Shown here: in pieces, positions 1 through 55,640 of the stretch | Layout: every line of letters begins with the position of its first letter | How positions within the stretch are numbered: the first letter of the stretch is position 1 | Assembly (NCBI GenBank): GCA_013334745.1 | Contig: JAAXWY010000011.1 | Coordinates: forward strand, 1 to 55,640 | Origin: Coriobacteriia bacterium | GTDB lineage: Bacteria > Actinomycetota > Coriobacteriia > Anaerosomatales > JAAXUF01 | DNA: 55,640 bases | Direction: 5' to 3' | Program-made: the position numbers and the translations under genes | Notes under the pieces: model-generated | Told to the model about the DNA's origin: nothing | Databases searched by the model: none | Seen by the model: only the letters and a program-made list of their open reading frames with translations

Positions 1-1
1 T

Positions 2-559
2 CGCCAGTTCGGCGCCGACGAGTCGCTGGTTGCGGTTGTGCCGATTCCGGACGCGCTGCCCGCTGAAGATGTCGCCGCAGCCGAGCCGATTGCTGTCGTC
101 GAGATTGAGCCGGCACCCGACGTCGACCAAGTGGAGACCGACATCGTCGACTCCGTGGAGACCGCCGAGACCCCCGACTTCTCGGAGCTGCTCGACTCGC
201 TTGAGTCGGATGCAGCGCAGGTCGCCCCTTCAAGCATGACTCCGCCACCCCTCTACGAATCGATGCCCGATGCCGCGTTCGACTTCGATGAGGAGCTGCT
301 GCGCGAAGTCGCTCCGACGGTCGAGCCGGCGGGAGTCATCTCGACTGACTCCTTCCTCGATGACATCGGCGGTGGCGATATCGATTTCGACGGCGGCCTG
401 ACTGACGAGTTGTCGGCTCTTACGGGGGTGGGTCGACCGTCTCGACCGTCCGCGAGCGTCAATCGCATTCCCGAGAGTGGTACAGAGACACTGAGTAGGG
501 ATACGCGCGTGGATCGGGATACATTGCTCAAGATCATCGACGGTATCAAGAGTCTGTAG
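2..559 (+). CDS. Hypothetical highly acidic (D/E/A/P-rich) protein, 5'-partial. The frame is open to the window edge, and the listed start at 38 is a GTG.
   Basis: The reading frame continues without a stop from position 2. Composition is low-complexity acidic. The gene ends 15 nt upstream of the GTPase gene, so it is probably co-transcribed. No recognisable catalytic motifs. Confidence 0.4.
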   Translation, partial: RQFGADESLVAVVPIPDALPAEDVAAAEPIAVVEIEPAPDVDQVETDIVDSVETAETPDFSELLDSLESDAAQVAPSSMTPPPLYESMPDAAFDFDEELLREVAPTVEPAGVISTDSFLDDIGGGDIDFDGGLTDELSALTGVGRPSRPSASVNRIPESGTETLSRDTRVDRDTLLKIIDGIKSL

Positions 560-573
560 GGGAGTCGTCCAGG

Positions 574-1104
574 ATGCAGTCGGTCAAGGTCGTCATCACA
601 GGTCCGTTCAATGCGGGCAAGACGACGTTCATCAAGTCGGTGAGCGAGATCACGGTGCTTTCGACCGAGCGCCAGATCTCCGACGGATCCGCTGAGGGAT
701 CCGGCGAAACCACGGTCGCTATGGATTTCGGTCGTATCACGGTCTCGGATGACGTGGTGCTCTATCTCTTCGGCACGCCCGGGCAGTCGCGCTTCTCCTT
801 CATGTGGGAGACCCTCTCCGAAGGCATGCTCGGCTTCGTTCTCATCGTCGACGCGTCCGAGCCATCGACGCTCGAGGACGCGAAGGGGATGATCGACTTC
901 TTCAGAGAGATGTCGGATGTCCCCTTTGTTGTGGCCGCGAACAAGGTCGCCGCAGACGACACCGAGCAGATTCAGCAGGTTCGGGCCGACCTCGGCCTTG
1001 AGGATCGAGTTCCGCTTCTGCCCGTTGACGCGCGTAACCGGGACTCGGTGAAGGCCGTACTTCTCGGCCTGCTCTACGAGATCCTGGAGAGTATGGGCTC
1101 GTGA
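574..1104 (+). CDS. Small Ras/MglA-like GTPase of the actinobacterial conservon CvnD type, annotated in that family as an ATP/GTP-binding protein.
   Basis: P-loop GPFNAGKTT. Switch-II-like LFGTPGQ, comparable to TVPGQ in MglA. NKxD-like ANKVA. Length 176 aa. RBS-like GGGGAG lies upstream. Confidence 0.7.
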   Translation: MQSVKVVITGPFNAGKTTFIKSVSEITVLSTERQISDGSAEGSGETTVAMDFGRITVSDDVVLYLFGTPGQSRFSFMWETLSEGMLGFVLIVDASEPSTLEDAKGMIDFFREMSDVPFVVAANKVAADDTEQIQQVRADLGLEDRVPLLPVDARNRDSVKAVLLGLLYEILESMGS

Positions 1105-2357
1105 CCATGGATCCGCGGGTCCTCATACTCGGCGGCGCAACGGCACTACTGGTCATCGCGATCATCGCCACGATCTGGACGATGATCCGAGGCGGCGAAC
1201 GCTCCCACTTCGATGAGACCGCACCCCTGGCTTCAGAGGCGGAGTGGGCAGATGTGACCGCGCAAGGCGGCTCCGAATTCGACATGAGCCTCGCTGGCGT
1301 CGAGGTCACCATCGACCAGGACAGCCCGAATGCTGCGCTGTTCAGTCCGCTGCGCACGGGTGTCTGGATGCCCCCCGAGACCCCGGCGCCCGCGGAGCAC
1401 CTTCCGCCTGCGGCGCTGGATACGCGCATCGCCGCCTTCGAGGTCACCGCCGAGCGCGAACTGCGCGTACCTCAGGTGATCACGTCCGGCGAAGGCCCGA
1501 CCGAGCTGGATGCGCCGGTCGCGTACAGTGCGCCCGCTCCGGTGCTCCCGCCCATCATGCCTCCGAGTGTCACCGTGGCGACCACTCCGGAACCGCAGTC
1601 GGATGCACCTGTGGAGAGTCAGTCGCCTCTGACTCGGCTGCTCAGCGTTCCGGAGGTAGGGCGTGCCGACGCGGACCCCGTGCCGCAACCGGCCGGCGTC
1701 GCAACGTACGAGCCGGTTGCAGAGGATCCGGAGCCCCTCGAGGCGGTCGTCGCGGTGGCCGCGCCGAATCCGGAGCCTGTCGCGTGGGTGTCGCCGCTGG
1801 GCGCCCCCGACGCGGACGGCATCCTGGTTCTTCCCTTCGCACCTTCGGGCGACGCCTCCTTTGAACAAGTGGTGGCGGCGCCGGATCGCGTTGAGGTCGT
1901 TGAGCCGCGCACCCAGAGCGCAGACGAGGCGCTTGAGGATCGGGAGCAGCTTGTCTGGGAGCCCCCGACGGTCTCAGAGGTGGGCGCATCCCCGGCCGTG
2001 TCCGAATCGCCGAAGCCGCAACCGGAGCCGCAGCCGCAACCTGAGCCGCAGCCGTTGCTGGAGAACCCGGCGGTCCACTCCGCTGAGGATGATCTTCCTG
2101 CCCGCCCACGCGCCGTGGTGCATACGGTCGACCTCAGCGCTGCCCCACCCGCCGAGACCAAACTGGGTCCGTTGGCCGGCGCCTCGGCGGTTTCCACCGA
2201 AGGCCCGCCGTCCGACTATGAACTCGTGGCTCCGATCGAGATGTGGTTCGGCGACCATCGGGTTGGCGTGAAGGCCGGCACGGCGACTCACGATCGATTC
2301 AGACGATACGCGGACGCTCTGCTCGAGGACCTTCGGTCCGCAACGGATGACGCCTGA
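1101..2357 (+). CDS. Membrane-anchored Pro/Ala/Glu-rich protein with a single N-terminal TM helix and a long disordered region.
   Basis: GTGA overlap with the GTPase gene stop. TM segment LILGGATALLVIAIIATIWTMI near the N-terminus. Extended P/A/E-rich sequence including a (PQPE)n repeat. The ORF is uninterrupted for 418 aa. Confidence 0.5.
   Translation: MTMDPRVLILGGATALLVIAIIATIWTMIRGGERSHFDETAPLASEAEWADVTAQGGSEFDMSLAGVEVTIDQDSPNAALFSPLRTGVWMPPETPAPAEHLPPAALDTRIAAFEVTAERELRVPQVITSGEGPTELDAPVAYSAPAPVLPPIMPPSVTVATTPEPQSDAPVESQSPLTRLLSVPEVGRADADPVPQPAGVATYEPVAEDPEPLEAVVAVAAPNPEPVAWVSPLGAPDADGILVLPFAPSGDASFEQVVAAPDRVEVVEPRTQSADEALEDREQLVWEPPTVSEVGASPAVSESPKPQPEPQPQPEPQPLLENPAVHSAEDDLPARPRAVVHTVDLSAAPPAETKLGPLAGASAVSTEGPPSDYELVAPIEMWFGDHRVGVKAGTATHDRFRRYADALLEDLRSATDDA
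2011..2056 (+). repeat. Coding microsatellite-like repeat ccg-aag-ccg-caa-ccg-gag-ccg-cag... encoding PKPQPEPQPQPEPQP.
   Basis: Direct reading of the sequence: imperfect 6-nt repeat units (ccgcag/ccggag). Confidence 0.5.
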
Positions 2358-2366
2358 GGTGGTCAG

Positions 2367-2395
2367 GTGTCACCGGGCCTCAATCGTCGTATGAT
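2367..2395 (+). promoter_or_regulatory. Candidate sigma70-type promoter for the pilB operon: GTGTCA, a 17-nt spacer, then TATGAT.
   Basis: The -35-like GTGTCA is at 2367..2372. The -10 TATGAT is at 2390..2395, followed by GG. It lies about 65 nt upstream of the pilB ATG at 2460. Confidence 0.3.
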
Positions 2396-2459
2396 GGTTG
2401 CGCGCGCTGGGGGCTTCACGATCGAGTGCGCGTCTCCGCAGTCGTAGAAGAGGTCGTAG

Positions 2460-4133
2460 ATGGCGGAAGCGAGACAGCGGCTCGGCGCACTGCTCATGCG
2501 AGCAGGGATTGTCACCGAGAAGCAACTCAACGATGCGCTCGAAGTGCATCGCGCGACCGGCAGCCCGCTCGGGCGCATCCTTGTTGACCTTGGATACGCG
2601 ACCCAAGGCGCCATCCTGTCGGTCATGGCGCATCAGATCGGCATCGAGTACATCGATTTCGCCGAGGTGCGGCCTGAGCCTGCCGCCGTCTGTCTCGTCT
2701 CGCGTGAGATGGCGAGTCGCTACATCCTGATGCCGATTGAGATTCGCGACGATCATCTGGTCGTTGCGATGGCCGATCCGCAGAACGTCCTCGCGCTGGA
2801 TGACCTGCGCATAATCACGAACTACGAGATCAGGCCCGCGATCTCGACGAAGGACGATATCGTCGCAGCCATCGAGCAGTACTACCGAGAGGCAGAGTCC
2901 GAGGAAAGCGACCTGTTCCACGGCACGGACGAGCTGAGCAACGACGATCTCGCGGGATTGACCGAGGTCGAGAGCGAAGCGCCGGCGGTCAAGCTGGTGA
3001 ACTACATCATTCAGAAAGCGGTCGCCGACAGGGCTTCCGATATTCACATCGAGCCGCAGGAGCACGATCTTCGTGTTCGATTCCGCATCGACGGTGTGCT
3101 TCACGAAGCGATGCAGCCCGCACCGAAGTCGATCCAGACGTCGATCATCTCGCGGCTCAAGATCATGTCTGAGCTCGATATAGCCGAGTCGCGCAAACCG
3201 CAGGACGGGCACTGCGCGGTCGTGGTGTCAGGTCACACCGTCGACTTCCGTGTGTCCACTCTACCCACGGTCTACGGCGAGCGAGTCGTTCTCAGGATCC
3301 TTCGCAAGGACGCGATTCTGCTCGAGCTCAAGGACCTCGGGTTCTTGCCGTCGTCGCTTGATCGCTTCCAGTCGGCCTTCTCGAAACCCTACGGCACAGT
3401 TCTCGTGACCGGGCCCACGGGGTCGGGCAAGTCGACATCGCTCTATGCCGCCATCAACGTACTCAATGACCCGGCGAGGCACATCATCACAGCCGAGGAC
3501 CCCGTCGAGTATCGACTGCCCGGAGTCAATCAATGCCAGGTCAACTCCCGAGCCGGACTCACCTTCGCGCGAGCGCTGCGCTCCTTCCTGCGCTGCTCAC
3601 CCGACATCATCCTCATCGGTGAGATTCGCGATCAGGAGACGGCTCAAATCGCCATCGAGTCGGCGCTCACCGGTCACCTCGTGCTTTCAACACTCCACAC
3701 GAACGACTCGGCCGGCGCCGTCACCCGACTCATAGAGATGGGCGTCGAGCCGTTCCTGGTCTCATCTGCGGTTGACTGCGTTCTTGCCCAGCGCCTTGCG
3801 CGCAAGCTGTGCGGCGACTGCAAGCAGGAGTGGCGCCCGAAGTCGGAAGTGCTCATAGACGCGGGCTACGATGCCGATAATCTCCCGGAGGCCGTGTATC
3901 GCGCCGTCGGCTGCAAGAAGTGCGGCGGCACCGGTTACCGCGGCCGGATCGGTGTGCACGAAGTCCTCATGATGTCCGAGGAGATCAGTAAGCTGTGTGT
4001 TGAGGAGGCGACTTCTGAAGCCATTCGCGAAGTCGCGATCTCACAGGGCATGCGAACGTTGAGGCAAGACGGTCTTGAGAAGGTCCGCATGGGCCAGACG
4101 TCGATAGAAGAGGTCGTCCGGGTCATCGTATAG
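2460..4133 (+). CDS. pilB: Type IV pilus assembly (extension) ATPase PilB/GspE.
   Basis: N-terminal GspE_N-like domain. Walker A GPTGSGKST. Asp/His boxes. C-terminal tetracysteine CGDC...CKKCGG. Length 557 aa. Confidence 0.9.
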   Translation: MAEARQRLGALLMRAGIVTEKQLNDALEVHRATGSPLGRILVDLGYATQGAILSVMAHQIGIEYIDFAEVRPEPAAVCLVSREMASRYILMPIEIRDDHLVVAMADPQNVLALDDLRIITNYEIRPAISTKDDIVAAIEQYYREAESEESDLFHGTDELSNDDLAGLTEVESEAPAVKLVNYIIQKAVADRASDIHIEPQEHDLRVRFRIDGVLHEAMQPAPKSIQTSIISRLKIMSELDIAESRKPQDGHCAVVVSGHTVDFRVSTLPTVYGERVVLRILRKDAILLELKDLGFLPSSLDRFQSAFSKPYGTVLVTGPTGSGKSTSLYAAINVLNDPARHIITAEDPVEYRLPGVNQCQVNSRAGLTFARALRSFLRCSPDIILIGEIRDQETAQIAIESALTGHLVLSTLHTNDSAGAVTRLIEMGVEPFLVSSAVDCVLAQRLARKLCGDCKQEWRPKSEVLIDAGYDADNLPEAVYRAVGCKKCGGTGYRGRIGVHEVLMMSEEISKLCVEEATSEAIREVAISQGMRTLRQDGLEKVRMGQTSIEEVVRVIV

Positions 4134-4159
4134 CTCGGCAGCGAGCAGCTGTCGCAGGA

Positions 4160-5380
4160 TTGGGGGTCATCATGGCGACGTATGTGTACTCGGTTCGTGA
4201 CAAGGCCGGCAAGGTCGTCAAGGGCAAGCTCGAAGGCGACAGCAAAGAGGCCGTTCAGAATCGGCTGGCCCAGATGGGCTATATCATCCTCGAGCTCGAC
4301 ACGCAGGGCGGCTTCGCCGCCTTGAATGACATCCAGTTCGCTTCATCGGTCAAACCCAAGGAAGTCGCCATCTTCGCGCGGCAGTTCGCGACGATGATCA
4401 GCGCGGGCCTCTCGCTTACGAAGTGTCTCTCGATCCTGTCGGCCCAAACCGAAAGTGCGGCACTTCGGGTCGTCATCACGCAGATAGGCAAGGATGTCGA
4501 GGCCGGGCAGTCGCTGTCCGATGCCCTCGGCAAGCACCCAAAGGTGTTCCCGGCCATCTTCGTGAACATGGTTCGTGCAGGTGAGACGGGTGGTGTGCTC
4601 GACGAGGTGCTCAGCCGCCTCGCCGATCACCTCGAGTCCGAGCAGGCGCTCAAGAACAAGATCAAGTCGGCGATGACCTACCCGATTGCAATGGGCGGGC
4701 TTGTCCTCGTTGTCTTGGCGGCCATGATGATCTTCGTCGTGCCGACGTTCGAGAAGATGTTCACCGATATGGGCGGGAAGCTTCCGGCGATCACGCAGAT
4801 GCTCGTCGATGTATCCCACCTCGTGACGAGCGTGTGGGGAATCGCACTGGCCGTAGGCATCTTCGCCGCCGTTTCGCTGTTCAAGTGGTGGTCGGCCGGA
4901 CCGGGAAAGACAATATGGGACGGCGCGAAGCTCAACATGCCCGTATTCGGACCGCTGACCCGCAAGATCGCCCTCGCGAAGTTCACTCGGACCTTCGGCA
5001 CCTTGGTCTCAGCGGGCGTACCGATCCTCTCCGCGCTGGATATCGTCGCGGATACCTCGGGCAACGAAGTTGTCGCCAACGCCGTGAAGCACGCACGCAA
5101 TGCAATCAAGGAAGGCGAGACGATCGCGAAGCCGCTCTCCGAATCGAAGGTATTCCCGTCGATGCTCGTTCAGATGATCGCGGTCGGCGAGGAGACCGGT
5201 GCGCTCGACGCGATGCTCAACAAGATCGCCGACTTCTACGATGAAGAGGTCGCCGTCGCTACGGACGGTCTCACGTCACTCATCGAGCCGCTCATGATGG
5301 CGTCGCTCGGCGTGATCGTCGGCGGCATGGTCATCGCGCTGTACCTCCCGATGTTTCAGGTCATCACGCTCGTCAACTAG
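4160..5380 (+). CDS. pilC: Type IV pilus platform protein PilC/GspF.
   Basis: 406 aa polytopic protein with duplicated GspF-like domains. Located immediately downstream of pilB. Confidence 0.9.
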   Translation: MGVIMATYVYSVRDKAGKVVKGKLEGDSKEAVQNRLAQMGYIILELDTQGGFAALNDIQFASSVKPKEVAIFARQFATMISAGLSLTKCLSILSAQTESAALRVVITQIGKDVEAGQSLSDALGKHPKVFPAIFVNMVRAGETGGVLDEVLSRLADHLESEQALKNKIKSAMTYPIAMGGLVLVVLAAMMIFVVPTFEKMFTDMGGKLPAITQMLVDVSHLVTSVWGIALAVGIFAAVSLFKWWSAGPGKTIWDGAKLNMPVFGPLTRKIALAKFTRTFGTLVSAGVPILSALDIVADTSGNEVVANAVKHARNAIKEGETIAKPLSESKVFPSMLVQMIAVGEETGALDAMLNKIADFYDEEVAVATDGLTSLIEPLMMASLGVIVGGMVIALYLPMFQVITLVN

Positions 5381-5560
5381 TCGTTCAATTCAGCAGGACA
5401 GGCTGTCGACGCGTTGGTCGGCGCCTTGGATGACTGAGTTTGTGTTCATTGATCACAGGGAACACAACTCATATCGGATGTGTCGGGGGAGCGTCCTGAG
5501 AACTTGCTAAGAAAGTTCTAAAGTCCACGCTCGGGGCACCGATACACTACTTGTCAGGGT

Positions 5561-5579
5561 TGGGAGCAAAAGGCTCCCA
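5561..5579 (+). promoter_or_regulatory. Perfect 7-bp-stem hairpin TGGGAGC-aaaag-GCTCCCA, 35 nt upstream of the pilA1 start codon.
   Basis: The inverted repeat is visible directly in the sequence. It lies in the 233-nt pilC-pilA1 intergenic region. No U-tract follows. Confidence 0.3.
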
Positions 5580-5613
5580 CAATCCCCAGTAGGGGGGAAG
5601 GAGGTGCGGGGTC

Positions 5614-5961
5614 ATGAAGATGTTCCGTAAGGACGAGGGCTTCACACTCGTGGAACTCATGGTCGTCGTGCTCATTATCGGTATTCTTGTTGCTATCGCT
5701 ATTCCGGTCTTCAATGCTGCAAAGGCCAACGCCCAGAAGAAGTCGTGCTTCGCGAACCAGCGCACGATCGAGGGTGCGGCACAGACCTACGCCGCCGACA
5801 ACGACGGTACGCTTCCTGCAAGCCCGGCTGCGCTGACGCCGACCTACATCAAGGTCGCGCCGTTCTGCCCGGCTGACGCCTCGAAGGCCGCGTACTCGTT
5901 CGGTACGAGTGGCACCGTCGCTGCTTGCGGCTACGGGGATCCGGTTCACGGTCACTTCTAG
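5614..5961 (+). CDS. pilA: Type IVa major pilin (prepilin).
   Basis: Class III signal: MKMFRKDEG|FTLVELMVVV, with G at -1, F at +1 and E at +5. Hydrophobic alpha1 helix. C-terminal Cys pair (D-region). Strong RBS GGAGGTG. Length 115 aa. Confidence 0.85.
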   Translation: MKMFRKDEGFTLVELMVVVLIIGILVAIAIPVFNAAKANAQKKSCFANQRTIEGAAQTYAADNDGTLPASPAALTPTYIKVAPFCPADASKAAYSFGTSGTVAACGYGDPVHGHF

Positions 5962-5995
5962 GCCGACCGAGTTCCATCCAAGCACGAAGCCCTCA

Positions 5996-6020
5996 GGGCC
6001 GGCAGCTAAGCTGCCGGCCC
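5996..6020 (+). terminator. Strong GC-rich hairpin GGGCCGGCAGC-taa-GCTGCCGGCCC downstream of pilA1. A second, weaker CCGCC/GGCGG hairpin follows.
   Basis: Perfect 11-bp stem with a 3-nt loop beginning 35 nt after the pilA1 stop. A weak T follows, which is typical of high-GC intrinsic terminators. Confidence 0.5.
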
Positions 6021-6070
6021 TGTCGCATGCCCCGGGCCGCCTTTGGGGCGGCACTCGCGCGTTCACACGC

Positions 6071-6079
6071 TAGAATGGG
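6071..6079 (+). promoter_or_regulatory. Candidate -10 element TAGAATGGG upstream of pilD.
   Basis: TAnnnT -10 followed by a G-rich discriminator. The identical 9-mer recurs at 14009. Confidence 0.25.
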
Positions 6080-6123
6080 CGCGTACCCGCGACTTGGAGT
6101 GAATCCTGAACATCTTCTTCAAC

Positions 6124-6924
6124 ATGTGTGCCTTCGCGTTCGGGCTCATCTTCGGCTCGTTCGGCAACGTCGTGATCTGGCGGTTTCCGAGAGGCGAGTC
6201 ACTGTCGACACCCGGCTCGCATTGCCCCGTGTGCGACACCGCCATCGCCTGGTATGACAACGTCCCCGTTCTTTCGTGGATGCTGCTGCGCGGACGTTGC
6301 CGTGCGTGTGGGACGAAGATCTCTGCACGATATCCGGCAGTCGAGCTGCTGACCGGTGTTCTATGGCTTCTGGCGGCCATCCAGTTCGGCCCGACGGTCC
6401 AAGCTGGCTTCTGCGCCGCGTTCTTCTACCTTCTGGTGCTTCTGGCATTCATCGACTTGGACATAAAGCGTCTGCCCAACCCGCTTGTCGGGCTGCTCGC
6501 GCTCATCGGTGCGGTAGGCGTCGGGCTCTCACTCTTCGGTATCCCGGCGGCTCCGCTCATCGGTCCGGGCGGCGGGGTCTTGTCAAACCCGGCCGCGTTC
6601 GCTGTCGCGGGTTCGCTCTCGTCTGCAGGGCTCGTTCTGTTCATCGCACTTGCGTATCAGAAGGTGCGTGGCGTGGACGGATTCGGGATGGGAGACGTCA
6701 AACTGCTCGGGGCGATCGGTCTGTTCCTCGGCCCATATGCGCTGCTGACACTCTTCATCGGAAGCCTCATCGGGGCGGTGTATGGCTTGATCTCGGCTCG
6801 GACTTCACCGGATGGGCTGCGAAACACGTTTCCGTTCGGGCCTGCTCTGGCGGCCTCGGCCGTGATTGTGACGTTTGTCGGCGTGCCCCTCGTCGCTTGG
6901 TACCTGCACATCCTCACGTTCTAG
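6124..6924 (+). CDS. pilD: Prepilin peptidase and N-methyltransferase, A24 family.
   Basis: Zinc-binding CPVCDTAIAWYDNVPVLSWMLLRGRCRACG (C-x-x-C...C-x-x-C). Polytopic membrane protein. Length 266 aa. Confidence 0.85.
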   Translation: MCAFAFGLIFGSFGNVVIWRFPRGESLSTPGSHCPVCDTAIAWYDNVPVLSWMLLRGRCRACGTKISARYPAVELLTGVLWLLAAIQFGPTVQAGFCAAFFYLLVLLAFIDLDIKRLPNPLVGLLALIGAVGVGLSLFGIPAAPLIGPGGGVLSNPAAFAVAGSLSSAGLVLFIALAYQKVRGVDGFGMGDVKLLGAIGLFLGPYALLTLFIGSLIGAVYGLISARTSPDGLRNTFPFGPALAASAVIVTFVGVPLVAWYLHILTF

Positions 6925-6939
6925 GTGTGTGCGCTCGGT

Positions 6940-6953
6940 CACACGCGCGTGTG
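6940..6953. repeat. Perfect 14-bp palindrome CACACGCGCGTGTG immediately after pilD.
   Basis: Seen directly in the sequence. It could be a hairpin or a dimeric binding site in the pilD-pilA2 spacer. Confidence 0.3.
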
Positions 6954-7051
6954 CCTGGCTCCTCCAGACCTCTGTATCGCCTGACGATAATCGAGCCGTA
7001 ACATCTCGACGATCCGAGTCAGCGACGGAAGGAGATAGGAGGGTTGAACAC

Positions 7052-7411
7052 ATGCAGAAGTGCACAGCAGACGAGGGATTCACACTCCTCGAGATCATGG
7101 TCATCGTACTCATCGTCGGGATTCTTGTGGGGATCGCCATTCCGGTACTCGGCGCCGCCAAGGCCAACGCCCAGATGAAGTCGTGTTGGGCGAACCAGCG
7201 CTCCATCGAGGGCGCAGCGCAGACGTACGCGTCCGTGAACGGCGCAATGCCTGCCGGAGGTGCGGTTGACGGCGCAGGATGGGCGGTTCCCGTGTACATC
7301 GCTGAAGCGCCGATATGTCCGTGCGACGCCGCGATGAACCCGTATGAGATCGATGACCAGGGCACGGTAGTCAGTTGCTCGATGGGAGCGCCGGCCCACC
7401 AGCACTACTAA
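7052..7411 (+). CDS. Second type IVa pilin, paralog of pilA1.
   Basis: MQKCTADEG|FTLLEIMVIV, with G at -1, F at +1 and E at +5. RBS GGAGG is 8 nt upstream. Shares ANQR[ST]IEGAAQTYA and the C-terminal CPxD...HxH[FY] motifs with pilA1. Confidence 0.85.
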   Translation: MQKCTADEGFTLLEIMVIVLIVGILVGIAIPVLGAAKANAQMKSCWANQRSIEGAAQTYASVNGAMPAGGAVDGAGWAVPVYIAEAPICPCDAAMNPYEIDDQGTVVSCSMGAPAHQHY

Positions 7412-7659
7412 GTTCATTCACACGAGTGAAGGCCGCAGGGCTTTCGCACTACAGCCGAAGCCACGAAGTGACGATACTCTGCGCAGAAGCCCGGAAGCCA
7501 CCGACCCACGGTTCCGAGAAGATGCATGAGCGAGTCCGATTCGTGGCTTGGCTGTTTTCGGGGCTGGTGGGGACTTGACGAGCATGATTGCGATACACTC
7601 TGTGGTATCATTTCCACGGGTCATTCGTCACAGTAGTAGTCGTGGATTTGTTGTAGCAG

Positions 7660-8799
7660 TTGAGGGAGGACGCGTTGGCCCCGGTATCGTTCGGTGCCGC
7701 ACTACCGCCTGTCGGTCTGGACATCGGGACCGACTTCATCCGCGCCGCGCAGATCAAGGCCGGCGGTGCTTCGCATTCACTGACCGCGTACGGGATTGCG
7801 CCGATGCCTTTCGGTGCGGTCGTTGAAGGCGAAGTCGTGGATCCCGAAGCCGTTTCCGCGGCCATCAAGGAGTTGTGGCACCGCAGCGGCGTGCGCAACA
7901 AGTCGGTTGCTGTCGGGGTCTCGAACCAGAAGGTCGTCGTTCGCCTAGTCGACCTGCCGTACATGGAGCGCGCCGAACTCGCGGGTGCGATTCAGTACCA
8001 AGCCCAAGACTACATCCCGATTCCGATCGAGGAAGCGATCATCGACTTCCAGATCATCGGTGACTACATGACCCCGGCTGACGAGCACATGATGGAAGTT
8101 CTCCTCGTCGCGGCCCAGCGGGACATGATCGGCAACATCGTCTCCGCGGTCGAAGGCGCCGGTCTTCAGCTCGCGCAGGTCGACGTCACGGCATTCGCGC
8201 TGGTTCGCGCCCTGCTGGGGGCCACCCCTAAGTGGCTCTCCGAGGAGGCCGAGAACCCGGCTGAGGCCGTGGGTATCGTCCACATCAGTTCCGGGCTGAC
8301 GAACATCGCGGTCGTGGAGCGTGGGCTTCCGCGTTTCACTCGCGTGTCATCGCTTGCCGCAAACCAGTTCACGCAAGCGATTGCCAACGTCATGAATCTG
8401 ACGTTTGACGAAGCCGAGAACCTTAAGGCCAGGGCGGGGCTGCCCGATATCGATCAGCCGGCCGAGTCGCACCCGGATCTCGATGCCGCCACGCTCTCCG
8501 CGGTGCAGGATGCGCTCGAGCGCGAAGCGAACAAGTTCATCGCCGAGGTTCGCAGGTCATTTGACTACTATCTCACCCAGGCCGTGCAGGTTCGAAGCAT
8601 CGGTCGGATCTACCTCACAGGCACCGGGGCCGAGCTTCGGAACCTGCCCGTGTACCTCGGACGCGGTCTCCAGACCGAGGTCGTGCTGGGGGACGCGCTG
8701 GCCGGGTTGCAGATGAGCGGCTCAGTCGAGTCCTCCGTGCTGCCGGATCGCGCGGGCTGTGCTGCAGCGATCGGCTTGGCGCTGGGAGGGGTGGTGTAG
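7660..8799 (+). CDS. pilM: Type IV pilus assembly protein PilM, an actin-like ATPase fold protein.
   Basis: LDIGTDFIRAAQ N-terminal sugar-kinase/actin fold motif. The stop abuts the pilN ATG. The true start may be the TTG at 7675, which follows a GGGAGG RBS. Confidence 0.85.
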   Translation: MREDALAPVSFGAALPPVGLDIGTDFIRAAQIKAGGASHSLTAYGIAPMPFGAVVEGEVVDPEAVSAAIKELWHRSGVRNKSVAVGVSNQKVVVRLVDLPYMERAELAGAIQYQAQDYIPIPIEEAIIDFQIIGDYMTPADEHMMEVLLVAAQRDMIGNIVSAVEGAGLQLAQVDVTAFALVRALLGATPKWLSEEAENPAEAVGIVHISSGLTNIAVVERGLPRFTRVSSLAANQFTQAIANVMNLTFDEAENLKARAGLPDIDQPAESHPDLDAATLSAVQDALEREANKFIAEVRRSFDYYLTQAVQVRSIGRIYLTGTGAELRNLPVYLGRGLQTEVVLGDALAGLQMSGSVESSVLPDRAGCAAAIGLALGGVV

Positions 8800-9441
8800 A
8801 TGCTTCGCATCAACCTGCTCCCTCGGGAGGTACTTGATCGCCAGAGGTTCCAAGGCTGGTACAGGTACGTCTTCATCATCACGCTTGGTCTCGTGCTCAT
8901 CGTTCTGCTCGTTGCGGCCGGCCTCTACTTCTCCGTGCAGCAGAAGAGCGATGAGTTGCAGTCAGCCAAGGATCGAGCGCAGCAGTACGCCGAACAGGGC
9001 AAGGCGTTCGACGTGTTTGAGAAGAAGGAGCAGGAGCTCACCGACCGACAGGCGATCGTCCAGACGGCGTTGGCCGGTCGTTTCAACTTCGGTCGTGTGG
9101 TCGAAGAGGTGTCCCTCGTTCTTCCCGACGAGGTGTGGCTCGATTCAATGAGTGTCGACCAGGCCAACGGACTGTCGATGGTCGCCAACACGCCTCGGTC
9201 GAGCAGCCAAAGCATGAATGTCGCCTACAAGTCGGTCGCAAAGACGCTTGTGCGGCTCAATGAGCTTTCAGAGGTCACCGACGTGTGGCTCACGAATGCA
9301 GCGAATCAGACCTGGAAGAACTGGGATGTATCCAGTTCTATCGACACAGGCACACCCGTGGTTCAGTTCACGGCGTCGGCGAAGTTCTCGCAGAGCACGC
9401 CATCGACCTCGACAGTAGCCCCAACGGGGGGTGCTGAGTGA
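8800..9441 (+). CDS. pilN: Pilus assembly protein PilN, bitopic.
   Basis: MLRINLLPRE N-terminus, a single TM helix and a coiled-coil periplasmic region. Tandem with pilM. Confidence 0.8.
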   Translation: MLRINLLPREVLDRQRFQGWYRYVFIITLGLVLIVLLVAAGLYFSVQQKSDELQSAKDRAQQYAEQGKAFDVFEKKEQELTDRQAIVQTALAGRFNFGRVVEEVSLVLPDEVWLDSMSVDQANGLSMVANTPRSSSQSMNVAYKSVAKTLVRLNELSEVTDVWLTNAANQTWKNWDVSSSIDTGTPVVQFTASAKFSQSTPSTSTVAPTGGAE

Positions 9442-10052
9442 TGTCCATCTCTCCTCGTGATCGTCTGGTCATCACCATTGTCGCGGCCGTACTTGTACTC
9501 GTCGCCCTGATTGCAGCGCTTGTGTACCCGCAGTTTCAGCAGGTGCGCAAGCTCAACACGCAGGTCATTGAGGCTGAAGCACAGGCCGACGCCGCAAAGC
9601 TCCAACTCGAGCAGCGGCAGGGCTTCAAGGACCGCGCGATCGAAACCAACGCCAAGTGGCTTGGGCTCATGAATGAGGTTCCCGAGACGCCCGACCTGCC
9701 CTCGCTCATTATCGAGCTGCAGGACTCCGCATACGAGAGCGGCGTTCAGGTCATCAGCGTCACTCCGACACAGCCCACTCAGCTGACGGGGTATGCCGCA
9801 GTGCCGATCTCGATCGAGGTGCTTGGGACGTGGGCGGATACCGTCGACTACCTGCAGTCACTGATGAAGTTGGATCGCGGTGTCCGGGTCGTCGGTACGA
9901 ACGTGACTGTGGCCGGAAGCGGGGCACTGCCTGAGCGCCGAAACTCCAAGGTGCCTGCGTATGCGGTGAGCTCTGTGATTTCAATTGAGACGTATCTGAT
10001 CCCTGCCGCGGTCGAGACCGCGACTCCGTCCGCGACTTCGACTGCACAGTAG
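9438..10052 (+). CDS. pilO: Pilus assembly protein PilO.
   Basis: ATGA overlap with pilN. N-terminal TM helix plus coiled coil and a C-terminal ferredoxin-like region. Position in the operon. Confidence 0.8.
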   Translation: MMSISPRDRLVITIVAAVLVLVALIAALVYPQFQQVRKLNTQVIEAEAQADAAKLQLEQRQGFKDRAIETNAKWLGLMNEVPETPDLPSLIIELQDSAYESGVQVISVTPTQPTQLTGYAAVPISIEVLGTWADTVDYLQSLMKLDRGVRVVGTNVTVAGSGALPERRNSKVPAYAVSSVISIETYLIPAAVETATPSATSTAQ

Positions 10053-10062
10053 GGGAGGGAAC

Positions 10063-10680
10063 ATGGCCGACAACACGAATGGGCAGCCGCCGGTGGGACC
10101 AGATCAGAAGCCTGCCTCGGCGACTTCAGGCTTTCTCTCCTCCACCGCTGGCAAGCTCGTGGTCGGCGGTGTGCTGTTGTTCTTGGTGCTGATTGCGGTA
10201 GGCGCTCTCGCGTTCTTCTTCCTCTTCGGTTCCGCCGCTCAGAAGGTTGCTCCTAGCTCCTCGACCACCGCCACAGCTCCGTCCAACCCGGCGACCGAGG
10301 GCATCGTACCCACGGACCCGCCTGAGCAGCCGCTGGACGAGACATTCACCTTCCGCAACGTCTTTGCGCCCACGGTCACGCCCGCACAGTCGAGTACGGA
10401 CGCCGATTCCGGTAGCGGCGGCTCGAGTGGCGACACATCACCAACGGCGAGCGGCGCGACCGACACCCTCATCCTGAAGTCGATTCACACGGACTCGGGT
10501 GAGCGAGTCGCGACGTTCGAGTGGAACGGCGCGGTGTACGAGTGCCGTGAGGGCGACCAGGTCGCCCAATCGCCATGGGAGGTCGTGACCATCTACTCCG
10601 ATTCCGTCGTCATGTTGTACGGCGACAGTCGAATCACCCTCACCGTGGGCCAGGGCTACACCGGATCCTGGGACAAGTAG
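10063..10680 (+). CDS. PilP-like protein: TM anchor, an S/T/P-rich linker and a C-terminal beta-domain.
   Basis: The C-terminal domain LILKSIHTDSGERVATFEWNGAVYECREGDQV...VVTIYSDSVVMLYGDSRITLTVGQ resembles the PilP beta-sandwich pattern. Position directly after pilO. Confidence 0.5.
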   Translation: MADNTNGQPPVGPDQKPASATSGFLSSTAGKLVVGGVLLFLVLIAVGALAFFFLFGSAAQKVAPSSSTTATAPSNPATEGIVPTDPPEQPLDETFTFRNVFAPTVTPAQSSTDADSGSGGSSGDTSPTASGATDTLILKSIHTDSGERVATFEWNGAVYECREGDQVAQSPWEVVTIYSDSVVMLYGDSRITLTVGQGYTGSWDK

Positions 10681-10760
10681 CGCGTCCGGCCGCGTGGCCG
10701 AGCATGTCCGCCGGTCGCACCCGGCCGGCTTCGACCACCAAGTGAACGAAAGGCCCGGAT

Positions 10761-11912
10761 ATGCGTTACGAGACTGCAGGCGAATCCCATGGGCGGGCGC
10801 TCACCGCGATCGTCACTGATGTGCCCGCGGGAATCCCTATCGACACTGACGCCATAGACCGTGATCTTGCGCGCCGTCAAGGCGGCTACGGTCGAGGTGG
10901 CCGGCAGCGCATCGAGACCGATCGCGCGACGATCCTTTCGGGTGTTCGGTTCGGCAAGACCATTGGAAGCCCGGTTGCGCTGGCTGTGGCGAATCGGGAC
11001 TTTGAGAACTGGCTTGATGTCATGAGTACCTCAGGCGTGCGCCCTGACGGGATTCGCGAGACGCACCCACGTCCGGGACATGCCGACCTGGCAGGCGTGC
11101 TGAAGATCGGATCGGACGACGCCCGAGACATCCTTGAACGTGCGAGCGCGCGCGAGACGGCCGCGCGCGTCGCGGCGGGTGGTGTCGCGAAGGCGCTCCT
11201 GAGTGCCATGGGTGTGTCGGTGAGATCCTACGTCGAGGCTATCGGCGGGGTGGTCATGCCCCTGGTCGACGATCCATCGACAGTCGATCCCGAGGTCGTC
11301 GAGTCAAGCGCCGTTCGATGCCCGGACCCTGACGCCACGGAGTCCATGAAGGCACGCATAGACTCAGCCCGCGCTGATGGCGAGTCGCTGGGTGGGGTGT
11401 TCGTGGTGACCGCTACCGGGCTCGTCCCAGGCCTTGGATCGTACGCCGAGGCGATGCGTCGTCTCGATGCACGGCTTGCAGGTGCTGTGATCTCGATTCC
11501 TGCGATCAAGGGCGTCGAGTTCGGTCTGGGGTTTGCGGCCGCGGCGGTGCCCGGTAGCCAGGCCCATGACGAGATTCATCACGATGCCGAGAGCGGCTTT
11601 CATCGGCCAACGAACCGTGCCGGCGGACTCGAAGGCGGCATGACGAACGGTGAGCCGCTCGTCGTGCGCGCCGCGATGAAGCCGATTCCGACCTTGATGC
11701 GCCCTCTCGCGAGCGTGGATCTCGATAGCCTTGAGCCGGTGGACGCGAGCAAGGAGCGCAGCGACATCTGTGCGGTCCCGGCGGCGGCCGTCGTGGGTGA
11801 GGCCGAGGTCGCGATCGTGCTGGCAACCGCCTACATGGAGAAGTTCGGTGGGGACTGCCTTGAGGACATGCTCGTAGCGCGTGATGCCTACCTCTCCCGG
11901 ATCAGCCGATGA
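10761..11912 (+). CDS. aroC: Chorismate synthase.
   Basis: MRYETAGESHGRALTAIV N-terminus and a full-length 383 aa product. Confidence 0.9.
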   Translation: MRYETAGESHGRALTAIVTDVPAGIPIDTDAIDRDLARRQGGYGRGGRQRIETDRATILSGVRFGKTIGSPVALAVANRDFENWLDVMSTSGVRPDGIRETHPRPGHADLAGVLKIGSDDARDILERASARETAARVAAGGVAKALLSAMGVSVRSYVEAIGGVVMPLVDDPSTVDPEVVESSAVRCPDPDATESMKARIDSARADGESLGGVFVVTATGLVPGLGSYAEAMRRLDARLAGAVISIPAIKGVEFGLGFAAAAVPGSQAHDEIHHDAESGFHRPTNRAGGLEGGMTNGEPLVVRAAMKPIPTLMRPLASVDLDSLEPVDASKERSDICAVPAAAVVGEAEVAIVLATAYMEKFGGDCLEDMLVARDAYLSRISR

Positions 11913-13537
11913 GTCACGTATTCCTGATCGGGTTCATGGGCGCCGGCAAGTCGACGGTTGGTCCTCTCGTGGCTGAGCGACTGGGTCGGCCGTTCATCGA
12001 CCTGGACGAAGTAGTCGCGGGGCAGCAGGGCCGAGAAATCGTCGAGATCTTCGAGGGTGATGGCGAAGCGGCGTTTCGCGCCTTCGAGCTCGAGGCCCTT
12101 GGGTCGATCGCGGACCGTTGTGACTCAGTGGTCGCATGCGGGGGCGGTCTTGTCACGATGCCGACGTCTGTCACGCGCATGCGCAAGCTTGGAACCGTGG
12201 TCCATCTTGTTACGACTGCCGATGAGGCTCTCAAGCGAATTGCTGATCCGTCGACGCGACCACTTCTCGCGGGTGAGAACCCTGAGTTGGCCGCGCGGTC
12301 GTTGTTGGACTCAAGACGCGAACTCTACGCAGCCGCAGCGGACTACGAGGTCGACACTGTGGGTCGGCCTATTGCTGAGGTCGTGGATGAGGTGGTGCTG
12401 CGTGTTGCATCGGCGCCCCGGCGCGGCCGACCGGTTGTCGTCCCGGTCAAGGTCGGCGAGATGCCGTATGAGGTGGTCATCGGGCCGGGTGTCCTCGAGG
12501 ATGCTGGGGCGCTGCTGCGCATCGGTGCGCCAACGGCCGGGCGAATTGCGCTTGTCACTGACACGACGGTCGGAGACCTGTTCGGTCTTACGGTGGAGCG
12601 AAAGCTCATCGAAGAAGGCTACGCGGTTCATCCCCTCGCTGTAGCTCCGGGTGAAGACTCCAAGAACTGGGCCGTGGCTGGGGAGATCCTTGAGGCACTG
12701 GCGGAACTGCGCTTCGAGCGGACTGACTTCGTGGTCGCGCTCGGCGGCGGCGTAGTCGGCGACCTAGCCGGCTTTGTGGCGGCGACCTACCTGCGCGGGA
12801 TTGGCTTTGCTCAGGTTCCAACCACTCTGCTCGCGCAAGTCGACTCATCCGTTGGCGGCAAGACCGGTGTGGACCTCAAAGCCGGCAAGAACCTGGCAGG
12901 CGCCTTCAAACAGCCTACAATTGTGATAGCGGACACAAATACTCTGGAGTTGTTGCCGCAGAGCGAATGGCGCAGTGGAACCGCCGAAGTGGCGAAGAGC
13001 GCAGTTGTAGACGGTGAGGAGTTCTTCAGCTGGCTCGAGGCCGCCGCTGAGCGGTTCGTTTCCAGGGATGAACGGACGATTATCGAGGCAGTTTCTCGGT
13101 GCGTCAGGTTCAAGGCGAGCGTCGTATCTGCCGATGAAACCGAGGTAGGACCGCGCGAGTGTTTGAACTACGGACACACGCTCGGGCATGCGATCGAGAA
13201 GGTTGCCGGTTACGGCGCGGTTCCGCACGGGATCGCGGTCGCGGAGGGCATGCGATTTGCGGCGAGACTCTCGGTCGAGGTTTCGGGTGGGAGCAGGGAG
13301 TTCGTCGCGAGGCAGGATGCCATCCTCGATACCCTCGGATTGGGAGCGATGACAGAGGCGCTGGATCCGCAATTGGTGCTTGAGGCAATGCATTCCGACA
13401 AGAAGGCACGAGGTGGAACGGTGCGATTCGTACTGGTGGAAGCTCCAGGAACGTGGAGGTGCGAGCCGATCGCGGACGCCGTGATCGCCGAGCACCTCGA
13501 CGCTTGGTTGGAGTCGAAGGTCAGGAGGACGCCATGA
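11909..13537 (+). CDS. Bifunctional shikimate kinase and 3-dehydroquinate synthase (AroK-AroB fusion).
   Basis: N-terminal [16 protein letters not shown]-loop (AroK, about 165 aa) fused to a DHQ synthase domain ([11 protein letters not shown]..., metal-binding His residues). ATGA overlap with aroC. Confidence 0.85.
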
Positions 13538-13968
13538 CGCGCGTACTTGTGCTCAACGGGCCCAACCTGAACCTTCTTGGCACGCGTGAGCCTGAGGTTT
13601 ACGGCTCCACAAGCCTCGCCGGTATCGAGTCCGACTTGAACGACCTCGCTCGCGAACTCGGCGTCGAGGTCGCGTTCGTGCAGAGCAACCACGAGGGCGA
13701 GCTGATCGACGCGGTTCAGCAGGCGGAGGGCACGTTTTCCGCGATTGTGTTCAATCCCGGAGCGTTCACGCACTACTCGTACGCACTGCGCGATGCAGTC
13801 GCGGCGATAGCGATTCCGGTCGTAGAGGTTCATCTGTCCAACATTTCCGCCCGTGAGGACTTCCGGAGAGAGAGTGTTATCGCGCCGGTGTGCGCGGGTC
13901 AGGTCAGCGGGTTTGGTACCGCATCGTACGCACTTGGGTTGCGCGCGGCCGCCAAACTGGTGAGCTAG
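13534..13968 (+). CDS. aroQ: Type II 3-dehydroquinate dehydratase.
   Basis: [24 protein letters not shown] is the canonical AroQ N-terminus. ATGA overlap with the aroKB stop. RBS AGGAGG. Confidence 0.9.
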
Positions 13969-14008
13969 CGCGTGTGTGAAGGGCACGGCTACGCAGCGGT
14001 GTGCGGCG

Positions 14009-14017
14009 TAGAATGGG
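14009..14017 (+). promoter_or_regulatory. Candidate -10 element TAGAATGGG upstream of the modular pilin gene.
   Basis: The same 9-mer as at 6071. It lies about 20 nt upstream of the ATG at 14035. Confidence 0.25.
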
Positions 14018-14034
14018 TAGAGGGAAGTGGCACG

Positions 14035-16062
14035 ATGATGGGGCTGAAGCGGTTCATGAAGAGTGACACTGGCTTCACTGTGGTGGAGTTCGTTATCGCT
14101 GCGGTGATTCTCTTCATGGTGTCCACGAGTGTGATGGGCGTGATCGCCTACGCCGGCACCGCGAATGCAGCGAACGCGATGCGGCAGAGCGGGCTTGAAC
14201 TTGCGAATCTCCGTATGGAACAGGCGCGCAACCTGTCGTACTCGAAACTTGGGACCGCGAGCGGCATTCCGACGGGCACCATCGAAACGCCTGAGATCGT
14301 CACGGTTCCCACAGCCGCCGGAGACCGCAGTTTCACGGTGGTTACCGACGTGGGTTGGGTGTGGGATGCTGACGGGTACTCGACCGACAAGAAGGTCACC
14401 ATCACTGTCTCGTGGACGTACCCGCGAGAGGCCAGTGTGACCCTGGAGTCGGCAGTCGTCGGAGAGGCCACCGGCAACACGGGCGACGTGTACGTCTACG
14501 TCGTGGACTCTGACACCAGCGACCCCGTACCGGGCGCCACTATCACGATCAAGCCGACCGCTTCGCCGACCGTCTCGGCGACGACTGGCTCGGCAGGTTA
14601 TGTACGTTGGGGAAAGGTGCCCACAGGCTCTATCGTCATAACGGGTACCTGCTCGACTCACTACCTTGATATGTCACCCGTCTCGGGCGCTACTGTGATT
14701 GCGAACCAGAAGAATATCTGGACCGTCCAGGGCGTTCGAGCAAGCAGCGGCACAGTTCACGTCACCGACAACTCGGGAAATCCGTTGCCCGGAGTTGCCG
14801 TGACAATCACGGGCCCGGCCGGATCAGCTGACTGGAGCTGTCCATCGGGAACCGGTACGGCCGTCTCGGATGAGAATGGTGACGCGTTTTTTGAGAAGTT
14901 GCGCAAAGGGACGTACACCGTCAGCGGCACCCTCAGCGGGTACAGCAAGAAGACGCCGGTGGACAACCTTGTCGTCGTCGCGGGTGGTAGCGCCTACACG
15001 AGTTCGCTTGTCATGAACCGCCTGACCACCCTGAAGGTCACGGTCAAGGACGCCAGCAACAACGCGATTCAAGGCGCTACTTGTACCGCGACAGGCGTCA
15101 CCTTCGGCGCTACGACCGATTCTCTCGGCCAGGCCACCAGCAACGACATGGGGGCCATCGGCACGAACAGGTCCTATACGGTCAGCGTCGCCAAGGCGGG
15201 ATACATCACCAACACGGGTACCGTCACGATGAGCCAGTACACCCAAGGTGAGGTCACCGTAGTCCTCTCGCCGCAGCCACCGACTACGATTCGGGTCACC
15301 GTCACCGATACCAGCGGAGTACCCATATCGGGCGCGACGTGCTCGGCGACGGGAGGGACGACGGTCGTATTCGCGTCGCTGACCGATGCGAACGGCGTCG
15401 CAACGAGCAATAACATGGGTGCCATCGGTACGGGCAAGACATATACCGTGACGGCCGCGAAGACGGGCTGGACGAGCAAGACGGGGACAGTGACCCTGAG
15501 CGAATACACGCAGGGGACGCTCACTATCCAGCTCTCGCCACCGGCACCGACCACGATCAAGGTGACCGTCACCAACAACACCGGGACGGCTCAGAAGGTC
15601 GTCGGTGCCACCATCACCGCCACCGGCCCGTCAACCGTGACGTTCCCGGCCGTCACCGACTCCAACGGCCAGGCGACCAGCAACAACATGGGTGCAATCG
15701 GCACGAACAAGACGTACACGGTGCGGTCGGTAAAGAGTGGATGGGTCACCACGACGGGCAACGTCACGCTTTCCGAGTACACGCAGGGAACGCTGACGAT
15801 CAAGATGCGCGCCACCCTTGAAGTGCTCTACAACGGCACGTACCCCCGTACGATCTACGTCTACACGAGCAGCACCCCGGGTGCGACCCATGCGTACACT
15901 CAGATAGCTCAGTCCGCCACGATTCCCGCCTCGTTCAATCTCCCGAGCGGCACCTACTGGGTGAGTCGACGTACCCCGTACGGCGGATCCGGTGCAGTGC
16001 CTCAGCCGCAGGTCGTGACGGACGGCGCGCTCAAGGCCGTCACGGCCCAGTCGAGCTGGTAG
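14035..16062 (+). CDS. Large modular type IV pilin-like protein, about 675 aa. A prepilin N-terminus is followed by five Ig-like/carboxypeptidase-regulatory-like beta-sandwich repeats.
   Basis: MMGLKRFMKSDTG|FTVVEFVIAAV, with G at -1, F at +1 and E at +5. RBS GAGGGAAG. Three well-conserved ~87-aa tandem repeats, preceded by two more divergent ones. S/T/G-rich composition. Confidence 0.75.
   Translation: MMGLKRFMKSDTGFTVVEFVIAAVILFMVSTSVMGVIAYAGTANAANAMRQSGLELANLRMEQARNLSYSKLGTASGIPTGTIETPEIVTVPTAAGDRSFTVVTDVGWVWDADGYSTDKKVTITVSWTYPREASVTLESAVVGEATGNTGDVYVYVVDSDTSDPVPGATITIKPTASPTVSATTGSAGYVRWGKVPTGSIVITGTCSTHYLDMSPVSGATVIANQKNIWTVQGVRASSGTVHVTDNSGNPLPGVAVTITGPAGSADWSCPSGTGTAVSDENGDAFFEKLRKGTYTVSGTLSGYSKKTPVDNLVVVAGGSAYTSSLVMNRLTTLKVTVKDASNNAIQGATCTATGVTFGATTDSLGQATSNDMGAIGTNRSYTVSVAKAGYITNTGTVTMSQYTQGEVTVVLSPQPPTTIRVTVTDTSGVPISGATCSATGGTTVVFASLTDANGVATSNNMGAIGTGKTYTVTAAKTGWTSKTGTVTLSEYTQGTLTIQLSPPAPTTIKVTVTNNTGTAQKVVGATITATGPSTVTFPAVTDSNGQATSNNMGAIGTNKTYTVRSVKSGWVTTTGNVTLSEYTQGTLTIKMRATLEVLYNGTYPRTIYVYTSSTPGATHAYTQIAQSATIPASFNLPSGTYWVSRRTPYGGSGAVPQPQVVTDGALKAVTAQSSW
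15031..15813 (+). repeat. Three tandem ~261-nt coding repeats. Each contains ...(I/L)(K/R)VTV(K/T)D...GATC(T/S)ATG...SNNMGAIGT(N/G)(K/R)(T/S)YTV...SEYTQGTLTI...
   Basis: Direct comparison of translated segments. The DNA copies are diverged to roughly 70% identity, so the duplication is not recent. Confidence 0.7.
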
Positions 16063-16071
16063 GCGAGGACA

Positions 16072-16728
16072 ATGCGATTCCTCGATGATGACAGCGGTCT
16101 GACCCTTACGGAGTTCTTGATCGTCGCGATGCTGATCTCTGTGATCATCACGGCGTCGTACTTCATGTTCAATGCCGCCGCCTCGATGACTGATCAGACG
16201 ACGGCGCGCGCCTACGCACAGGACGAGGCACAGCGCGCGGTCGACCGGATGACGCGCGATCTGCGGCAGTCGATGCAGGACACGAGCGACAACAACGGCG
16301 TTGTGCGGATCGCCGAGGCGAGCCAACTGAAGTTCTCAGCGGATGTCAATGCGGACATGAAGCCGGAGATGATCCGCTATTACATCGAGGGGAACTCGCT
16401 GAAGCGCACGGTGGCGCTCCCGACAACCTCTGAGGTTCCCTATAGCTACGGGAGTCCGGGTGCGCCCACGATACTGATCAAGAAGCTGGGAACGTCGGCT
16501 GGAACGATGTTCTGCTATCACAGCGTCGACCGCAACACGACCGTCTATTGCGGGCCCATCAAGCATGGATTCAACGTGGTCACCACGACCGACCCGTTTA
16601 ACACGACACCCAAGATCTCCATGATCGGAGTGAAGTTGGACACGGTGGGCGAATCCGGCTCCAAGACAGTCACTGTCACCAGCCGGGTGATGGTTCGCAT
16701 CCGCACAGTAGAGAATCGGGTTGATTAG
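16072..16728 (+). CDS. Minor pilin or pseudopilin with a prepilin-type N-terminal cleavage/methylation domain.
   Basis: MRFLDDDSG|LTLTEFLIVAMLISVII, with G at -1 and E at +5. Length 218 aa. Located 9 nt after the modular pilin stop. Confidence 0.7.
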   Translation: MRFLDDDSGLTLTEFLIVAMLISVIITASYFMFNAAASMTDQTTARAYAQDEAQRAVDRMTRDLRQSMQDTSDNNGVVRIAEASQLKFSADVNADMKPEMIRYYIEGNSLKRTVALPTTSEVPYSYGSPGAPTILIKKLGTSAGTMFCYHSVDRNTTVYCGPIKHGFNVVTTTDPFNTTPKISMIGVKLDTVGESGSKTVTVTSRVMVRIRTVENRVD

Positions 16729-16729
16729 C

Positions 16730-18073
16730 ATGAAGGCGCAGACTCGCTTCGATCGTTTGCGGAGCGCGGCCTCTGACGACAGAGGCATGGCGCTCGCGGT
16801 TGTCCTCATCATGTCGGCAGTGCTCTTCCTGCTGGCCACGACGCTGCTGATGGTGGTCTCGTACCGCGGCAATCAAACCGTCTCGGGCGAGAAGCACAAT
16901 CAGGCGATGCACGTCGCCGAGGCCGGGATCAACGAGTACATGTATCAGCTCAGTGTCGACTACGGCTACTGGCAGACCCACGAGACCCTCGGGCCTGTGA
17001 ACACGGAGGACGGACAGTGGCTCGTCACCCGGAGCCAGAACTCGTCGGACGTGGTCATCCTCACATCAGTCGGGACGCTGAACGACGGTACCGAGCGTAC
17101 CGTGCGTGCATCCGTCAGCTTCCCGAGCTGGGCGAAGTACATCGTCTGCGTCGATCAGGGTCCGTACAGCATCGGCGCCGGCGCCACGTTCTACGGCGAC
17201 GTCCACTGCAATGAGGGTATCAGCAACTCCGGGGTGATTACGGGTAGGGCCACAGCCGGGCTGGGGGCAAACTGCACCTGGGGTACGTCGGCGGCCGCAA
17301 ACTATCCTGGTGGCTATAAGAACAACTACAAGAACATCGACTTCAGCCAGCTCACCTACGACCTCGCTCAGATGAAGTCTACGGCGCAGGCCGAGTCGAC
17401 GTACAAGGCCGCTTCAGGCTTCCTTGGCTACCAAGCGGTGATCAATGGTGCCACGGTGACCATCACCAAGATCCAGGCGATAAACAAGAACCTGCCAAGA
17501 ACCGGCTACCCGAGCGACCCGCTGCTTGGTGCGATCACCACCACCGGCACAGCCGAGGTCTACGCGATTCCGCACAGCGGCGTCTTCTTCTTCGACGACA
17601 ACGTGTGGGTCACGGGGAACTACTCCGCGTCGGTCACGTTCGCCACGAGCAAGAACGTTTACTGCCCGGGCAACATCACCCCCACGACGAGCGGTGCCAA
17701 TGTGACGTGTGGGCTTGTCGCACAGCTGCAGGTGCTGTTCCCGTGGTGGTACCAGACGATGCCCGACGACCAGATGGTCCAGGCTGCGTGTTTGTCGCAG
17801 ACGGCCGGTGTCGGCCCCGAGGCGCCATCAGGGTTGAAGAAGTACAACACGACGACCAAGGCGTGGACCGACACGCTGACACTCGGTTCCTCTGACTACA
17901 AGAACTCCGTCACGCTCAAGGGCGCACGTGCCATGGTTCAGATGATCGGATTCTCGTCGGGCTACACAATCCGAAACTTCGACCGCGATCCGGTGCTGGC
18001 GAACAACCCGCCGCCGCTCTACCCCAAGCTGACCGGCGAGAGCCTGCAGATCGACACGTGGCAGGAGCTCTAG
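16730..18073 (+). CDS. PilX_N-like pilus assembly/minor pilin protein with a C-terminal S/T/G/N-rich beta-rich domain.
   Basis: The N-terminus ...ERGMALAVVLIMSAVLFLLATTLLMVV...HNQAMHVAEAGINE matches the PilX N-terminal pattern (G, then a hydrophobic helix, then ...AEAG...). There is no E at +5. The ATG is 1 nt after the previous stop. Confidence 0.6.
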   Translation: MKAQTRFDRLRSAASDDRGMALAVVLIMSAVLFLLATTLLMVVSYRGNQTVSGEKHNQAMHVAEAGINEYMYQLSVDYGYWQTHETLGPVNTEDGQWLVTRSQNSSDVVILTSVGTLNDGTERTVRASVSFPSWAKYIVCVDQGPYSIGAGATFYGDVHCNEGISNSGVITGRATAGLGANCTWGTSAAANYPGGYKNNYKNIDFSQLTYDLAQMKSTAQAESTYKAASGFLGYQAVINGATVTITKIQAINKNLPRTGYPSDPLLGAITTTGTAEVYAIPHSGVFFFDDNVWVTGNYSASVTFATSKNVYCPGNITPTTSGANVTCGLVAQLQVLFPWWYQTMPDDQMVQAACLSQTAGVGPEAPSGLKKYNTTTKAWTDTLTLGSSDYKNSVTLKGARAMVQMIGFSSGYTIRNFDRDPVLANNPPPLYPKLTGESLQIDTWQEL

Positions 18074-18092
18074 GTCGTATCGGTCGCGCCGT

Positions 18093-18102
18093 GGCGTAGA
18101 AT
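18093..18102 (+). promoter_or_regulatory. Candidate -10 element GGCGTAGAAT about 9 nt upstream of the pepQ GTG. This would make the mRNA leaderless or short-leader.
   Basis: TAGAAT at 18097..18102. The ORF GTG is at 18111 and an internal ATG is at 18138. Confidence 0.25.
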
Positions 18103-18110
18103 CTCGGCAG

Positions 18111-19229
18111 GTGCCACGGCGGCGAAGGGGCGGCTTGATGGTCGCGGTTGATGCTCGACTTGAGGCTTTGCGGGTGCTGATGCACGATGCAGCGCTCGGC
18201 GCGATGGTCGTGTGGTCGGTACCCAACGTGTCTTATCTCACGGGGTTCATCGGCGTATGGGACGAGGAACCGGCCGCGTTGCTCGCGGTAACCGACTCGG
18301 AATCCGTTGTATTCACCGACTCCCGGTATCTAGAGTCCGCACGGGCGGCTGCGCTCGAAGGCCCGTGGGACGTTCGCCTCGTCGTCGACGATCAGTGGAG
18401 TGAGGCGCTGGCTGTCGCTGTCGGCGCCGGCGCGACGCGTGTCGCCGTCGAATCAACGATGCCGTATGCGACCGTGGAGGGCGCCCGCGAGCGCTTCGAA
18501 GGCGACATCGTACCGACGGCGGGACTGGTTGAACGACTCCGCGCCTCGAAGGACGCCAACGAGATCGAGCTCATCGGGCAGGCCCAGGCGATCACGGACG
18601 CGGCGTTTGATCACGTGCTCGGCTTCGTGAGGCCCGGGATGACCGAGCGTGAGGTGGCGCTCGAGCTTGAGTTCCACATGCGCGCCACGGGCTCGGATGG
18701 GATAGCGTTTCCACCCATCGTCGCAAGCGGCCCGAACTCAGCGCTCCCTCATGCGCATCCGAGTGCACGGGAGATCGTGGCAGGCGACTTCCTCAAGATG
18801 GACTTCGGTGCCCGCGTTGGCGGCTACTGTGCCGACATGACGCGAACCGTGGTGGTTGGTACTGCGAGCGCGCGTCAGCGGGAGATCTACCAAGCGGTGC
18901 TGGCTGCCAACGCTGCGGGGCTGGCAGCCGTTGCCGAGGGTGTGGCCTGTGCGGGAGTGGATAAGGCAGCGCGTGATGTGCTTGCCGCGGCAGGGTATGG
19001 CGACTACTTCGGGCACGGGCTCGGGCACGGACTTGGCCTCGAGATCCATGAGCAGCCGTCGGTTGGCGCCCGGAGTACTCACACGCTTGCGGTAGGCAAC
19101 GTCGTCACCATCGAACCCGGTGCCTACCTGCCTGGTTTCGGCGGTGTTAGAATCGAGGACTTGGTGGTGGTCGACGCGGGCGGAGCGCGCGTGCTGACCA
19201 CCTCGACGAAGGATCTTATCGAACTGTGA
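18111..19229 (+). CDS. Xaa-Pro aminopeptidase or dipeptidase, M24B family.
   Basis: Creatinase-N-like N-terminal half. C-terminal pita-bread fold with the metal ligands D...D...H...E...E (DFGARVGGYCADMTRT, HGLGHGLG, IEPG). Conserved aroQ-pepQ-efp synteny. Confidence 0.85.
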   Translation: MPRRRRGGLMVAVDARLEALRVLMHDAALGAMVVWSVPNVSYLTGFIGVWDEEPAALLAVTDSESVVFTDSRYLESARAAALEGPWDVRLVVDDQWSEALAVAVGAGATRVAVESTMPYATVEGARERFEGDIVPTAGLVERLRASKDANEIELIGQAQAITDAAFDHVLGFVRPGMTEREVALELEFHMRATGSDGIAFPPIVASGPNSALPHAHPSAREIVAGDFLKMDFGARVGGYCADMTRTVVVGTASARQREIYQAVLAANAAGLAAVAEGVACAGVDKAARDVLAAAGYGDYFGHGLGHGLGLEIHEQPSVGARSTHTLAVGNVVTIEPGAYLPGFGGVRIEDLVVVDAGGARVLTTSTKDLIEL

Positions 19230-19274
19230 TACCCGCCCAGACGCGTGGGCCGACCGATTAGGGAGACAGAACTC

Positions 19275-19835
19275 ATGCCGGTTACGACCGCCAACTTCAA
19301 GAACGGTATGTGCATCGTCCACGAAGGCAAGCGCTGGGTCATCATCGAGTTCCAGCACGTCAAGCCGGGCAAGGGTGGCGCGTTCGTTCGCACCAAGCTC
19401 AAGGAGCTCCAGAGCGGACGCGTGGTCGACTACACGTTCCGCGCCGGCGAGAAGTTCGACGACGTTCGCATCGAGAACAAGAAGATGCAGTACCTCTACA
19501 ACGATGGCGAGACGTTCTACTTCATGGACAACACCTCGTACGAGCAGATCGAGCTCGATGCGGACTTCGTCGGCGAGCAGGCCAAGTGGCTCAAGGACAA
19601 CGACGAGGTCGAGATCATGACCGCGGATGGCGAGTACATGGGGGTCGAGCCGCCGATGTTCGTCGAGCTCGAGGTCACCGAGACTGACCCCGGCTTCAAG
19701 GGCGACACGGTTCAGGGTGGCACCAAGCCTGCCACGCTTGAGACCGGCGCGGTCGTTCAGGTCCCGATGTTCATCAACACGGGCGAGAAGCTGCGGATCG
19801 ACACGCGCGACGGGCGCTACATCACCCGGGTCTAG
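19275..19835 (+). CDS. efp: Elongation factor P.
   Basis: MPVTTANFKNGMCIVHEGKRWVIIEFQHVKPGKGGAFVRTKLK, including the conserved KPGKG loop. RBS GGGAGA. The ORF-track start at 19245 is probably an upstream over-extension. Confidence 0.9.
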   Translation: MPVTTANFKNGMCIVHEGKRWVIIEFQHVKPGKGGAFVRTKLKELQSGRVVDYTFRAGEKFDDVRIENKKMQYLYNDGETFYFMDNTSYEQIELDADFVGEQAKWLKDNDEVEIMTADGEYMGVEPPMFVELEVTETDPGFKGDTVQGGTKPATLETGAVVQVPMFINTGEKLRIDTRDGRYITRV

Positions 19836-20884
19836 TGCCTGCAGCGAATAGCCGCATCGATTTCATCGACTTCGGTAAGGGTCTGTCGATCCTGAGCGTC
19901 GTGTTGTTCCACTATGCCGACGCGTCGGTCGTGGGGCGCTATTCCGCGCTGTTCGGATTCGGGGCGGCGGGTGTGCACGTATTCTTGGTGCTCGCTGGTT
20001 TCGGGCTGTCGTTGTCGCCCCATTCATCGTCTCCGAGCGCGTTCTACCGTCGACGGTTCGTCAAGATTCTGGTCCCGTACTACGTGTTCGTGACAATCGC
20101 CTTTCTCGTGAACCAGGTCCACGCGTACTACCGACATGACGGTGTGTACGCCTATCTCGGCCATCTGTTCTGGTTCAAGATGTTCGACGGGCACATCATC
20201 GGTAGCTTCGGCGGCCAACTCTGGTTCGTCTCGACGATTCTCGCGTTCTACCTGCTGTTTCCGCTGCTTCAGACGGCCCAACTGAGACTCGGGGACGCCC
20301 GTTTCCTGGCGCTCGCCACGGTAGCGTCGGTCGCGTTCTGGATCGGTGTGACGGCGCTCGGCCTCCAAAACGACCACGCGGTGCAACGCTTCTTCCCTCA
20401 GTACCTCTGGGAGTTCTGCGCAGGGATGGTGCTGGCCTCGCTCTATCTGCGCCGCGGCGTCCTGGCGTGGGAGCTGCCGTCGTGGGTGCTCGGGTTCGCG
20501 GTGGTTGCCGGCTATTACGGCGCGGTCGCGGTCTCACAACTGGTGCCGGCGGCAACCCACATGTTCGATGACGTGCCGACGCTGGTCGGATTCGGTGCGG
20601 CCGTCGTGCTTGCCGAGCGAGCGTCGAAGCGGTGGTGGCCGCGACTCCACCGCGCCATGATGGCGCTAGGAGCGGTCTCATTCGAGCTGTTTCTCGTGCA
20701 CATGCTGGTGAAGACGGCGCTCCGGCCCTTGCTCCCGTATGGATCGTCGCTCCCGCTCGCCGTGGTGTGGCTGATCGGGTCGATCGGCGCATCGATAGCG
20801 GTCGCGGTGGTGTTCCGACGGCTTACGCAGCCCATCGTCAGGGCAGCGGAACGCATGCACTCGCCGGCTGCCCCGACCGGGTAG
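19835..20884 (+). CDS. Acyltransferase family 3 (OatA/OafA-like) integral membrane protein.
   Basis: About 10 predicted TM helices. The N-terminal IDFIDFGKGLSILSVVLFHY motif is typical of acyltransferase_3. TAGTG overlap with efp. Confidence 0.7.
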   Translation: MPAANSRIDFIDFGKGLSILSVVLFHYADASVVGRYSALFGFGAAGVHVFLVLAGFGLSLSPHSSSPSAFYRRRFVKILVPYYVFVTIAFLVNQVHAYYRHDGVYAYLGHLFWFKMFDGHIIGSFGGQLWFVSTILAFYLLFPLLQTAQLRLGDARFLALATVASVAFWIGVTALGLQNDHAVQRFFPQYLWEFCAGMVLASLYLRRGVLAWELPSWVLGFAVVAGYYGAVAVSQLVPAATHMFDDVPTLVGFGAAVVLAERASKRWWPRLHRAMMALGAVSFELFLVHMLVKTALRPLLPYGSSLPLAVVWLIGSIGASIAVAVVFRRLTQPIVRAAERMHSPAAPTG

Positions 20885-21024
20885 CGGCTCGGCCCATATG
20901 GCCTCGTGTGCGTCGCCGTGTCTCCACAGGTCGTATATACTTGTCGTTCCACTCGAGCCCGACCGGCGCGCCTGCCAGGATTTCCGCGCCGGCTGATAGT
21001 TGACTGCACCCACAAGGAGGGGCG

Positions 21025-22878
21025 ATGCGACCGGTCCGAATCACCGACACGACGCTGCGCGATGCGCACCAGTCGTTGTGGGCGACGCGCATGGAGGTCG
21101 GCGATATGCTGCCGATCCTGCCGAAGATGGACTCTGTCGGCTTCTGGTCGCTCGAGGTGTGGGGCGGCGCGACGTTCGACTCGTGCCTGCGGTTCATGGA
21201 CGAGAATCCCTGGGAGCGACTGCGCACCATCAAGCAGCACTGCCCGCGCACGCCTTTGCAGATGCTGCTCCGTGGTCAGAATCTCGTCGGCTATCACCAC
21301 TACTCGGATGAGATCGTCACGCGTTTCGTGAACGCCAGCAAGCGCAACGGCGTCGATGTATTCCGCGTCTTCGATGCGCTCAACGACATCCGCAACGTCA
21401 AGACCTCAGCCGAGGCGATACGCGAGTGCGGAGGGCTTTTCGAAGGCGCCATCTCGTATACGGTGAGCCCGGTGCACACCCTCGACGCCTACCTCGAGTA
21501 CGCTCAGGAGCTCAAGGAACTCGGCGCCGACACCATCTGCATCAAGGACATGGCGGGCATGCTTACGCCGTTCCGCACCGAGAAGATGGTGCTCGCGCTC
21601 AAGAAGGAGATCGGCCTGCCGGTCCACGTGCATTGCCACTACATCGGCGGTATGGCGCCGATGAACTATGTGAAAGCGGCCGAGGCGGGCGCGGACATTG
21701 TCGACACCGCAGTGGTCGCCCTCGCGTTCGGCAACAGCCAGCCGGCGGTCGAGACCATCGTCGCCGCGCTCATGGAGTCCCCGTACGACACCGGTCTCGA
21801 CCTCGACCTACTCTTCGAGATTGCCGAGTACTGGGAGGCTGTCCGCAAGAAGAAGCATCTCAAGCGCGGCATCACCACGCTGCTCTCGATGGAGGTCTTC
21901 AGCCATCAGGTTCCTGGCGGCATGATGAGCAACCTGGTCAGCCAGCTCGAGATACAGAAGGCGCTCGACCGGCTCCCCGACGTCATGGCGGAGATTCCGC
22001 GCGTGCGTGCCGAGGTCGGCTATCCGCCCCTCGTCACCCCGCTGTCGCAGATCGTCGGCACGCAGGCGGTCATGAACGTGCTCACCGGAAAGCGCTGGAA
22101 CGTCATCCCGCAGGAGATGCGTGACTACGTCCGCGGCTACTACGGTAAGGCACCGGGGTCGATGGATCCCGAGATCGTGGCGAAGGTGCTCGGCAACCTC
22201 GAGCCGCTCGCTCTCGATATCGCTCCCGGTTCGCTCGTGACCACCACCTACGCCGAAGTCGAAGCCGAGATCGGCGATCTCGCCAAGAGCGAAGAGGACG
22301 TACTGATGTACGCACTCTTCCCCAACGAGGCGCGTACGTACTTGTCAGCACACAAGGATGGCGCCGAGAAGGCCGTCTTCCTCATGAGTGAAGAACTGCA
22401 CACCGTCAAGGAGGCCGATTCCGTGGACGTCAACCAGATCCGAGAGCTCATCAAGGTCGTGGAGGCCTCAGACATCTCCGAGATCGTCATCGAAGAGGGC
22501 GACATGAAGGTGTCGGTGCGCAAGGGCGGCTTCGCTGCTGCTGCTCCGGTCGCCGTCGCTGCAACCAGCGCCCCGGCAGCCGTCACGCCGGAGTCCGCAG
22601 CCGTCGCAGCACCTGCAGCGGGCGAGCGCCCGGCGAGCTGGAAGACCGTCACCGCGCCGATGGTCGGCACGTTCTACGAGGCGGGATCGCCCGGTTCGGC
22701 AGCGTTCGTCTCCGCAGGTGACTCCTTCGCGGAGGGTGCGACGCTGTGCATCCTCGAGGCGATGAAGCTCATGAACGAGATCGTGGCCGAGGAGGCCGGT
22801 GTGGTGCGCGAGGTCGCCGTCTCGAACGGTGCGGCCGTCGAGTACGGCACGGTGCTGTTCTACTACGAGCCCGCCTAA
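21025..22878 (+). CDS. Biotin-dependent carboxyltransferase subunit with a C-terminal biotinyl domain (pyruvate carboxylase subunit B / oxaloacetate decarboxylase alpha-like).
   Basis: N-terminal RITDTTLRDAHQSL TIM-barrel carboxyltransferase (5S-type) domain. C-terminal biotin attachment motif LEAMKLMNEI. Length 617 aa. Confidence 0.85.
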   Translation: MRPVRITDTTLRDAHQSLWATRMEVGDMLPILPKMDSVGFWSLEVWGGATFDSCLRFMDENPWERLRTIKQHCPRTPLQMLLRGQNLVGYHHYSDEIVTRFVNASKRNGVDVFRVFDALNDIRNVKTSAEAIRECGGLFEGAISYTVSPVHTLDAYLEYAQELKELGADTICIKDMAGMLTPFRTEKMVLALKKEIGLPVHVHCHYIGGMAPMNYVKAAEAGADIVDTAVVALAFGNSQPAVETIVAALMESPYDTGLDLDLLFEIAEYWEAVRKKKHLKRGITTLLSMEVFSHQVPGGMMSNLVSQLEIQKALDRLPDVMAEIPRVRAEVGYPPLVTPLSQIVGTQAVMNVLTGKRWNVIPQEMRDYVRGYYGKAPGSMDPEIVAKVLGNLEPLALDIAPGSLVTTTYAEVEAEIGDLAKSEEDVLMYALFPNEARTYLSAHKDGAEKAVFLMSEELHTVKEADSVDVNQIRELIKVVEASDISEIVIEEGDMKVSVRKGGFAAAAPVAVAATSAPAAVTPESAAVAAPAAGERPASWKTVTAPMVGTFYEAGSPGSAAFVSAGDSFAEGATLCILEAMKLMNEIVAEEAGVVREVAVSNGAAVEYGTVLFYYEPA

Positions 22879-22896
22879 CCGACCCGGAGGTCTTCC

Positions 22897-24246
22897 GTGT
22901 TCGATCGTATTCTCATCGCGAATCGCGGCGAAGTCGCGCTGCGCGTCATCAGGGCCGCCAAAGAGATGGGCGTCGAGACGGTCGCCGTATACTCGGAGGC
23001 CGATCGCGATTCACTTCACGCCCGCATGGCCGATCACTCGGTCTGTATCGGTCCGGCCTCATCGGCGCTGTCCTACCTCAGCATGCCCAACATCATCTCG
23101 GCAGCGCTCACCACGGGCGCCCAGGCCGTTCACCCGGGTTACGGTTTCCTCGCCGAGAACTCGGCGTTCGCACGCGCGTGTGCCGATTCCGGGCTCGTGT
23201 TCATCGGGCCATCGCCCGACGCCATCGACCGGATGGGTGACAAGTCGGTCGCCCGCGACACGATGATGCAGGCGGGTGTGCCCACTGTTCCCGGTTCCGA
23301 CGGCATCGTCGAGAACTACGAGGACGCGCTGCGCTTCGCCGAGCAGGTCGGTTTCCCTGTGCTCATCAAGGCGAGTGCGGGCGGTGGCGGCAAAGGCATG
23401 CGAGTCGCTCACGATCCCGATGAGCTCAAGGTGAACCTCACTGCGGCCAAGACCGAGGCCGCTGCAGCGTTCGGCAATGACGAGGTCTACATCGAGAAGT
23501 ACCTGCTGCGACCGCGCCACGTCGAGATGCAGATCCTCGCGGACTCCCACGGCAACGCGGTCCACCTCTACGAGCGTGACTGCTCGATTCAGCGCCGCCA
23601 CCAGAAACTCGTCGAGGAAGCGCCGAGCCCGGCTGTCACGCCGGAGCTGCGCGAGGCGATGGGCGAGGCCGCAATGAAGGCCGTTCGCGCCGTCGGCTAC
23701 CAGAACGCCGGAACGATCGAGTTCCTGCTCGATACCGACGGGCGCTTCTACTTCATGGAGATGAACACGCGCGTTCAGGTCGAGCATCCTATCTCCGAGC
23801 AGATCACCGGTGTCGACATCATCAAGGAGCAGATTCGCATCGCCGCGGGTGAGCCGATGCGTCATACCACGCAGGATGCGATTGTGAAGCGCGGCCATGC
23901 GATCGAGTTCCGCATCAACGCCGAGGACCCGGCACACAACTTCCGCCCGCACCCCGGCACAATCTCGGTGTTCAATCCGCCGGGCGGCTTCGGGGTGCGC
24001 ATCGATTCGCACGTCTACTCGGGGTACTCGGTGCCGCCGACATACGACTCGTTGCTCGGCAAGCTCATCGTGTGGGGTGAGACGCGCGATGAGGCTGTTG
24101 CGCGGGCACGCCGCGCGCTCGACGAGTTCATCGTGATCGGTATCCCGACCACGATCCCGTTCCATCAGGCGGTCGTGGAGAACGCCGCATTCCAGCGAGG
24201 CGAAGTCTATACTGACTTCGTCGAGACCGAGATGAGCGGCGACTAG
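22897..24246 (+). CDS. Biotin carboxylase subunit (AccC/PycA-type).
   Basis: MFDRILIANRGEVALRVIRAAKEMG N-terminus, ATP-grasp domain and a complete 449 aa product. Confidence 0.9.
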   Translation: MFDRILIANRGEVALRVIRAAKEMGVETVAVYSEADRDSLHARMADHSVCIGPASSALSYLSMPNIISAALTTGAQAVHPGYGFLAENSAFARACADSGLVFIGPSPDAIDRMGDKSVARDTMMQAGVPTVPGSDGIVENYEDALRFAEQVGFPVLIKASAGGGGKGMRVAHDPDELKVNLTAAKTEAAAAFGNDEVYIEKYLLRPRHVEMQILADSHGNAVHLYERDCSIQRRHQKLVEEAPSPAVTPELREAMGEAAMKAVRAVGYQNAGTIEFLLDTDGRFYFMEMNTRVQVEHPISEQITGVDIIKEQIRIAAGEPMRHTTQDAIVKRGHAIEFRINAEDPAHNFRPHPGTISVFNPPGGFGVRIDSHVYSGYSVPPTYDSLLGKLIVWGETRDEAVARARRALDEFIVIGIPTTIPFHQAVVENAAFQRGEVYTDFVETEMSGD

Positions 24247-24276
24247 CCGCCACTACAGCGAAGGAGTGTGACGGGC

Positions 24277-24627
24277 ATGTCAGATGAGCTCCGTCTTGAG
24301 GGTCTCGGCGTCGCGCCGAGCGTGCTCGACACCATCGTGACCGTGGCCGCCGAGGGCGTCGAGGGTATCGCCGGCGTCGGTGCACCCGGTCTCGCGGGTC
24401 TCGTGCAGAAGGGTGCCCGCAAGGGCGCATCGCGCGCTGTCGACGTCGCCGTCGATGACGAAGGCGCCATCAGCGCGACCGTGCACGTGCAGGTGCTCTA
24501 CGGACACAAGCTCAAGGATGTCGCCAACTGCGTTCAAACCGCGGTTGCCGACGCCGTTACCAGCCAGGTTGGCGCCAAGGTGGCTGCCGTCGACGTGTAC
24601 GTCGACGGCATCGTCTTCGCCGAGTAG
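24277..24627 (+). CDS. Asp23/Gls24 family envelope stress response protein.
   Basis: About 117 aa with the Asp23-like GV/A-rich pattern ([19 protein letters not shown]...). RBS GAAGGAG. The conserved Asp23-nusB adjacency is present. Confidence 0.75.
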
Positions 24628-24634
24628 GAGTCGG

Positions 24635-25066
24635 ATGCTCGAACGCAGCAGATCACGCCGTATGGCCATGCAGATCCTCTACCAACGTGAGATCACGGGG
24701 GAGGGTGTGGGTGCGATTCTCGGTACGCAGAGCTACTCGACCGAAGAGGGCGAGCCCGATGACTTCTGCAAAGAGATGGTACGAGGCGTCGAAGAGCATC
24801 TCGTTGAGATCGACTCGACCCTGAGCGAGGTATCCGAGAACTGGGCCGTTTCGCGCATGCCGTTGGTCGATCGCAGCATCCTGCGGCTCGCGACGTACGA
24901 GGTCCTCTTCGCCGATGACATCCCGCCCAGCGTGGCGATCAACGAGGCGATCGAACTCGCCAAGGTCTACGGCGGCGAAGACTCGTCGAAGTTCGTGAAC
25001 GGGGTTCTCGGCAAGATCGCCGAGCGCCATGCCACACATGTCGAGAAGGAACCCGCCAATGAGTGA
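24635..25066 (+). CDS. nusB: Transcription antitermination factor NusB.
   Basis: Arg-rich N-terminus [14 protein letters not shown] and a C-terminal ...NGVLGKIA. The start was chosen after the Asp23 stop; the longer ORF-track start at 24380 overlaps Asp23 out of frame. Confidence 0.85.
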
Positions 25067-25433
25067 CGAGTCCTACAGCTTCTCCACCGCGCGTACGCGC
25101 TTGGATGAAATCGTCTCTCAGGTGCGCAAGAAGGACACCTCGCTCGAGAAGAGCCTAGATCTGCTCGAGGAGGGTGTCCGTTTGGCGAACGCCTGCACCG
25201 AGATGATCGACCACGCGGACTGGAGCGTGGGTGGCGTCGGGGACGACGCGGCAGGAGAATCCGTTGGCGACGGTGAAGTGTCGGAAGGTGCCGTTGCGTC
25301 AACGGACCCGGTGGCCGAGGGCATCTCGGGTGATACGGTCGCTGACGACGCTTCGGTGCAGGTCGAGACAGACGACGCCGAACCGAGCGACTCGGACGCG
25401 TCCGATGAAGCCGGCGAATCGGTCGACGAGTAA
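25059..25433 (+). CDS. xseB: Exodeoxyribonuclease VII small subunit with a long acidic C-terminal tail.
   Basis: [16 protein letters not shown]...[23 protein letters not shown] matches the XseB helical hairpin pattern. ATGA overlap with nusB. An extra ~60-aa D/E/G/S-rich tail is present. Confidence 0.7.
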
Positions 25434-25473
25434 GAGACAACCGCACGATCAGAGTGCGCGAAACCTGGAAGTG

Positions 25474-27435
25474 ATGAACCGCGTGCCAGAACGAATCCTC
25501 GATTCCATAGAGGCACCGTGTGACGTGAAGGGCCTCTCACAGGCCGAGCTCGCGCAACTCGCCGACGAGATTCGCACCGAGCTCGTGACCACGGTCTCGC
25601 AGACCGGCGGTCACCTGGCGCCCAACCTGGGAGCTGTCGAACTCACTCTGGGCATCCATCGTGCGCTTGACTGCCCGAAGGACCGAATCATCTTCGACGT
25701 GGGGCATCAGTCCTACGTCCACAAGCTGCTGACTGGCCGGCGCGAACGCTTCTCGACCCTCCGCCAGTACGGCGGTGTGTGCGGGTTCCCCAAGAGAAGC
25801 GAGAGCCCCTACGATGCCTTCGACACGGGCCACGCCTCCGATTCGCTCTCGGTCGCACTCGGCTTGGCGCAGGCGCGTGACGCCCGCGGCGGTGACGAAA
25901 CGGTGCTCGTCGTGATCGGTGATGGCTCCATGACCGGTGGCATGGCGTTCGAGGCGCTCAACCACATCGGGCATCTGGGTGCCAAGGTCGTCATCGTCTT
26001 GAACGACAATGAGATGTCGATCTCCGAGAACGTAGGCGCACTGGCCAGTTATCTCGCGCGTGTTCGTCTCGACCCGCGCTACAACCGCCTGCGTGACGGC
26101 GTCGAGAACAAGCTCGCATCGACGACGATCGGTCGCGCAATGGTCGATCTTGGCGAGGCCGTTAAGGGATCGTTCAAGCAGCTCGTCGTGCCCGGCATGC
26201 TCTTCGAGGAACTCGGGCTGAAGTACGTCGGGCCGATCGACGGGCACGATGTCGAGCAGGTCCAAGAGGCTGTCGAGCGGGCGAGGACGTCAGACGGGCC
26301 GGTCATCATCCACGCGGTGACGCGCAAGGGCGCGGGTTACGTGCACGCCGAGGACTCTCCGGACGCATTCCACGGCATCGCGCCGTTCTCGATTGAGACG
26401 GGCAAAGCGCACAGCAAGCCCGGGGCGCCGATTAGTTTCACGGAGGCGTTCTCGGACTCGATAGTTGCCGAGGCGGCGCGTGACGACCGCATCGTCGCGA
26501 TCACCGCTGCGATGCCGTCAGGCACCGGCCTCGATCGATTCGCTGCGACGTACCCGGACCGCTTCTACGACGTCGGCATTGCCGAGCAGCACGCGGTCGG
26601 CATGGCTGCCGGCCTTGCACTGGGCGGCATGATTCCCGTGGTCGCGGTGTACTCGACGTTCGCGCAGCGCGCCTACGACCAGATGATGATGGATGTCGCT
26701 TTGCAGAACCTGCACGTCGTGTTCTGCCTCGACAGGGCGGGGCTGGTGGGCGAGGACGGCCCCACACATCACGGCGTGTTCGATCTCACCTATCTTCGTT
26801 CGATCCCCAACATGATGGTCCTCGCTCCGGCCGATGAGGTCGAGCTTGCTGAGGCGCTTCGAACCGCCATCGCAGCTGATGGCCCGGTTGCGCTGCGTTA
26901 CCCACGCGGAGCCGGCAGTGGACTCGAGATGCCGCAGCAGCCGGTGGCGTGGGACGCGGCGCAAGCCCAGATTCGGCGTAAGGGTACTGACGTCGCGCTG
27001 CTCGCGGTCGGCCGCATGGTCGCCACCGCTGAGGATGCCGCGGACGTGCTGGCCGCACAGGGTATCTCGGCGAGTGTCATCAACGCCCGCTGGGTCAAAC
27101 CGCTCGACTACGAGACGGTATCGTGGGCGGCGAAGAGCCATCGGCTGCTGGTTACGATCGAAGAGAACACGGCTGTTGGCGGGTTTGGCTCCGGTGTTCT
27201 CGAGGCGCTGGCTGACATGGATGTTCAGGTTCCCGTCCTGCGGCTTGCCGTCCCCGATTGCTTCGTGACGCATGGTGCGATGGCGAAGCTTCTCGCGGAT
27301 GTCGGACTGACCGCAGAGGGTGTATGTGGTGCTGTGCTCGGACGGCTGAGCGGTTTCACTTCGGAAGAGTCCGCCACCGCACACGCTGAGGGAGACGTGC
27401 ATGACACGGCGCCGCATCGACGCACTACTGGTTGA
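25474..27435 (+). CDS. dxs: 1-deoxy-D-xylulose-5-phosphate synthase.
   Basis: TPP-binding GDGSMTGGMAFEALNHIG. Transketolase-like pyrimidine-binding and C-terminal domains. The start MNRVPERILDSIEAPCDVKGL is canonical; the upstream in-frame extension to 25231 is a shadow. Confidence 0.9.
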   Translation: MNRVPERILDSIEAPCDVKGLSQAELAQLADEIRTELVTTVSQTGGHLAPNLGAVELTLGIHRALDCPKDRIIFDVGHQSYVHKLLTGRRERFSTLRQYGGVCGFPKRSESPYDAFDTGHASDSLSVALGLAQARDARGGDETVLVVIGDGSMTGGMAFEALNHIGHLGAKVVIVLNDNEMSISENVGALASYLARVRLDPRYNRLRDGVENKLASTTIGRAMVDLGEAVKGSFKQLVVPGMLFEELGLKYVGPIDGHDVEQVQEAVERARTSDGPVIIHAVTRKGAGYVHAEDSPDAFHGIAPFSIETGKAHSKPGAPISFTEAFSDSIVAEAARDDRIVAITAAMPSGTGLDRFAATYPDRFYDVGIAEQHAVGMAAGLALGGMIPVVAVYSTFAQRAYDQMMMDVALQNLHVVFCLDRAGLVGEDGPTHHGVFDLTYLRSIPNMMVLAPADEVELAEALRTAIAADGPVALRYPRGAGSGLEMPQQPVAWDAAQAQIRRKGTDVALLAVGRMVATAEDAADVLAAQGISASVINARWVKPLDYETVSWAAKSHRLLVTIEENTAVGGFGSGVLEALADMDVQVPVLRLAVPDCFVTHGAMAKLLADVGLTAEGVCGAVLGRLSGFTSEESATAHAEGDVHDTAPHRRTTG

Positions 27436-28195
27436 TCGCGGCTTCTTCGCGTCGCGCGAGCGTGCCCGTGCAGCGGTGCTCGCGGGTGAGGTGCGCGTCG
27501 CAGGCGAGGTTGTGAACAAGGCCGGGCACTCGGTCGATGAGGACGCCATTATCGAAGTCGCCGAGCGGCGTCGATTCGTCTCACGTGGCGGCGAGAAGCT
27601 CGATGGAGCGCTCACGACCTTCGGTCTCGACGTTGCGGGAGTGCGCGCCGTGGACGTGGGAGCATCCACAGGCGGCTTCACCGACTGTCTTCTCCAGCGG
27701 GGGGCCGCGAGCGTCGTCGCCGTTGACGTTGGCTACGGACAGCTCGCTTGGTCACTACGCAGCGACCCCAGGGTCACGGTGTTCGAGCGCCTCAACATAC
27801 GCGCCGCAGACCCGGATGTGCTCGGTGCGCCGTTTGAACTCGTAGTCATCGATGTCTCGTTCATATCGCTGCGCGTCGTCATGCCACATCTCCTCGCCCT
27901 CATGGCCCCGCAGAGCGATCTCGTAGCGCTGGTAAAGCCTCAGTTCGAAGCCGGTAAGGGGCGTGTGGGAAAACGGGGCGTGGTCAAGGACGCGGGCGTA
28001 CACCAAGACGTTCTGGAGGCGGCGGTCGCAACCGCTCGCGAGGGCGGTCTGGTAGTCCGAGATCTGACGTATTCGCCCATCAAGGGTCCGGAAGGTAACA
28101 TCGAGTTCTGGATGTGGGCGGCGCGATCGGGCGATCCGGCGGGTTCGAGTGCCGAGTCGGTCGTTCAAGCGGCTCACGACGAACTGGGAGGCTGA
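27401..28195 (+). CDS. tlyA: TlyA family rRNA 2'-O-methyltransferase / putative hemolysin.
   Basis: S4-like N-terminal domain (RIDALLVDRGFFASRERA). FtsJ-like methyltransferase fold with the VDVGASTGGFTD motif. Confidence 0.85.
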   Translation: MTRRRIDALLVDRGFFASRERARAAVLAGEVRVAGEVVNKAGHSVDEDAIIEVAERRRFVSRGGEKLDGALTTFGLDVAGVRAVDVGASTGGFTDCLLQRGAASVVAVDVGYGQLAWSLRSDPRVTVFERLNIRAADPDVLGAPFELVVIDVSFISLRVVMPHLLALMAPQSDLVALVKPQFEAGKGRVGKRGVVKDAGVHQDVLEAAVATAREGGLVVRDLTYSPIKGPEGNIEFWMWAARSGDPAGSSAESVVQAAHDELGG

Positions 28196-28197
28196 GC

Positions 28198-29046
28198 GTG
28201 CGGGTTCTGCTCGTACCGAACATACAGAACGCGGCAGCGGTGGGCGCCACCGTTGAGCTTGCAACGTGGCTGATCGCCGAGGGGTTCTCTCCTGTCCTTG
28301 CCACCGAGGACGCGCGCGGCGTTGGGCTGGCCGATCTGGGTGTCGCACCTGCCGATATCGGAGAACCGGTCCTCGTAGTCGCCCTCGGCGGGGACGGCAC
28401 CATTCTCAAGGCGGTGCATCTCCTCGGCGCGGTCGAAGTGCCTGTCATCGGCATCAAGTTCGGCAGGCTCGGGTTCTTGTCGGGCGCACCGGCCGGATCG
28501 ATGCGTGAAGCGGTGAGCACGGCGCTTGCAGGCGAGGCTCGGATCGAGCGTCGCGCGACGCTGCTCGCCGAGGTCGTCATGGATGGCCGTCCCGTGGGCA
28601 GGTACCGCGCGCTCAACGAGATCGTCGTCTCCCGTGGGGCGTCAGCACGTGTCATCGCGTTGGACCTGGGGATCGACGGTCACCCGATCGCCCGGTTCCG
28701 GGCCGACGGCATCATCGTGTCGACAGCTACAGGCTCGACGGCGTACGCGCTGTCCGCAGGTGGGCCCATCGTCGCCCCTGGCTTCGATGGCATGGTGGTG
28801 GTGCCGGTCGCCGCACACACACTGAAGGCCCGGCCCATCGTCACCGGCAGTCACGAAGTCGTCGAGATCTCCTTGCCCGACCCTTCACGCTCGGACGCAT
28901 GCCTCATCGTTGACGGCGGACTCGTGCCGTGTCGCCAGACGATCGACAGCGTGACCGTCACGCGCGGCAGCCACGACGTGCTGCTCGTCAAGCTGGACGG
29001 TCGCCACTTCTACGGCACCGTCGCCGACGAGTTCTTCGGGGGCTGA
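28198..29046 (+). CDS. nadK: NAD kinase.
   Basis: GGDGT motif (VVALGGDGTILKAV) and the NE/D short motif. GTG start after a GGGAGG RBS. Conserved tlyA-ppnK-recN synteny. Confidence 0.85.
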   Translation: MRVLLVPNIQNAAAVGATVELATWLIAEGFSPVLATEDARGVGLADLGVAPADIGEPVLVVALGGDGTILKAVHLLGAVEVPVIGIKFGRLGFLSGAPAGSMREAVSTALAGEARIERRATLLAEVVMDGRPVGRYRALNEIVVSRGASARVIALDLGIDGHPIARFRADGIIVSTATGSTAYALSAGGPIVAPGFDGMVVVPVAAHTLKARPIVTGSHEVVEISLPDPSRSDACLIVDGGLVPCRQTIDSVTVTRGSHDVLLVKLDGRHFYGTVADEFFGG

Positions 29047-29047
29047 C

Positions 29048-30679
29048 GTGCTCGACGAGCTGCACGTCCGCGACCTCGCACTCATCCGGGAAGCGTGGCT
29101 CGAGTTCGGGCCGGGCATGACCGTGCTCAGCGGCGAGACCGGCGCGGGCAAGACCGCCCTGCTCGGCGCGCTCAAGCTTCTGTTGGGAGAACGCGCGGAT
29201 TCGGGAGCGGTTCGCGACGGCGCGCCTGAGGCCACCGTCGAAGGTCGCTTCCGTGCGGGCGAACGCGAGTTGATCGCGCGCCGGCGGGTGAGCGCGGACG
29301 GGCGTAGCAGGTGCACCCTGGACGATGAGATGGCGACGGTGGGCGCGCTTGCCGAGCGCATCGGCCCACTCGTCGATCTGCACGGCCAGCATGAGCACCA
29401 GGCTCTCCTGTCGCCCGCCACCCACGTGGGATACCTGGACCGCAGGGCGGGGGAGTCGGCTCGAGTCGCGCTGGAGGAGTATCGGACGGCGCGGGAGGCG
29501 CATCGCGCAGCCATCACCAGCCGAGATGAACTTGCCGTGCGCATGGCCGAGGCCGCCAAGAACGCCGACTACCTGCGATTCGTGGCCGAGGAGATCGGCC
29601 GGGTCGATCCGGTGCCGGGCGAAGACGCTGCGCTTGAGGCGCGACTTCCGGCGCTGCAGCACGGGGAGCGCCTCGCGGAGGCAGCGGGTGAAGCCACGCG
29701 CATACTCCGCGCTGACGGGGGCGCACTCGACTCCGTCGCGCGCGCTCAGGCGACGCTGCTCAAGACCGTAGGCGTCGACCCGGCCCTCGATGCGCTTGCA
29801 GCGCGTTTGGGCGAGGTCTCGGCACTTACCGACGACGTTTCGGCCGAGCTGCGATCGTATCGGGATGGCATCGAGCATGATGCGGACGCACTCGATCGAG
29901 TGCTCGCGCGCCTGTCGGCGCTCAGCGGCCTCACTCGCAAGTACGGGCCAACGCTCGACGATGTGATTGCGGCTCGCGACGCGGCTGACGAAGCGCTCGC
30001 AGCGGCCGACGCCGGAGACGAGGCGCGACTGGCGGCCGACGCGGCCGTGGGTGCGGCGCAAGCACAGCTTCAGGCGGCAGCCGACCGGCTGACGGCTGTC
30101 CGCGAAGAGGCGGTGCCGGGGTTCGTTGCCGCGCTGGCCGACGCCGTGGCCGAGTTGGCGATGGATGGTACGCGCTTCGAGGTCGACATCGCCGCGCTGC
30201 CGTTTGACGCGTGGACGGCGGACGGGCCCCATCGGGTCGAGTTCCTCTACGCACCCGCTGCCGCGCAGAAGTGCCGTCCTTTGTCGCGTATCGCCTCGGG
30301 AGGCGAGATTTCGCGCGTGATGTTGGCACTCAAGGGTGTCTTGGGCGCAGCTGACTCGGTCGAGACGCTGGTGTTTGATGAGGTCGACGCGGGAATTGGT
30401 GGCGCCACGGCGACAGCGGTCGGTCGACGCCTCGCGCAACTTGGACGGGGTCGACAGGTCATCGTGGTCACCCACCTGGCGCAGGTGGCCGTCTTCGCCG
30501 ACGCGCATCTGGTCGTCAGCAAGGAGATGGACGGCGGGGACGCGGCTACAACGGTCACGCGAGTCGACGGCGGGGGACGTGTGGCCGAGATCGCGCGCAT
30601 GCTGTCAGGCAACGACTCCGATGCCGGGCTCGCACACGCCGAGGAGCTGCTCCAAAGCGTCGAGCACCCCGCGCGGTAG
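29048..30679 (+). CDS. recN: DNA repair protein RecN.
   Basis: N-terminal Walker A GETGAGKT, long coiled-coil and a C-terminal SMC-like signature. Length 543 aa. Confidence 0.9.
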   Translation: MLDELHVRDLALIREAWLEFGPGMTVLSGETGAGKTALLGALKLLLGERADSGAVRDGAPEATVEGRFRAGERELIARRRVSADGRSRCTLDDEMATVGALAERIGPLVDLHGQHEHQALLSPATHVGYLDRRAGESARVALEEYRTAREAHRAAITSRDELAVRMAEAAKNADYLRFVAEEIGRVDPVPGEDAALEARLPALQHGERLAEAAGEATRILRADGGALDSVARAQATLLKTVGVDPALDALAARLGEVSALTDDVSAELRSYRDGIEHDADALDRVLARLSALSGLTRKYGPTLDDVIAARDAADEALAAADAGDEARLAADAAVGAAQAQLQAAADRLTAVREEAVPGFVAALADAVAELAMDGTRFEVDIAALPFDAWTADGPHRVEFLYAPAAAQKCRPLSRIASGGEISRVMLALKGVLGAADSVETLVFDEVDAGIGGATATAVGRRLAQLGRGRQVIVVTHLAQVAVFADAHLVVSKEMDGGDAATTVTRVDGGGRVAEIARMLSGNDSDAGLAHAEELLQSVEHPAR

Positions 30680-30805
30680 GGCTCCGTGCTCGGCCTGCGA
30701 AGCACGAATCCGTGCCTGTCCTGTGGTAGCATTCGCACGTGGTGAGCCCGCTCGCTTCACCGTGAGCGAAACGTCGCTGACCCGCCGACAACGACCGGGA
30801 GTCGC

Positions 30806-31927
30806 ATGCGCCATCAGGGCATCGCACGCATCGACAGGCGAACCAAGGACCTCACCAAGCGCCTCGGTTCGGACGATGTCGCCATCATCGATCACGTCGA
30901 CATGGACCGAGTGAGCGCCGAGGGTCTTATCGAGACCGGCGTCGAAGTCGTGGTCAACGTCGCACCGTCGATCTCGGGTGCATATCCCAATGTGGGCCCG
31001 CTGCTCTTGACGCGCGCCGGCGTGACGCTGATCGACGCTGTTGGGCCCGCCGTGATGGAGCGAATCCGCGAAGGCGATTCTGTAGTCGTGATCGGTGATG
31101 ACATCCTCAAGGACGGAGAGGTCATCGCCACCGGCACCCGACTGTCGACGTCTGACATCGAGGCGAAGATGGAGGCCGCCAAGGCAGGTCTCGGCGACCA
31201 GCTCGATCGGTTCGCACGAAACACGCTCGAGTACCTCGAACGTGAGCAGTCGATCCTGACCGACGACATGTGGGTACCTCGCACGCGGCACGCGATCGAA
31301 GGTCGCCACGTACTCGTCGCGGTACGTGGGTACGACTTCAAGGCGGATCTGCAGGCGCTTCGGCCCTATGTGAGAGAGATGCGCCCGGTACTCATAGGCG
31401 TGGACGGTGGGGCCGACGCGATCATCGAGGCGGGATTCAAGCCCGACATCATCGTCGGCGACATGGATTCCGTGACCGATGCCGCTCTGTCGAGCGGAGC
31501 GGAGCTGATCGTGCATGCGTACCCGGACGGTAGGGCACCGGGCATGGAGCGGCTGGAGGAGCTTGGGCTGCAAGGCGTCGCGTGGCCTCTTGCCGCGACG
31601 AGCGAGGACTTGGCGCTGCTGCTGGCCTGGGAGTCGGGTGCCGACCTGATCGTCGCGGTTGGGACTCACGCGAACCTTGTGGAGTACCTCGACAAGGGAC
31701 GGAAGGGTATGGCGTCGACCTTCCTCGTCCGACTCAAGGTCGGTCCGAAGCTCGTCGACGCGAAGGGCGTCAACAAGCTCTACCGCGCCTCGGCGAGCCC
31801 GTCGCAGCTCATGCCAATCGTACTGGCCGCTTTGGTCGTGGTGACCGCGGTCATCGTCATCTCGCCCGCCGCTCGGTCGTTCATCGAACTGATCATCCTT
31901 CGTATCCGCGCCTGGTTTGGCGCCTGA
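30806..31927 (+). CDS. SteA-like (Rv1697 family) putative cytokinetic ring protein.
   Basis: Conserved recN-steA-steB-pyrG synteny of Actinobacteria. Soluble N-terminal domain plus a C-terminal TM helix. The assignment is mostly by context. Confidence 0.6.
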   Translation: MRHQGIARIDRRTKDLTKRLGSDDVAIIDHVDMDRVSAEGLIETGVEVVVNVAPSISGAYPNVGPLLLTRAGVTLIDAVGPAVMERIREGDSVVVIGDDILKDGEVIATGTRLSTSDIEAKMEAAKAGLGDQLDRFARNTLEYLEREQSILTDDMWVPRTRHAIEGRHVLVAVRGYDFKADLQALRPYVREMRPVLIGVDGGADAIIEAGFKPDIIVGDMDSVTDAALSSGAELIVHAYPDGRAPGMERLEELGLQGVAWPLAATSEDLALLLAWESGADLIVAVGTHANLVEYLDKGRKGMASTFLVRLKVGPKLVDAKGVNKLYRASASPSQLMPIVLAALVVVTAVIVISPAARSFIELIILRIRAWFGA

Positions 31928-31954
31928 CCCCCTTCGTCGTAGGAGCTGCGCCCG

Positions 31955-32803
31955 ATGTACAACCTCCGCTACCACATCGTCTCACTCGTCGCCGTGTTCC
32001 TTGCGCTCGCGATCGGTCTCGTTCTCGGCGGGCTCGTCGTCCAGCAGGGCAGCTTCTCGCGCCAGCAGGATGCGCTCGTCTCGGGATTGCAGCGTGACTT
32101 CCGCAAGCTGAAGAACGAGAACTCGAGGCTGAAGAAGGAAGTTGCCCTCCAGAACAGCTACTCCGAGCAGATCACGAGCGCTTGGGCCAAGAACCGACTC
32201 AAGGGTCACGCAGTCGTGATACTCACGAGTGGCGCGGAGAAGGAGGGCGCTGCGGCTGCAGCGGCCGACGTGAGAACCGCGGGCGGTACGCCTGTCACCG
32301 TGACGATTTTGAAGCGCGAGTTCGGACTCAACGACGAGAAGGTCGTCTCCGCGCTGCGATCCGTGGTCGCGACCGACGCCGACCTGCGTCCATCCCTGCC
32401 GGCGTCACTCGCTGCGGAGTGGACGACACCTGATGAGCCACGACCGATGACGGATGCGCTCGTAAAGGCGGGTGCGATCAAGGTGGCCGGGTTCAAGGGC
32501 TCGAAGGTGGCGACCGACCTCGTCAGCGTCGCCGCGTTCCTCAAGGAACCCGACGCTGTCGCTCTCGACATCGGCCGAGCCTACGCGGACTCCGGCTACT
32601 ACGCGATCGGGGCCCAGACCCCGACGAGTGGTACGGGAGTGGCAGCGGCAGCAGTCGCACGTCGACTCTCCGCGTTCGACACCCTTGGGACGCAACCCGG
32701 CCGCTTCACCCTTGTGGCGTTGCTGAGTGGCGGGGAGCAGGGGTACTTCGGGCTCAGCGCGAACACGATCAAGCCGTTCCCGGCCTTGCCCGACGACCAG
32801 TAG
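31955..32803 (+). CDS. SteB/MctB-like (Rv1698 family; annotated as copper transporter in some genomes).
   Basis: N-terminus MYNLRYHIVSLVAVFLALAIGLVLGG... closely resembles the MctB N-terminal TM/coiled-coil region. Position between steA and pyrG. Confidence 0.65.
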   Translation: MYNLRYHIVSLVAVFLALAIGLVLGGLVVQQGSFSRQQDALVSGLQRDFRKLKNENSRLKKEVALQNSYSEQITSAWAKNRLKGHAVVILTSGAEKEGAAAAAADVRTAGGTPVTVTILKREFGLNDEKVVSALRSVVATDADLRPSLPASLAAEWTTPDEPRPMTDALVKAGAIKVAGFKGSKVATDLVSVAAFLKEPDAVALDIGRAYADSGYYAIGAQTPTSGTGVAAAAVARRLSAFDTLGTQPGRFTLVALLSGGEQGYFGLSANTIKPFPALPDDQ

Positions 32804-32810
32804 CGAGCGT

Positions 32811-33518
32811 CTAGGCGGACCGGTCGTCGCTCACGCCGGCGTGATGCCGCTCGGATGCGAGTTTGGCCAGCGCGAGTGACACGTGCACGAACTGGCGGCC
32901 CCGGTGCACAAACCCCGACACGTCCCGGCCTGTCGCGGCGTGCGCCATCGTGGTCGGCACCTCCAACAGACGGAAGCCTGCACGAAGTGCCCGAACGGTG
33001 AGTCCGACCTCGACGCCGTAGCCGCTGAGGAAGGGCCGGGTTCGCGCCAGGCATTCGCCGGTGATCGCGCGCTGACCCGACAGGGGAGCGTTTGCCGTGA
33101 ACGGGCCGCCGTAGCGCACGATGCCCCACCGGGCGAGCCGCATCACGAAGCCGAAGCCCGCCTTGCCTTCGGGGCGAGGGAACGTGGCGATCGTCATGTC
33201 GGCTTCGCCCGCGACGATCGGTCCGAGCAGGGCGGCACCCTGACTCGCCGTCTCGCCGAGGTCGCCATCGAGCAAGAGCACGATGTCCGCATTCTCGACG
33301 CGCTTGGCTCCCGCTTCAAGCGCTCCGCCCTTGCCGGCGTTGCCGAACATGCGGACGACCTTGGCGCCGGCCCGCTCGGCGAGGATGGCGGTGTCATCCT
33401 CACTTCCATCGTCGACGACCACGACTCGCGTCACGCCATCGATCGCCAGTGCGGCCTCCACCGTGGCAGCGATCCGCTCGGCCTCGTCGTGTGCGGGTAT
33501 GAGGACTGCGATGTCCAC
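32811..33518 (-). CDS. Family 2 glycosyltransferase (dolichyl/polyprenyl-phosphate sugar synthase-like).
   Basis: VLIPAHDEAERI, VVDDGSEDDT, FGNAGKGGAL and the LLDGDL (DxD) motif. Length 235 aa. Confidence 0.8.
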   Translation of the reverse strand: MDIAVLIPAHDEAERIAATVEAALAIDGVTRVVVVDDGSEDDTAILAERAGAKVVRMFGNAGKGGALEAGAKRVENADIVLLLDGDLGETASQGAALLGPIVAGEADMTIATFPRPEGKAGFGFVMRLARWGIVRYGGPFTANAPLSGQRAITGECLARTRPFLSGYGVEVGLTVRALRAGFRLLEVPTTMAHAATGRDVSGFVHRGRQFVHVSLALAKLASERHHAGVSDDRSA

Positions 33519-33519
33519 C

Positions 33520-35118
33520 TTATGCTCCTCGTCCGAACCGGCGGGCGATCGTGCGTCTCGCCAGCGTCATACCGCTGGCGACCTCGGCCACGCCGAGGAT
33601 GCGTCCGACACCGAAAGCGATGCCGAGGCCAACGATTCCGCCGAGCGTGACTTGAATCAGTGCCCCGCCGGGGTTGCCCGCCAGACCCGGGGACGCCCAG
33701 GTGATCGCCCATGCTGCGGCTCCACCAATGGCTGATGCGAACGCCATGCGCGCGAACGTCCAGGTCACACCACTCGAGTCGAAGCCGCCGATCCGCCTAC
33801 GAAGCAGCAGCCCGAGTGTCACGGAGATGCAGAAGTATGCGGCGACGTCAGCCATGGGGATGCCGTTGATGCCGATGCCGGCCCACTCACCGACGCCGGT
33901 CGACAGCACCACGTAGAGCGTGATCTGCACGCCGATCGTGAGCGCAAGGTTCACCCACATGGGTGTCTTCGTGTCCTTCAACGAGTAGAACGTGCGCAGC
34001 AGGAACATCGTGAGCGCGTAGAAGATCAGCCCGGCTGCCCACCAGCGCAGTGCGCCCGCGACGAGCGGGATGTCCTCGGCTGTGAAGGCGCCGACTCGGT
34101 ACAGCGTCACGAGCGGCACCGCGAGCGCCACCATCACCGCTGAGGCTGGCAACATCATCACGCCGGTTGCACGTAACCCGCGCGCAAAGGTCTGCTTGAA
34201 GGCGACCATGTCGGTCTTGCCGGCCGAGTCGGAAAGCTCGGTGAACACGGCGGTGGCCAGTGCCACAGCTAGGATGCCGTAAGGGAGCTGGTAGAAGACC
34301 CACGCGTAGGTGAGGACCGAGACGCCCTTCTCGGACACGGCCAGCGCCGAGGAGTTGCGAAACGACACCGCGACGAGGTTGGTGACCACGTAGATGAACG
34401 TCGGGATCGCGAGGCGCAGCATACGTCGCACCGCAGGGTCGCGAAGACCCAGCCCCGCCGAGTACTTCCAGCCTGACTTAAACACCGCCGGAACCTGCAC
34501 CGCGAACATGACGAAGACGGCGAGCGTGGTCCCGAGCGCGAGGACGATCGCTGCCGGGCCGGCTGCGGTCGCCTGTCCCGACACGTCGCCACCGAGCGCC
34601 ACGAACGCAAGCATCGCACCGATGGCCACGACGTTGTTGAACACGGGTCCAACAGCCGGCCAGAAGTACTGCCTGCGGGAGTTGAGCAGGCCCGAGATGA
34701 TGGAGCCGGCGCCGTACAGGACGACCTGCAGGGCGAAGAAGCGGAAGAAGAACGTGGCCGCGGGCACGACCTTGGCGGCCTCCTGCGGAGACATCCGGAA
34801 CGTCTGCGTCCAGATGAACGGTTCGGGGAAGATCGTGCCGATGACGCCGATGACGCCAAGGCACAGGAGCGCGAGGTTGAAGACGCGACTCGAAAACGCC
34901 CACGCCGCGTCGTCGCCCGTCTGCTCGCGCAGTTCCATGAACATCGGGATGAAGAGCGACGAGATTATGCCGCCTGCTACGAGCTCGAAGATCATGTTGG
35001 GGATGTTGTTGGCGACGCTGTACGCAGACATCAGGCCCGTCGCTCCGAGCGCGAAGGCGGTGGCCCAGATGCGTAGGAAGCCCGTGATGCGTGAGAGCAT
35101 CGTGAGTGTCGACATCAT
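33520..35118 (-). CDS. murJ: MurJ/MviN family lipid-linked oligosaccharide flippase.
   Basis: N-terminal LSRITGFLRIWATAFALG MurJ signature (SRxLGFxR). 14 predicted TM helices. Length 532 aa with no C-terminal pseudokinase extension. Confidence 0.75.
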   Translation of the reverse strand: MMSTLTMLSRITGFLRIWATAFALGATGLMSAYSVANNIPNMIFELVAGGIISSLFIPMFMELREQTGDDAAWAFSSRVFNLALLCLGVIGVIGTIFPEPFIWTQTFRMSPQEAAKVVPAATFFFRFFALQVVLYGAGSIISGLLNSRRQYFWPAVGPVFNNVVAIGAMLAFVALGGDVSGQATAAGPAAIVLALGTTLAVFVMFAVQVPAVFKSGWKYSAGLGLRDPAVRRMLRLAIPTFIYVVTNLVAVSFRNSSALAVSEKGVSVLTYAWVFYQLPYGILAVALATAVFTELSDSAGKTDMVAFKQTFARGLRATGVMMLPASAVMVALAVPLVTLYRVGAFTAEDIPLVAGALRWWAAGLIFYALTMFLLRTFYSLKDTKTPMWVNLALTIGVQITLYVVLSTGVGEWAGIGINGIPMADVAAYFCISVTLGLLLRRRIGGFDSSGVTWTFARMAFASAIGGAAAWAITWASPGLAGNPGGALIQVTLGGIVGLGIAFGVGRILGVAEVASGMTLARRTIARRFGRGA

Positions 35119-35382
35119 CGCTGTCGATCTGGCGATGGACGGCTTGCTGATGGTGCGCGCCTCCGGGTTCGGCGGCCGAGAAGGCCGCGTCTGAATGGAT
35201 CGGCCGCTTCACACCGGCCAGCACAAGTGTACCCGAGCGGCTCGCGGCGCACCCTGCAGTATTCGCTATACTGACCTCGGGCACAGTTGCCCGGACGCGG
35301 CGCGCCCGCACCGGATCACCCCTAGTCGAACCGAGGCGGCGAACGCGACACACTCGTGTCAGTGCAGCCGCATGGAGCGGGA

Positions 35383-37713
35383 ATGAAGCGAGTCTGGCCG
35401 ATAGTCGCCATATTCGCCGCCGTTATGGTGGCGTGCGTAGCCGCCCCTCCTCTCACCACCACCGCAGCAGCCGCAACCGCAGCGCAATCCAAGGATCGAA
35501 CCGTCTATCTGGTCATCGCGCCGTATCTGACCTGGGCCGATGTCACAGCGACGTCGACCCCCTCCCTGTGGCGCATCGCCGAGCAAGGCGCGGTCGCCAG
35601 CGTCAACGCCCGGAGTCGTGTCCGGAAGTCGGGCACAGGGGCGACAGCGCTCGAGGGTGCGCTCGCGATCTCGTCAGGCGTCTGGGCGCTACCCGATTGG
35701 GCGGCTCCTGCTGCGTTCAACGCGAGCGAGACGGTCGCCGGTGGTACCGCAGCAGAGTCGTACCGGCGCACAGTCGGGGACTCGACCGACGATGCCGACA
35801 TCGTGTTCTTGGGGCTGCCGATCATCGAGCGTGCCAATCGCAAAGGATCGGTCGACGTGCAGCTGGGTACGCTCGGCGAGACGATCACCTCTGCGGGCGG
35901 TGTGACTGCGGCCATCGGGAACTCCGATACCGGGTACAGCGATGCGCCCGAGTTTCAGCGACCCGCGGCCGTCGCGTCGATGGATGCATCGGGGCTCGTC
36001 GCATTCGGCGACGTGTCGGCGGCGCTGCTTGCGACGTCGACCGCGGCTCCGTACGCGCGAGGGACCGACCCCATGCGCTTCGCGAACGCGCTTGCGAGCG
36101 CACTTCAGCGAGTTGAGGCGCACGGCGGACCCGCACTGGTGGTGCTCGATGCGGGCGACCTCGCTCGCGCCCGCGACTTCTCGTGGCAGGTGGATCCGAC
36201 GGTCGCCGCGCGCCAGCGCGCAGAGGCGGTCGCAGCGCTCGACCACGTTGTCGGCCTAGCGGTAGACGCCCGTGGTCCCGATGACGTGGTCATCGTCGCG
36301 TCACAGGCCCTCTTCGCCGACCCAAGCGGAGATGCAGAGGGTTTCGGTCCGCTGCTCGTGCTCGGCGAAGGCTTCGAAGGCTTCGCCACAGCGTCATCGA
36401 CGCACCGGATGGGGCTGGTGACCAACATTGACATCACTGCGACCGTGCTTGAGGCGCTCCGGCTCGAGCGCCCCGTACAGGTGCTTGGCAGTCCCATCAA
36501 CACACTGAGCACCGACAAAGATGCGTCTTCGCGTATCGCCTACTTGAGTCGGCAGTCGGACGTTCTTGTCGCGATCAATCAGGTGAAGCCTGCGGTCTCT
36601 CGCACGATGGTGGTGCTGGCCGTTCTCGCATTCGCGTTGACCCTGGCTCTCGCGCTCCTTGCATCCCCAACGCCGGGCACGGTCACGGTGCTTGCGATGA
36701 CGGCCCGAGGAGCGCTGCTGCTGGCGCTGGCGATTCCATGTGCGGTCTGGCTCGCCGCGATCGTGCTCCCGGCGCCTGGCTCGGGTGCCGCAGCCGGGGC
36801 CGCGATCGCGCTTGGCACCGTCGCGCTCGCCGCGCCGCTCTTCGCGTTGTCGCGTCGGCTTCCCATTCGTGCGCCGGTGGCCGTGCTGTGCCTCCTTACG
36901 TCACTCACGCTGCTGGCCGAGCAGTTCGTCGGGGCACCCCTCTCGCTCCTGTCGGCACTCAGCTACTCGGCGCTACTCGGCGCGCGCTACTACGGTATCG
37001 GCAACGAGACCGCGGCGATCGTGTTCGGTTCGCTGGTCGTCGGTTGCGCGCTACTCATCGACGCGTGGCCACGGGCCCGCTGGGTGGAGATGCTGCGATC
37101 CTGGGGCGTCGCTGTGCTCGGAGTCGTGTTCGTGGGCGTCGCCGTCGCGCCGGCTCTGGGTGCCAACGTCGGTGTCGCCATCTGGGGAACCGCGGGCTTC
37201 GCGCTTGCTGCGCTGCTGTTGAGGGGCGTCCGTCTGACTCCGGGGCGCGTCGGGCTGATCATCGTGGGTGCGGTGATGGTCGTGGGTGTGTTCGCCGCGG
37301 TCGACGTGTTCGGCGGTGGAGCGCAGACGCACCTCGCACGAGCGCTTGAAGGTGCGGACAGGGGTGGTGTTGGAACGCTGTGGACGATCATCGTGCGTAA
37401 GGCCGGCGCGAACGCGCGGGTGCTTGGCAGTACCGAACTGACGTGGATCCTCGTATCGGCCGCAGCGCTCGGCGCCTTGGTACGGTGGCGCCGACCCGCC
37501 GTGTGGACCAGTCTTCGCTCCGCCAACGCGGCCCTGTTTGCCGTGGCGACCGCAGCGATTGGCGCGGGCATCGTCGCCTTCTTCACTGAAGACTCCGGAA
37601 TCGTCATCCCGTCCTACATGGCCCTGTACGTCGGGGGCGCGTTCGCGTGGATGTTGTTGGCCCGTTTGGGCGACATCGAGGCGGTGAACCGCGATGACTC
37701 CGATCGTCAGTGA
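35383..37713 (+). CDS. Large exported/polytopic membrane protein: signal-anchor, ~420-aa extracytoplasmic domain, then ~10 TM helices.
   Basis: N-terminal signal/TM (MKRVWPIVAIFAAVMVACVAAPP) with RBS-like spacing. The C-terminal half is strongly hydrophobic. Divergently transcribed from the murJ-like gene. No identifiable catalytic motif. Confidence 0.5.
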   Translation: MKRVWPIVAIFAAVMVACVAAPPLTTTAAAATAAQSKDRTVYLVIAPYLTWADVTATSTPSLWRIAEQGAVASVNARSRVRKSGTGATALEGALAISSGVWALPDWAAPAAFNASETVAGGTAAESYRRTVGDSTDDADIVFLGLPIIERANRKGSVDVQLGTLGETITSAGGVTAAIGNSDTGYSDAPEFQRPAAVASMDASGLVAFGDVSAALLATSTAAPYARGTDPMRFANALASALQRVEAHGGPALVVLDAGDLARARDFSWQVDPTVAARQRAEAVAALDHVVGLAVDARGPDDVVIVASQALFADPSGDAEGFGPLLVLGEGFEGFATASSTHRMGLVTNIDITATVLEALRLERPVQVLGSPINTLSTDKDASSRIAYLSRQSDVLVAINQVKPAVSRTMVVLAVLAFALTLALALLASPTPGTVTVLAMTARGALLLALAIPCAVWLAAIVLPAPGSGAAAGAAIALGTVALAAPLFALSRRLPIRAPVAVLCLLTSLTLLAEQFVGAPLSLLSALSYSALLGARYYGIGNETAAIVFGSLVVGCALLIDAWPRARWVEMLRSWGVAVLGVVFVGVAVAPALGANVGVAIWGTAGFALAALLLRGVRLTPGRVGLIIVGAVMVVGVFAAVDVFGGGAQTHLARALEGADRGGVGTLWTIIVRKAGANARVLGSTELTWILVSAAALGALVRWRRPAVWTSLRSANAALFAVATAAIGAGIVAFFTEDSGIVIPSYMALYVGGAFAWMLLARLGDIEAVNRDDSDRQ

Positions 37714-38686
37714 CGTGGTCGCAGTTGCGTTCGCGCTGCTCGGCGCGGTCGTTATCCCTTGGGTCGGGATGAGCATGTTCGTGCCGACACTCGAGGCTGA
37801 CATGACGTCCGGTGTCACCAACTACCGTGGCCGGCGGGTCGTGCTGGGTCTGGGTGTCGTCTGGGTCATGTGGGCCGTGGGCATGTCCGTTGCTGCGGGT
37901 GCGCTCGACACCGCAGCATTCATCTGGGCGTCGTGGGGTCCTATGCCCACCGGTGGTTCGTTCATGGTGTTCGCTCCCACTGTGCTCGTGCTCGGCGCCT
38001 TTGCCTTCGGCTTCATCGACGACTCGTTCGGAACGTCTGCCGAGCGCGGTTTCCGTGGACACCTCGCGGCGCTCACGCGGGGGCGCCTCACCACCGGCGG
38101 TCTCAAGCTGCTGGGGATCGGACTCTTGTCAGCCGCAGCCGCGCTGACGGATTCGATGCGCATCGTTCAAAGTCACGGCCTACCCCTGGCACTTGTTCGT
38201 TGGGTTGCCGCGACATTCGCTATCGCCCTGACGGCGAATCTGCTGAACCTCATGGATCTGCGTCCCGGTCGGGCGCTCAAGGTGTACTCGGCTCTGGTCG
38301 GGATGATTGCGTTGACCGCGCTGCTCAGTTCAGGTGCGTTGCGCATCCCCGCACTGCTGCTCGTGATCATGCTTGGACCCGTCATCGCGGTCTGGCGGTT
38401 CGATGTCGGCGAGCGTGCGATGCTGGGCGACGCCGGAGCGAATGCGGCAGGGGTGCTTGCCGGCTGGACCGCGGTGACGCTCTTCACGTCGACATCCAAC
38501 GTCGCCATCTATGCAACGCTCATGTTGCTGCTCAATCTCGCCTCCGAGAAAGTCTCCTTCTCGGCGGTGATCGAGGGTAGCGCGGCACTTCGATGGCTCG
38601 ATTCGCTTGGCAGGAAAGCGCCGGATTCGGGCACAGACACAACATCGGATGAAACCGGTCGCTCAATCGCAACCGGAGAGAAGTAG
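37694..38686 (+). CDS. Divergent MraY/WecA-like (GT4 family polyprenyl-phosphate glycosyl-1-phosphate transferase-like) membrane protein.
   Basis: GFIDDSFG...GLKLLGI resembles the MraY DDxxD...KLLGQ region. ANLLNLMDLRPG is a degenerate NAxNxxDGxDG. 20-nt overlap with the preceding gene. About 9 TM helices. Confidence 0.45.
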   Translation: MTPIVSDVVAVAFALLGAVVIPWVGMSMFVPTLEADMTSGVTNYRGRRVVLGLGVVWVMWAVGMSVAAGALDTAAFIWASWGPMPTGGSFMVFAPTVLVLGAFAFGFIDDSFGTSAERGFRGHLAALTRGRLTTGGLKLLGIGLLSAAAALTDSMRIVQSHGLPLALVRWVAATFAIALTANLLNLMDLRPGRALKVYSALVGMIALTALLSSGALRIPALLLVIMLGPVIAVWRFDVGERAMLGDAGANAAGVLAGWTAVTLFTSTSNVAIYATLMLLLNLASEKVSFSAVIEGSAALRWLDSLGRKAPDSGTDTTSDETGRSIATGEK

Positions 38687-38740
38687 AATCACCTACGGGT
38701 CGGGTCAACACGCGTCGGCTAAAGGAGCTGGGACACACAC

Positions 38741-40351
<1,611 letters not shown>

Positions 40352-40371
40352 GCGCAGATGAGGGCCGGGCG

Positions 40372-41493
40372 ATGAGCGACGAACGTCTGCTGTCGACCTT
40401 CCTCGACCTCGTGCGCATCGATTCGCCCTCGGGTTCCGAGCGCGTTGCAGCCGAGTACTGCCGAGACGCGCTCGAAGCGGCGGGCTGCCGCGTGTGGTTC
40501 GATGACGCCGCCGAGAAGACCGGCTCGGATGTGGGCAACCTCATCGCGCTGTTGCCGGGCGAACTTCCGGGAACGCTGGCTCTGAGCGCGCATCTCGATG
40601 TGGTCGAGCCCTGTCGTGGCATCGAGCCGGTGGTCACCGAGGGCATCGTGCACTCCGCGGGTCCGACGGTGCTGGGTGCAGACGACCGGGCGGGACTCGC
40701 TGCGGCCATCGAAGTGGTTCGTCGGGTCGCCGAGTCCGGTGCTCCAGGACCGACACTGCGCATCATCTTCACGGTGCAGGAGGAGGTCGGCCTGCATGGT
40801 GCCAAGCACCTGCGGCCTGAGGACGTGGCGTGTGATCTGTGTCTCGTGCTTGATGCCGACGGCGCTCCCGGCGGCATCGTTGTCGGCGCCCCGACGCATT
40901 ACACCTTCACGGCGCGGTTCCTCGGCCGAGCATGCCACGCCGGCGTTGCCCCCGAGGCCGGCGTCAGCGCCATCACCATGGCGGCGCACGCCATCGCGAG
41001 CATGGAGCTTGGCCGGCTCGACGAACGCACCACCGCCAACGTCGGGTCGATCCGCGGTGGCCGCGCGACAAACGTCGTCACCGCGCAGTGCGACATCACC
41101 GGGGAGTGCCGCTCCCTCGACAGCGACCGCGTCGAGCAGGTCAAAGCGGATATGGATCGCGCGATGCGTGATGCGGCCGAGCGCTTCGGCGGGCAGGTCG
41201 AGCTCGACTGGAACCTCGAGTACGAGGGTTTCGTGCAGCCCGAGGAGGGTCGTGAGATGTCGGTGGTCGTATCGGCGATGTGCGATGCGGGTCTTGCGCC
41301 GTGGACGTACCTGACCGGCGGCGGATCGGACGCTAACGTTCTCGCCGCGATGGGCATCCCCACACTCGCCTTGGCGTGCGGCATGTCGGGCGTTCATGGC
41401 ACTGCCGAGCAGATCGAGGTCGCGGACCTGAATGCGCTTGCGAGGGTCTGCGTCGCCGCCGCCGTTCGGCTTGGCGAATCGGGTGTGTCGTGA
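40372..41493 (+). CDS. M20/M42-type metallopeptidase (peptidase T-like).
   Basis: HLDVV...GADDRAGLAAAIEVV metal-binding pattern, EE catalytic pair (VQEEVGLHGA) and C-terminal His. Length 373 aa. Confidence 0.65.
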   Translation: MSDERLLSTFLDLVRIDSPSGSERVAAEYCRDALEAAGCRVWFDDAAEKTGSDVGNLIALLPGELPGTLALSAHLDVVEPCRGIEPVVTEGIVHSAGPTVLGADDRAGLAAAIEVVRRVAESGAPGPTLRIIFTVQEEVGLHGAKHLRPEDVACDLCLVLDADGAPGGIVVGAPTHYTFTARFLGRACHAGVAPEAGVSAITMAAHAIASMELGRLDERTTANVGSIRGGRATNVVTAQCDITGECRSLDSDRVEQVKADMDRAMRDAAERFGGQVELDWNLEYEGFVQPEEGREMSVVVSAMCDAGLAPWTYLTGGGSDANVLAAMGIPTLALACGMSGVHGTAEQIEVADLNALARVCVAAAVRLGESGVS

Positions 41494-42590
41494 GACTCGT
41501 CTGGGGCTCGGTGAGTGCGGTCGTCTCCGATGGGGGGGCGGTGCAGCGTCTCAGCGTGTCGCTTGATGACGGCTCGGGCGGCAGCGCGATCAACTACCCC
41601 GACCTCTCGGGCACCTGCGCGACGGGCGACCGCGTGCTCCTCAACACGACCGCCGTCGATCTGGCGCTGGGCACCGGTGGCACCCATTTCGTCGTTGCTC
41701 GCGAAGGCGCTGGAAGGGGAGTCGCGCTCGACTCGGGTAGCGGCGGCCACGTCATGAAGCTGCGCTATACGCCGCTGCAGCGTGACGTTCTGGCCGTCGA
41801 GTCCCAAGAGAGTCCGTTTCACGAAGTGATGGCGGCCGCGAGGTCCGTGGACGGGATGCCCGTGGTCTGTTGCGGGCTCCACAGTCAGGTTCCGCTCGTG
41901 GCTGCTGCGATCAAGCAGGCGGATCCCGCGCTGCGGGTCGCGTACTGCATGACCGATCAGGCCGCCCTGCCCATGGCGCTCTCCGGCATCGTCGCGCAGG
42001 CGGTGGAGGCGGGCCTTATCGACGAGACGATCAGCTGCGGCCAGGCGTTCGGAGGCGGGCTTGAGGCTATCAACCTGCACTCCGCGCTGCTGGCCGCGCG
42101 CCACGTCGCATTCGCCGACATCGCCGTCGTCGCAATCGGGCCGGGCGTCGTGGGTACGGCGACACCGTTCGGGCATGGCGGGATCGGGCAGGGAGAAGCG
42201 CTCAACGCGGCCGCCGCGGTCGGCGGTACCCCGATCGCGTGTCTACGGCTCTCGTTTGCAGACGAACGCGAACGGCATCGCGTCGTGAGTCACCACAGCA
42301 TCGCCGCGCTGACGCGCGTCGCGATGACGCGCTGCCTGGTCGCGGTCCCCACGTTGCCCGGCGAACTCGCGGGGCGGGTTGACGCAGCGCTGCAGGCTGC
42401 CGGCATCTGGGGCACGCACGAACGAGCGGACGCACGGGCCGGAACACAGGACGCTCCCAATCTTCGCGGCCTGACGGTAACGACGATGCGGCGCGGCTTC
42501 GCAGACGATCCTGCATTCTATTTCGCAGCCTATGCCGCCGGAGAGGTGGCCGCACGCTCGGCAAGGCCGAAAATATCGGATAATCACTGA
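41490..42590 (+). CDS. Hypothetical protein, possibly DUF3866-like.
   Basis: GTGA overlap with the peptidase stop. Gly/Ala-rich, 366 aa. No recognisable catalytic motif. The longer ORF-track start at 41376 overlaps the peptidase. Confidence 0.45.
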   Translation: MRLVWGSVSAVVSDGGAVQRLSVSLDDGSGGSAINYPDLSGTCATGDRVLLNTTAVDLALGTGGTHFVVAREGAGRGVALDSGSGGHVMKLRYTPLQRDVLAVESQESPFHEVMAAARSVDGMPVVCCGLHSQVPLVAAAIKQADPALRVAYCMTDQAALPMALSGIVAQAVEAGLIDETISCGQAFGGGLEAINLHSALLAARHVAFADIAVVAIGPGVVGTATPFGHGGIGQGEALNAAAAVGGTPIACLRLSFADERERHRVVSHHSIAALTRVAMTRCLVAVPTLPGELAGRVDAALQAAGIWGTHERADARAGTQDAPNLRGLTVTTMRRGFADDPAFYFAAYAAGEVAARSARPKISDNH

Positions 42591-42741
42591 GGCCCGCGCT
42601 TAGAGTATGCAGTTTGAGTGCTATTGCATTCATTTCGGGGGCGTGTAGACTGGTCGAGGCTTGACACCCGAAAGCGGGTATCTAGCCCTTGCGTCGCCAA
42701 GACGCCGGTACACGAAACCAACTGTGAAAGGGAGTGCGATC

Positions 42742-43857
42742 GTGATCGTCGGAGTCCCCAAGGAGATCAAGAACAACGAGTTCCGTGTCGGCATGACGCC
42801 CGCCGGCGTCGCCGAGTTCGTGGCGCACGGTCACACCGTGCTCGTTCAGGCTTCAGCCGGCGAGGGCTCCTCGTTTCCGGACGCGGAGTACGTTGCCGCC
42901 GGTGCCAAGATGATCGCAACCGCCGATGAGGTCTTTGCAGCTGCCGACATGATCGTGAAGGTCAAGGAGCCTCAGGCCGTCGAGATCGAGAAGCTGCGTG
43001 AGGGCCAGATCCTCTACACCTACCTGCACCTCGCCCCTGACTACGAGCAGACGATGGGCCTGATCGGCTCCAAGGCCGTCTGCATCGCCTACGAGACCGT
43101 CGAGCTTCCCAACCGTTCACTTCCGCTGCTCGCCCCGATGTCCGAGGTTGCCGGTCGTATGGCGGCTCAGGTGGGCGCGACCTACCTGCAGAAGCCGTTC
43201 GGCGGGCGTGGCGTACTCATGGGCGGCGTCCCAGGCACGCACCCCGCGAAGGTCGTCGTTCTCGGCGGTGGCGTCGTGGGCACGAACGCCGCATACGTCG
43301 CCATGGGTATGGGCGCCGACGTCACCATCATGGATATCAACCTCGATCGCCTGCGCTACCTCGATGAGATCTGGGGCAACCGCATCCGTACCGTGTACTC
43401 GAGCAAGCACAATGTCGAGCAGGAAGTCTACGCTGCCGACCTCGTCATCGGTGCAGTACTGCTGCCGGGCGCCAAGACCCCGTTCCTGGTGACCAAGGAC
43501 ATGCTCCCGAAGATGAAGCCAGGTGCCGTGCTCGTCGACGTCTCCGTCGACCAAGGCGGTTGCATCGAGACCACGCACGCGACGACGCACGCCGACCCCA
43601 CGTACTTTGTTGACGGTGTGCTGCACTACGGAGTGGCCAACATGCCGGGTGCTGTGCCAAACACCTCCACGATGGCGCTCACGAACGCCACGCTGCGTTA
43701 CGGACTCGCCATCGCCGACAAGGGCTGGAAGCAGGCGGTCAAGGATGACGCTGCACTGGCCAAGGGCGTCAACGTTCTCGGTGGCAAGGTCGTCTACAAG
43801 GAGGTTGCCGAGGTCCACGGCCTCGAGTACACCCCGCTGGAGTCGCTGCTCGCGTAG
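42742..43857 (+). CDS. ald: Alanine dehydrogenase.
   Basis: [24 protein letters not shown]-terminus. NAD-binding [23 protein letters not shown]. The upstream ORF-track extension was not used. Confidence 0.9.
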
Positions 43858-43887
43858 TCCCGCTCACAGAAGAGATCCAAACTAATC

Positions 43888-43917
43888 GAGACCGTCCCGT
43901 TTCAACGGGGCGGTCTC
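43888..43917 (+). terminator. Hairpin GAGACCGTCCCG-tttcaa-CGGGGCGGTCTC downstream of ald.
   Basis: 12-bp stem with one mismatch and a 6-nt loop, 30 nt after the ald stop. A weak T follows. Confidence 0.45.
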
Positions 43918-43936
43918 GTCGTATGCTAGACGTGTC

Positions 43937-46180
43937 GTGGGCTTTCGAACGGGTATGAATTCCTTCATGGTCGCGCAGGGCGCGGCCCAGTCGGAGGGGG
44001 TAGCGGTGTTCCTGTTCCAGATGCTCTTCGCGGTAACGGCGGTGTTCATCGGATTCGTCGTGTCGCTGTGGCTGATCGGCTTCCGCGTCATCCGCAATGA
44101 CCGCGTGGCGATCGTCGAGAAGTGGTGGAGCCCCAAGGGTTCACTCAAGGATGCGATCATCGCCCTGGGCGGCCAAGCAGGCTACCAGCCCGATGTGCTA
44201 CGAGGCGGCATCCACTTCCGCACGCCACTCATGTACCGCGTTCACGTGATGCCGCTCGTCACCATCACGCAGGGCAAGATCGGGTACGTCTTCGCGCGTG
44301 ACGGCGTCCCGCTACCTCCGGGTCAGACACTCGGCGCGGTCATACCGGGCAACACATTCCAAGACGTCAAGGCGTTCATCGAGGGTGGCGGTCATCGAGG
44401 TCCGCAGCGGCAGATTCTGCGAGAGGGAACCTACGCGTTCAACCTCGCGCAGTTCGTGATCATCACCGAGGGTCAGATCTACTACCTGCCGATGGGCACC
44501 ACCGCCCAGGAACAGGCGACCATTCAGATGATGGCCCAGCACCTCTCATCGGTGGACGGCTTCAACCCGATCGTCATCAAGGGTGCTGACGACAAGACGG
44601 GCATTGTGACGGTCAACGACGGTCCGTCGCTGCCCATGGGCGACATCATCGCCCCCAACGTGGGCGATCAGCAGGGCGATCCCAACTACCACAACAACTT
44701 CCAGAACCCCGAGGCGTTCCTCGCCGGCGGCGGTTTCCGTGGTCGTCAGTATCAGGTGCTCACAGAGGGCACGTACTTCGTCAACCGACTGTTCGCCACC
44801 GTCGAACTCATCAACAAGATCGTTGTTCCTGTGGGCTACACGGGTGTCGTGGTGTCGTACTACGGGCCTAAGGGCGTGGACACCTCCGGCGAGGAGTACC
44901 GCCACGGCGAGTTGGTCGCGATGGGCAACCGCGGCGTCTGGAGCGAAGCCCTCATGCCGGGCAAGTACGCGTTCAACACGTACGCAGGCTCCATCAGCAT
45001 GGTTCCCACGACCAACATCATCCTCAAGTGGATCCTCGGCCAGAGTGGTGAGCACAACTACGACGAGAATCTCGCCGAGGTGAGCCTGATCACCAAGGAC
45101 GCCTTCGAGCCGCTGCTGCCACTCTCGGTGGTTATCCACATCGACTACAAGAAGGCGCCGCTCGTCATCCAGCGCTTCGGCGATATCAAGATGCTTGTCA
45201 ACCAGACGCTCGACCCGATGGTCTCGGCGTACTTCAAGAACATCGGCCAGACCATGACGCTTATCCAGCTCCTCCAGCAGCGCGCCGACATCCAGGCCCG
45301 TTCGAGTACCGAGATGAAGGCCAAGTTCGAGCACTACAACCTCGAGCTTGAAGAGGTGCTCATCGGCACGCCGCATTCGCAGCCGGGCGACGACAAGATC
45401 GAGCAGATCCTCATGCAGCTTCGTGACCGGCAGGTCGCGGTCGAGAAGCTCGAGACCTACGAGAAGCAGCGCGTGGCCGCCGATAAGGAGCGCGAACTGA
45501 AGGAGGCGACGGCCGTCGCCGAGCAGCAGACGATCCTTACGCAGTCCGAGATCAACATCAGGATTCAGGAGAACTCCGGTCGCGCCGAGCTGCAGCGCGC
45601 CACGCAAGACGCCGAGCGCGTGAAGACGCTGGCAGCAGCCGACTCTGAGCGCGTGAAGTTGCTTGCCGACGGCGATGCAACGCGTGTCAGGCTTATCGCG
45701 CAGGCCGATGCTGAGAAGGAGGCGCGCGTCGGTATCGGGCGCGCTATCGCGATCGAAGAGCAGGTGCGCGCCTACGGCGGGCCGCAGCTCCAGCTCATCC
45801 AAGAGGTCATGGGCAAGCTGGCCACGGCGATCGAGACGGCGAAGATCCCGATCGTTCCCTCCACGTACGTCCAGATGGGCGATAGCGGTGGTGAGGGCGA
45901 CGGTGGGGGCGCCAACGCGTTCAACCTGCTGATGACGCTGCTCGCCACCGATAAGCTCAGCTCGGCGGACAACCCACTCGCTCCGGCTGACCCGGAGCAG
46001 GCAGAGTCGGTGAGAGCGATCAAGGCGGCGATTCGGGAGCAGTTGGCGACGGCAGAGCCCGCAGCGGCACCCACACCGGCACCCGCACCGGCGCCGAAGC
46101 CGGCGCCTGAGGCGCCCGAGATCGTCGATCCGACGCCGAAGCCATCGGTAGAGGTCCCGCCGGAGGGCTCCGCTCAGTAG
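43937..46180 (+). CDS. Flotillin/SPFH (band 7) family-like membrane protein, enlarged to 747 aa, with an internal duplication and a Pro-rich C-terminal tail.
   Basis: N-terminal hairpin TM (VAVFLFQMLFAVTAVFIGFVVSLWLIGF). SPFH-like core. EA-rich coiled coil (AELQRATQDAERVKTLAAADSERVKLLADGDATRVRLIAQADAEKEARV). Duplicated EGGGxRGxQxQ(I/V)LxEGTY segment. APTPAPAPAPKPAPEAPE tail. Confidence 0.6.
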   Translation: MGFRTGMNSFMVAQGAAQSEGVAVFLFQMLFAVTAVFIGFVVSLWLIGFRVIRNDRVAIVEKWWSPKGSLKDAIIALGGQAGYQPDVLRGGIHFRTPLMYRVHVMPLVTITQGKIGYVFARDGVPLPPGQTLGAVIPGNTFQDVKAFIEGGGHRGPQRQILREGTYAFNLAQFVIITEGQIYYLPMGTTAQEQATIQMMAQHLSSVDGFNPIVIKGADDKTGIVTVNDGPSLPMGDIIAPNVGDQQGDPNYHNNFQNPEAFLAGGGFRGRQYQVLTEGTYFVNRLFATVELINKIVVPVGYTGVVVSYYGPKGVDTSGEEYRHGELVAMGNRGVWSEALMPGKYAFNTYAGSISMVPTTNIILKWILGQSGEHNYDENLAEVSLITKDAFEPLLPLSVVIHIDYKKAPLVIQRFGDIKMLVNQTLDPMVSAYFKNIGQTMTLIQLLQQRADIQARSSTEMKAKFEHYNLELEEVLIGTPHSQPGDDKIEQILMQLRDRQVAVEKLETYEKQRVAADKERELKEATAVAEQQTILTQSEINIRIQENSGRAELQRATQDAERVKTLAAADSERVKLLADGDATRVRLIAQADAEKEARVGIGRAIAIEEQVRAYGGPQLQLIQEVMGKLATAIETAKIPIVPSTYVQMGDSGGEGDGGGANAFNLLMTLLATDKLSSADNPLAPADPEQAESVRAIKAAIREQLATAEPAAAPTPAPAPAPKPAPEAPEIVDPTPKPSVEVPPEGSAQ

Positions 46181-46201
46181 CCGCGCACCTATACTGGGTC
46201 C

Positions 46202-47110
46202 GTGAAAAGTCTCATCGCAGAGTACCTCGGTCACCTCTCGGTCGAACGAGGCGCGTCCCAACATACGATCGCCGCCTACGGGCGCGACCTTTCCGAGTAC
46301 GACGCCGTCTTGGCGAGCAGGGGCGTGAGCGAGCCGGACTCGGTATCACGCGACGACGTCACGGCCTTCATTGCTTCCCTCAGGGAGCGCGGACTGTCGC
46401 CTTCGTCGGTCGAGCGTAAGGTTTCAGCGGTCAAGGGGTTTCACAAGTTCCTCGTGCGTGAGGGTGTGACTGAGAATCACCCCACAGCGCGACTCCCTCT
46501 GCCCAAAGTCCCAGAGCGCCTGCCCGACGTGCTCTCCATCGAAGACGTAGACAGGTTGCTGGGCCAGCCCTTTCCCGACTCACCCGCAGGCTCAAGAGAC
46601 CGGGCCATGCTCGAGACGCTGTACGGTTGCGGGCTGCGAGTCAGCGAACTGACAGGTCTCGACTTGACCGACCTCGACCTGTCGGCCGGACTCGTACGCG
46701 TCTTCGGTAAGGGCGGCAAGGAGCGGGTCGTCCCCGTCGCCGGCATGGCAAGTCACGCGCTGGACGCGTACGTGGCTCACGGACGGTCGTCCTTACGTCC
46801 GAAGGCATCACTGGGTGGCAGCGGTGCGTCTGCGGTATTCCTCAATGTGCGCGGTGGGCGTCTGTCGCGAGGCGGCGTGTTCCATATCGTGAAGACCTAC
46901 GGGGCGCGCGTCGGGATCGAGTCGCTGCATCCCCACACCCTTCGGCACTCCTTCGCTACGCACATGCTTGAGGGTGGTGCCGATCTGCGGGCACTGCAGG
47001 AGATGCTCGGGCATGCGGACATCTCGACCACGCAGGTCTACACGCATGTGGACCGTCGTCACGTGCGGGAGGAGTACCTCTCCACACACCCCAGGGCACG
47101 TGTTCGCTGA
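46202..47110 (+). CDS. xerD: Tyrosine recombinase XerD.
   Basis: N-terminal SAM-like domain ([19 protein letters not shown]). Catalytic R...HxxR...Y present in [12 protein letters not shown]...TQVYTHV. Confidence 0.9.
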
Positions 47111-47206
47111 GCTCGCGATTCGCTCCATAATTGGTCCGCCAACTGACGGCGGTTGGACTACAATCAGGGGAGTGGGTAGTCCCCAAACTAGAGGAGGGAG
47201 ATCTCC

Positions 47207-48277
47207 GTGAGATCGAAGTGGGTCAAGCTCGTAGCGGTGATGCTCGTGATTGGTCTGATTGCGGCGTTCGCCGGCGGATGTGCCAAGGCGCCGGAGCCGA
47301 CGACTCCTGCACCGGCCGAGAAGCCGAAGACCGACGTGAAGGCCGCAATGGTCACCGACGTCGGTGGTCTGGGCGACAAGTCCTTCAACGACCTCTCGTA
47401 TGCCGGTCTGCAGCGCGCTGAGACGGAGCTCGGTACCGAGATCAAGGTCCTCGAGTCCAAGGAGCCGACGGACTACGAGAACAACCTCAACCAGCTGGCG
47501 ACCGCCGGCTACGGTCCGATCTTCGCGGTCGGGTTCCTCATGACCGATACGGTCAACAAGATCGCCCCGCAGTTCGCTGACGTCACCTTCGGCGGCATCG
47601 ACATCTTCTTCGAGAAGCCGGGCGCCAACGTGGTCGGCCTGAACTTCAAGGAGCAGGAGGCCGGCTATCTCGCAGGCGTCGTCGCGGGCAAGCTGACCAC
47701 CATGAAGGACGTCGATCCTCGTATCAACGACAAGAAGGTCGTCGGCTTCGTCGGTGGCATGGAGATTCCGCCGGTCCAGAAGTTCGAGGCCGGCTTCATC
47801 GCGGGCGTCAAGTCCGTCGATCCCACCGTTGAGGTCAAGAGCGTCTACACCGGCACGTTCACCGACGCCCAGAAGGGCATCGAGGCCGGTAAGAGCCTCA
47901 TCGAGGGTGGCGCCGATATCATCTTCGCCGCCGCCGGCTCGACCGGTAACGGTTCGGCCAAGGCGTGCCAGGACAACAAGGCGCTGTTCATCGGCGTCGA
48001 CGCTGACCAGTTCAACACCATCCCGGGCATCGGCGACACGATCATCACGTCTGCCGTAAAGCGCGTCGACAACGCCGTCTTCTCGACGGTCAAGGAAGCT
48101 GTCGATGGCGCGGTCAAGGGCGGGGAGAACAAGGTCTTCGGTCTCGCCGAGGACGGCGTCGGTCTCGCCCCGTTCCACGACTGGGATGCCAAGATGCCGG
48201 CTGAGGTCAAGGACGCCGTTGCCAAGGCGACCGCAGACATCAAGGCCGGTACGGTCACGGTTCCTGAGACCAAGTAA
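47207..48277 (+). CDS. BMP family (PnrA-like) ABC transporter substrate-binding lipoprotein.
   Basis: Lipobox LIAAFAGGC. BMP/Med-family fold motifs (VTDVGGLGDKSFND). Precedes the ABC ATPase and two permeases. Confidence 0.85.
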   Translation: MRSKWVKLVAVMLVIGLIAAFAGGCAKAPEPTTPAPAEKPKTDVKAAMVTDVGGLGDKSFNDLSYAGLQRAETELGTEIKVLESKEPTDYENNLNQLATAGYGPIFAVGFLMTDTVNKIAPQFADVTFGGIDIFFEKPGANVVGLNFKEQEAGYLAGVVAGKLTTMKDVDPRINDKKVVGFVGGMEIPPVQKFEAGFIAGVKSVDPTVEVKSVYTGTFTDAQKGIEAGKSLIEGGADIIFAAAGSTGNGSAKACQDNKALFIGVDADQFNTIPGIGDTIITSAVKRVDNAVFSTVKEAVDGAVKGGENKVFGLAEDGVGLAPFHDWDAKMPAEVKDAVAKATADIKAGTVTVPETK

Positions 48278-48379
48278 TACCGCACCAGTTTCACGATGAT
48301 CTGATCCTGATCGGTCGGCCGCCTCGGCGAGTGCCATGCGCGCGCCGGGGCGGCCGATTCGTGCCTGACGGGAGAAACG

Positions 48380-49984
48380 ATGACCACCGAGCCCGGTCTC
48401 GAGTCCGACGCGGTGCCCAGCAAGGCTCCACTGCCCCCGGTGCTCGAGTTGCGGGGGATCACGAAGCGGTTTCCTGGCGTGCTCGCCAACGAGGATGTCT
48501 CGGTGAGCGTCTCGCCCGGTGAAGTCGTCGCGTTGCTCGGCGAGAACGGTGCCGGCAAGTCGACCCTCATGAACGTCGCGTACGGGCTGCTCGCGGCAGA
48601 CGCCGGCGAGATCGCGGTTGACGGCAAAGTCGTGCAGATTCGCATGCCGCGCGATGCCATCAACCTTCGGATCGGCATGGTGCATCAGCACTTCATGCTG
48701 GTAGAGCCGCTGACCGTGACCGAGAATATCGTGCTTGGCATGGAGCCGGTGCGTAAGGGCTTCGGCGCAATCGATCGCGCCACCGCCCGCGCGAAGGTTG
48801 TCCAGATCTCGGAGCGCTACGGCCTCAAGGTCGACCCCGACGCTCGGGTGATGGACCTTTCGGTGGGAATGCAGCAGCGCGTCGAGATCCTGAAGGCGCT
48901 CTACCGGGACGCACGCATCCTCATCCTCGATGAGCCGACTGCGGTGCTCACGCCGCAAGAGGTCAGTGAGCTGTTCGAGATCGTTCGTGAGCTCGTCGCC
49001 GAGGGCCTTGCGGTGGTCATCATCACCCACAAGCTTGACGAGGTCATGGCGTTCTCGGACAAGATCGTCGTCATGCGCATGGGGCGCGTCGTCGGCGAGA
49101 CGACCCCCTCGCAATCAACCGAACAGAGTCTCGCGAGGATGATGGTCGGTCGCGAGGTCGTACTCCGAGTTGAGAAGCAGCCCTCCACACCCGGTGATGT
49201 GCGGCTCGAGGTGCGAGACCTAAACGTACTCGACGATCGCAAGCTCGAGGCGCTCAAGGGCGTGTCCCTGCAGGTCCGCTCGGGTGAGATCGTTGGGATT
49301 GCGGGGGTCGATGGCAACGGGCAGGGCGAGCTGGTCGAGGCAATAGTCGGACTACGGCGTCCCACATCCGGCACGGTCACGCTCAACGGCAAAGACATCA
49401 CCCATGCGCCGCCTGATGCGACCATCGCGGCAGGGGTCTCGCATGTTCCCGCCGATAGGCACCGCCGCGGACTGGTTCTCGACTTCGATCTGGTCGAGAA
49501 CATGATTCTGGGCGATCACGATCGCGCACCGTTCGCGAAGTTCGGCATCCTCGATCGCGCTGCCATGCAGCGCGTCGCTGCCGAGCGCATCGCGGAGTAC
49601 GACGTGCGTACCCCAAGCGAGCACGTGCTTGCGGCGAACCTTTCCGGCGGCAACCAGCAGAAGCTCGTGCTCGCACGCGAACTCGGACGCGACCCCGAGC
49701 TGCTCATCGCCGCACAGCCAACACGCGGTCTTGATGTAGGCGCCATCGAGTTCGTTCACCGCCGCATTCTCGCCGAGCGCGACGCCGGCAAGGGTGTGCT
49801 GCTTGTGAGCATGGAACTCGAGGAGATCGAGTCGCTGTCCGATCGGATCCTCGTCATGTACGAAGGCCGCGTCGTCGCTGAGTTCGCTGGTGGCGCCGTG
49901 AGCAAAGAGGAGTTGGGCGTCTACATGACAGGTGGCTCTTCCACTCGGGCCGCACAGGTCGAGGGGGGTGGCGGCGATGAGTGA
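48380..49984 (+). CDS. ABC transporter ATP-binding protein with duplicated nucleotide-binding domains, sugar/nucleoside type.
   Basis: Two Walker A sites (GENGAGKST and GVDGNGQGEL-type), two LSGGNQQK-like signature motifs. Length 534 aa. Confidence 0.9.
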   Translation: MTTEPGLESDAVPSKAPLPPVLELRGITKRFPGVLANEDVSVSVSPGEVVALLGENGAGKSTLMNVAYGLLAADAGEIAVDGKVVQIRMPRDAINLRIGMVHQHFMLVEPLTVTENIVLGMEPVRKGFGAIDRATARAKVVQISERYGLKVDPDARVMDLSVGMQQRVEILKALYRDARILILDEPTAVLTPQEVSELFEIVRELVAEGLAVVIITHKLDEVMAFSDKIVVMRMGRVVGETTPSQSTEQSLARMMVGREVVLRVEKQPSTPGDVRLEVRDLNVLDDRKLEALKGVSLQVRSGEIVGIAGVDGNGQGELVEAIVGLRRPTSGTVTLNGKDITHAPPDATIAAGVSHVPADRHRRGLVLDFDLVENMILGDHDRAPFAKFGILDRAAMQRVAAERIAEYDVRTPSEHVLAANLSGGNQQKLVLARELGRDPELLIAAQPTRGLDVGAIEFVHRRILAERDAGKGVLLVSMELEEIESLSDRILVMYEGRVVAEFAGGAVSKEELGVYMTGGSSTRAAQVEGGGGDE

Positions 49985-51104
49985 CGAAGGCAAGCTGACG
50001 CCCCAACAAGAGCTTGACGCCGAGAAGCGCTTCGCGCTCGAGCAAGAAGCCGCCCGTCGAGCGATTCGGGTGGCGACCCCGTTCATCTCGGTGTTCATCG
50101 CCCTGCTTGTAGGGTCGCTTGTGATCCTTGCGTCGGGCGAGAGCCCGGTCGCCGCCTACTCGGCTATGTTCTCGGGCGCGTTCGGCGGATGGCGACAGAT
50201 CGGCGAGACCCTCCTACGGGCGACTCCGCTGGTGTTCACGGGTCTTGCGGTCTCCTACGGCTTCCGCGCCGGGCTCTTCAACATCGGGGCCGAGGGTCAA
50301 CTGTTCCTTGGTGGACTCGCCGCCGCGTTCGTGGGCTTGGCCGTCGCCGGGCTGCCGATTCTCGTCTCGTTGCCGATCGTGCTGTTCGCAGCGTTTCTGG
50401 CGGGCGCAGCTTGGGCGTTCATCCCGGCACTCATGAAGGCACGGCTGGGGGCGCATGAGGTCATCACGACGATGATGTTCACCTACATCGGGCGGTACCT
50501 GGTGTCGTTCCTCGTCAACGGACCGCTGCGCGCAGAGGGCAGCATCCCGCAGACGACCGAGCTGCCCGTCACCAGCCAGCTTCCGCGCATCTCCGACCTG
50601 CTGCCGTTCCTTGGTTCGAGCCGGGCCCATACGGGCATTCTTCTCGGCGTGGTTGCGGCACTCGTGGTGTGGCTTGTGCTCAAGTACACAGTCATGGGCT
50701 ATGAGGCGCGCGCGGTCGGGTTCAACCCCGCGGCTGCCCAGACCGCCGGTATCTCTGTCGCTCGCACGACGATCACCTCGCTGTGTATCTCAGGTGGGCT
50801 GGCGGGACTCGCGGGTGCTGCCGAGGTCATGGGGGTGCACTATCGCTTGTTCGACCAGTTCTCATCGGGGTTCGGCTTCACAGGTATCGCGGTCGCGTTG
50901 CTTGCGAAGAACAACCCGTTCGGCGTCATCGCCGCCGCGATCCTTTTCGGTTCGCTGTCCGCGGGCGCCGGCACGATGCAGCTCGAAGCCGAGGTCTCGC
51001 AGAAGGTCATCGCGATCATCCAGGGAACCATCATCTTCCTTGTCGGCGCCGAAACCATCGTGACGTGGGCGGTCGCCCGGGTTCGCAGGAAGGGGGGTGA
51101 GTGA
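49977..51104 (+). CDS. ABC transporter permease.
   Basis: ATGA overlap with the ATPase gene. Polytopic protein with a branched-chain/sugar-type permease pattern. Confidence 0.85.
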   Translation: MSDEGKLTPQQELDAEKRFALEQEAARRAIRVATPFISVFIALLVGSLVILASGESPVAAYSAMFSGAFGGWRQIGETLLRATPLVFTGLAVSYGFRAGLFNIGAEGQLFLGGLAAAFVGLAVAGLPILVSLPIVLFAAFLAGAAWAFIPALMKARLGAHEVITTMMFTYIGRYLVSFLVNGPLRAEGSIPQTTELPVTSQLPRISDLLPFLGSSRAHTGILLGVVAALVVWLVLKYTVMGYEARAVGFNPAAAQTAGISVARTTITSLCISGGLAGLAGAAEVMGVHYRLFDQFSSGFGFTGIAVALLAKNNPFGVIAAAILFGSLSAGAGTMQLEAEVSQKVIAIIQGTIIFLVGAETIVTWAVARVRRKGGE

Positions 51105-52050
51105 CGTGTTGGCCGAGATCCTCACTCCCGAACTGTTCGCTTCAGCCGTACGGCTTGCGACACCGATTGCACTCGCGGCCGTCGGTGCGTCGATTTGTGA
51201 GCGCTCCGGCGTGACCAACATCGCGATGGAAGGGCTCATGCTCGTCGCGGCGTTCGCCGGTGTTGCGGCGACCCTGTTCACCGGTAACGCCTGGATAGGC
51301 GTCGTTGCGGCCGTCTGCGCGTCCCTCGTCTTCGCCTCACTCCACGCATGGGCGTCAATCAATCTCCGTTCCGACCAGATCATCTCAGCCACGGCGGTCA
51401 ACATACTTGCACTCGGTATCACCGGATTCCTTATGGAGACGGTGTTCGGCCACCCGGGAACCACCGATCCGGTCAAGACGATCCAACCGCTGTACGTGGT
51501 TCCGCCCGATGCGCCGGTGATCTGGCGCTGGCTCGGCACGGTGCTCTTTGGCTATACGCCGCTGGTGTACGTGGGCATGGGGCTGGCCGTATACCTCACG
51601 TGGGCGCTGTACCGAACGCGGTGGGGCCTGCGGCTCCGTGCGCTTGGAGAGCATCCACGCGCGGCCGACACCGTCGGTGTCAACGTGTTGCGTGGTCGCT
51701 GGTTCGCCGTGCTGATTTCGGGTGCGATGGCCGGCCTTGCGGGCGCAAACCTCACGCTTGAGCAGGTGGGATCGTTCACCGAGAACATGACGAACGGTCG
51801 TGGGTTCATCGCGCTGGCGGCCAACATCTTCGGCCGCTGGACTCCCGGAGGGGCGTATCTCGCGTCGCTGTTGTTCGGCTTCGCCGATGCGCTTCAACTC
51901 AAACTGCAACTGTTCAGCGATATCATCAAGATCCCGTCACAGTTCTTCCTGATGCTGCCCTACCTGCTGACCGTCATCGTTCTGGCGGGTGTCGTGGGCA
52001 AGGCGGTTGCACCTGCCGCCGTGGGCAAGCCGTACAAGGAAAAGGGCTAG
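51097..52050 (+). CDS. ABC transporter permease, second subunit.
   Basis: GTGA overlap with the preceding permease. Polytopic, 317 aa. Confidence 0.85.
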   Translation: MSDVLAEILTPELFASAVRLATPIALAAVGASICERSGVTNIAMEGLMLVAAFAGVAATLFTGNAWIGVVAAVCASLVFASLHAWASINLRSDQIISATAVNILALGITGFLMETVFGHPGTTDPVKTIQPLYVVPPDAPVIWRWLGTVLFGYTPLVYVGMGLAVYLTWALYRTRWGLRLRALGEHPRAADTVGVNVLRGRWFAVLISGAMAGLAGANLTLEQVGSFTENMTNGRGFIALAANIFGRWTPGGAYLASLLFGFADALQLKLQLFSDIIKIPSQFFLMLPYLLTVIVLAGVVGKAVAPAAVGKPYKEKG

Positions 52051-52077
52051 CGACTCACTTCTGCATCGTCACGCTAC

Positions 52078-52105
52078 GAGGGGCACCGGGTGACCGGTGC
52101 CCCTC
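52078..52105. terminator. Bidirectional intrinsic terminator GAGGGGCACCGG-gtga-CCGGTGCCCCTC between convergent genes.
   Basis: Perfect 12-bp stem with a 4-nt loop, followed by TTGTGTGTGG. Located in the 81-nt gap between the + strand permease and the - strand DUF4349 gene. Confidence 0.6.
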
Positions 52106-52131
52106 TTGTGTGTGGCGGTGATGCGGGACGC

Positions 52132-53169
52132 TCAGGCCTGCGGCGAGTCGTCCGTGTGCTCTGCCGGGAGCGCTGCTTCTTGTGCGGCGTAGTCGTCTGC
52201 CGATGCGGCGGCGTGTCGCCTGCGACGACCACGAACCATCGCTCGGATCGCGAGGAACAGAAGCACGCCGAGCACGATGAGCGGCAGCATTGCGAGCAGG
52301 ACCGTGATGAGCCCCCGCGTGACGGCAGCACCGCCGCGCACGCCGTCACGGATCGCGGCCGCGAAGCCCCATCCGCCGGCGGCGGGGCTGACCAGTGCGC
52401 CCGGCTGCGACAGGGTGACGGTCAGGGTTGCGAGTGCTGCCTGGCGCTCGAGGTAGTCGATCTGCGCGCGCATCGACTCGATGTCGCCCCGAACGCGCGC
52501 CAGCTCCTGCTCGATGGCGAGCATCTCGGAGACCTTGGTGGCCTTGGTGAAGAAGGCGCGAAGTCGAGTCTCCTCAGCCTCGAGGTTCTTCAGGCGCGCC
52601 TTGAGGTCGACGTGCTGCTGCGTGACGTCATCCTGGCTCGATGTCTGCGAGGTGACCTTGCCCAAGGCGCCGATCTCACGCTCGGCGGCGGGTAGCTTGT
52701 CCGACGGCACTCGCAGAGTGATCGACGCGCCGCCGGGTGTGGGCGCTACGTAGTCGCCAGACGACGCCATCGGATAGGGCTCGGGGGTGACGACCGTTTC
52801 GCTGCCCGAGTAGACCGACAGGTTGGCGATCTGGGCACCGTGCTTGGTGGCGATCGCGCGGACCGACTCGACGGCTTCCTCGAGGTTCTTGACCTCGATT
52901 CCGATACCCGCGTTCGTGATCACGAGCATGTCACCTGTAGGGGACGGCTCGGTAGTGCTACTGACGGCTAGTTCGTCGGCGACCGGCGCGCCACCCACAT
53001 CTGACTTGGCTGCCCCGGGGTCGTAGCTTGGGGAGACGGCGGCCCCGCCGGTTCCGACGTCCATTGCCGTTCGTGTCGAGGCCCCGCCGCAGCCGGCGAG
53101 AGCGAGCAGCGAGACTACAAGAACAATTGAACAGAGCGAGCGAACGGTGAGCGTCGTACGTGATCTCAT
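52132..53169 (-). CDS. DUF4349-like secreted lipoprotein.
   Basis: MRSRTTLTVRSLCSIVLVVSLLALAGCGG lipobox. C-terminal coiled-coil plus TM, as in DUF4349 proteins. RBS GGAGGTG lies 6 nt before the ATG at 53169. Confidence 0.55.
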   Translation of the reverse strand: MRSRTTLTVRSLCSIVLVVSLLALAGCGGASTRTAMDVGTGGAAVSPSYDPGAAKSDVGGAPVADELAVSSTTEPSPTGDMLVITNAGIGIEVKNLEEAVESVRAIATKHGAQIANLSVYSGSETVVTPEPYPMASSGDYVAPTPGGASITLRVPSDKLPAAEREIGALGKVTSQTSSQDDVTQQHVDLKARLKNLEAEETRLRAFFTKATKVSEMLAIEQELARVRGDIESMRAQIDYLERQAALATLTVTLSQPGALVSPAAGGWGFAAAIRDGVRGGAAVTRGLITVLLAMLPLIVLGVLLFLAIRAMVRGRRRRHAAASADDYAAQEAALPAEHTDDSPQA

Positions 53170-53272
53170 CACGAACACCTCCATCGTCGTGCGCATCGCC
53201 GCAGGAAAACGACGAGCGCCCTACCGCAGTCGCGCGGAAGGACGCTCGGCAAACAGAACAGGCACGGGAGGA

Positions 53273-53425
53273 CTAGGACTCCAGGGAGACCTTCTCCTCG
53301 TTCCTGCCCTCGGCCTTCTTCAGCGCACTCGCTGCATAGGCACCCAGTGCGATGCCGATGATCGCGAGCATGAAGAACCCGAGGATCAGAACGTTGACTA
53401 CAGCTCCAGCCCAGTTAGCGGTCAT
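53273..53425 (-). CDS. Small (50 aa) single-TM membrane protein.
   Basis: MTANWAGAVVNVLILGFFMLAIIGIALGAYAASALKKAEGRNEEKVSLES. RBS GGAGGTG lies 9 nt upstream. It could also be non-coding. Confidence 0.3.
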   Translation of the reverse strand: MTANWAGAVVNVLILGFFMLAIIGIALGAYAASALKKAEGRNEEKVSLES

Positions 53426-53816
53426 GTGACCGTCCACCTCCGAGTCGCCGATACGATTCGCCCCGATTCTACGCGTACTCTCAGTCGCTCGGCAAACTGC
53501 GCGTGGAGATTGCGTGCCTATTCGGTTGTCATCCCAGCAATCCATCCACTCGAACACTCAGACGCGAAGACACGGACGGTGGTTCACGGGCCCTTTCCGA
53601 AGCAACAATCTGGCGGATCGATGGCGGTCACACGCACGCGTCGAGTGTCGGCGGGAGAACCGGGTGTTAGCTCGGTGTGGACAAATGGGTACATGTGTCA
53701 CAGATTCCCATGAAAGGCTTGCGAAGTGGGATAGAGTGGCATAGGATGGCGTGCAGAGGGGGGCAGTGGCACGCAGTGTCTCCCTAGGACATGCGAGAGG
53801 GCGGGAGGTGACACGG

Positions 53817-54251
53817 ATGTTTCTCGGGGACTACCAGCACACGATGGACGCGAAGGGCCGTGTCTCGCTGCCGTCCAAGTTCCGTGCACAGCTCACCGGC
53901 AAGCTCGTCGTAGCCAAGGGCTTCGAAGGCTGTCTCGCCGTCTACTCGACCGATGAGTACGACCGCTACGTGGGTGCACTCATGGCCAAGCAGGACTTCG
54001 ACGAGGAAGTCCGGCGCCTTCGTCGCAAGCTCACTTCCGGCGCGCAGGAGGTCGAGTTGGACTCTGCGGGCCGCATCTCGCTCACTCAGCAGCTCCGCGA
54101 TTACGCGGGGCTGAAGAAGGACGTCGCCGTCACCGGCAACGGGAACCGGATCGAGATCTGGGACTCAGAGCGGTGGGCCACCTACATAGGCGACGACGGG
54201 GGTTCGATCGAGGACCTCGCGAGCAAGCTGGCGACCGCCGGCCTGCTCTAG
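53817..54251 (+). CDS. mraZ: Division/cell wall cluster transcriptional regulator MraZ.
   Basis: MFLGDYQHTMDAKGRVSLPSKFR is the canonical MraZ start and the DxxxR motifs are duplicated. RBS GGGAGGTG. Confidence 0.9.
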   Translation: MFLGDYQHTMDAKGRVSLPSKFRAQLTGKLVVAKGFEGCLAVYSTDEYDRYVGALMAKQDFDEEVRRLRRKLTSGAQEVELDSAGRISLTQQLRDYAGLKKDVAVTGNGNRIEIWDSERWATYIGDDGGSIEDLASKLATAGLL

Positions 54252-54254
54252 GGC

Positions 54255-55211
54255 TTGAAAATGGAATATCGGCACACCCCAGTTTTGCTGGCCGAGGTCA
54301 CGCAGCAACTTTCGCCGCAACCCGGTTCGATAGTCTGTGACTGCACCTTAGGCGGGGCAGGACACGCGAAGCGGCTTCAAGAACTCGTGGCCCCCGGCGG
54401 ACTACTCGTCGGGATTGACCAAGATGACGCAGCACTTGCCGCAGCAGCATCCACACTACGCCTCGGCCAGCATGAACTTTCAGAGAGCACGATCCTGCTC
54501 AAGGGCAACTTCAGCGAGCTCGATCGTTTGCTCCCGCAGGCGGGCATTCCGTACATCGATGGATTTCTCTTCGATCTCGGAGTCAGCTCGCATCAACTGG
54601 ACGTCCCTGAGCGCGGGTTCTCCTATCGGGAGGACGCGCCTCTGGACATGCGGATGGATCCGGGTCGTCAGACCCAAACCGCAGCTGAGGTCATCGCAGC
54701 CTACTCCGAAGCCGACCTCGCCCGGATACTTCGCGACTTTGGTGAGGAAAGGTGGGCCACGCGCATCGCAGCATTCATCGTAGCCGCGCGGGCCCACCAT
54801 CCCATCGAAACCACGTCGCAGCTCGTCGACATCATCAAGTCGGCGATACCGGCTGCGGCTCGCCGCGAGGGCGGTCACCCCGCGAAGCGCACCTTCCAAG
54901 CGCTCCGCATCGAAGTGAACGGTGAACTCGACGTCCTCGCGACCTCGCTTGAAGCAGCCGTTCGCTGGCTGTCGCACGGGGGGCGGATAGCGGTCATCAG
55001 CTACCACTCGCTTGAGGATCGCATCGTCAAGCAGGCGTTCCAGAATCTCGCACGGGGGTGCGTTTGTCCGCCAGACCTCCCGGTCTGCACCTGCGGGCAC
55101 GAGCCGGTACTCCGAGTTCTCACGCGCCGGGCGATCCTGCCAAGCGCTGAGGAGATTGAAACGAATCCGCGGTCCAGGAGCGCGAAGCTCAGGGTCGCCG
55201 AGAAGATCTGA
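54255..55211 (+). CDS. rsmH: 16S rRNA (cytosine1402-N4)-methyltransferase RsmH.
   Basis: HTPVLLAEV...DCTLGGAGHA SAM-binding motif. Follows mraZ. Confidence 0.9.
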   Translation: MKMEYRHTPVLLAEVTQQLSPQPGSIVCDCTLGGAGHAKRLQELVAPGGLLVGIDQDDAALAAAASTLRLGQHELSESTILLKGNFSELDRLLPQAGIPYIDGFLFDLGVSSHQLDVPERGFSYREDAPLDMRMDPGRQTQTAAEVIAAYSEADLARILRDFGEERWATRIAAFIVAARAHHPIETTSQLVDIIKSAIPAAARREGGHPAKRTFQALRIEVNGELDVLATSLEAAVRWLSHGGRIAVISYHSLEDRIVKQAFQNLARGCVCPPDLPVCTCGHEPVLRVLTRRAILPSAEEIETNPRSRSAKLRVAEKI

Positions 55212-55264
55212 TGGAAGCATCGCCTATCGGGGGCGGGCACGAGAGATGAGAGGGGGCGCGAAAC

Positions 55265-55640
55265 CATGGGTCTGCCTGCGCTGAAGCACGACACGCACCG
55301 GGCACAGCCTCGTGGACCGCGCCTCAGAGTCGTGAAGTCGCGACCGTCGTCGAAGAAGTCCACGCGCTCGCGTGCGAACGCCAATGAAGCAGCCGCTCAG
55401 GCCTTCGTGTTCTTCGCCGTGGTGGTTGTAATCGTCGCTGCGCTCGGATTCGGTCGCATCTGGCTATCGGTGCGGGCCGCGCAAGCCTCGATGGACTCCA
55501 CGCGGCTTCGCAGCGAGATCAAGCTCGAGCAGTACGAGGGTGACATGCTCGAGGTTCAGCAGAGTGCACTTGCCACTCCGTCGCGCATCCAGGCGCTTGC
55601 CGGAGGGGCGATGGGCATGCGGCCGGCGAAGTCCGTCGCA
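55265..55640 (+). CDS. FtsL-like septum formation protein, 3'-partial.
   Basis: The ORF runs off the window. Basic N-terminus, a single TM helix (FVFFAVVVVIVAALGF) and the start of a coiled coil. Position after rsmH. Confidence 0.5.

Follow-up and report, generated by a model that had tools for sequence, protein, structure and literature searches.

A candidate pilus-control module of Roadblock, PATAN and MglA-family GTPase genes located directly upstream of pilB in Actinomycetota

Introduction

In Myxococcus xanthus and Thermus thermophilus, Ras-like GTPases of the MglA family and their Roadblock partner MglB have a functional link to type IV pili, which is reported to lie in the polar sorting or activation of PilB. 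MglB is described as the GTPase-activating protein (GAP) of MglA (PMC3199381). Myxococcus mglA is encoded away from the genes of its characterised interaction partners, and its product is reported to act on pili via the TPR protein SgmX, not via a PATAN protein. Another branch of the family, Group 5, is reported to have a canonical G4 motif, [NT]KxD, and a poorly conserved G5 (PMC4316618). MglB>PATAN>MglA triads have already been tabulated for Group 5 (Wuichet & Søgaard-Andersen 2015, PMC4316618; Makarova et al. 2006), including that of Acidothermus Acel_1323, given as '<MglA><PATAN><MglB>' (Table S2, PMC4316618). The Group 5 neighbourhoods were called variable, with PATAN 'occasionally' nearby, and pilus genes were not linked to them (PMC4316618).

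PATAN domains are better understood in the cyanobacterial PatA-type PATAN-REC regulators PixE, PixG and PilG. On its own, the PATAN domain of PixE binds the N-terminal domains of PilB1 and PilC and suffices for phototaxis reversal, and such binding sets the location of active pili; whether a role of PATAN in pilus regulation is conserved 'remains to be seen', according to the same authors (bioRxiv 10.1101/2021.06.11.447907). Actinomycetota possess a further G-protein system, the conservons or AGPS (CvnA-D; MfpA-E), a recent survey of which contains no mention of a system linked to PATAN or to pili.

We analysed a 55,640-nt stretch of DNA from a Coriobacteriia bacterium, hereafter the window, with attention to the genes at its 5' end. 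A first-pass annotation, made from the sequence alone, had raised the possibility of a GTPase-based pilus module at this position. We determined the identities of the components, the tight coupling of their genes, their place directly 5' of pilB-(pilT)-pilC and their separation from the conservon GTPases. The window opens inside a four-gene module (a Roadblock/MglB-like protein, a PATAN adaptor, an MglA-family GTPase and a fourth protein, designated here as gene 4), which we consider fairly likely to control the pilus machine. The embedding of the triad in a pilus operon across Actinomycetota appears to be previously undescribed.

Results and Discussion

Gene organization at the start of the window

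The three + strand open reading frames of the first-pass annotation, encoding an acidic fragment, a GTPase and a transmembrane (TM) protein, were confirmed to be real. The features are as follows.

2-559, + strand: C-terminal 185 aa of a PATAN protein, its gene cut by the window start (aligned to the C-termini of relatives' proteins)
497-556, + strand: amphipathic helix at the extreme C-terminus of the PATAN protein, RDTRVDRDTLLKIIDGIKSL (recurring C-terminal pattern)
574-1104, + strand: Ras-superfamily small GTPase of 176 aa, of the type of MglA family Groups 2-5 and closest to Group 5 (Pfam)
1101-2357, + strand: gene 4, encoding a TM helix, a disordered linker of about 335 aa rich in Pro/Ala/Glu/Val and a C-terminal ββα mini-domain (AF2)
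2238-2339, + strand: C-terminal ββα mini-domain of gene 4, APIEMWFGDHRVGVKAGTATHDRFRRYADALLEDL (phmmer, AF2)

The stop codon of the PATAN gene is separated from the GTPase start by 14 nt. The GTPase gene and gene 4 either overlap by 4 nt (GTG start at 1101) or are 2 nt apart (ATG start at 1107), and the latter start is likelier because the orthologues begin with 'MDxRL'. Hence, the proposed GTGA overlap exists and the two genes are tightly coupled, but translation of gene 4 probably starts at the ATG. A gap of 102 nt precedes pilB. We searched it for regulatory elements and found neither a terminator-like site nor an Rfam match, and its one promoter-like site corresponds to chance frequency; an RNA element or riboswitch, a promoter and a terminator were therefore discarded as candidates. 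The possibility of an anti-phage defence system was likewise dismissed, as PADLOC gave only a marginal LeoA match (E 0.0024).

The Roadblock gene and the PATAN domain are missing from the window because the contig ends there. An identical GTPase was found only on the source contig and on a 3.3-kb Logan contig with the same starting point; accordingly, the context 5' of the window was taken from relatives with longer contigs.

The truncated gene encodes the C-terminal part of a PATAN protein

The 185-aa fragment, which carries the NCBI label 'hypothetical protein HGB10_04595, partial', is strongly acidic (pI 4.05; 42 Asp+Glu against 10 Lys+Arg). Homologue searches with it gave only short C-terminal fragments. 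It aligns to the C-termini of 697-734-aa proteins encoded at three related loci (L002, L003 and L004), whose N-termini match Pfam DUF4388/PatA_N (2e-33). Judged from this alignment, positions 2-559 encode the disordered, acidic, Pro-rich linker and the conserved C-terminal helix of a PATAN (DUF4388) protein of about 700 aa. The 'acidic partner' of the first-pass annotation is indeed acidic, but it is a part of this larger product and not a separate small protein.

In the orthologues, a winged-helix-like region (weak MarR/HTH matches), the long acidic linker and the C-terminal helix come after the PATAN domain. The pattern h..hh.[GAC]h..L-COOH ends 67 of 78 products of the gene directly 5' of the GTPase gene, the exceptions being mostly frameshifted ORFs or an Anaerolineae variant (...RLIDRIRGL), and a similar helix ends the PATAN proteins of Deinococcus and Thermus. 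As in PixE, PixG and PilG, the PATAN domain of these proteins contains an α-helical insertion, the α-clip. Unlike these regulators, the module has no receiver domain: none was detected in the PATAN orthologues of 697-1130 aa, the N-terminus of the window's own protein being cut off, and the genes are accompanied by those of a GTPase and a Roadblock protein instead of a chemotaxis-like kinase. Binding of c-di-GMP by the α-clip was considered but found no support, with one MshEN-type half-site intact in 24 of 60 proteins and both in none of the 60.

The GTPase and its nucleotide-binding motifs

The GTPase is a single-domain member of the Ras superfamily, with Pfam matches to ATP_bind_1 (1.9e-17), Ras (9e-8; 32.3 bits, cutoff 21.6) and Arf (31.8 bits, cutoff 22.3); its score against TIGR00231 small_GTP (39.5) is slightly under the cutoff of 42.5. 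The motifs GPFNAGKTT, FGTPGQ and NKVA, on which the first-pass annotation had based a Ras/MglA-like assignment, are all present. They constitute G1 (residues 10-18, nt 601-627), G3 (residues 66-71, nt 769-786) and G4 (residues 123-126, nt 940-951), and they are accompanied by G2, GETTVAMDFG (residues 44-53, nt 706-732), and G5, VDAR (residues 151-154, nt 1024-1035). Homologues of 82-89% identity are plentiful.

The Asp that confers guanine specificity on G4 is not kept, which leaves the nucleotide specificity, and even the cycling, of this GTPase putative. Among 120 close homologues, the residue after NKV is Ala in 41, Asp in 34, Ser in 14, Glu in 11 and Gly in 10, and the GTPases of class Actinomycetes have lost the G4 Lys as well (NR..). 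The replacement of Asp by Ala, Ser, Glu or Gly in 76/120 homologues, together with the loss of Lys, is what a degenerate pseudo-GTPase, or one with altered nucleotide specificity, would display, and the protein would then serve as a static adaptor or an ATP-dependent switch. We regard this as very unlikely, since G1, G2 (TT) and G3 (GTPGQ) are invariant in all 120 homologues. Moreover, in an alignment of 25 sequences, D129, located three residues past the canonical position of the G4 Asp, and R154 of the G5 DAR are invariant, and D152 of the same motif is conserved in at least 90%; GTPase activity has been reported for CvnD9, whose G4 deviates even more (Komatsu 2006, cited in PMC4316618).

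Family placement and separation from conservons

The GTPGQ sequence in G3 and a Thr in G2 in place of the intrinsic Arg finger are features of MglA Groups 2-5. They differ from those of Group 1, which has the Arg finger and TVPGQ, whereas the window GTPase has ETTV and GTPGQ; similarity to the T. thermophilus MglA in PDB (3t12) is weak (E 2.5e-5). The AF2 model was mediocre (pLDDT 65) because the alignment was shallow, and its Foldseek matches were generic Ras/Rab chains; the structure thus provided no discrimination among families and was set aside for this purpose.

The GTPase tentatively fits MglA Group 5 with the MglB>PATAN>MglA arrangement, a placement that relies on Acidothermus being among the listed examples and on the grouping of the GTPase with Acidothermus-like loci in the tree. 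In common with Group 5, it is a single-domain protein with GTPGQ in G3 and TT in G2, and PATAN and Roadblock/MglB genes adjoin its gene. In contrast to the Group 5 description, its clade has NKV[A/D/S/E/G] in G4 and retains DAR in G5, as Groups 2/3 do; in addition, all the partners have long disordered linkers, the triad is fixed 5' of pilB across Actinomycetota, and a fourth conserved gene is present.

The first-pass annotation had assigned the GTPase to an MglA/CvnD-like group. Membership in the MglA family and relatedness to CvnD held, but the protein has neither the Arg finger nor the TVPGQ of Group 1 and lies outside the conservon clade. In a neighbour-joining (NJ) tree, as had been suggested as a check, it falls into a PATAN-linked clade (94% bootstrap) apart from the CvnD clade (92.5%), the two being sisters (85%). 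This sister relationship, the 43-46% identity to genuine CvnD proteins, the shared G5 DAR and the fact that the best Pfam match, ATP_bind_1, is the one that CvnD proteins carry would be in keeping with a conservon-type (CvnA-D) cassette that neighbours pilus genes by accident and regulates transcription or metabolism. The locus also resembles conservons in its phylum, in its Roadblock partner and in having a gene between the Roadblock and GTPase genes, a small one in conservons. However, that gene encodes the PATAN protein here, and the kinase and DUF742 protein of conservons are absent: tblastn with three CvnA and three CvnC proteins gave no match within 10 kb on either side of 75 Actinomycetota loci, and the gene lists derived from Pfam are in agreement. 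G4 is NKVA and not the NxFD of conservons. With the missing CvnA/CvnC genes, the tree topology and the pilus linkage in 50/54 loci described below, the conservon reading is essentially refuted, and we assign it hardly any probability. The output of the module is presumably a membrane machine, unlike the gene regulation or gyrase protection of conservons.

Conservation of the arrangement

We compared the surroundings of the GTPase gene in a set of 75 Actinomycetota loci, in which the upstream side was regarded as assessable when at least 3 kb of 5' sequence was available. Roadblock and PATAN genes lie upstream in 61/61 assessable loci. The Roadblock gene of relatives (Robl_LC7, 1e-16), located two genes upstream of the GTPase gene, encodes a strongly conserved core including an Asp-Gly pair; a Roadblock/MglB gene is thus found within four genes of the GTPase gene in all 61, and its place in the window falls beyond the contig end. 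The first-pass annotation had noted the absence of both roadblock and kinase partners from the window: the former is present in the relatives, while CvnA kinase and DUF742 genes are lacking in the 75 loci.

On the downstream side, PilB is encoded within 4 kb in 50/54 assessable loci and within 10 kb in 53/54, which answers the earlier suggestion to examine co-occurrence with type IV pilus loci. The whole arrangement is present in 41/45 fully visible loci and, as it recurs in dozens of species-level genomes, it does not arise by chance. A complete cvnA-D conservon upstream without linkage to pilus genes, the arrangement that the first-pass annotation had set against its own pilus reading, was looked for in the relatives and was not found.

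The module is placed directly 5' of pilB-(pilT)-pilC in Coriobacteriia-like, Geothermincolia-like and class Actinomycetes genomes; in an Acidothermus MAG (locus L074), pilB begins 18 nt past the GTPase match. An alaS-ruvX-yceG-aroE flank is common to Frankiales and Coriobacteriia-like genomes, and the order is aroE-pilB#1-module in the window clade, aroE-module in Frankiales and module-aroE-pilB in Solincola-like loci.

The GTPase might alternatively be a general switch for cell polarity or envelope organisation, with pili as one output or a minor one and with the gene adjacency reflecting co-expression rather than direct control of PilB/PilC. Myxococcus MglA is reported to control several machineries, and the locus lies among the housekeeping genes alaS, ruvX, mltG/yceG and aro. 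In addition, closely related PATAN-GTPase pairs of Anaerolineae have no pil genes nearby, and the triads of Deinococcus and Thermus adjoin c-di-GMP genes instead, contexts which indicate that the triad is not intrinsically a pilus regulator. We nevertheless judge a general switch to be rather unlikely, given that the Actinomycetota module keeps its place directly 5' of pilB while its position relative to aroE changes by lineage, and that direct binding to PilB and PilC was observed for PATAN domains in the cases tested (bioRxiv 10.1101/2021.06.11.447907).

Gene 4 encodes a membrane-anchored protein with a C-terminal mini-domain

As described in the first-pass annotation, the gene 4 product is a single-TM protein rich in Pro and Ala (29% together). 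AF2 predicted a TM helix at residues 3-29 (pLDDT 87-97), disorder at 38-364 and, at the C-terminus, strands at 378-381 and 384-387 and a helix at 393-411 (pLDDT 77-89). The protein gave no match in Pfam, NCBIfam, PADLOC or PDB sequences, the best E value of its domain profile against the last being 0.07. Exhaustive phmmer, on which the estimate of family size rests, retrieved 192 clusters (50% identity) at E<=1e-3 with the last 60 aa, compared with just three proteins in a word-indexed search. The matches are always at the extreme C-terminus, in proteins of 40-830 aa, and, of 94 full-length-like members, 84 carry a TM helix at the N-terminus. The family appears to be previously undescribed.

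The TM form is specific to the window's clade, and class Actinomycetes loci carry a non-TM form. The C-terminal domain of the latter ('...VxLGFxDGSxxxL...') is probably homologous to that of gene 4, as suggested by an hhalign probability of 75%. Some loci have no gene 4 (L070, L074 and L078).

A membrane-anchored protein with a long tether, encoded between the GTPase gene and pilB, could be a landmark for an FlhF-like assembly or placement factor, a role in which the GTPase would be needed only once, to nucleate the pilus machine at a particular place in the monoderm envelope. The long disordered linkers and short conserved terminal motifs in all partners also suggest scaffolding. On the other hand, regulated cycling is indicated by the GAP-type Roadblock partner and the invariant catalytic Gln, and many Actinomycetes loci retain the other module genes but have a non-TM form of gene 4 or none; we therefore find such a one-time role quite unlikely.

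Pilus genes downstream of the module

The first-pass annotation had placed the GTPase and TM protein genes directly 5' of the pilus ATPase gene, and this was borne out: pilB and then pilC follow, as the first of these genes.

2460-4133, + strand: PilB-type extension ATPase with an MshEN N-terminal domain (T2SSE 6.5e-140, MshEN 1.4e-21)
4160-5380, + strand: PilC platform protein (Pfam T2SSF 4.1e-70)
5614-5961, + strand: type IV pilin (Pfam N_methyl 1.1e-8)
6124-6924, + strand: prepilin peptidase PilD (A24_N_bact 2.3e-36, Peptidase_A24 5.9e-11)
7052-7411, + strand: second pilin-like protein (N_methyl 3e-4, under the Pfam cutoff, 20.6 vs 21.2 bits), with the ATG start at 7052 deduced from the position of the N_methyl motif
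7660-8799, + strand: PilM (Pfam PilM_2 8e-54)
8800-9441, + strand: protein in the PilN position, without a Pfam match
9438-10052, + strand: PilO (Pfam PilO 1.2e-13)
10063-10680, + strand: protein following PilO, without a Pfam match

With PilB, PilC, a pilin, PilD, PilM and PilO recognised by Pfam, the genes constitute a type IVa-like monoderm pilus set. No PilT-like gene was found within the 55.6-kb window; many relatives have one between pilB and pilC.

A model for pilus control

Like the MglA/MglB systems of M. xanthus and T. thermophilus, the locus combines a Ras-like GTPase with a Roadblock protein, the GAP in those systems, in association with type IV pili. Together with the conserved PilB linkage and the published binding of PATAN to PilB and PilC, this leads us to favour, with reasonable though far from full confidence, a reading in which the Roadblock-regulated GTPase acts via the PATAN adaptor on PilB/PilC. 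The pilus module foreseen in the first-pass annotation is thereby upheld, its regulatory role being deduced from synteny and from the cyanobacterial work.

In the proposed mechanism, the GTPase would cycle between the GTP- and GDP-bound states, its catalytic Gln71 being kept and an intrinsic Arg finger being absent. A Roadblock dimer would be its GAP and/or exchange regulator, as MglB is for MglA and as CvnB/MfpD are in conservons. The PATAN protein may be the effector or adaptor, with the PATAN domain contacting the N-terminal domain of PilB and/or the cytoplasmic domain of PilC in the manner of PixE, and with the C-terminal helix or the winged-helix region docking the GTPase or the Roadblock protein. 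The GTPase would thereby take over the role of the receiver domain, by which PATAN is controlled in PatA-type regulators. The gene 4 product may tether its ββα domain flexibly at the membrane and recruit or localise the switch at the pilus base. The module is thus predicted to control the place or time of PilB-driven pilus extension.

Possible origin and biological significance

A bolder idea, which we put forward as speculation and consider unlikely, is that the actinobacterial type IVa pilus machine ancestrally contained the module as an integral part, and that the module is a second G-protein system from which conservons were derived, CvnC/DUF742 being the remnant of the winged-helix and C-terminal-helix half of the PATAN protein. 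The GTPase clades are sisters, as noted above, and CvnC holds the gene position that the PATAN protein has here. Profile-profile comparison of CvnC with the PATAN winged-helix regions by hhalign yielded P=0.002 and a probability of 13%, and an HMM of the extreme C-terminal helix of PATAN proteins did not retrieve CvnC above background, though the helices look similar; homology between CvnC/DUF742 and the C-terminal half of the PATAN protein is thus speculative. If the idea is true, a PATAN adaptor gating PilB/PilC receives its input from a Ras-like GTPase in place of a phosphorylatable receiver domain, and the winged-helix and C-terminal-helix half of the PATAN protein would be an exchange factor for the GTPase.

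The locus joins, in one operon and phylum-wide, MglA/MglB pilus switches, PilB/PilC-binding PATAN domains and the unexplained MglB-PATAN-MglA triads with the pilus motor, and it yields a testable hypothesis for the role of stand-alone PATAN proteins and of the MglA GTPases of Group 5. A further pointer is to type IVa pili in Actinomycetota, in which only Tad-type pili had been studied according to a 2019 review, and gene 4 adds an unannotated protein family of 192 clusters. These findings suggest that Actinomycetota carry, beside the conservons, a second G-protein system that is possibly their evolutionary relative.

A pilB-adjacent gene module

As described in the first-pass annotation, three co-directional ORFs occupy positions 1-2460 of the window, and pilB and pilC follow:

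2-559, + strand: ORF with no start in the window; 185 aa, pI 4.05, 42 acidic versus 10 basic residues
574-1104, + strand: GTPase, 176 aa; Pfam ATP_bind_1 (1.9e-17), Ras (9e-8, above the gathering score) and Arf
1101-2357, + strand: gene 4; GTG start overlapping the GTPase stop codon (GTGA)
2460-4133, + strand: pilB, 102 nt downstream of gene 4
4160-5380, + strand: pilC, next after pilB

The first ORF is annotated as partial by NCBI, and the source contig, from a 'Coriobacteriia bacterium' MAG, is exactly the window. GTPase homologs were abundant at 82-89% identity, and three of them on long contigs shared one gene order: aroE, a PilB paralog, a Roadblock/LC7 protein (~200 aa), a PATAN protein (~700 aa), the GTPase, a 415-476-aa protein without a Pfam match, PilB, PilC, pilin, PilD, PilM/N/O and aroC. 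The Roadblock partner, for which a search upstream had been suggested, was thus found in relatives, two genes upstream of the GTPase. The ~700-aa protein has an N-terminal PATAN/DUF4388 domain (E 2e-33), and the fragment encoded by 2-559 aligns with its C-terminal end; the PATAN adaptor's tail is thus what had been read as a separate acidic partner.

All of the GTPase motifs quoted in the first-pass annotation (GPFNAGKTT, FGTPGQ and NKVA) were found, together with G2 GETTVAMDFG and G5 VDAR. The proposed GTGA coupling stood in part: the GTPase gene and gene 4 are tightly coupled with either start, but ATG at 1107 is likelier than the GTG because gene 4 orthologs start with 'MDxRL'. No terminator-like site was found in the 102-nt gap between gene 4 and pilB.

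Conservation of the arrangement

One genome per GTDB species was scanned, which returned 80 loci (numbered with the prefix L), and the module and pilus proteins were mapped onto them by tblastn; counts refer to the 75 non-redundant Actinomycetota loci. Roadblock and PATAN genes lay upstream of the GTPase in all 61 loci with at least 3 kb of upstream sequence. Among the 54 loci with at least 4 kb of downstream sequence, PilB was located within 4 kb in 50 and within 10 kb in 53, and the complete arrangement was present in 41 of the 45 fully visible loci. The identity and synteny of the module components are directly observed. The alternative that the GTPase is a one-off placement factor is quite unlikely.

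The loci include Coriobacteriia/Anaerosomatales-like MAGs (GTPase identity 68-92%), Geothermincolia-like MAGs and, at 54-60% identity, members of the class Actinomycetes (Frankiales, Mycobacteriales, Nanopelagicales, Acidothermaceae and Sporichthyaceae). The upstream flank in the relatives, alaS-ruvX-yceG-aroE, is common to the window clade and the Frankiales MAG L063, which argues for vertical inheritance of the entire region. Solincola-like MAGs (L045, L046, L049 and L066) have a variant with three tandem Roadblock matches, a PATAN protein 1081-1273 aa in length, and aroE between the GTPase gene and pilB.

Seven Anaerolineae loci carry the PATAN-GTPase pair, sometimes with Roadblock, and no pil genes were found within 10 kb of them; the gene after the pair encodes a V4R-domain, Roadblock or α/β hydrolase protein (L057 2821-3495; L083 5402-6052; L055/L062). 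PATAN-GTPase-Roadblock triads on Deinococcus and Thermus plasmids adjoin EAL, GGDEF and HD-GYP genes, a hint of a c-di-GMP connection in Deinococcota, and are not flanked by pilus genes. Protoglobin and HD genes also flank these triads (L088 7369-11125, Thermus oshimai plasmid; L089 4309-10317, Deinococcus plasmid). Since both groups lack pil neighbors, the pilus linkage is a property of Actinomycetota and not of the triad in general. A broader polarity role of the module appears unlikely.

Classification of the GTPase

For comparison, conservons with the order kinase, Roadblock, DUF742 and GTPase were fetched from actinobacterial plasmids; the window GTPase shares 43-46% identity with the GTPases they encode. 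In a neighbor-joining tree (the only method used; 200 bootstraps, a Ralstonia Group 3 sequence as root, no Group 1 reference among the sequences), the PATAN-linked GTPases formed one clade (94%) and the conservon GTPases another (92.5%), and the two were sisters (85%). The first-pass annotation had weighed a conservon upstream without T4P linkage against a pilus module; CvnA and CvnC queries found no match within 10 kb on either side in any of the 75 Actinomycetota loci, in which PilB is close downstream as described. The GTPase is accordingly not that of a conservon, and a conservon-like role is hardly credible despite the sister relationship.

MglA Groups 2-5 are defined by G3 GTPGQ and a Thr replacing the Arg finger (PMC4316618), and both features are invariant among 120 homologs. 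MglA sensu stricto is ruled out, as it has an Arg finger and TVPGQ, whereas the window GTPase has neither. MglB>PATAN>MglA triads are listed as Group 5 in Aquificae, Chloroflexi, Cyanobacteria and Deinococcus-Thermus, with Acidothermus Acel_1323 as the sole actinobacterium (PMC4316618 Table S2); in the Acidothermus-like L074, pilB lies 18 nt downstream of the GTPase match. The window type differs from the Group 5 description in its G4, NKV[A/D/S/E/G], with Asp in just 34 of 120 homologs, and in a conserved G5 'DAR', as in Groups 2 and 3. D129, close downstream of G4, is invariant. A degenerate or ATP-using switch is very unlikely in our view.

Architecture of the module proteins

The PATAN protein combines a PATAN domain bearing an α-clip insertion with a winged-helix-like region (resting on weak MarR/HTH matches), a linker that is coiled, acidic and Pro-rich, and conserved motifs at its C-terminus. 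An amphipathic helix closes it in all lineages, and a single C-terminal pattern fits 67 of 78 proteins. In L059, L042, L053 and L058 (MFD long-read MAGs), this helix is out of frame with the rest of the gene, which indicates assembly frameshift errors rather than real truncations. The α-clip insertion resembles a PilB MshEN repeat (L002 7896-8400, residues 57-113); in L002 its second repeat, RLGQILVDEGYISDKVLESFVQDQ, fits the 24-residue MshEN motif and the first is degenerate. One intact MshEN motif was present in 24 of 60 PATAN proteins and two in none.

The Roadblock core is very conserved, including the Asp-Gly pair noted in MglB partners of Groups 2-5. Its extensions are lineage-specific with short conserved terminal motifs: N-terminal 'GDFFLSDVDDELL' in the window clade and C-terminal 'GWSSYAPSG...PSWS' in Actinomycetes.

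Gene 4 had no match in Pfam, NCBIfam, PADLOC or PDB sequences. In its AF2 model, a confidently predicted N-terminal TM helix is separated by about 330 disordered residues from a C-terminal β-hairpin and helix (pLDDT 77-89). Searched exhaustively with phmmer, the final 60 residues gave 192 clusters at 50% identity. The match invariably lies at the very C-terminal end of the protein, over lengths of 40-830 aa, and the N-terminal TM is present in 84 of 94 full-length-like members. The Actinomycetes counterpart (70-420 aa) has a basic N-terminus without a TM, and its C-terminus, 'RVxLGFxDGSxxxLxP...A..L', can be aligned co-linearly to the window type at an hhalign probability of 75%. Between conserved ends, the family linker is about 30 residues long in some members and up to about 750 in others, and in the window it includes a short peptide repeat of the PQPEPQPQPEPQP type (2018-2062). 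Gene 4 is missing from a few loci. We read its product as a putative accessory domain that would bind a partner and is held on a tether.

Three of the four components thus combine a folded domain, long disordered tethers and short terminal motifs, a design that suggests multivalent assembly at the pilus base.

The slot between Roadblock and GTPase is filled by CvnC/DUF742 in conservons and by the PATAN gene in the module. CvnC/DUF742 comprises a winged helix and a C-terminal helix resembling the PATAN protein end (e.g., '...LLTEVLDGIANL' versus '...LLKIIDGIKSL'), and the CvnC homolog MfpC is reported as a GEF (PMC11343762). The winged-helix regions aligned weakly, with hhalign P 0.002 and a probability of 13%, and an HMM of the PATAN C-terminal helix did not retrieve CvnC. 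That the PATAN protein might be an exchange factor and that conservons might derive from the module is, as a joint proposal, speculative and rather doubtful.

Surroundings of the pilus locus

Within 2460-13537, the pilus locus sits in a shikimate-pathway neighborhood and is followed by these features:

10761-11912: aroC, after the pilus locus
11909-13537: aroK-aroB fusion, after aroC
13972-18073 (region): CarboxypepD_reg/Big_1 repeat protein, 696 aa, downstream of aroKB
16072-16728 and 16721-18073: two ORFs without a Pfam match, in the region after aroKB

The repeat protein may be a pilus-associated surface protein; a comparable one lies directly 3' of the pil cluster in L004. No PilT-like retraction ATPase was found within 1-55640. 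In window-clade relatives, a second full-length PilB paralog (MshEN + T2SSE, about 52% identity) lies upstream of Roadblock (L002 5398-7068), which places a PilB gene on either side of the GTPase module. Among the 56 Actinomycetota loci reaching at least 6 kb upstream, 27 carried such a paralog. In some Actinomycetes loci, a Wzy_C (O-antigen-ligase-like) multi-pass membrane protein, which may be a pilin glycosylation enzyme, is encoded between GTPase/gene 4 and pilB (L053 10583-12061; L040 8174-10078; also L068 and L059).

The PilB N-terminus (2460-2640, residues 7-59) contains two MshEN-type 24-residue motifs, RLGALLMRAGIVTEKQLNDALEVH and PLGRILVDLGYATQGAILSVMAHQ, separated by a 5-residue spacer, RATGS. 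The second conforms to the relaxed motif for c-di-GMP binding given by Wang et al. 2016, and the first has a terminal His, not Gln. Judging from these motifs, PilB may be a c-di-GMP receptor.

Proposed mechanism and significance

We infer interactions within the module and with PilB/PilC: Roadblock would regulate the GTPase, which would control the PATAN adaptor and stand in for the receiver domain of PatA-type regulators; the adaptor would act on PilB/PilC, and gene 4 would provide membrane tethering or localization. Taken with all its parts, this scheme is reasonably probable. It is supported by published findings: MglB-type Roadblock dimers act as GAPs of MglA-family GTPases, as MglB does for MglA (PMC3199381), and in Synechocystis PixE the PATAN domain binds the N-terminal domains of PilB1 and PilC and is alone enough to switch phototaxis (bioRxiv 10.1101/2021.06.11.447907).

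According to the same PixE paper, whether PATAN has a conserved role in regulating pili 'remains to be seen'. A survey of actinobacterial G-protein systems from 2026 deals with conservons alone, and our literature search returned no paper tying actinobacterial type IV pili to Roadblock, PATAN or a GTPase. The triad itself is already known from comparative genomics; what appears to be new is that it is embedded as an operon in the pilus locus across the phylum, that a fourth gene family goes with it, and that the architecture is tethered.

Follow-up and report, generated by a model that had tools for sequence, protein, structure and literature searches.

A type IVa-type pilus locus with a PilP-like protein, interleaved with aroC-aroKB-aroQ, in a Coriobacteriia genome

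Introduction

Type IVa pili in monoderm Actinobacteria are already known from surveys, and secretin-free systems of this type are an accepted pattern in monoderm Firmicutes and Actinobacteria (PMC6668835; PMC5007114). Hardly any work exists on the type IVa pili of Actinomycetota; the pili characterized there so far are of the Tad/Flp type (PMC6916266), and we found nothing specific in the literature on type IVa pili in Coriobacteriia. The sole known function of the HR domain of PilP and GspC is to bind the N0 domain of the secretin, and the absence of PilP from the type IVa pili of monoderm Firmicutes has been called "logical", as there is no secretin in them (PMC6916266).

Here, we analyzed a 55.6 kb stretch of DNA (55,640 nucleotides; hereafter, the window) from a Coriobacteriia MAG. 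It encodes a PilP/GspC-type protein and no secretin, a combination that contradicts the current expectation for monoderms. What, then, is such a protein doing in this pilus locus?

Pilus Genes

The first-pass annotation had named pilB, pilC, pilA1, pilD, pilA2, pilM, pilN, pilO and a set of aro genes. Profile searches recovered all of them on the plus strand, at or near the positions it gave. The genes upstream of the aro block are as follows.

2460-4133, plus strand: pilB, extension ATPase (Pfam T2SSE E 6.5e-140, MshEN E 1.4e-21)
4160-5380, plus strand: pilC, platform protein (Pfam T2SSF, 234 bits, two stretches)
5614-5961, plus strand: pilA1, candidate major pilin, 115 aa (N_methyl E 1.1e-8; leader MKMFRKDEG↓FTLVELM)
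6124-6924, plus strand: pilD, prepilin peptidase/N-methyltransferase (A24_N_bact E 2.3e-36, Peptidase_A24 E 5.9e-11)
7052-7411, plus strand: pilA2, second pilin and pilA1 paralogue, 119 aa (N_methyl E 3.1e-4; leader MQKCTADEG↓FTLLEIM)
7660-8799, plus strand: pilM, actin-like cytoplasmic component (PilM_2 E 8e-54, 183 bits)
8800-9441, plus strand: pilN (N-terminal MLRINLLP, then a TM helix; orthologue matches)
9438-10052, plus strand: pilO (Pfam PilO E 1.2e-13, 51.8 bits; 4-base overlap with the pilN stop)
10063-10680, plus strand: PilP/GspC-HR-like bitopic membrane protein (PilP/GspC-HR fold, no Pfam family)

Type IV-A PilB was the top NCBIfam model for PilB (642 bits, just below the equivalog cut-off of 675.65). 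Its N-terminus carries a c-di-GMP-binding motif of the MshEN type (NF053729, 57 bits; cut-off 38), and the protein further has the Walker A motif GPTGSGKST and a tetracysteine motif (CGDC...CKKC). PilC was best described by the Myxococcus-type and Thermus-type PilC models of NCBIfam, and PilD has a CPVC...CRAC motif. The alignment complex proposed earlier is well founded. PilM and PilO were recognized by profile, PilM also scoring 225 bits with TIGR01175 (cut-off 133) and PilO giving only weak T2SSM/GspM matches. NCBI likewise annotates PilM, with a start a few codons downstream (374 aa). PilN by itself was sub-threshold (16.5 bits) and was identified via its INLLP motif and its orthologues, 10 of 20 of which matched Pfam PilN (best E 1.9e-8); the orthologue profile also found PilN of M. 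xanthus in 3jc8 (3jc8_Na, E 8.8e-7).

A strong GGAAGGAGG ribosome-binding site precedes pilA1, the product of which resembles ComGC, GspG and PilA, all below threshold (NCBIfam). PilA2 is 57% identical to PilA1, and its true start is the ATG at 7052, as against 6875 in the list of open reading frames. With PilB and PilC, PilD together with class III leaders, and PilM-PilN-PilO, this is a type IVa-type pilus locus.

The aro Genes and the Extent of the Locus

The pilus block directly adjoins three genes of the shikimate pathway, as the first-pass annotation had stated.

10761-11912, plus strand: aroC, chorismate synthase (Pfam Chorismate_synt E 1.9e-113)
11909-13537, plus strand: aroK-aroB fusion, shikimate kinase and 3-dehydroquinate synthase in a single ORF (4-base overlap with aroC)
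13534-13968, plus strand: aroQ, type II dehydroquinase (DHquinase_II E 4.4e-60)

In the fusion protein, Pfam placed SKI at residues 10-164 and DHQ_synthase with DHQS_C at residues 244-500. The real start of aroQ is the ATG at 13534, inside the overlap with the aroKB stop (144 aa in the Logan gene call). Between the PilP-like gene and aroC lies a spacer of 80 bases without a terminator-like site, the promoter and terminator scan giving results at the shuffle or chance level. We consider the link between pil and aro to be positional and probably transcriptional, rather than functional, and to be a conserved neighbourhood of this lineage; it is the spacing (one strand, gaps of at most 80 bases) that suggests co-transcription.

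The locus had also been described as compact and as ending with aroQ at 13968. This description does not hold, as three more pilin genes lie downstream, at 14035-18073.

14035-16062, plus strand: large modular prepilin-type protein, 675 aa (leader ...KRFMKSDTG↓FTVVEFV; five CarboxypepD_reg/Ig-like repeats)
16072-16728, plus strand: minor pilin, GspJ/PilV/HpsC-like, 218 aa (leader MRFLDDDSG↓LTLTEFL)
16721-18073, plus strand: ComZ/GspK-like tip minor pilin with a beta-solenoid insertion, 450 aa (ComZ/GspK fold)

Thus, pilus genes flank the aro operon on both sides. The CarboxypepD_reg match of the 675-aa protein reached E 7e-30 over 5 stretches (Pfam), and relatives carry orthologues of 470-660 aa that share this leader. 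The 218-aa pilin matched HpsC, GspJ and PilV weakly in NCBIfam (TIGR02532, 16.9 bits against a cut-off of 16.3). The 450-aa pilin combines a pilin N-terminal helix, a pilin beta-sheet and a large inserted domain, as in ComZ and GspK; its closest known counterparts include the competence/type IVa minor pilins of Thermus thermophilus (PilA1-3, ComZ), with only 16% sequence identity; Thermus is a diderm with PilQ and PilW. Class III leaders were found on five proteins in all, four with G↓[FL][TS]..E and the fifth of the GspK/PilX type (G↓MALAVV, no Glu5). An Rfam scan of the whole window gave no riboswitch or other RNA, such as a c-di-GMP riboswitch upstream of a pilin.

Conservation of the Locus among Relatives

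We compared the locus with 33 species-level genome loci and one metagenome contig, L037 (34 in total); the related MAGs include CAZFRE01, JBBRSD01, PHET01 and DLMY01. The order pilM-pilN-pilO-PilP-like-aroC was kept in 34 of 34, so the pil-aro arrangement is no product of chance. The longer order pilMNOP-aroC-aroK/B-aroQ-pepQ-efp was likewise kept in the 33 genome loci and the contig, with PilM identity falling to 57%. The search for PilM homologues returned relatives at 65% identity or more, a sample without other Actinobacteria or Firmicutes. Also rejected was P0086 (353 aa), the most distant "homologue": it is an artefact, stemming from a long-read contig that is riddled with frameshifts and has the same gene order.

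The layout of the window had been called possibly ancestral-looking. In a midpoint-rooted neighbor-joining tree of PilM and AroC, it forms one nested clade; in the deepest branches, one uninterrupted locus runs pilT-pilC-pilA-pilD-minor pilins-pilMNOP-aroC. In these deeper relatives the minor pilins lie between pilD and pilM. On this tree, the layout of the window is derived within its own lineage.

The PilP-Like Protein

A fourth, PilP-like protein had been proposed to follow pilMNO, and the product of 10063-10680 is predicted to have a PilP/GspC-HR fold. The protein comprises a 27-residue cytoplasmic segment, a TM helix (residues 28-58), a Ser/Thr-rich linker and a C-terminal beta domain (about residues 135-195); that is, a small beta-sandwich follows a membrane anchor and a disordered linker, as expected for an HR domain. 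In a structural comparison against 48,164 chains, the top eight matches were all GspC, PilP, OutC, GspB or DotF, and the GspC HR domain was the best of them. The family is large and conserved, with 586 representative clusters at 50% identity in which W172, G187 and D188 are nearly invariant. Its gene follows pilO directly, in the pilP slot, in 34 of 34 relatives (loci and contigs), and the locus shows no secretin gene.

It could be argued that this is a lineage-specific membrane protein, not homologous to PilP, in which an HR-like beta domain arose by convergence. The profile-to-sequence link to PilP was indeed not significant: hhalign of the family with E. coli HofP gave no significant match, and family profiles from 37- and 80-sequence alignments, searched against PDB sequences, returned TM and low-complexity noise and no PilP. 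The protein itself had no Pfam match and scored below the TIGR03021 cut-off (21.5 bits against 34.65). PF04351 was matched, weakly, by one of 80 family members, and we make no claim of PilP membership at the sequence level. The anchoring is also unlike that of classical PilP, a lipobox being absent and an internal TM helix giving a GspC-like topology. However, the eight best structural matches belong to one functional family, and NCBIfam gave two independent sub-threshold matches, to GspC and to PilP. PilP proteins have an RDPF-like motif before the domain, and the counterpart here is FR[ND][IV]F.P, within the conserved motif FTFRNVFAP. Together with the constant position of the gene, these points make convergence distinctly unlikely. 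The fold and the sub-threshold matches suggest a link to PilP.

The protein differs from GspC of type II secretion systems in that no PDZ domain or coiled-coil follows the HR domain. The monoderm type IVa pili of Firmicutes (Streptococcus sanguinis, Clostridium spp.) have been described without PilP (PMC6916266), whereas the Coriobacteriia locus keeps a protein of the PilP/GspC-HR type.

Secretin, PilT and the Cell Envelope

The first-pass annotation had reported that the 55.6 kb window lacks both a secretin and pilT, and our searches agree. Of the ORFs in the window, 59 were scanned with Pfam, and neither a Secretin domain nor a second T2SSE ATPase turned up. A tblastn search of the window and of 33 related loci with E. 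coli HofQ gave no hit, and PilT of a relative matched only the PilB core of the window (43%). The large minus-strand ORFs of the window include no secretin and a single real gene, 52132-53196 (DUF4349). The secretin and pilT searches covered one contig of the MAG and about 20 kb of flanking sequence per relative. The lack of pilT characterizes the locus of this sublineage, not the lineage as a whole: pilT lies immediately upstream of pilC in four relatives (L021, L022, L026 and L037), which ties the system to the retractile class of type IVa pili.

The source MAG (locus tags HGB10_04650 and HGB10_04680) is labelled "Coriobacteriia bacterium" at NCBI, which confirms the actinobacterial host suspected earlier and places it in a Gram-positive class of Actinomycetota. 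Thin sections of cultured environmental Coriobacteriia (OPB41 group) reveal a wall of the Gram-positive type, and the cells bear abundant pili-like appendages (PMC9686372). An envelope without an outer membrane would be consistent with this taxonomy.

It may be supposed that a secretin, or another conduit through an outer layer, is encoded elsewhere in the genome, that pilQ was relocated and that the PilP-like protein docks on its product. Secretin N0 binding is the only HR function on record (PMC6916266), the HR-like domain is strongly conserved across the 586 clusters, and our inspection spanned about 20 kb per genome. Even so, we regard this as highly improbable: neither the window nor the 33 related loci yielded a secretin, the class is Gram-positive and cultured OPB41 members have a Gram-positive wall. 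Moreover, the gene order of the window is that of the classical actinobacterial core, as in aroF-aroK-aroB-aroD-pepQ-efp-nusB and tlyA-ppnK-recN-Rv1697-mctB-pyrG of Mycobacterium tuberculosis. The retention of an HR-like domain with no secretin encoded alongside rather points to a role that is probably independent of a secretin, for example in stabilizing PilNO or in passage through the wall.

Proposed Pilus Machine

What the analysis established directly is the identity and synteny of the genes, the protein folds, and the lack of a secretin and of pilT in the window. We consider it likely that the gene set, interleaved with a housekeeping aroC-aroKB-aroQ operon, encodes a type IVa-class pilus machine and that the Coriobacteriia lineage carrying it has a single membrane (Gram-positive type). 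The interactions proposed below, like piliation and the envelope type, are drawn from homologues. PilD would cleave and N-methylate five prepilins (PilA1, PilA2 and the three minor pilins). A PilB hexamer, probably tuned by c-di-GMP through the MshEN motif, would power the PilC platform, by which pilins would be pulled from the membrane and polymerized. The INLLP N-terminus of PilN would be clamped by PilM, and PilN and PilO would form an extracytoplasmic alignment ring. The PilP-like protein may join PilN and PilO, plausibly via the conserved FRNVFAP, with its GspC-HR/PilP-type beta domain lying further out. Because no secretin gene lies in the window and the diderm counterpart docks on secretin N0, this domain would most likely be a structural collar or stabilizer of PilNO, or a binder of another partner in the wall zone. 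The GspJ-like, ComZ/GspK-like and 675-aa modular pilins may prime assembly and take the tip position, where the Ig-like repeats and the beta-solenoid could act as an adhesin, a DNA-binding module or both. With no pilT in the locus, the pilus may be non-retractile, or it may be retracted by an ATPase encoded elsewhere.

Alternatively, the product may be no long type IVa pilus on the surface but a short pseudopilus of the competence or type II secretion kind, with which the cell would take up DNA or export proteins across the wall. ComGC and GspG were the best NCBIfam matches, though sub-threshold, of PilA1 and PilA2; the PilP-like protein has a TM anchor, as GspC does, and is structurally closest to the GspC HR domain; and the locus lacks pilT. 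These features are outweighed by others, and the pseudopilus is quite unlikely in our judgment. ComG systems (ComGA, ComGB, ComGC-GG) have no PilM, PilN or PilO, all of which are present here, and the ComGA, ComGB and ComGC models scored below their cut-offs and below the Pil and Gsp models (NCBIfam). Type II secretion systems use GspL and GspM and need a secretin; this locus has no GspD, GspL or GspM, its neighbours are of the PilM/N/O type, and its M-like protein is PilM_2. The top-scoring model of PilB is type IV-A PilB, close relatives carry pilT in the same locus, and no ComEA, ComEC or DprA domain was found in the scanned ORFs of the window. The ComZ match does not discriminate, as Thermus ComZ itself belongs to a type IVa system.

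Both the ComZ-like tip pilin and the modular pilin of 675 aa could serve as adhesin or DNA-receptor modules. The same two pilins are also a candidate basis for the "pili-like appendages" of cultured subsurface Coriobacteriia, the genetic basis of which has so far been undescribed.

Comparison with the Proteobacterial pil-aro Operon

In the proteobacterial operon pilMNOPQ-aroK-aroB, the M, N, O and P genes are ordered as they are here, and shikimate genes including aroK and aroB follow on the same strand; we verified this layout in E. coli K-12 (hofMNOPQ-aroK-aroB). In the Coriobacteriia locus, by contrast, the P gene is followed by the aro genes with no pilQ in between, and these begin with aroC, continue with an aroK-aroB fusion and end with aroQ. 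Its P protein is TM-anchored, whereas proteobacterial PilP is a lipoprotein, and pilBCAD lies directly upstream, whereas it is elsewhere in the genome in proteobacteria. We found nothing specific in the literature on a linkage of pilQ or pilM with aroC or aroK outside Proteobacteria. Possible parallels are pilMNOWQ beside aro genes in Deinococcus-Thermus and, in other Actinobacteria, a gene for an A24 prepilin peptidase beside aroC.

One speculative explanation is that the junction of pilMNOP with aro is left over from a pilMNOPQ-aro neighbourhood of ancient date, shared with Proteobacteria and older than the split of the major bacterial clades. The secretin gene would have been cut out at precisely this point as the ancestor of the Actinobacteria shed its outer membrane, and PilP would have survived as a fossil, repurposed as a collar in the wall zone. 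We think this scenario unlikely; if true, the position of these genes would count as evidence that Actinomycetota went from diderm to monoderm, and PilMNOP without PilQ would be a new class of type IVa alignment complex in monoderms. The junction has the proteobacterial pilMNOPQ-aroKB order minus Q, and the in-place loss of a secretin gene can be tested by comparative genomics.

Gene Content of the Pilus Locus

The genes of the type IVa pilus (T4aP) locus and of the adjoining aro operon are listed below. The gene set pilB-C-A1-D-A2-M-N-O with aroC-aroKB-aroQ, proposed in the first-pass annotation, was borne out by Pfam and NCBIfam, with PilN recognised through its orthologues.

Genes of the pilus locus (all on the + strand)
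2460-4133, pilB (Pfam and NCBIfam)
4160-5380, pilC (Pfam and NCBIfam)
5614-5961, pilA1, small prepilin (Pfam and NCBIfam)
6124-6924, pilD (Pfam and NCBIfam)
ATG at 7052, pilA2, small prepilin (Pfam and NCBIfam)
7660-8799, pilM (Pfam and NCBIfam)
8800-9441, pilN (motif and orthologues)
9438-10052, pilO (Pfam and NCBIfam)
10063-10680, PilP-like gene
after the PilP-like gene, aroC (Pfam)
11909-13537, aroK-aroB fusion, one ORF of 542 aa (Pfam)
after the fusion, aroQ, type II dehydroquinase (Pfam)
14035-16062, modular pilin, 675 aa; leader ...SDTG|FTVVEF, five CarboxypepD_reg/Ig-like repeats
16072-16728, minor pilin, 218 aa; leader ...DDSG|LTLTEF, weak GspJ, PilV and HpsC matches
16721-18073, ComZ/GspK-like pilin, 450 aa; leader ...DDRG|MALAVV

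PilA1 and PilA2 are 57% identical, and both have class III leaders of the textbook type ending in G|FTL(V/L)E; the true start of PilA2 is the ATG at 7052, and the start of the long ORF at 6875 is wrong. PilM had already been named by NCBI. PilN starts with MLRINLLP, the motif that binds PilM in the Thermus PilM-PilN structure. By itself it scored 16.5 bits, under the threshold. Pfam PilN was matched by 10 of 20 orthologues (best E 1.9e-8), and the orthologue profile found Myxococcus PilN in PDB 3jc8 (E 8.8e-7).

The genes are closely packed: pilM and pilN are adjacent, pilN and pilO overlap by 4 bases, spacers of 10 and 80 bases separate the PilP-like gene from pilO and aroC, and 4-base overlaps join aroC to aroKB and aroKB to aroQ. 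The aroK-aroB fusion is shared with the related contig L037 (535 aa). In many relatives the two halves were separate tblastn segments, pointing to separate genes or frames.

At its N-terminus, before the MshEN domain, PilB has a cyclic-di-GMP-binding motif of the MshEN type (NF053729, 57 bits, cut-off 38; RLGALLMRAGIV...) at residues 7-147 (window 2460-2900). It reads RLGALLMRAGIVTEKQLNDALEVH, followed by a second repeat, and suggests that c-di-GMP controls pilus extension.

Taken alone, these T4aP genes form a known kind of system. What departs from expectation is a conserved PilP/GspC-HR-like component in a locus where no secretin gene is seen, together with a Q-less pilMNOP-aro junction.

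The PilP-Like Protein

The ORF at 10063-10680 (205 aa) is identical to the NCBI hypothetical protein HGB10_04650 of a Coriobacteriia bacterium MAG, and no Pfam family was assigned to it. Its family consists of proteins of about 200 aa (86 matches in a word-indexed search, 586 representative clusters with exhaustive HMMER), each with a short cytoplasmic N-terminus, one transmembrane (TM) helix, a conserved FTFR(N/D)(V/I)F.P motif, a Ser/Thr-rich linker and a conserved C-terminal domain of about 65 residues. AlphaFold2, given an alignment of 37 sequences, confidently modelled the TM helix and a six-stranded C-terminal domain (blocks for residues 131-190, mean pLDDT 87-97). Matches to this fold include OutC, GspB, DotF and Myxococcus PilP (3jc8_Pa).

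The PilP-like label was upheld by the fold and by sub-threshold NCBIfam matches (GspC_delta, E 1.4e-5; pilP_fam, E 3.7e-4). Membership of Pfam PilP was not supported: 1 of 80 family members touched it, the family profile did not find PilP among PDB sequences, and hhalign against E. coli HofP was negative. We call the product a PilP/GspC-HR-like protein, bitopic as GspC is, and not a Pfam PilP member.

Minor Pilins Beyond aroQ

The locus had been taken to end at 13968. However, three further genes with prepilin-type N-termini lie directly 3' of aroQ, so that the locus extends over 2460-18073 and the aro operon is embedded in it. The observation of the first-pass annotation holds with this boundary; its interpretation is supported in part.

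The NCBI model of the last gene, HGB10_04680 (428 aa), begins at a Met right after the predicted prepilin cleavage site and thus omits the leader ...DDRG (window 16721-16786), although every homologue conserves it. Of the two starts, the TTG at 16721, which gives the longer protein, is more likely to be correct. Full-length homologues with 23-26% identity (P0378-P0391) were found in Candidatus Parcubacteria (CPR) and among unnamed metagenome proteins; these sequences hint at a tip-pilin type common to single-membrane lineages.

Secretin, pilT and Known Systems

Neither a Secretin domain nor a second T2SSE ATPase turned up in the 59 window ORFs scanned on both strands. By tblastn, E. coli HofQ had no match in the window or the 33 related loci, and a relative's PilT matched the PilB core only (43%) in the window. 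The claim that neither secretin nor pilT lies in the window is thus confirmed. A bona fide pilT stands directly upstream of pilC in four relatives (L021, L022, L026, L037).

T4aP have been reported in monoderm Firmicutes and Actinobacteria, with several losses of the secretin (PMC6668835), and the cluster of diderm Firmicutes equals that of their monoderm relatives plus PilQ (PMC5007114). In Actinobacteria, the pili that have been studied belong to the Tad type, and the monoderm model S. sanguinis has no PilP, 'logically', the secretin being absent (PMC6916266). In contrast, the window keeps a conserved PilP/GspC-HR-like component with no secretin gene in view. The E. coli K-12 order, which we checked, is hofM-N-O-P-Q-aroK-aroB; the window keeps this proteobacterial series without Q. 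That pilQ was lost in place from an ancient pilMNOPQ-aro neighbourhood, PilP remaining as a fossil, seems unlikely.

History of the Layout

When a genome collection was scanned with the alignment of the PilP-like family, 33 related loci were found; contig L037 was added through an exact-protein look-up. All 33 are from uncultured Coriobacteriia or Actinomycetota MAGs, some labelled 'Eubacteriales'. The lowest identity was 57% for PilM and 32% for the PilP-like protein. Wherever the flanks reach, the order is pilM-N-O-P-like, then aroC, aroK/aroB, aroQ, pepQ and efp; the one exception is L023, whose minor-pilin block lies between the PilP-like gene and aroC. This block stands between pilD and pilM in 15 loci, and between aroQ and pepQ in the window and 8 loci.

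The arrangement had been considered possibly ancestral-looking. On a neighbour-joining (NJ) tree of PilM and AroC, rooted by midpoint only, loci of the window type group in a single nested clade, and the deeper branches have the contiguous layout, some with pilT and some without. This indicates a derived arrangement: the minor pilins moved to the far side of the aro operon, and the locus lost pilT.

L036 (ENA ERZ25039503 contig_26406) has the window's gene order with many frameshifts, which split PilB, PilC, PilM, AroC, PepQ and EF-P; the cause is probably a long-read assembly that was left uncorrected. The 353-aa 'distant homologue' P0086 is an artefact of these frameshifts.

Proposed Mechanism

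The assembly cycle would be that of a standard T4aP. Without a secretin, the HR domain of the PilP-like protein would serve to stabilise PilNO or as a distal collar. The priming tip complex would consist of the ComZ/GspK-like, GspJ-like and modular pilins, with the Ig-like repeats and beta-solenoid as candidate adhesin or DNA-binding modules. Because the locus has no pilT, the filament may be non-retractile. Thin sections of cultured OPB41 Coriobacteriia, none of which is among the 33 loci, show a Gram-positive wall; the cells are non-motile and bear a dense cover of pili-like appendages, for which no gene analysis was given (PMC9686372). A non-retractile filament would, speculatively, fit such non-motile, heavily piliated relatives.

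Other Genes of the Window

The G+C content is about 60-68%, and nearly every real gene lies on the + strand. Downstream of the locus lie pepQ, efp, an acyltransferase, a pyruvate/oxaloacetate carboxylase subunit, accC, nusB, dxs, tlyA, nadK, recN, steA and mctB; murJ (minus strand), two unknown ORFs and pyrG; an M20 peptidase, DUF3866, ald and an SPFH protein; and a xerD-type recombinase, a Bmp-type ABC transporter, DUF4349 (minus strand), mraZ and rsmH. This is the classical core order of actinobacteria, as in Mycobacterium tuberculosis (aroF-aroK-aroB-aroD-pepQ-efp-nusB and tlyA-ppnK-recN-Rv1697-mctB-pyrG), in agreement with the NCBI label Coriobacteriia bacterium. Window 18111-30679 (aroQ-pepQ-efp-...-accC-nusB-dxs-tlyA-nadK-recN) appears to resemble Bacillus subtilis aroQ-papA-efp-spoIIIA-accBC-nusB-...-dxs-...-recN, suggesting a very old Terrabacteria neighbourhood where genes related to type IV filaments are found repeatedly.

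Two large consecutive + strand ORFs of 785 and 330 aa in the murJ-pyrG interval (35356-38686) have no Pfam or NCBIfam family. The real gene at 52090-53713 is DUF4349 (minus strand, 52132-53196, E 6.9e-55). The + strand ORF 52090-52695 inside it, without family, is probably spurious; ORF 53147-53713, also without family, overlaps its end by about 50 bases only.

Three co-directional genes precede pilB.

Genes upstream of pilB (+ strand)
ends at 559, acidic low-complexity protein
574-1104, small Ras/GPN-like GTPase (ATP_bind_1, E 1.9e-17)
1101-2357, TM protein with a long Pro/Glu-rich region, no family

In 10 relatives this GTPase shows 72-92% identity and likewise lies upstream of pilB, from which the divergent TM-protein gene separates it. 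PilB shows 76-89% there, so the GTPase is conserved at least as well. The GTPase is a possible pilus regulator of the conservon/MglA type.

Follow-up and report, generated by a model that had tools for sequence, protein, structure and literature searches.

A PilP-like HR-domain protein with a near-invariant terminal lysine in a type IVa pilus locus of Coriobacteriia

Results

The pilus locus and the gene downstream of pilO

The DNA that we analyzed is a 55,640-nucleotide stretch from a member of the Coriobacteriia, hereafter called the window. It contains a type IVa pilus locus with pilB, pilC, pilD, pilin genes and pilMNO (Table 1). The last gene of this block starts 10 nucleotides from the stop codon of pilO (10050-10052). 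It is an open reading frame on the forward strand that begins with ATG, ends with TAG and encodes 205 amino acids. The product is an exact database match to HGB10_04650 at NCBI, where it is annotated as 'hypothetical protein' from a Coriobacteriia metagenome-assembled genome (MAG). A chance open reading frame was ruled out by the large conserved family to which the product belongs.

Table 1. Features of the pilus locus and of the PilP-like gene. Positions are those of the window; residue numbers refer to the PilP-like protein.
Feature	Positions	Strand	Basis
pilB	2460-4133	+	Pfam T2SSE (6.5e-140) with MshEN
pilC	4160-5380	+	Pfam T2SSF (4e-70)
Pilin gene	5614-5961	+	Pfam N_methyl
Prepilin peptidase gene pilD	6124-6924	+	Pfam A24_N_bact, Peptidase_A24
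Second pilin-like gene	within 6875-7411	+	Pfam
pilM	7660-8799	+	Pfam PilM_2 (8e-54); TIGR01175 (9e-67)
pilN, N-terminal MLRINLLP motif	8800-9441	+	Weak Pfam PilN match (0.0086), position, translation
pilO	9438-10052	+	Pfam PilO (1.2e-13)
Shine-Dalgarno-like GGGAGGG	10053-10059	+	Directly after the pilO stop, 3 nucleotides before the ATG; read from the sequence
PilP-like HR-domain protein, coding sequence	10063-10680	+	Open reading frame, translation, exact match, at least 415 clusters at 50% identity
N-terminus, residues 1-30, presumably cytoplasmic	10063-10152	+	Conserved pattern M-[VA]-D-x-x-N ... G-F-L-x-[ST]-x-x-G-K
Single transmembrane anchor, residues 31-56	10153-10230	+	Kyte-Doolittle hydropathy and AlphaFold2 helix
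S/T/A/P-rich linker, 78 amino acids, residues 57-134, predicted disordered	10231-10464	+	Composition; pLDDT 43-68
TFTFRNVFAPT, residues 94-104, conserved R-[DN]-x-F-x-P	10342-10374	+	Variant of HofP RDPFxP
HR β-sandwich, six strands, predicted PilP/GspC/GspB fold, residues 135-198	10465-10656	+	AlphaFold2, pLDDT 87-97
Short flexible tail, residues 199-205, ending in Lys205	10657-10677	+	AAG at 10675-10677, then TAG
aroC, aroK-aroB fusion, aroQ	10761-13968	+	Translations; Pfam for the same genes in related loci L001, L003 and L023
Three pilin-like genes (696, 218 and 450 amino acids), same pilus system	13972-18073	+	N_methyl, CarboxypepD_reg repeats; pilin-like N-termini

A preliminary description of this DNA had proposed that the product consists of a transmembrane anchor, a long S/T/P-rich linker and a C-terminal β-domain. 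Hydropathy, composition and an AlphaFold2 model all agree with this layout, and the strings that were quoted from the protein (GDQV, VVTIYSDSVVML and ITLTV) are all found in it. Three residues of the N-terminus (D3, F24 and G30) are shared by at least 90% of 50 homologues. The best 19-residue Kyte-Doolittle window spans residues 37-55 (mean 3.1), and AlphaFold2 places a helix at residues 28-60 with pLDDT above 90 over roughly residues 31-50. The sole Cys of the protein is C161, so it is not a lipoprotein; there is no lipobox, and the transmembrane helix looks uncleaved. A Cys within the first 80 residues occurs in only 10 of 209 relatives. We therefore rejected a lipoprotein identity for lack of a lipobox Cys. 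The linker contains 13 Ser, 13 Thr, 11 Ala and 10 Pro residues. At the other end of the model, residues 201-205 have a mean pLDDT of 57.

Gene order is conserved and no secretin gene is found at the locus

All related loci whose upstream DNA is long enough show the order pilM-pilN-pilO followed by the PilP-like gene, which bears out the earlier placement of this gene as the last one of the pilMNO block. Downstream, aroC-aroK-aroB-aroQ follow directly in the window and in two of the related loci (L001 and L003), and in another one (L023) three pilin-like genes come directly after the PilP-like gene and are then followed by the aro genes. As a comparison, the order in Escherichia coli K-12 is hofM-N-O-P-Q followed by aroK-aroB. 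The arrangement in Pseudomonas aeruginosa, pilMNOPQ-aroK-aroB, is the same. Because the pilMNO-X-aro synteny, where X is the PilP-like gene, matches hofMNOPQ-aroK-aroB, we conclude that this gene stands where pilP does in an old operon arrangement and that the place of pilQ is empty.

Searches with phmmer detected no HofQ-like open reading frame in the window or in 22 related loci, and Pfam detected no Secretin, N0 or STN domain in the locus proteins scanned. The preliminary description had stated that there is no partner secretin, and this holds for the window and for the stretches of approximately 20 kb of the related contigs. The synteny with the pilMNOPQ-aroKB clusters of diderms suggests common descent followed by loss of the secretin. 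Repeated secretin loss has been inferred at the emergence of monoderm type IVa pili (Denise et al.; PMC6668835), and Gram-positive walls and pili-like appendages are known from free-living Coriobacteriia in culture (Anaerosomatales; PMC9686372).

The protein belongs to a large actinobacterial family

A word-indexed search of 90% clusters returned 86 homologues at E ≤ 1e-3. An exhaustive profile search of 1.84 billion representatives, where the query was the C-terminal 120 residues of the PilP-like protein, gave matches at E ≤ 1e-3 in 415 clusters (50% identity), and for 263 of these the match reached E ≤ 1e-10. Most of the best 150 clusters are represented by proteins of about 200 amino acids, and the match reaches the C-terminal end in all 150. 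Conservation across these clusters (at least 415) is highest in the HR domain. On its surface, W154, N155, P171 and W172 are nearly invariant in 50 homologues. A search with distant members that contain only the HR domain returned fragments only.

Of the few members of the family that carry a taxon name, nearly all come from uncultured Coriobacteriia or Actinomycetota MAGs. A genome scan likewise returned only Coriobacteriia and Actinomycetota MAGs plus a few labelled 'Eubacteriales', and a further protein search found the same family again, with one member labelled 'Clostridiales'. The PilM encoded on one 'Eubacteriales' contig (L006, the same contig as that of L001) is 81% identical to the PilM of the window. 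For this reason we read both labels as binning labels and not as Firmicutes. Some members are named 'type IV pilus biogenesis protein PilP' at JGI and others 'RodZ' or 'hypothetical'; at NCBI they are called hypothetical.

The predicted fold is that of HR proteins

The preliminary description had likened the C-terminal domain to that of PilP and had suggested structure prediction with fold comparison as the way to check this. For this we used a 50-sequence alignment as the AlphaFold2 input and searched the resulting model against the PDB, and the PilP/HR fold was obtained. The first 13 Foldseek matches were GspC, PilP and GspB only (TM-score normalised to 3oss_C, 0.82), and HR proteins were alone at the top in fold searches by two methods. 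The likeness is thus supported by the fold. The wording 'PilP-like' is right, but in the strict sense 'a PilP' would be wrong given the transmembrane anchor and profile scores below the thresholds.

Sequence models gave a graded picture. The Pfam PilP model did not match the window protein even at E ≤ 1, and scanning 50 homologues and distant members with Pfam gave no PilP, T2SSC or significant T2SSB match. With NCBIfam models, the window protein matched TIGR03021 (pilP_fam) at 21.5 bits against a cutoff of 34.65 (E 3.7e-4), and GspC_delta below threshold over residues 40-196 (E 1.4e-5). NF041515 reached 25 bits (cutoff 150) and aligned over profile positions 6-164 of 311 only. At the level of the family, pilP_fam was matched by 47 of 50 and by 95 of 133 members (E ≤ 0.01 for the 133), with a best E of 1.4e-9, and GspC_delta by 25 of 50. 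Neither family profiles searched against PDB sequences nor a phmmer search with HofP returned PilP, GspC or GspB; the matches were transmembrane and low-complexity noise. An hhalign comparison of the family with the single HofP sequence was insignificant (E 0.17), and a tblastn search of plasmids with the C-terminal 120 amino acids for an R64-type PilP gave no match. E. coli HofP is also outside the Pfam PilP family and has a family of its own (PF10748). Because HofP, whose gene has the place of pilP in hofMNOPQ, fails this model too, we do not regard the failure of the Pfam PilP model as disqualifying.

The linker carries an RDPF-type motif

Around the R-[DN]-x-F-x-P segment of the linker, all of 50 sequences share F97, R98, F101 and P103, giving the core F-R-x-x-F-x-P. 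Distant relatives have VFAVRDPFKPL, SRDPFQPL or FRDPFVPL at the same position, so that the FRNVFAP of the window grades into RDPFxP. In all, 209 of 230 relatives have R-[DN]-x-F-x-P, most often as RNVF (73), RDIF (53) or RNIF (40) and less often as RDVF (16), RDPF (16) or RNPF (5). RDPF is a common feature of PilP proteins, and it was confirmed here for E. coli HofP, in which MRDPFKPP follows the lipobox directly and stands ahead of the β-domain; a literature search on the motif gave nothing usable. The segment is unstructured in the AlphaFold2 model (pLDDT about 56-59), which fits a motif that binds in trans.

The last residue is nearly always lysine

The family has the consensus end G-Q-G-[IVL]-[ST]-K. 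The last residue is Lys in 253 and Arg in four of the 260 members that have the MLYGD-type strand, and one of the other three is visibly frameshifted. The tail runs from 13 to 29 residues after this strand and from 3 to 19 residues, usually 3, after GQG. Among proteins with a longer tail than usual, 63 of 65 also end in Lys, and the other two are one ending in Arg and one frameshifted protein. Because the Lys end is kept whatever the length of the tail, the conserved feature is being the last residue and not a position in the fold. As a comparison, Lys makes up 2.95% of the residues of the family, PilN from the same loci ends in Lys in 2 of 14 cases and PilO in 0 of 14, and approximately 11% of the long open reading frames in the related loci end in Lys. 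The near-invariant terminal lysine of this family is a new observation.

At the level of DNA, the last sense codon is AAG in all 17 distinct loci, and it is followed by TAG in 16 and TAA in one; TGA was not seen. Neighboring genes use both TAG and TGA (9:7 for pilM, 11:5 for pilN and 11:6 for pilO), as do the long open reading frames of the loci overall (71 TAG vs 76 TGA). TGA is the leakiest stop, and avoiding it would make sense if any extension destroys the function; shared descent could also account for the pattern. The sequence 3′ of the stop codon is not conserved between distant loci, and the downstream gene also varies. A nucleotide-level element at the terminal AAG is therefore unlikely, and we rejected such a constraint as the cause of the conserved codon.

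Discussion

A divergent PilP relative that may be tethered to the cell wall

The protein has the HR fold, the operon position of pilP and an RDPF-type motif, and there is no secretin gene at the usual place of pilQ. It is a relative of PilP that probably functions in the manner of PilP and GspB, but it is a canonical member of neither, and it is not GspC. That it serves as an HR-family component of the pilus platform is, in our judgment, very probable. Our fuller explanation is that a divergent HR protein of the PilP/GspC/GspB kind joins PilM, PilN and PilO as a fourth component of their platform in the type IVa pilus machine of a single-membrane actinobacterium and acts as a strut that is tethered to the wall; we give this explanation as a whole about an even chance. 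Taken by itself, a wall tether through the terminal lysine is a tentative proposal that comes somewhat short of an even chance.

According to this explanation, the N-terminal helix would hold the protein in the cytoplasmic membrane in an N-in orientation as in GspC and GspB, whereas in PilP this task falls to a lipid. The R-[DN]-x-F-x-P segment and the adjoining linker may bind the extracellular parts of PilN and PilO in the way that the N-terminal region of PilP does. The flexible linker of about 78 residues would let the HR domain reach into the thick wall, where the terminal Lys may tether the protein to peptidoglycan, most likely covalently and by means of an L,D-transpeptidase as occurs with Lpp and OutB/GspB. 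Such a direct link to the wall would replace the link from PilP through PilQ to the outer envelope and so brace the platform. Peptidoglycan had been guessed at as a partner in the preliminary description, and the near-invariant C-terminal Lys together with the OutB-like architecture appears to favor this guess, as indirect support.

We looked for the catalytic YkuD motif of L,D-transpeptidases (S-x-G-C-[IVLF]-[RH]) in all six reading frames, both in the window and in the related loci, and obtained no genuine match. Because of this, the enzyme is hypothetical for these genomes. We know of no L,D-transpeptidase attachment of proteins to peptidoglycan in monoderms. A 2025 review of protein trafficking in Gram-positive bacteria describes sortase alone for covalent attachment, and we found no usable literature on L,D-transpeptidases in Coriobacteriia. 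It is less likely than not, though quite conceivable, that this family represents the first single-membrane case in which a C-terminal Lys is fixed to peptidoglycan by an L,D-transpeptidase, bolting the pilus platform to the wall after the loss of PilQ. The strong conservation of the HR surface could also point to a protein partner and, in this respect, speak against a tether.

Other explanations

The explanation that competes most closely with a wall-tethered strut is that the protein is a relic of PilP that merely stabilizes the PilN-PilO heterodimer, with an HR domain that has no partner outside and a Lys that has a minor or unrelated role in charge, folding or termination context. The stability of PilN and PilO depends on PilP in diderms, and a review argues that this is its sole role in filament assembly as such (PMC6916266). 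The conserved RDPF-type motif and the lack of a nearby L,D-transpeptidase gene in the window and the related loci are in keeping with a relic. However, if the HR domain had no partner, one would not expect it to be conserved more strongly than the rest of the protein, as it is over at least 415 clusters. Also against a relic are the constancy of Lys as last residue in tails of 3 to 19 residues after GQG and the avoidance of TGA stops. On balance we consider a relic unlikely.

Distinctly less probable is that the HR domain binds another protein in place of the secretin N0 domain. This partner might be the pilus fibre or its large minor pilins, further copies of the protein itself in a ring, or an N0-like domain encoded elsewhere, and the result might be a collar round the pilus in the zone of the wall. 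All characterised HR domains bind a protein, namely the N0 domain of secretins (PMC9239104). Three large pilin-like genes always accompany the locus, and the near invariance of W154, N155, P171 and W172 would be accounted for by a protein partner. Against this, the locus proteins scanned contain no N0, STN or Secretin domain, and a protein partner by itself leaves the terminal lysine unexplained. Binding of another protein is compatible with the wall tether.

It is very unlikely that the protein is a canonical PilP whose secretin, and perhaps an outer membrane, are encoded elsewhere in the genome. The window covers 55.6 kb of the genome, and some genomes classified as Gram-positive do carry PilQ homologues (PMC3244431). 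However, pilQ is missing from the conserved slot between pilP and the aro genes both in the window and in every related locus, the cultivated members of the class Coriobacteriia have Gram-positive walls, and the protein is anchored by a transmembrane helix rather than being a lipoprotein. Lastly, an unrelated, lineage-specific membrane protein with a coincidental likeness to PilP, which the preliminary description had named as its alternative, would fit the lack of a Pfam match, the PDB profile searches without PilP and the insignificant hhalign result with HofP, but we reject it as extremely improbable because the fold searches by two methods have HR proteins alone at the top, the NCBIfam matches to pilP_fam and GspC are family-wide, and the operon position and the RDPF-type motif both agree with PilP.

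Significance

PilP has been described in a review as absent from monoderms, and this absence was called logical because the known job of PilP is to link PilMNO to the secretin (PMC6916266). The same review treats the anchoring and passage of monoderm pilus machines in the thick wall as an open question on which ideas are 'entirely speculative' (PMC6916266). Our literature search found no paper on a PilP-like protein in a monoderm pilus locus. The present family shows that an HR-domain relative of PilP has been kept, and strongly conserved, in a large actinobacterial lineage that has no pilQ at the locus. The loss of the secretin that the synteny suggests would bear on how machines that span the envelope adapt when there is no outer membrane.

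The near-invariant terminal lysine leads to a concrete and testable hypothesis of wall anchoring, by a mechanism that was proven only recently and for OutB, its structural equivalent. Should the tether exist, protein attachment by L,D-transpeptidases would extend beyond diderms, and the HR module of PilP and GspB could be seen as an ancestral connector from platform to envelope whose target shifted from the secretin to the wall. If there is no tether, the family would be a natural experiment on the function of PilP without PilQ.

Comparison with known systems

The PilP of P. aeruginosa and Neisseria meningitidis and the HofP of E. coli resemble the window protein in having a gene directly after pilO with aro genes downstream, an HR β-sandwich at the C-terminus and an RDPF-type motif ahead of this domain. 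PilP also has a disordered region between anchor and domain. The anchor differs, since the window protein has a transmembrane helix without a lipobox Cys and not a lipid. Other differences from PilP are that no secretin gene follows the PilP-like gene at the locus, that the motif lies about 30 Ser/Thr-rich residues away from the domain, and that the window protein scores below the curated PilP thresholds. HofP ends in GG, whereas the family of the window protein ends nearly always in Lys.

The secretion protein GspC is set apart by features of both the protein and its setting. The window protein has neither a PDZ domain nor a coiled-coil after the HR domain and ends 7 residues beyond it, and its context is pilMNO without a secretin and not gspL/gspM. 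We rejected a GspC identity because of the missing PDZ domain.

The closest likeness in layout is to OutB, the GspB of Dickeya, in which an N-terminal transmembrane segment is followed by 75 linker residues, the HR domain and an extension of 30 residues at the C-terminus (PMC12274547; PMC9239104) and which likewise ends in Lys. The C-terminal Lys of OutB is joined covalently to the stem peptide of peptidoglycan by the YkuD L,D-transpeptidases Ldt03 and Ldt84, in the same chemistry as for Braun's lipoprotein (PMC12274547). A single C-terminal Lys is both necessary and sufficient, and the residues before it tolerate much substitution; a truncated box ending in RTTK is still functional, and Lpp of the Vibrio type has YTK as its end (PMC12274547). 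A point against the tether is that a C-terminal Lys is frequent in envelope proteins at large, being found in more than 20% of the periplasmic proteins and lipoproteins of E. coli (PMC12274547). OutB differs from the window protein in belonging to a diderm type II secretion system and in binding the N0 domain of a secretin, whereas the window protein is encoded in a type IVa pilus locus. The 30-residue tail of OutB carries an Lpp-like box (VRTTKK), whereas the tail of the window family is usually three residues after GQG, [IVL]-[ST]-K. For OutB the covalent bond to peptidoglycan is proven, and for the window family it is a proposal made from sequence.

With Braun's lipoprotein Lpp the likeness is confined to the last residue, a C-terminal lysine that is strictly required in Lpp as the reactive end. 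The tail G-Q-G-[IVL]-[ST]-K differs from the Lpp box, which also speaks against the tether. Fold, anchor and location are unrelated, and Lpp ties the outer membrane to peptidoglycan.

The Termini of the PilP-Like Protein

The beginning of the PilP-like protein, encoded directly 3' of pilO, is conserved among its homologues. It reads M-[VA]-D-x-x-N and then G-F-L-x-[ST]-x-x-G-K immediately before the TM helix, and D3, F24, and G30 are each kept in at least 90% of homologues. This N-terminus is presumably cytoplasmic, and PilM or PilC are possible partners for it. By contrast, PilP has no counterpart of this conserved segment.

We also compared the end of the gene across the comparison loci (L001–L023). 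The coding sequence ended in AAG-TAG at the same position in 16 of 17 distinct loci; the remaining locus used TAA and none used TGA. TGA accounted for about a third to nearly half of the stops in the adjoining pilM, pilN, and pilO and about half of those of long ORFs overall. Sequence 3' of the stop was not conserved among loci. The TGA-free stops may reflect selection against read-through, or they may reflect shared descent alone.

L005 and L008 contain the same pilus locus with many frameshifts that split pilB, pilC, pilM, and the aro genes, and these are probably long-read assembly errors rather than pseudogenization. The supposed homologue P0086 (353 aa) is an artefact of the same type.

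Gene Neighborhood of the Pilus Locus

Features discussed in the text (window positions unless stated otherwise)
Feature	Position	Strand	Pfam
Region immediately 5' of pilB	38–2357		
Small Ras/Arf-like GTPase	574–1104		ATP_bind_1, Ras, Arf
Proline-rich membrane protein, 418 aa	1101–2357		no match
Conserved N-terminus, PilP-like protein	10063–10152		
AAG-TAG end, PilP-like gene	10675–10680		
aro genes and three pilin-like genes	10761–18073		
785-aa ORF	35356–37713	+	no family at E ≤ 1e-5
747-aa protein	43937–46180		SPFH/Band 7, residues 331–509
E. coli K-12 HofP	L022 5616–6020		PF10748 only

Immediately 5' of pilB lie the GTPase and proline-rich membrane protein genes. In L001 and L023, pilB is likewise preceded by a GTPase-plus-unknown pair, and in L001 a PatA_N-domain protein is encoded 5' of this pair. 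By analogy, the two proteins may form an MglA-like polarity or regulatory module for the pilus.

No gene for the retraction ATPase PilT was found in the window, where tblastn with PilB returned only PilB itself. In L023, a gene for a second T2SSE ATPase is located between pilB and pilC; in L003, whose upstream end is cut off, one is located immediately 5' of pilC. Accordingly, the pilus may be unable to retract, or its pilT gene may be in another part of the genome.

Farther downstream, the SPFH/Band 7 domain of the 747-aa protein is confined to its middle. At this length the protein is longer than is usual for the family.

The pilus genes are split up by aroC, aroK-aroB, and aroQ. Immediately 3' of this aro cluster are three pilin-like genes; the largest product has 696 aa, an N-methyl motif, and five repeats of the CarboxypepD_reg/Big_1 type. 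In L023, the counterparts of these three genes are placed 5' of aroC.

Comparison with the E. coli hof Locus

HofP, the E. coli protein in the pilP position, matched only its own Pfam family and, by sequence, no solved structure, which indicates that sequence models cover PilP-type proteins poorly. The linkage of pilMNOP(Q) to aro genes is likewise seen in E. coli, as hofMNOPQ-aroK-aroB.

Follow-up and report, generated by a model that had tools for sequence, protein, structure and literature searches.

A conserved three-gene set between aroQ and pepQ of Coriobacteriia that probably encodes the core minor pilins of a type IVa pilus

Minor-pilin sets in described type IV filaments

All type IV filaments share minor pilins of the I, J and K types, and the K subunit, which has no Glu5, caps the HIJK complex (PMC9934059). 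[quoted passage not shown] In S. sanguinis, the PilABC proteins make up a tip complex that includes modular pilins (PMC9934059); vWA and lectin modules sit on two of the subunits, and the third, a small I-like one, is without Glu5 (PMC8179133, PMC9934059). The Thermus thermophilus locus pilA1-pilA2-pilA3-comZ-pilA4 encodes ComZ (6qvi), a GspK-like pilin that has a solenoid inserted and for which a tip position has been argued; ComZ binds DNA, with K98 and K233 involved in dsDNA binding, and is needed for transformation and not for piliation (PMC6561018). The cyanobacterial PilX proteins (PilX1-3, HpsA) possess the same solenoid, are members of priming sets encoded with PilV- and PilW-type partners (core sets PilV/PilW/FimT) and have been proposed to plug the tip in organisms without PilY1 (bioRxiv 10.64898/2026.02.12.705559). 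Finally, CarboxypepD_reg (PF13620) ranks with the most frequent additional modules of modular pilins (PMC8179133). Pilins with PF13620 modules and PilX/ComZ proteins with a solenoid have already been described, and the locus reported here is most likely a variant in which a known system can be recognised, and not a new kind of machine. The present analysis establishes its motifs and their conservation, its domain content, the fold of one protein as a predicted structure, gene order and synteny.

Three prepilin-type genes and the upstream pilus machinery

The window, that is the whole stretch of 55,640 nt that was analysed, contains three co-directional and closely packed ORFs, called here P1, P2 and P3, between aroQ and pepQ (14035-18073, plus strand). 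The features of the locus are as follows.

2460..10680 (+): T4aP machinery most likely served by P1-P2-P3 (ORFs, Pfam/NCBIfam, orthologous loci)
2460-4133 (+): pilB (ORF)
4160-5380 (+): pilC (ORF)
5614-5961 (+): small pilin (Pfam/NCBIfam)
6124-6924 (+): pilD (ORF; Peptidase_A24 in orthologues)
7052-7411 (+): small pilin (Pfam/NCBIfam)
7660-8799 (+): pilM (ORF; PilM_2 in orthologous loci)
8800-9441 (+): pilN (ORF)
9438-10052 (+): pilO (ORF; PilO in orthologous loci)
10063-10680 (+): PilP/GspC-like gene after pilO (Pfam/NCBIfam)
10761..13968 (+): shikimate genes aroC, aroK-aroB fusion and aroQ, between machinery and minor pilins, with the same interposition in relatives
13531-13968 (+): aroQ (Pfam DHquinase_II, E = 2.5e-60)
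14005..14014 (+): possible -10 box GGCGTAGAAT, 21 nt upstream of the P1 start
14035..16062 (+): P1, predicted modular minor pilin, 675 aa (ORF and Pfam CarboxypepD_reg)
14479..16050 (+): P1 predicted beta-sandwich stalk, six CarboxypepD_reg-like units (repeat HMM)
16072..16728 (+): P2, predicted minor pilin, 218 aa, GspJ/PilW/HpsC-like
16730..18073 (+): P3, predicted capping pilin of the GspK/PilX/ComZ class, 447 aa
16787..17128 (+): P3 pilin module, long alpha1 helix and four-stranded sheet (model residues 23-136)
17129..18031 (+): P3 predicted beta-solenoid module, ice-binding-protein-like
18032-18070 (+): P3 short C-terminal strand after the solenoid
18111-19229: pepQ (Pfam Peptidase_M24, E = 1.6e-72)

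The gaps are 9 nt between P1 and P2 and 1 nt between P2 and P3. Since each of the three has 15-30 full-length homologues (30-64% identity) in the same gene order, P1, P2 and P3 are considered to be real genes; ORFs, motifs and syntenic homologues all bear out the preliminary description of three prepilin-type genes at this place. An in-frame TTG at 16721 would be an alternative start for P3, yielding 450 aa. Downstream of the three genes, recN and other DNA-metabolism genes represent ordinary synteny.

Upstream, a PilB-type ATPase, a single PilC platform, PilD and PilM-PilN-PilO are encoded in one locus, the combination expected of a type IVa system (Peptidase_A24, PilM_2 and PilO being precomputed Pfam matches on identical or orthologous genes). 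The two small pilins gave ComGC as best or second best NCBIfam match (2.6e-13 and 2.1e-10) and also matched GspG (3.5e-11 and 1.4e-10). Apart from these and P1-P2-P3, no prepilin gene was found in the window; pilT is likewise missing from the 55,640 nt, no secretin is present in the cluster, and there is no confident candidate for an H-type (GspH/FimU) subunit. The earlier expression "second pilin module" is thus misleading, and as the window otherwise holds only two small major-type pilins, P1-P2-P3 would be the one core minor-pilin set of the system.

Architecture of P1, P2 and P3

The N-terminus of P1 reads MMGLKRFMKSDTG/FTVVEF (the slash denotes the cleavage-type site), a 13-aa leader whose last residue is Gly, and the leader is followed by a hydrophobic stretch (KSDTG/FTVVEFVIAAVILFMV). 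P1, P2 and P3 alike have a short hydrophilic leader with a terminal Gly and then about 20 hydrophobic residues. Gly-1 and Glu+5 (E11 in alignment A5) are invariant in all homologues examined, and the conservation in homologues of GFTVVE and of LKRF upstream of it supports the start at 14035. The Pfam N_methyl model (PF07963) remained below its gathering score (13.7 bits, cutoff 21.2). The pilin module (about aa 14-148) is GspI/PilV/ComGE-like: among 14 family members, ComGE matched all 14 (best 2e-6), GspI nine (7e-7) and PilV six (1e-5), all below curated cutoffs and mostly over the N-terminal helix. One homologue bears the JGI name "Tfp pilus assembly protein PilV", and a search of the PDB with the P1 profile matched only alpha1 segments of unrelated pilins.

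The remainder of P1, a protein of about 68 kDa, consists of beta-sandwich units. Pfam CarboxypepD_reg (PF13620) recognised five stretches (E = 6.1e-30; 103.9 bits, cutoff 32.3), and Big_1 and SpaA also exceeded their Pfam cutoffs, whereas a repeat HMM built here delimited six units (aa 149-240, 237-330, 331-413, 417-502, 506-593 and 602-672). The modular pilin of about 675 aa with Ig-like repeats that had been proposed is therefore confirmed at 675 aa with a Pfam match above the gathering score; its count of five repeats agrees with the Pfam stretches and not with the repeat HMM. An N-terminal pilin module joined to non-T4P domains detectable by signatures is what Raynaud et al. 2021 call a modular pilin. 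Units 3-5 are close paralogues in protein alignment, and the mean column identity of their DNA alignment is 77%; this value, together with the failure of TRF to find a long-period DNA array, argues that the duplications are old. The repeat HMM found two to six units in P1 homologues.

P2 begins with the leader MRFLDDDSG followed by LTLTEF (DDDSG/LTLTEFLIVAMLISVI around the cleavage-type site). Here again, Gly-1 and Glu+5 (E14) are invariant in all homologues examined. PF07963 scored below its gathering score (16.7 bits, cutoff 21.2), whereas NCBIfam TIGR02532 passed (16.9, cutoff 16.3) and matched 16 of the 17 P2 homologues. In family scans GspJ was matched by 15 of 17 and HpsC by 13 of 17, below curated cutoffs and mostly over the N-terminal helix. 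The best NCBIfam match of P2 is the cyanobacterial pseudopilin HpsC, and the best PDB match of its profile is TTHA1219 (5g23), from the Thermus competence pilin locus.

P3 has a 19-aa leader ending in DDRG (SDDRG/MALAVVLIM; SDDRG/MALAVVLIMSAVLFLL around the cleavage-type site) within a conserved motif DDxG/MAL. Across 21 aligned homologues the Gly is invariant and the Asp two residues ahead nearly so; all 21 carry V or T at position +5. To judge from the sequence, this prepilin-like N-terminus without Glu5 matches the exception known from the K/PilX/ComGG class. Among sequence profiles, PF07963 and Pfam PilX_N (PF14341) did not match P3, the latter matching one of 21 family members (E = 0.15); NCBIfam NF037980 (T2SS_GspK) reached 15.9 bits (cutoff 130) over the N-terminal 58 residues only; and the family profile found no ComZ, GspK or PilX among PDB sequences. 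The structural model comprises a helix (20-79) and four strands (89-94, 98-106, 112-120 and 125-133), that is a pilin fold of alpha1 and antiparallel sheet with a large extra domain, as in K-type subunits. Its top structural match is ComZ (17% identity), and GspK could be aligned with the pilin module over 94 residues at 2.4 A; Foldseek returned neither of them, only ice-binding proteins (E about 5e-3). The best reading is that P3, a protein of about 46 kDa, is a PilX/GspK-class subunit, as the missing Glu5 and the predicted structure suggest. The PilX character first attributed to the third protein accordingly stands as to class and not as to a PilX_N domain, and the large beta domain attributed to it corresponds to the solenoid of the model.

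Compared with the described systems, P1-P2-P3 differ from the Thermus set by the absence of detectable sequence homology (17% identity), by a monoderm actinobacterial host without secretin and by an I-type partner with six extra beta-sandwich domains; in addition, P3 is acidic. With respect to GspI-J-K and PilV-W-X, all HMM matches lie below curated cutoffs, the domain inserted in P3 is a beta-solenoid and that of GspK an alpha-domain, the 68-kDa I subunit is a modular protein, the host is monoderm, and there is neither a clear H subunit nor PilY1. No sequence relationship links P1-P2-P3 to S. sanguinis PilA-PilB-PilC; the Glu5-less subunit is bulky and K/ComZ-like here, and the extra modules form a CarboxypepD_reg chain. 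The HpsC match of P2 recalls the cyanobacterial sets, from which the locus differs by phylum, cell envelope and the lack of a FimT-type gene among the three. As for the PF13620 modular pilins, the catalogue (Raynaud et al. 2021, PMC8179133) comes from an InterPro survey and gives no functional data on such an architecture; the pilin module of P1 is specifically I/PilV-like, carries two to six copies between orthologues and belongs to a defined I-J-K operon.

A putative tip complex and alternative readings

The motifs, the gene cluster and the subunit classes, which run I, J, K in gene order (P1 ComGE/GspI/PilV, P2 GspJ/HpsC, P3 a weak N-terminal GspK), are best read as indicating that P1-P2-P3 are probably the core minor-pilin set of the upstream type IVa pilus; a tip complex for that machinery had been proposed in the preliminary description. 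The three would be the counterparts of subunits I, J and K in the tip complex that type IV filaments have in common (GspI-J-K, PilV-W-X, ComGE-F-G and Thermus PilA2-PilA3-ComZ). Once processed, presumably by PilD, P1 and P2 would pair in the membrane and P3, without Glu5 and too bulky to fit beneath another subunit, would cap them; gene order and the missing Glu5 suggest this K-type seat atop an I-J dimer. With PilB, PilC and PilMNO polymerising the 11-kDa major pilin(s), the trimer would serve as the primer and thereby come to lie at the distal tip. Two modules would be displayed there: the ice-binding-protein-like beta-solenoid in the C-terminal part of the P3 pilin fold, comparable to those of ComZ and cyanobacterial PilX, and the CarboxypepD_reg-type beta-sandwiches, six in this genome and two to six by lineage, trailing from P1. 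Both are probably the ligand-binding parts, with a surface, a polysaccharide or DNA as possible ligands.

A narrower version of this explanation, which does not contradict it, is a competence (DNA-uptake) pilus, with P3 as a ComZ-type tip DNA receptor, P1 and P2 as partners like Thermus PilA2/PilA3, and the small ComGC-like pilins forming a short transformation pilus. The structural match of P3 to ComZ, the ComGC and ComGE matches of the small pilins and P1, that of P2 to TTHA1219 and the absence of pilT from the cluster agree with it. We nevertheless consider it unlikely: the likeness to ComZ is structural, at 17% identity and with no sequence-profile match, and the solenoid-bearing PilX class also serves cyanobacterial motility and adhesion pili (bioRxiv 10.64898/2026.02.12.705559). 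Moreover, PilMNO is typical of T4aP and not of Firmicute Com systems, known competence pili offer no parallel to the six-domain stalk of P1, the genes scanned included no comEA, comEC or dprA, and the mature form of P3 has an acidic pI of 5.4 (family median 6.3). It should be noted that bulk charge is not decisive for DNA binding, ComZ itself being without obvious basic patch (PMC6561018).

It is improbable that P1-P2-P3 represent GspI-J-K heading a short T2SS-like piston that moves matrix or enzyme cargo through the wall of a monoderm. Weak GspI, GspJ and GspK affinities by profile and structure, the GspC/PilP-like protein after pilO and the GspG matches of the small pilins point that way, and a T4P-associated role in secretion has been proposed for one C. 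perfringens T4P gene set (PMC11580942). However, the GspI/J/K matches are far below equivalog cutoffs, the cluster lacks a secretin and, apart from generic PilMNO and PilC, shows nothing specific to GspL/M/F, and a 68-kDa stalked I and a 46-kDa solenoid K look made for display rather than for a periplasm-length piston. A grouping with T2SS pseudopilins or competence pili, earlier regarded as an argument against a tip complex, is seen weakly (GspI/ComGE, GspJ, GspK/ComZ) but does not refute the tip-complex reading, nor does it discriminate, because every type IV filament has an I-J-K-like set (PMC9934059).

The aroQ-pepQ junction was compared among relatives. At least nine Coriobacteriia lineages represented by metagenome-assembled genomes (MAGs) share the order pilD-pilMNO-x-aroCKBQ-P1-P2-P3-pepQ-efp, and across them P3 identity falls to 31-35% and efp stays at 85-92%; this conservation in divergent loci argues for old vertical inheritance of the aro-flanked position. 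The pil-aro linkage is itself likely to be old, since E. coli also has hofMNOPQ-aroK-aroB. The three genes lie together in P1-P2-P3 order in both Coriobacteriia and Thermoleophilia. The GC content is unremarkable (0.60-0.62, flanks 0.62-0.66), and neither mobile-element genes nor repeats were noted at the borders. The term "inserted" is thus misleading, and the junction shows a conserved set and not a recent insertion. An independent, horizontally acquired adhesin cassette, dispensable for the upstream pilus whose true core minor pilins would lie elsewhere, is very improbable: although the three genes occur without pil or aro neighbours in locus L011 and the Thermoleophilia loci L015 and L016 and so are movable as a unit, although they may have their own promoter, and although aroD(aroQ)-pepQ-efp-nusB is nearly contiguous in M. 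tuberculosis, the conserved position, GC content and borders argue against it, the window holds no other candidate I, J or K subunit, and a Glu5-less capping subunit is a hallmark of a core set.

The 10-mer GGCGTAGAAT occurs in two exact copies, both in the intergenic gaps before P1 and before pepQ, the second at 18093-18102; relatives retain the pepQ copy but not that of P1, and a scan for the sigma-70 consensus did not call the 10-mer. P1-P2-P3 may nevertheless be transcribed from a promoter of their own upstream of P1, and this possibility, together with the four housekeeping genes that stand between pilMNO and P1, counts against assuming that the three genes and the machinery are co-regulated.

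Gene organisation of the pilus locus

Open reading frame, Pfam and NCBIfam analyses delineated a single co-directional gene run extending from pilB to efp in the window, a 55,640-bp contig of a MAG labelled "Coriobacteriia bacterium", composed of the following features:

2460-4133, + strand, pilB
4160-5380, + strand, pilC
5614-5961, + strand, pilin of 115 aa
6124-6924, + strand, pilD
7052-7411, + strand, second small pilin
7660-8799, + strand, pilM
8800-9441, + strand, pilN
9438-10052, + strand, pilO
10063-10680, + strand, PilP/GspC-like gene
10761-11912, + strand, aroC
11909-13537, + strand, aroK-aroB fusion
13531-13968, + strand, aroQ
14035-16062, + strand, P1
16072-16728, + strand, P2
16730-18073, + strand, P3
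18111-19229, + strand, pepQ
end at 19835, + strand, efp

The three pilin-type genes P1, P2 and P3 (MAG locus tags HGB10_04670/75/80) are separated by gaps of 9 nt (P1-P2) and 1 nt (P2-P3). The coordinates, sizes and gene count of the preliminary description are correct, since the ORFs and a six-frame motif scan of the window yielded four canonical prepilin N-termini, belonging to P1, to P2 and to each of the two small pilins, with P3 as the sole further pilin-like protein. All three genes are annotated as "hypothetical" by NCBI, which places the start of P1 at Met8 (668 aa), inside the leader peptide, and that of P3 at the Met following the conserved Gly (428 aa), thereby removing its leader (16730-16786). 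The conservation of LKRF upstream of the prepilin motif supports the start of P1 at 14035 over the shorter NCBI version, the affected segment being 14035-14055, and the NCBI start of P3 would likewise cut away a conserved coding segment. The locus is mainly useful for annotation; it also offers a candidate system to be studied in cultivated relatives.

The two paralogous small pilins of ~11 kDa that flank pilD (5614-5961 and 7052-7411) are ComGC/GspG-like; in three related loci from other MAGs (L005, L010 and L012), a single pilin gene precedes pilD immediately, close to the boundary of the stretch examined. Both small pilins of the window may be major subunits, or one of them may act as the H-type adapter. 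The 205-aa protein encoded after pilO (10063-10680) showed weak matches to GspC (1.4e-5) and PilP (3.7e-4) and is kept at the same position in all related loci, though the cluster contains no secretin; PilP is reportedly missing from the monoderm S. sanguinis system. tblastn detected no PilT-type paralogue of PilB in the window, pilB itself being the sole T2SSE-type ATPase gene that it returned. The region directly upstream of pilB (38-2357) encodes a Ras-like GTPase of small size (574-1104), matched by ATP_bind_1 and Ras, with an ORF on either side whose product is acidic, rich in proline and devoid of Pfam matches; a regulatory link to the pilus is possible.

Features of the P1, P2 and P3 proteins

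The N-terminus of P1 reads MMGLKRFMKSDTG followed by FTVVEF and that of P2 MRFLDDDSG followed by LTLTEF, the cleavage point separating the two parts in each case. Homologue alignments revealed that Gly-1 (the last leader residue) and Glu+5 (residue 5 of the mature pilin) are invariant in both families. Pfam N_methyl scored below threshold for P1 and P2, and TIGR02532 was passed by P2. When the P1 and P2 profiles were compared with PDB sequences, matches were limited to the alpha1 segments, the best one for the P2 family being a weak match to Thermus TTHA1219.

The pilin module of P1 consists of the N-terminal 148 residues and is separate from the stalk. Its NCBIfam matches, in a scan of 14 family members, were ComGE (14/14), GspI (9/14), XpsI (7/14) and PilV (6/14), all below the curated cutoffs; these sub-threshold matches consistently agree and point to the I class, one of the minor-pilin subunit classes (I, J and K) of type IV filaments. 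One P1 orthologue is annotated PilV by JGI. Past its N-terminus, the 218-aa pilin P2 is devoid of Pfam domains. Members of its family matched GspJ (15/17), "Verru_Chthon cassette protein C" (15/17) and HpsC, a pseudopilin of cyanobacteria (13/17), likewise all below cutoffs, so that the subclass assignments of P1 and P2 are both based on sub-threshold matches. The structure prediction obtained for P2 was of low confidence and counts as weak support at most.

Beyond its pilin module, P1 contains five CarboxypepD_reg stretches (E 6.1e-30), Big_1 and SpaA according to Pfam, and an HMM built from hand-cut units delimited six beta-sandwich units at aa 149-672. Self-BLAST of P1 did not report internal repeats, but the HMM did detect them. 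Units 3-5 are close paralogues whose DNA has diverged, and Tandem Repeats Finder returned only trivial 9-13-nt repeats and no long-period array between 13900 and 18200, indicating that the duplication of the units is old. A DNA-level tandem array was therefore ruled out, the protein repeats being too diverged. P1 orthologues carry 2-6 units (476-681 aa), and this variable number of beta-sandwiches on an I-type subunit constitutes a natural experiment on the distance of a tip module from the filament. The association of N_methyl with PF13620 already figures in a list of the 15 modular-pilin architectures met most often (PMC8179133).

P3 starts with MKAQTRFDRLRSAASDDRG followed, after the cleavage point, by MALAVVLIM. 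All 21 P3 homologues share the Gly and nearly all the Asp at -2 from it, and none has Glu at position +5. Pfam N_methyl did not match P3 and neither did Pfam PilX_N, at variance with the PilX_N-type N-terminus first attributed to this protein. A model built from the 21 sequences was confident (mean pLDDT 87, pTM 0.71) and displays a helix (20-79), a four-stranded sheet (89-133), a beta-structured stretch of ~300 residues and a final strand (443-449). Foldseek searches with this model returned only ice-binding proteins (E ~5e-3, probability 0.96-0.98), ComZ not being among the matches, and comparison of the P3 profile with PDB sequences established no link to ComZ, GspK or PilX. The two sortase-pilus proteins that the latter search did retrieve (E ~0.007) were marginal and were put down to chance similarity between beta-rich sequences. 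In its architecture, P3 combines a GspK-like pilin module, devoid of Glu5, with an ice-binding-protein (IBP)-like triangular solenoid placed before the final strand. Such an architecture, a GspK-like module combined with a solenoid, has been described for ComZ (PMC6561018) and for all cyanobacterial PilX homologues (bioRxiv 10.64898/2026.02.12.705559). A charge test for DNA binding by P3 was discarded as pI values do not discriminate.

Two P3 homologues of 621-624 aa, P0026 (locus L012, 10001-11845) and P0028 (locus L013, 10001-11827), carry ~150 extra residues inserted into the solenoid region, for which Pfam gave weak matches to Reelin_subrepeat-B and galactose-binding-like domains. These inserts fit an exposed, ligand-binding role of P3 and suggest that individual lineages added ligand-binding parts to the tip. 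Among 1.84 billion cluster representatives, 3,319 P3 relatives were retrieved by a profile search at E<=1e-3, 180 of them at E<=1e-30. The family is thus frequent in metagenomes, and hardly any of its members bear a name: the clusters of 10 distant relatives contained almost no names or taxonomy. These ~3,300 representatives fit the view that, outside Proteobacteria, PilY1 is commonly replaced by a K subunit capped with a solenoid.

A candidate minor-pilin tip complex

The simplest account of these sequence data is that the T4aP encoded upstream has P1, P2 and P3 as its I-, J- and K-type core minor pilins. The I-J-K gene order is that of gspI-J-K, pilV-W-X and comGE-F-G. The hallmarks of a tip/priming complex, namely a minor-pilin operon, a bulky Glu5-less K cap and I-J pairing (PMC9934059), are present or compatible in P1-P2-P3. 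The three proteins would be processed by PilD, assemble into a complex and sit at the pilus tip with a priming role, where the solenoid of P3 and the chain of beta-sandwiches of P1 would be displayed, possibly for ligand binding. Such a display would parallel that of S. sanguinis PilABC, whose tip exposes the adhesive modules of two modular pilins (PMC8179133, PMC9934059), and also the solenoid of cyanobacterial PilX, proposed to replace PilY1 as tip plug and adhesin.

Specialisation of this T4aP as a competence pilus is plausible: P3 is similar in fold to a ComZ-like receptor, ComGC/ComGE-like affinities were noted and no pilT is present in the window, though the argument is one of fold similarity only and P3 is acidic. 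A T2SS-like pseudopilus operating in a monoderm is unlikely because the locus has no secretin and its proteins bear large display-type modules.

With P1-P2-P3 taken as a minor-pilin tip complex, the locus represents a monoderm T4aP that is complete and compact and whose minor-pilin set is clearly delimited and made up of three genes. The I-J-K core set, the PF13620 modular pilin and the ComZ/PilX-type solenoid cap are already known kinds, and the current picture of type IV filaments is unchanged. Mildly new are the occurrence in Actinomycetota, the placement of the stalk on the I-type subunit and the variation in its length; the solenoid-bearing PilX/ComZ architecture, earlier described in Thermus and cyanobacteria, is extended to Actinomycetota. 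In the latter phylum, T4aP are known mainly from genome surveys. The experimentally studied type IV pili of Actinobacteria were of the Tad/T4c type in a 2019 review (PMC6916266).

A bolder proposal, which we hold to be improbable, is that subsurface uncultured Coriobacteriia and Thermoleophilia share a distinct actinobacterial tip architecture, in which an I-type tether and a K-type solenoid cap form a long-reach adhesin. If so, the tether of the I-type nucleator would be length-variable, with 2-6 beta-sandwich domains reaching up to roughly 20-25 nm, the IBP-like solenoid cap would substitute for the missing PilY1, and the adhesin would serve for insoluble substrates such as Fe(III) minerals or polysaccharide. 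It could then underlie the ferrihydrite-induced pili-like appendages reported in cultivated Anaerosomatales (PMC9686372); linking P1-P2-P3 to OPB41/Anaerosomatales, including the appendages of these isolates, is speculation.

Conservation and possible regulatory signals between aroQ and pepQ

Relatives were gathered by scanning genomes with the P3 alignment and by looking up homologues one at a time. The P3-related loci belong to Coriobacteriia MAGs, a few carrying other taxon labels. tblastn revealed a conserved order, pilD-pilM-pilN-pilO-PilP-like-aroC-aroK-aroB-aroQ-P1-P2-P3-pepQ-efp, in L002/L006, L003/L004, L005, L008, L009 (partial), L010, L012, L013 and L014. Across the syntenic loci, identity is 31%-64% for P3 and 85-92% for efp. 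L011 and the Thermoleophilia MAGs L015 (Miltoncostaea) and L016 also keep the P1-P2-P3 order; no aro or pil genes adjoin the trio there. The GC content of the trio (0.60-0.62) is close to that of its surroundings. This conserved synteny and ordinary base composition indicate that the position between aroQ and pepQ is old and inherited in the clade, and rule out a recent insertion or HGT. The same synteny, together with the fact that the window has no I-J-K candidates besides the trio, contradicts the view that the trio is an adhesin cassette acquired independently of the pilus. Hence, of the preliminary reading, the minor-pilin tip complex of the upstream T4aP with its modular pilin stands; "second pilin module" does not, and comparison of the aroQ-pepQ junction in relatives replaces "inserted" by an old clade arrangement.

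The linkage of pilMNO(PQ) to aroK-aroB is ancient. E. coli K-12 has hofM-N-O-P-Q-aroK-aroB, and Pseudomonas pilMNOPQ-aroK-aroB. We take the gene order of M. tuberculosis to agree with the actinobacterial norm first put forward, aroQ-pepQ-efp-nusB.

Upstream of pepQ, the window contains a conserved G(C/G)GTAGAATC box (18093-18102), which also occurs between P3 and pepQ in seven related loci (L002, L003, L005, L008, L009, L010 and L012). In relatives, a hairpin directly follows and overlaps the box (e.g. GAATCCCTCCG...CGGAGGGATTC). Box and hairpin look like a -10 element and a 5'-UTR stem, and pepQ-efp would therefore be transcribed apart from the pilin trio. The same 10-mer as the pepQ box, GGCGTAGAAT, occurs at 14005-14014, 21 nt ahead of the start codon of P1, in the window only; L003, L005, L010 and L012 share TGCCGATAnnGnAGCGGGAACATAT between aroQ and P1. 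Scanning for sigma-70 and terminator consensus sequences gave counts equal to the shuffled expectation. Rfam returned nothing at gathering thresholds in the whole window and no riboswitch (e.g. c-di-GMP) ahead of P1; an IRES match in the trio region (E 0.34) was attributed to chance.

The neighbouring genes vary among these loci. aroK and aroB are fused into a single 542-aa ORF in the window, L002 and L013, and are separate genes in L003 and L005, the tblastn match being split in two in L008-L010 and L012. A gene for an Acyl_transf_3 membrane acyltransferase (19835-20884), located between efp and carboxylase genes, is missing from the otherwise syntenic L002, L003 and L005, indicating a local insertion in the window's genome.
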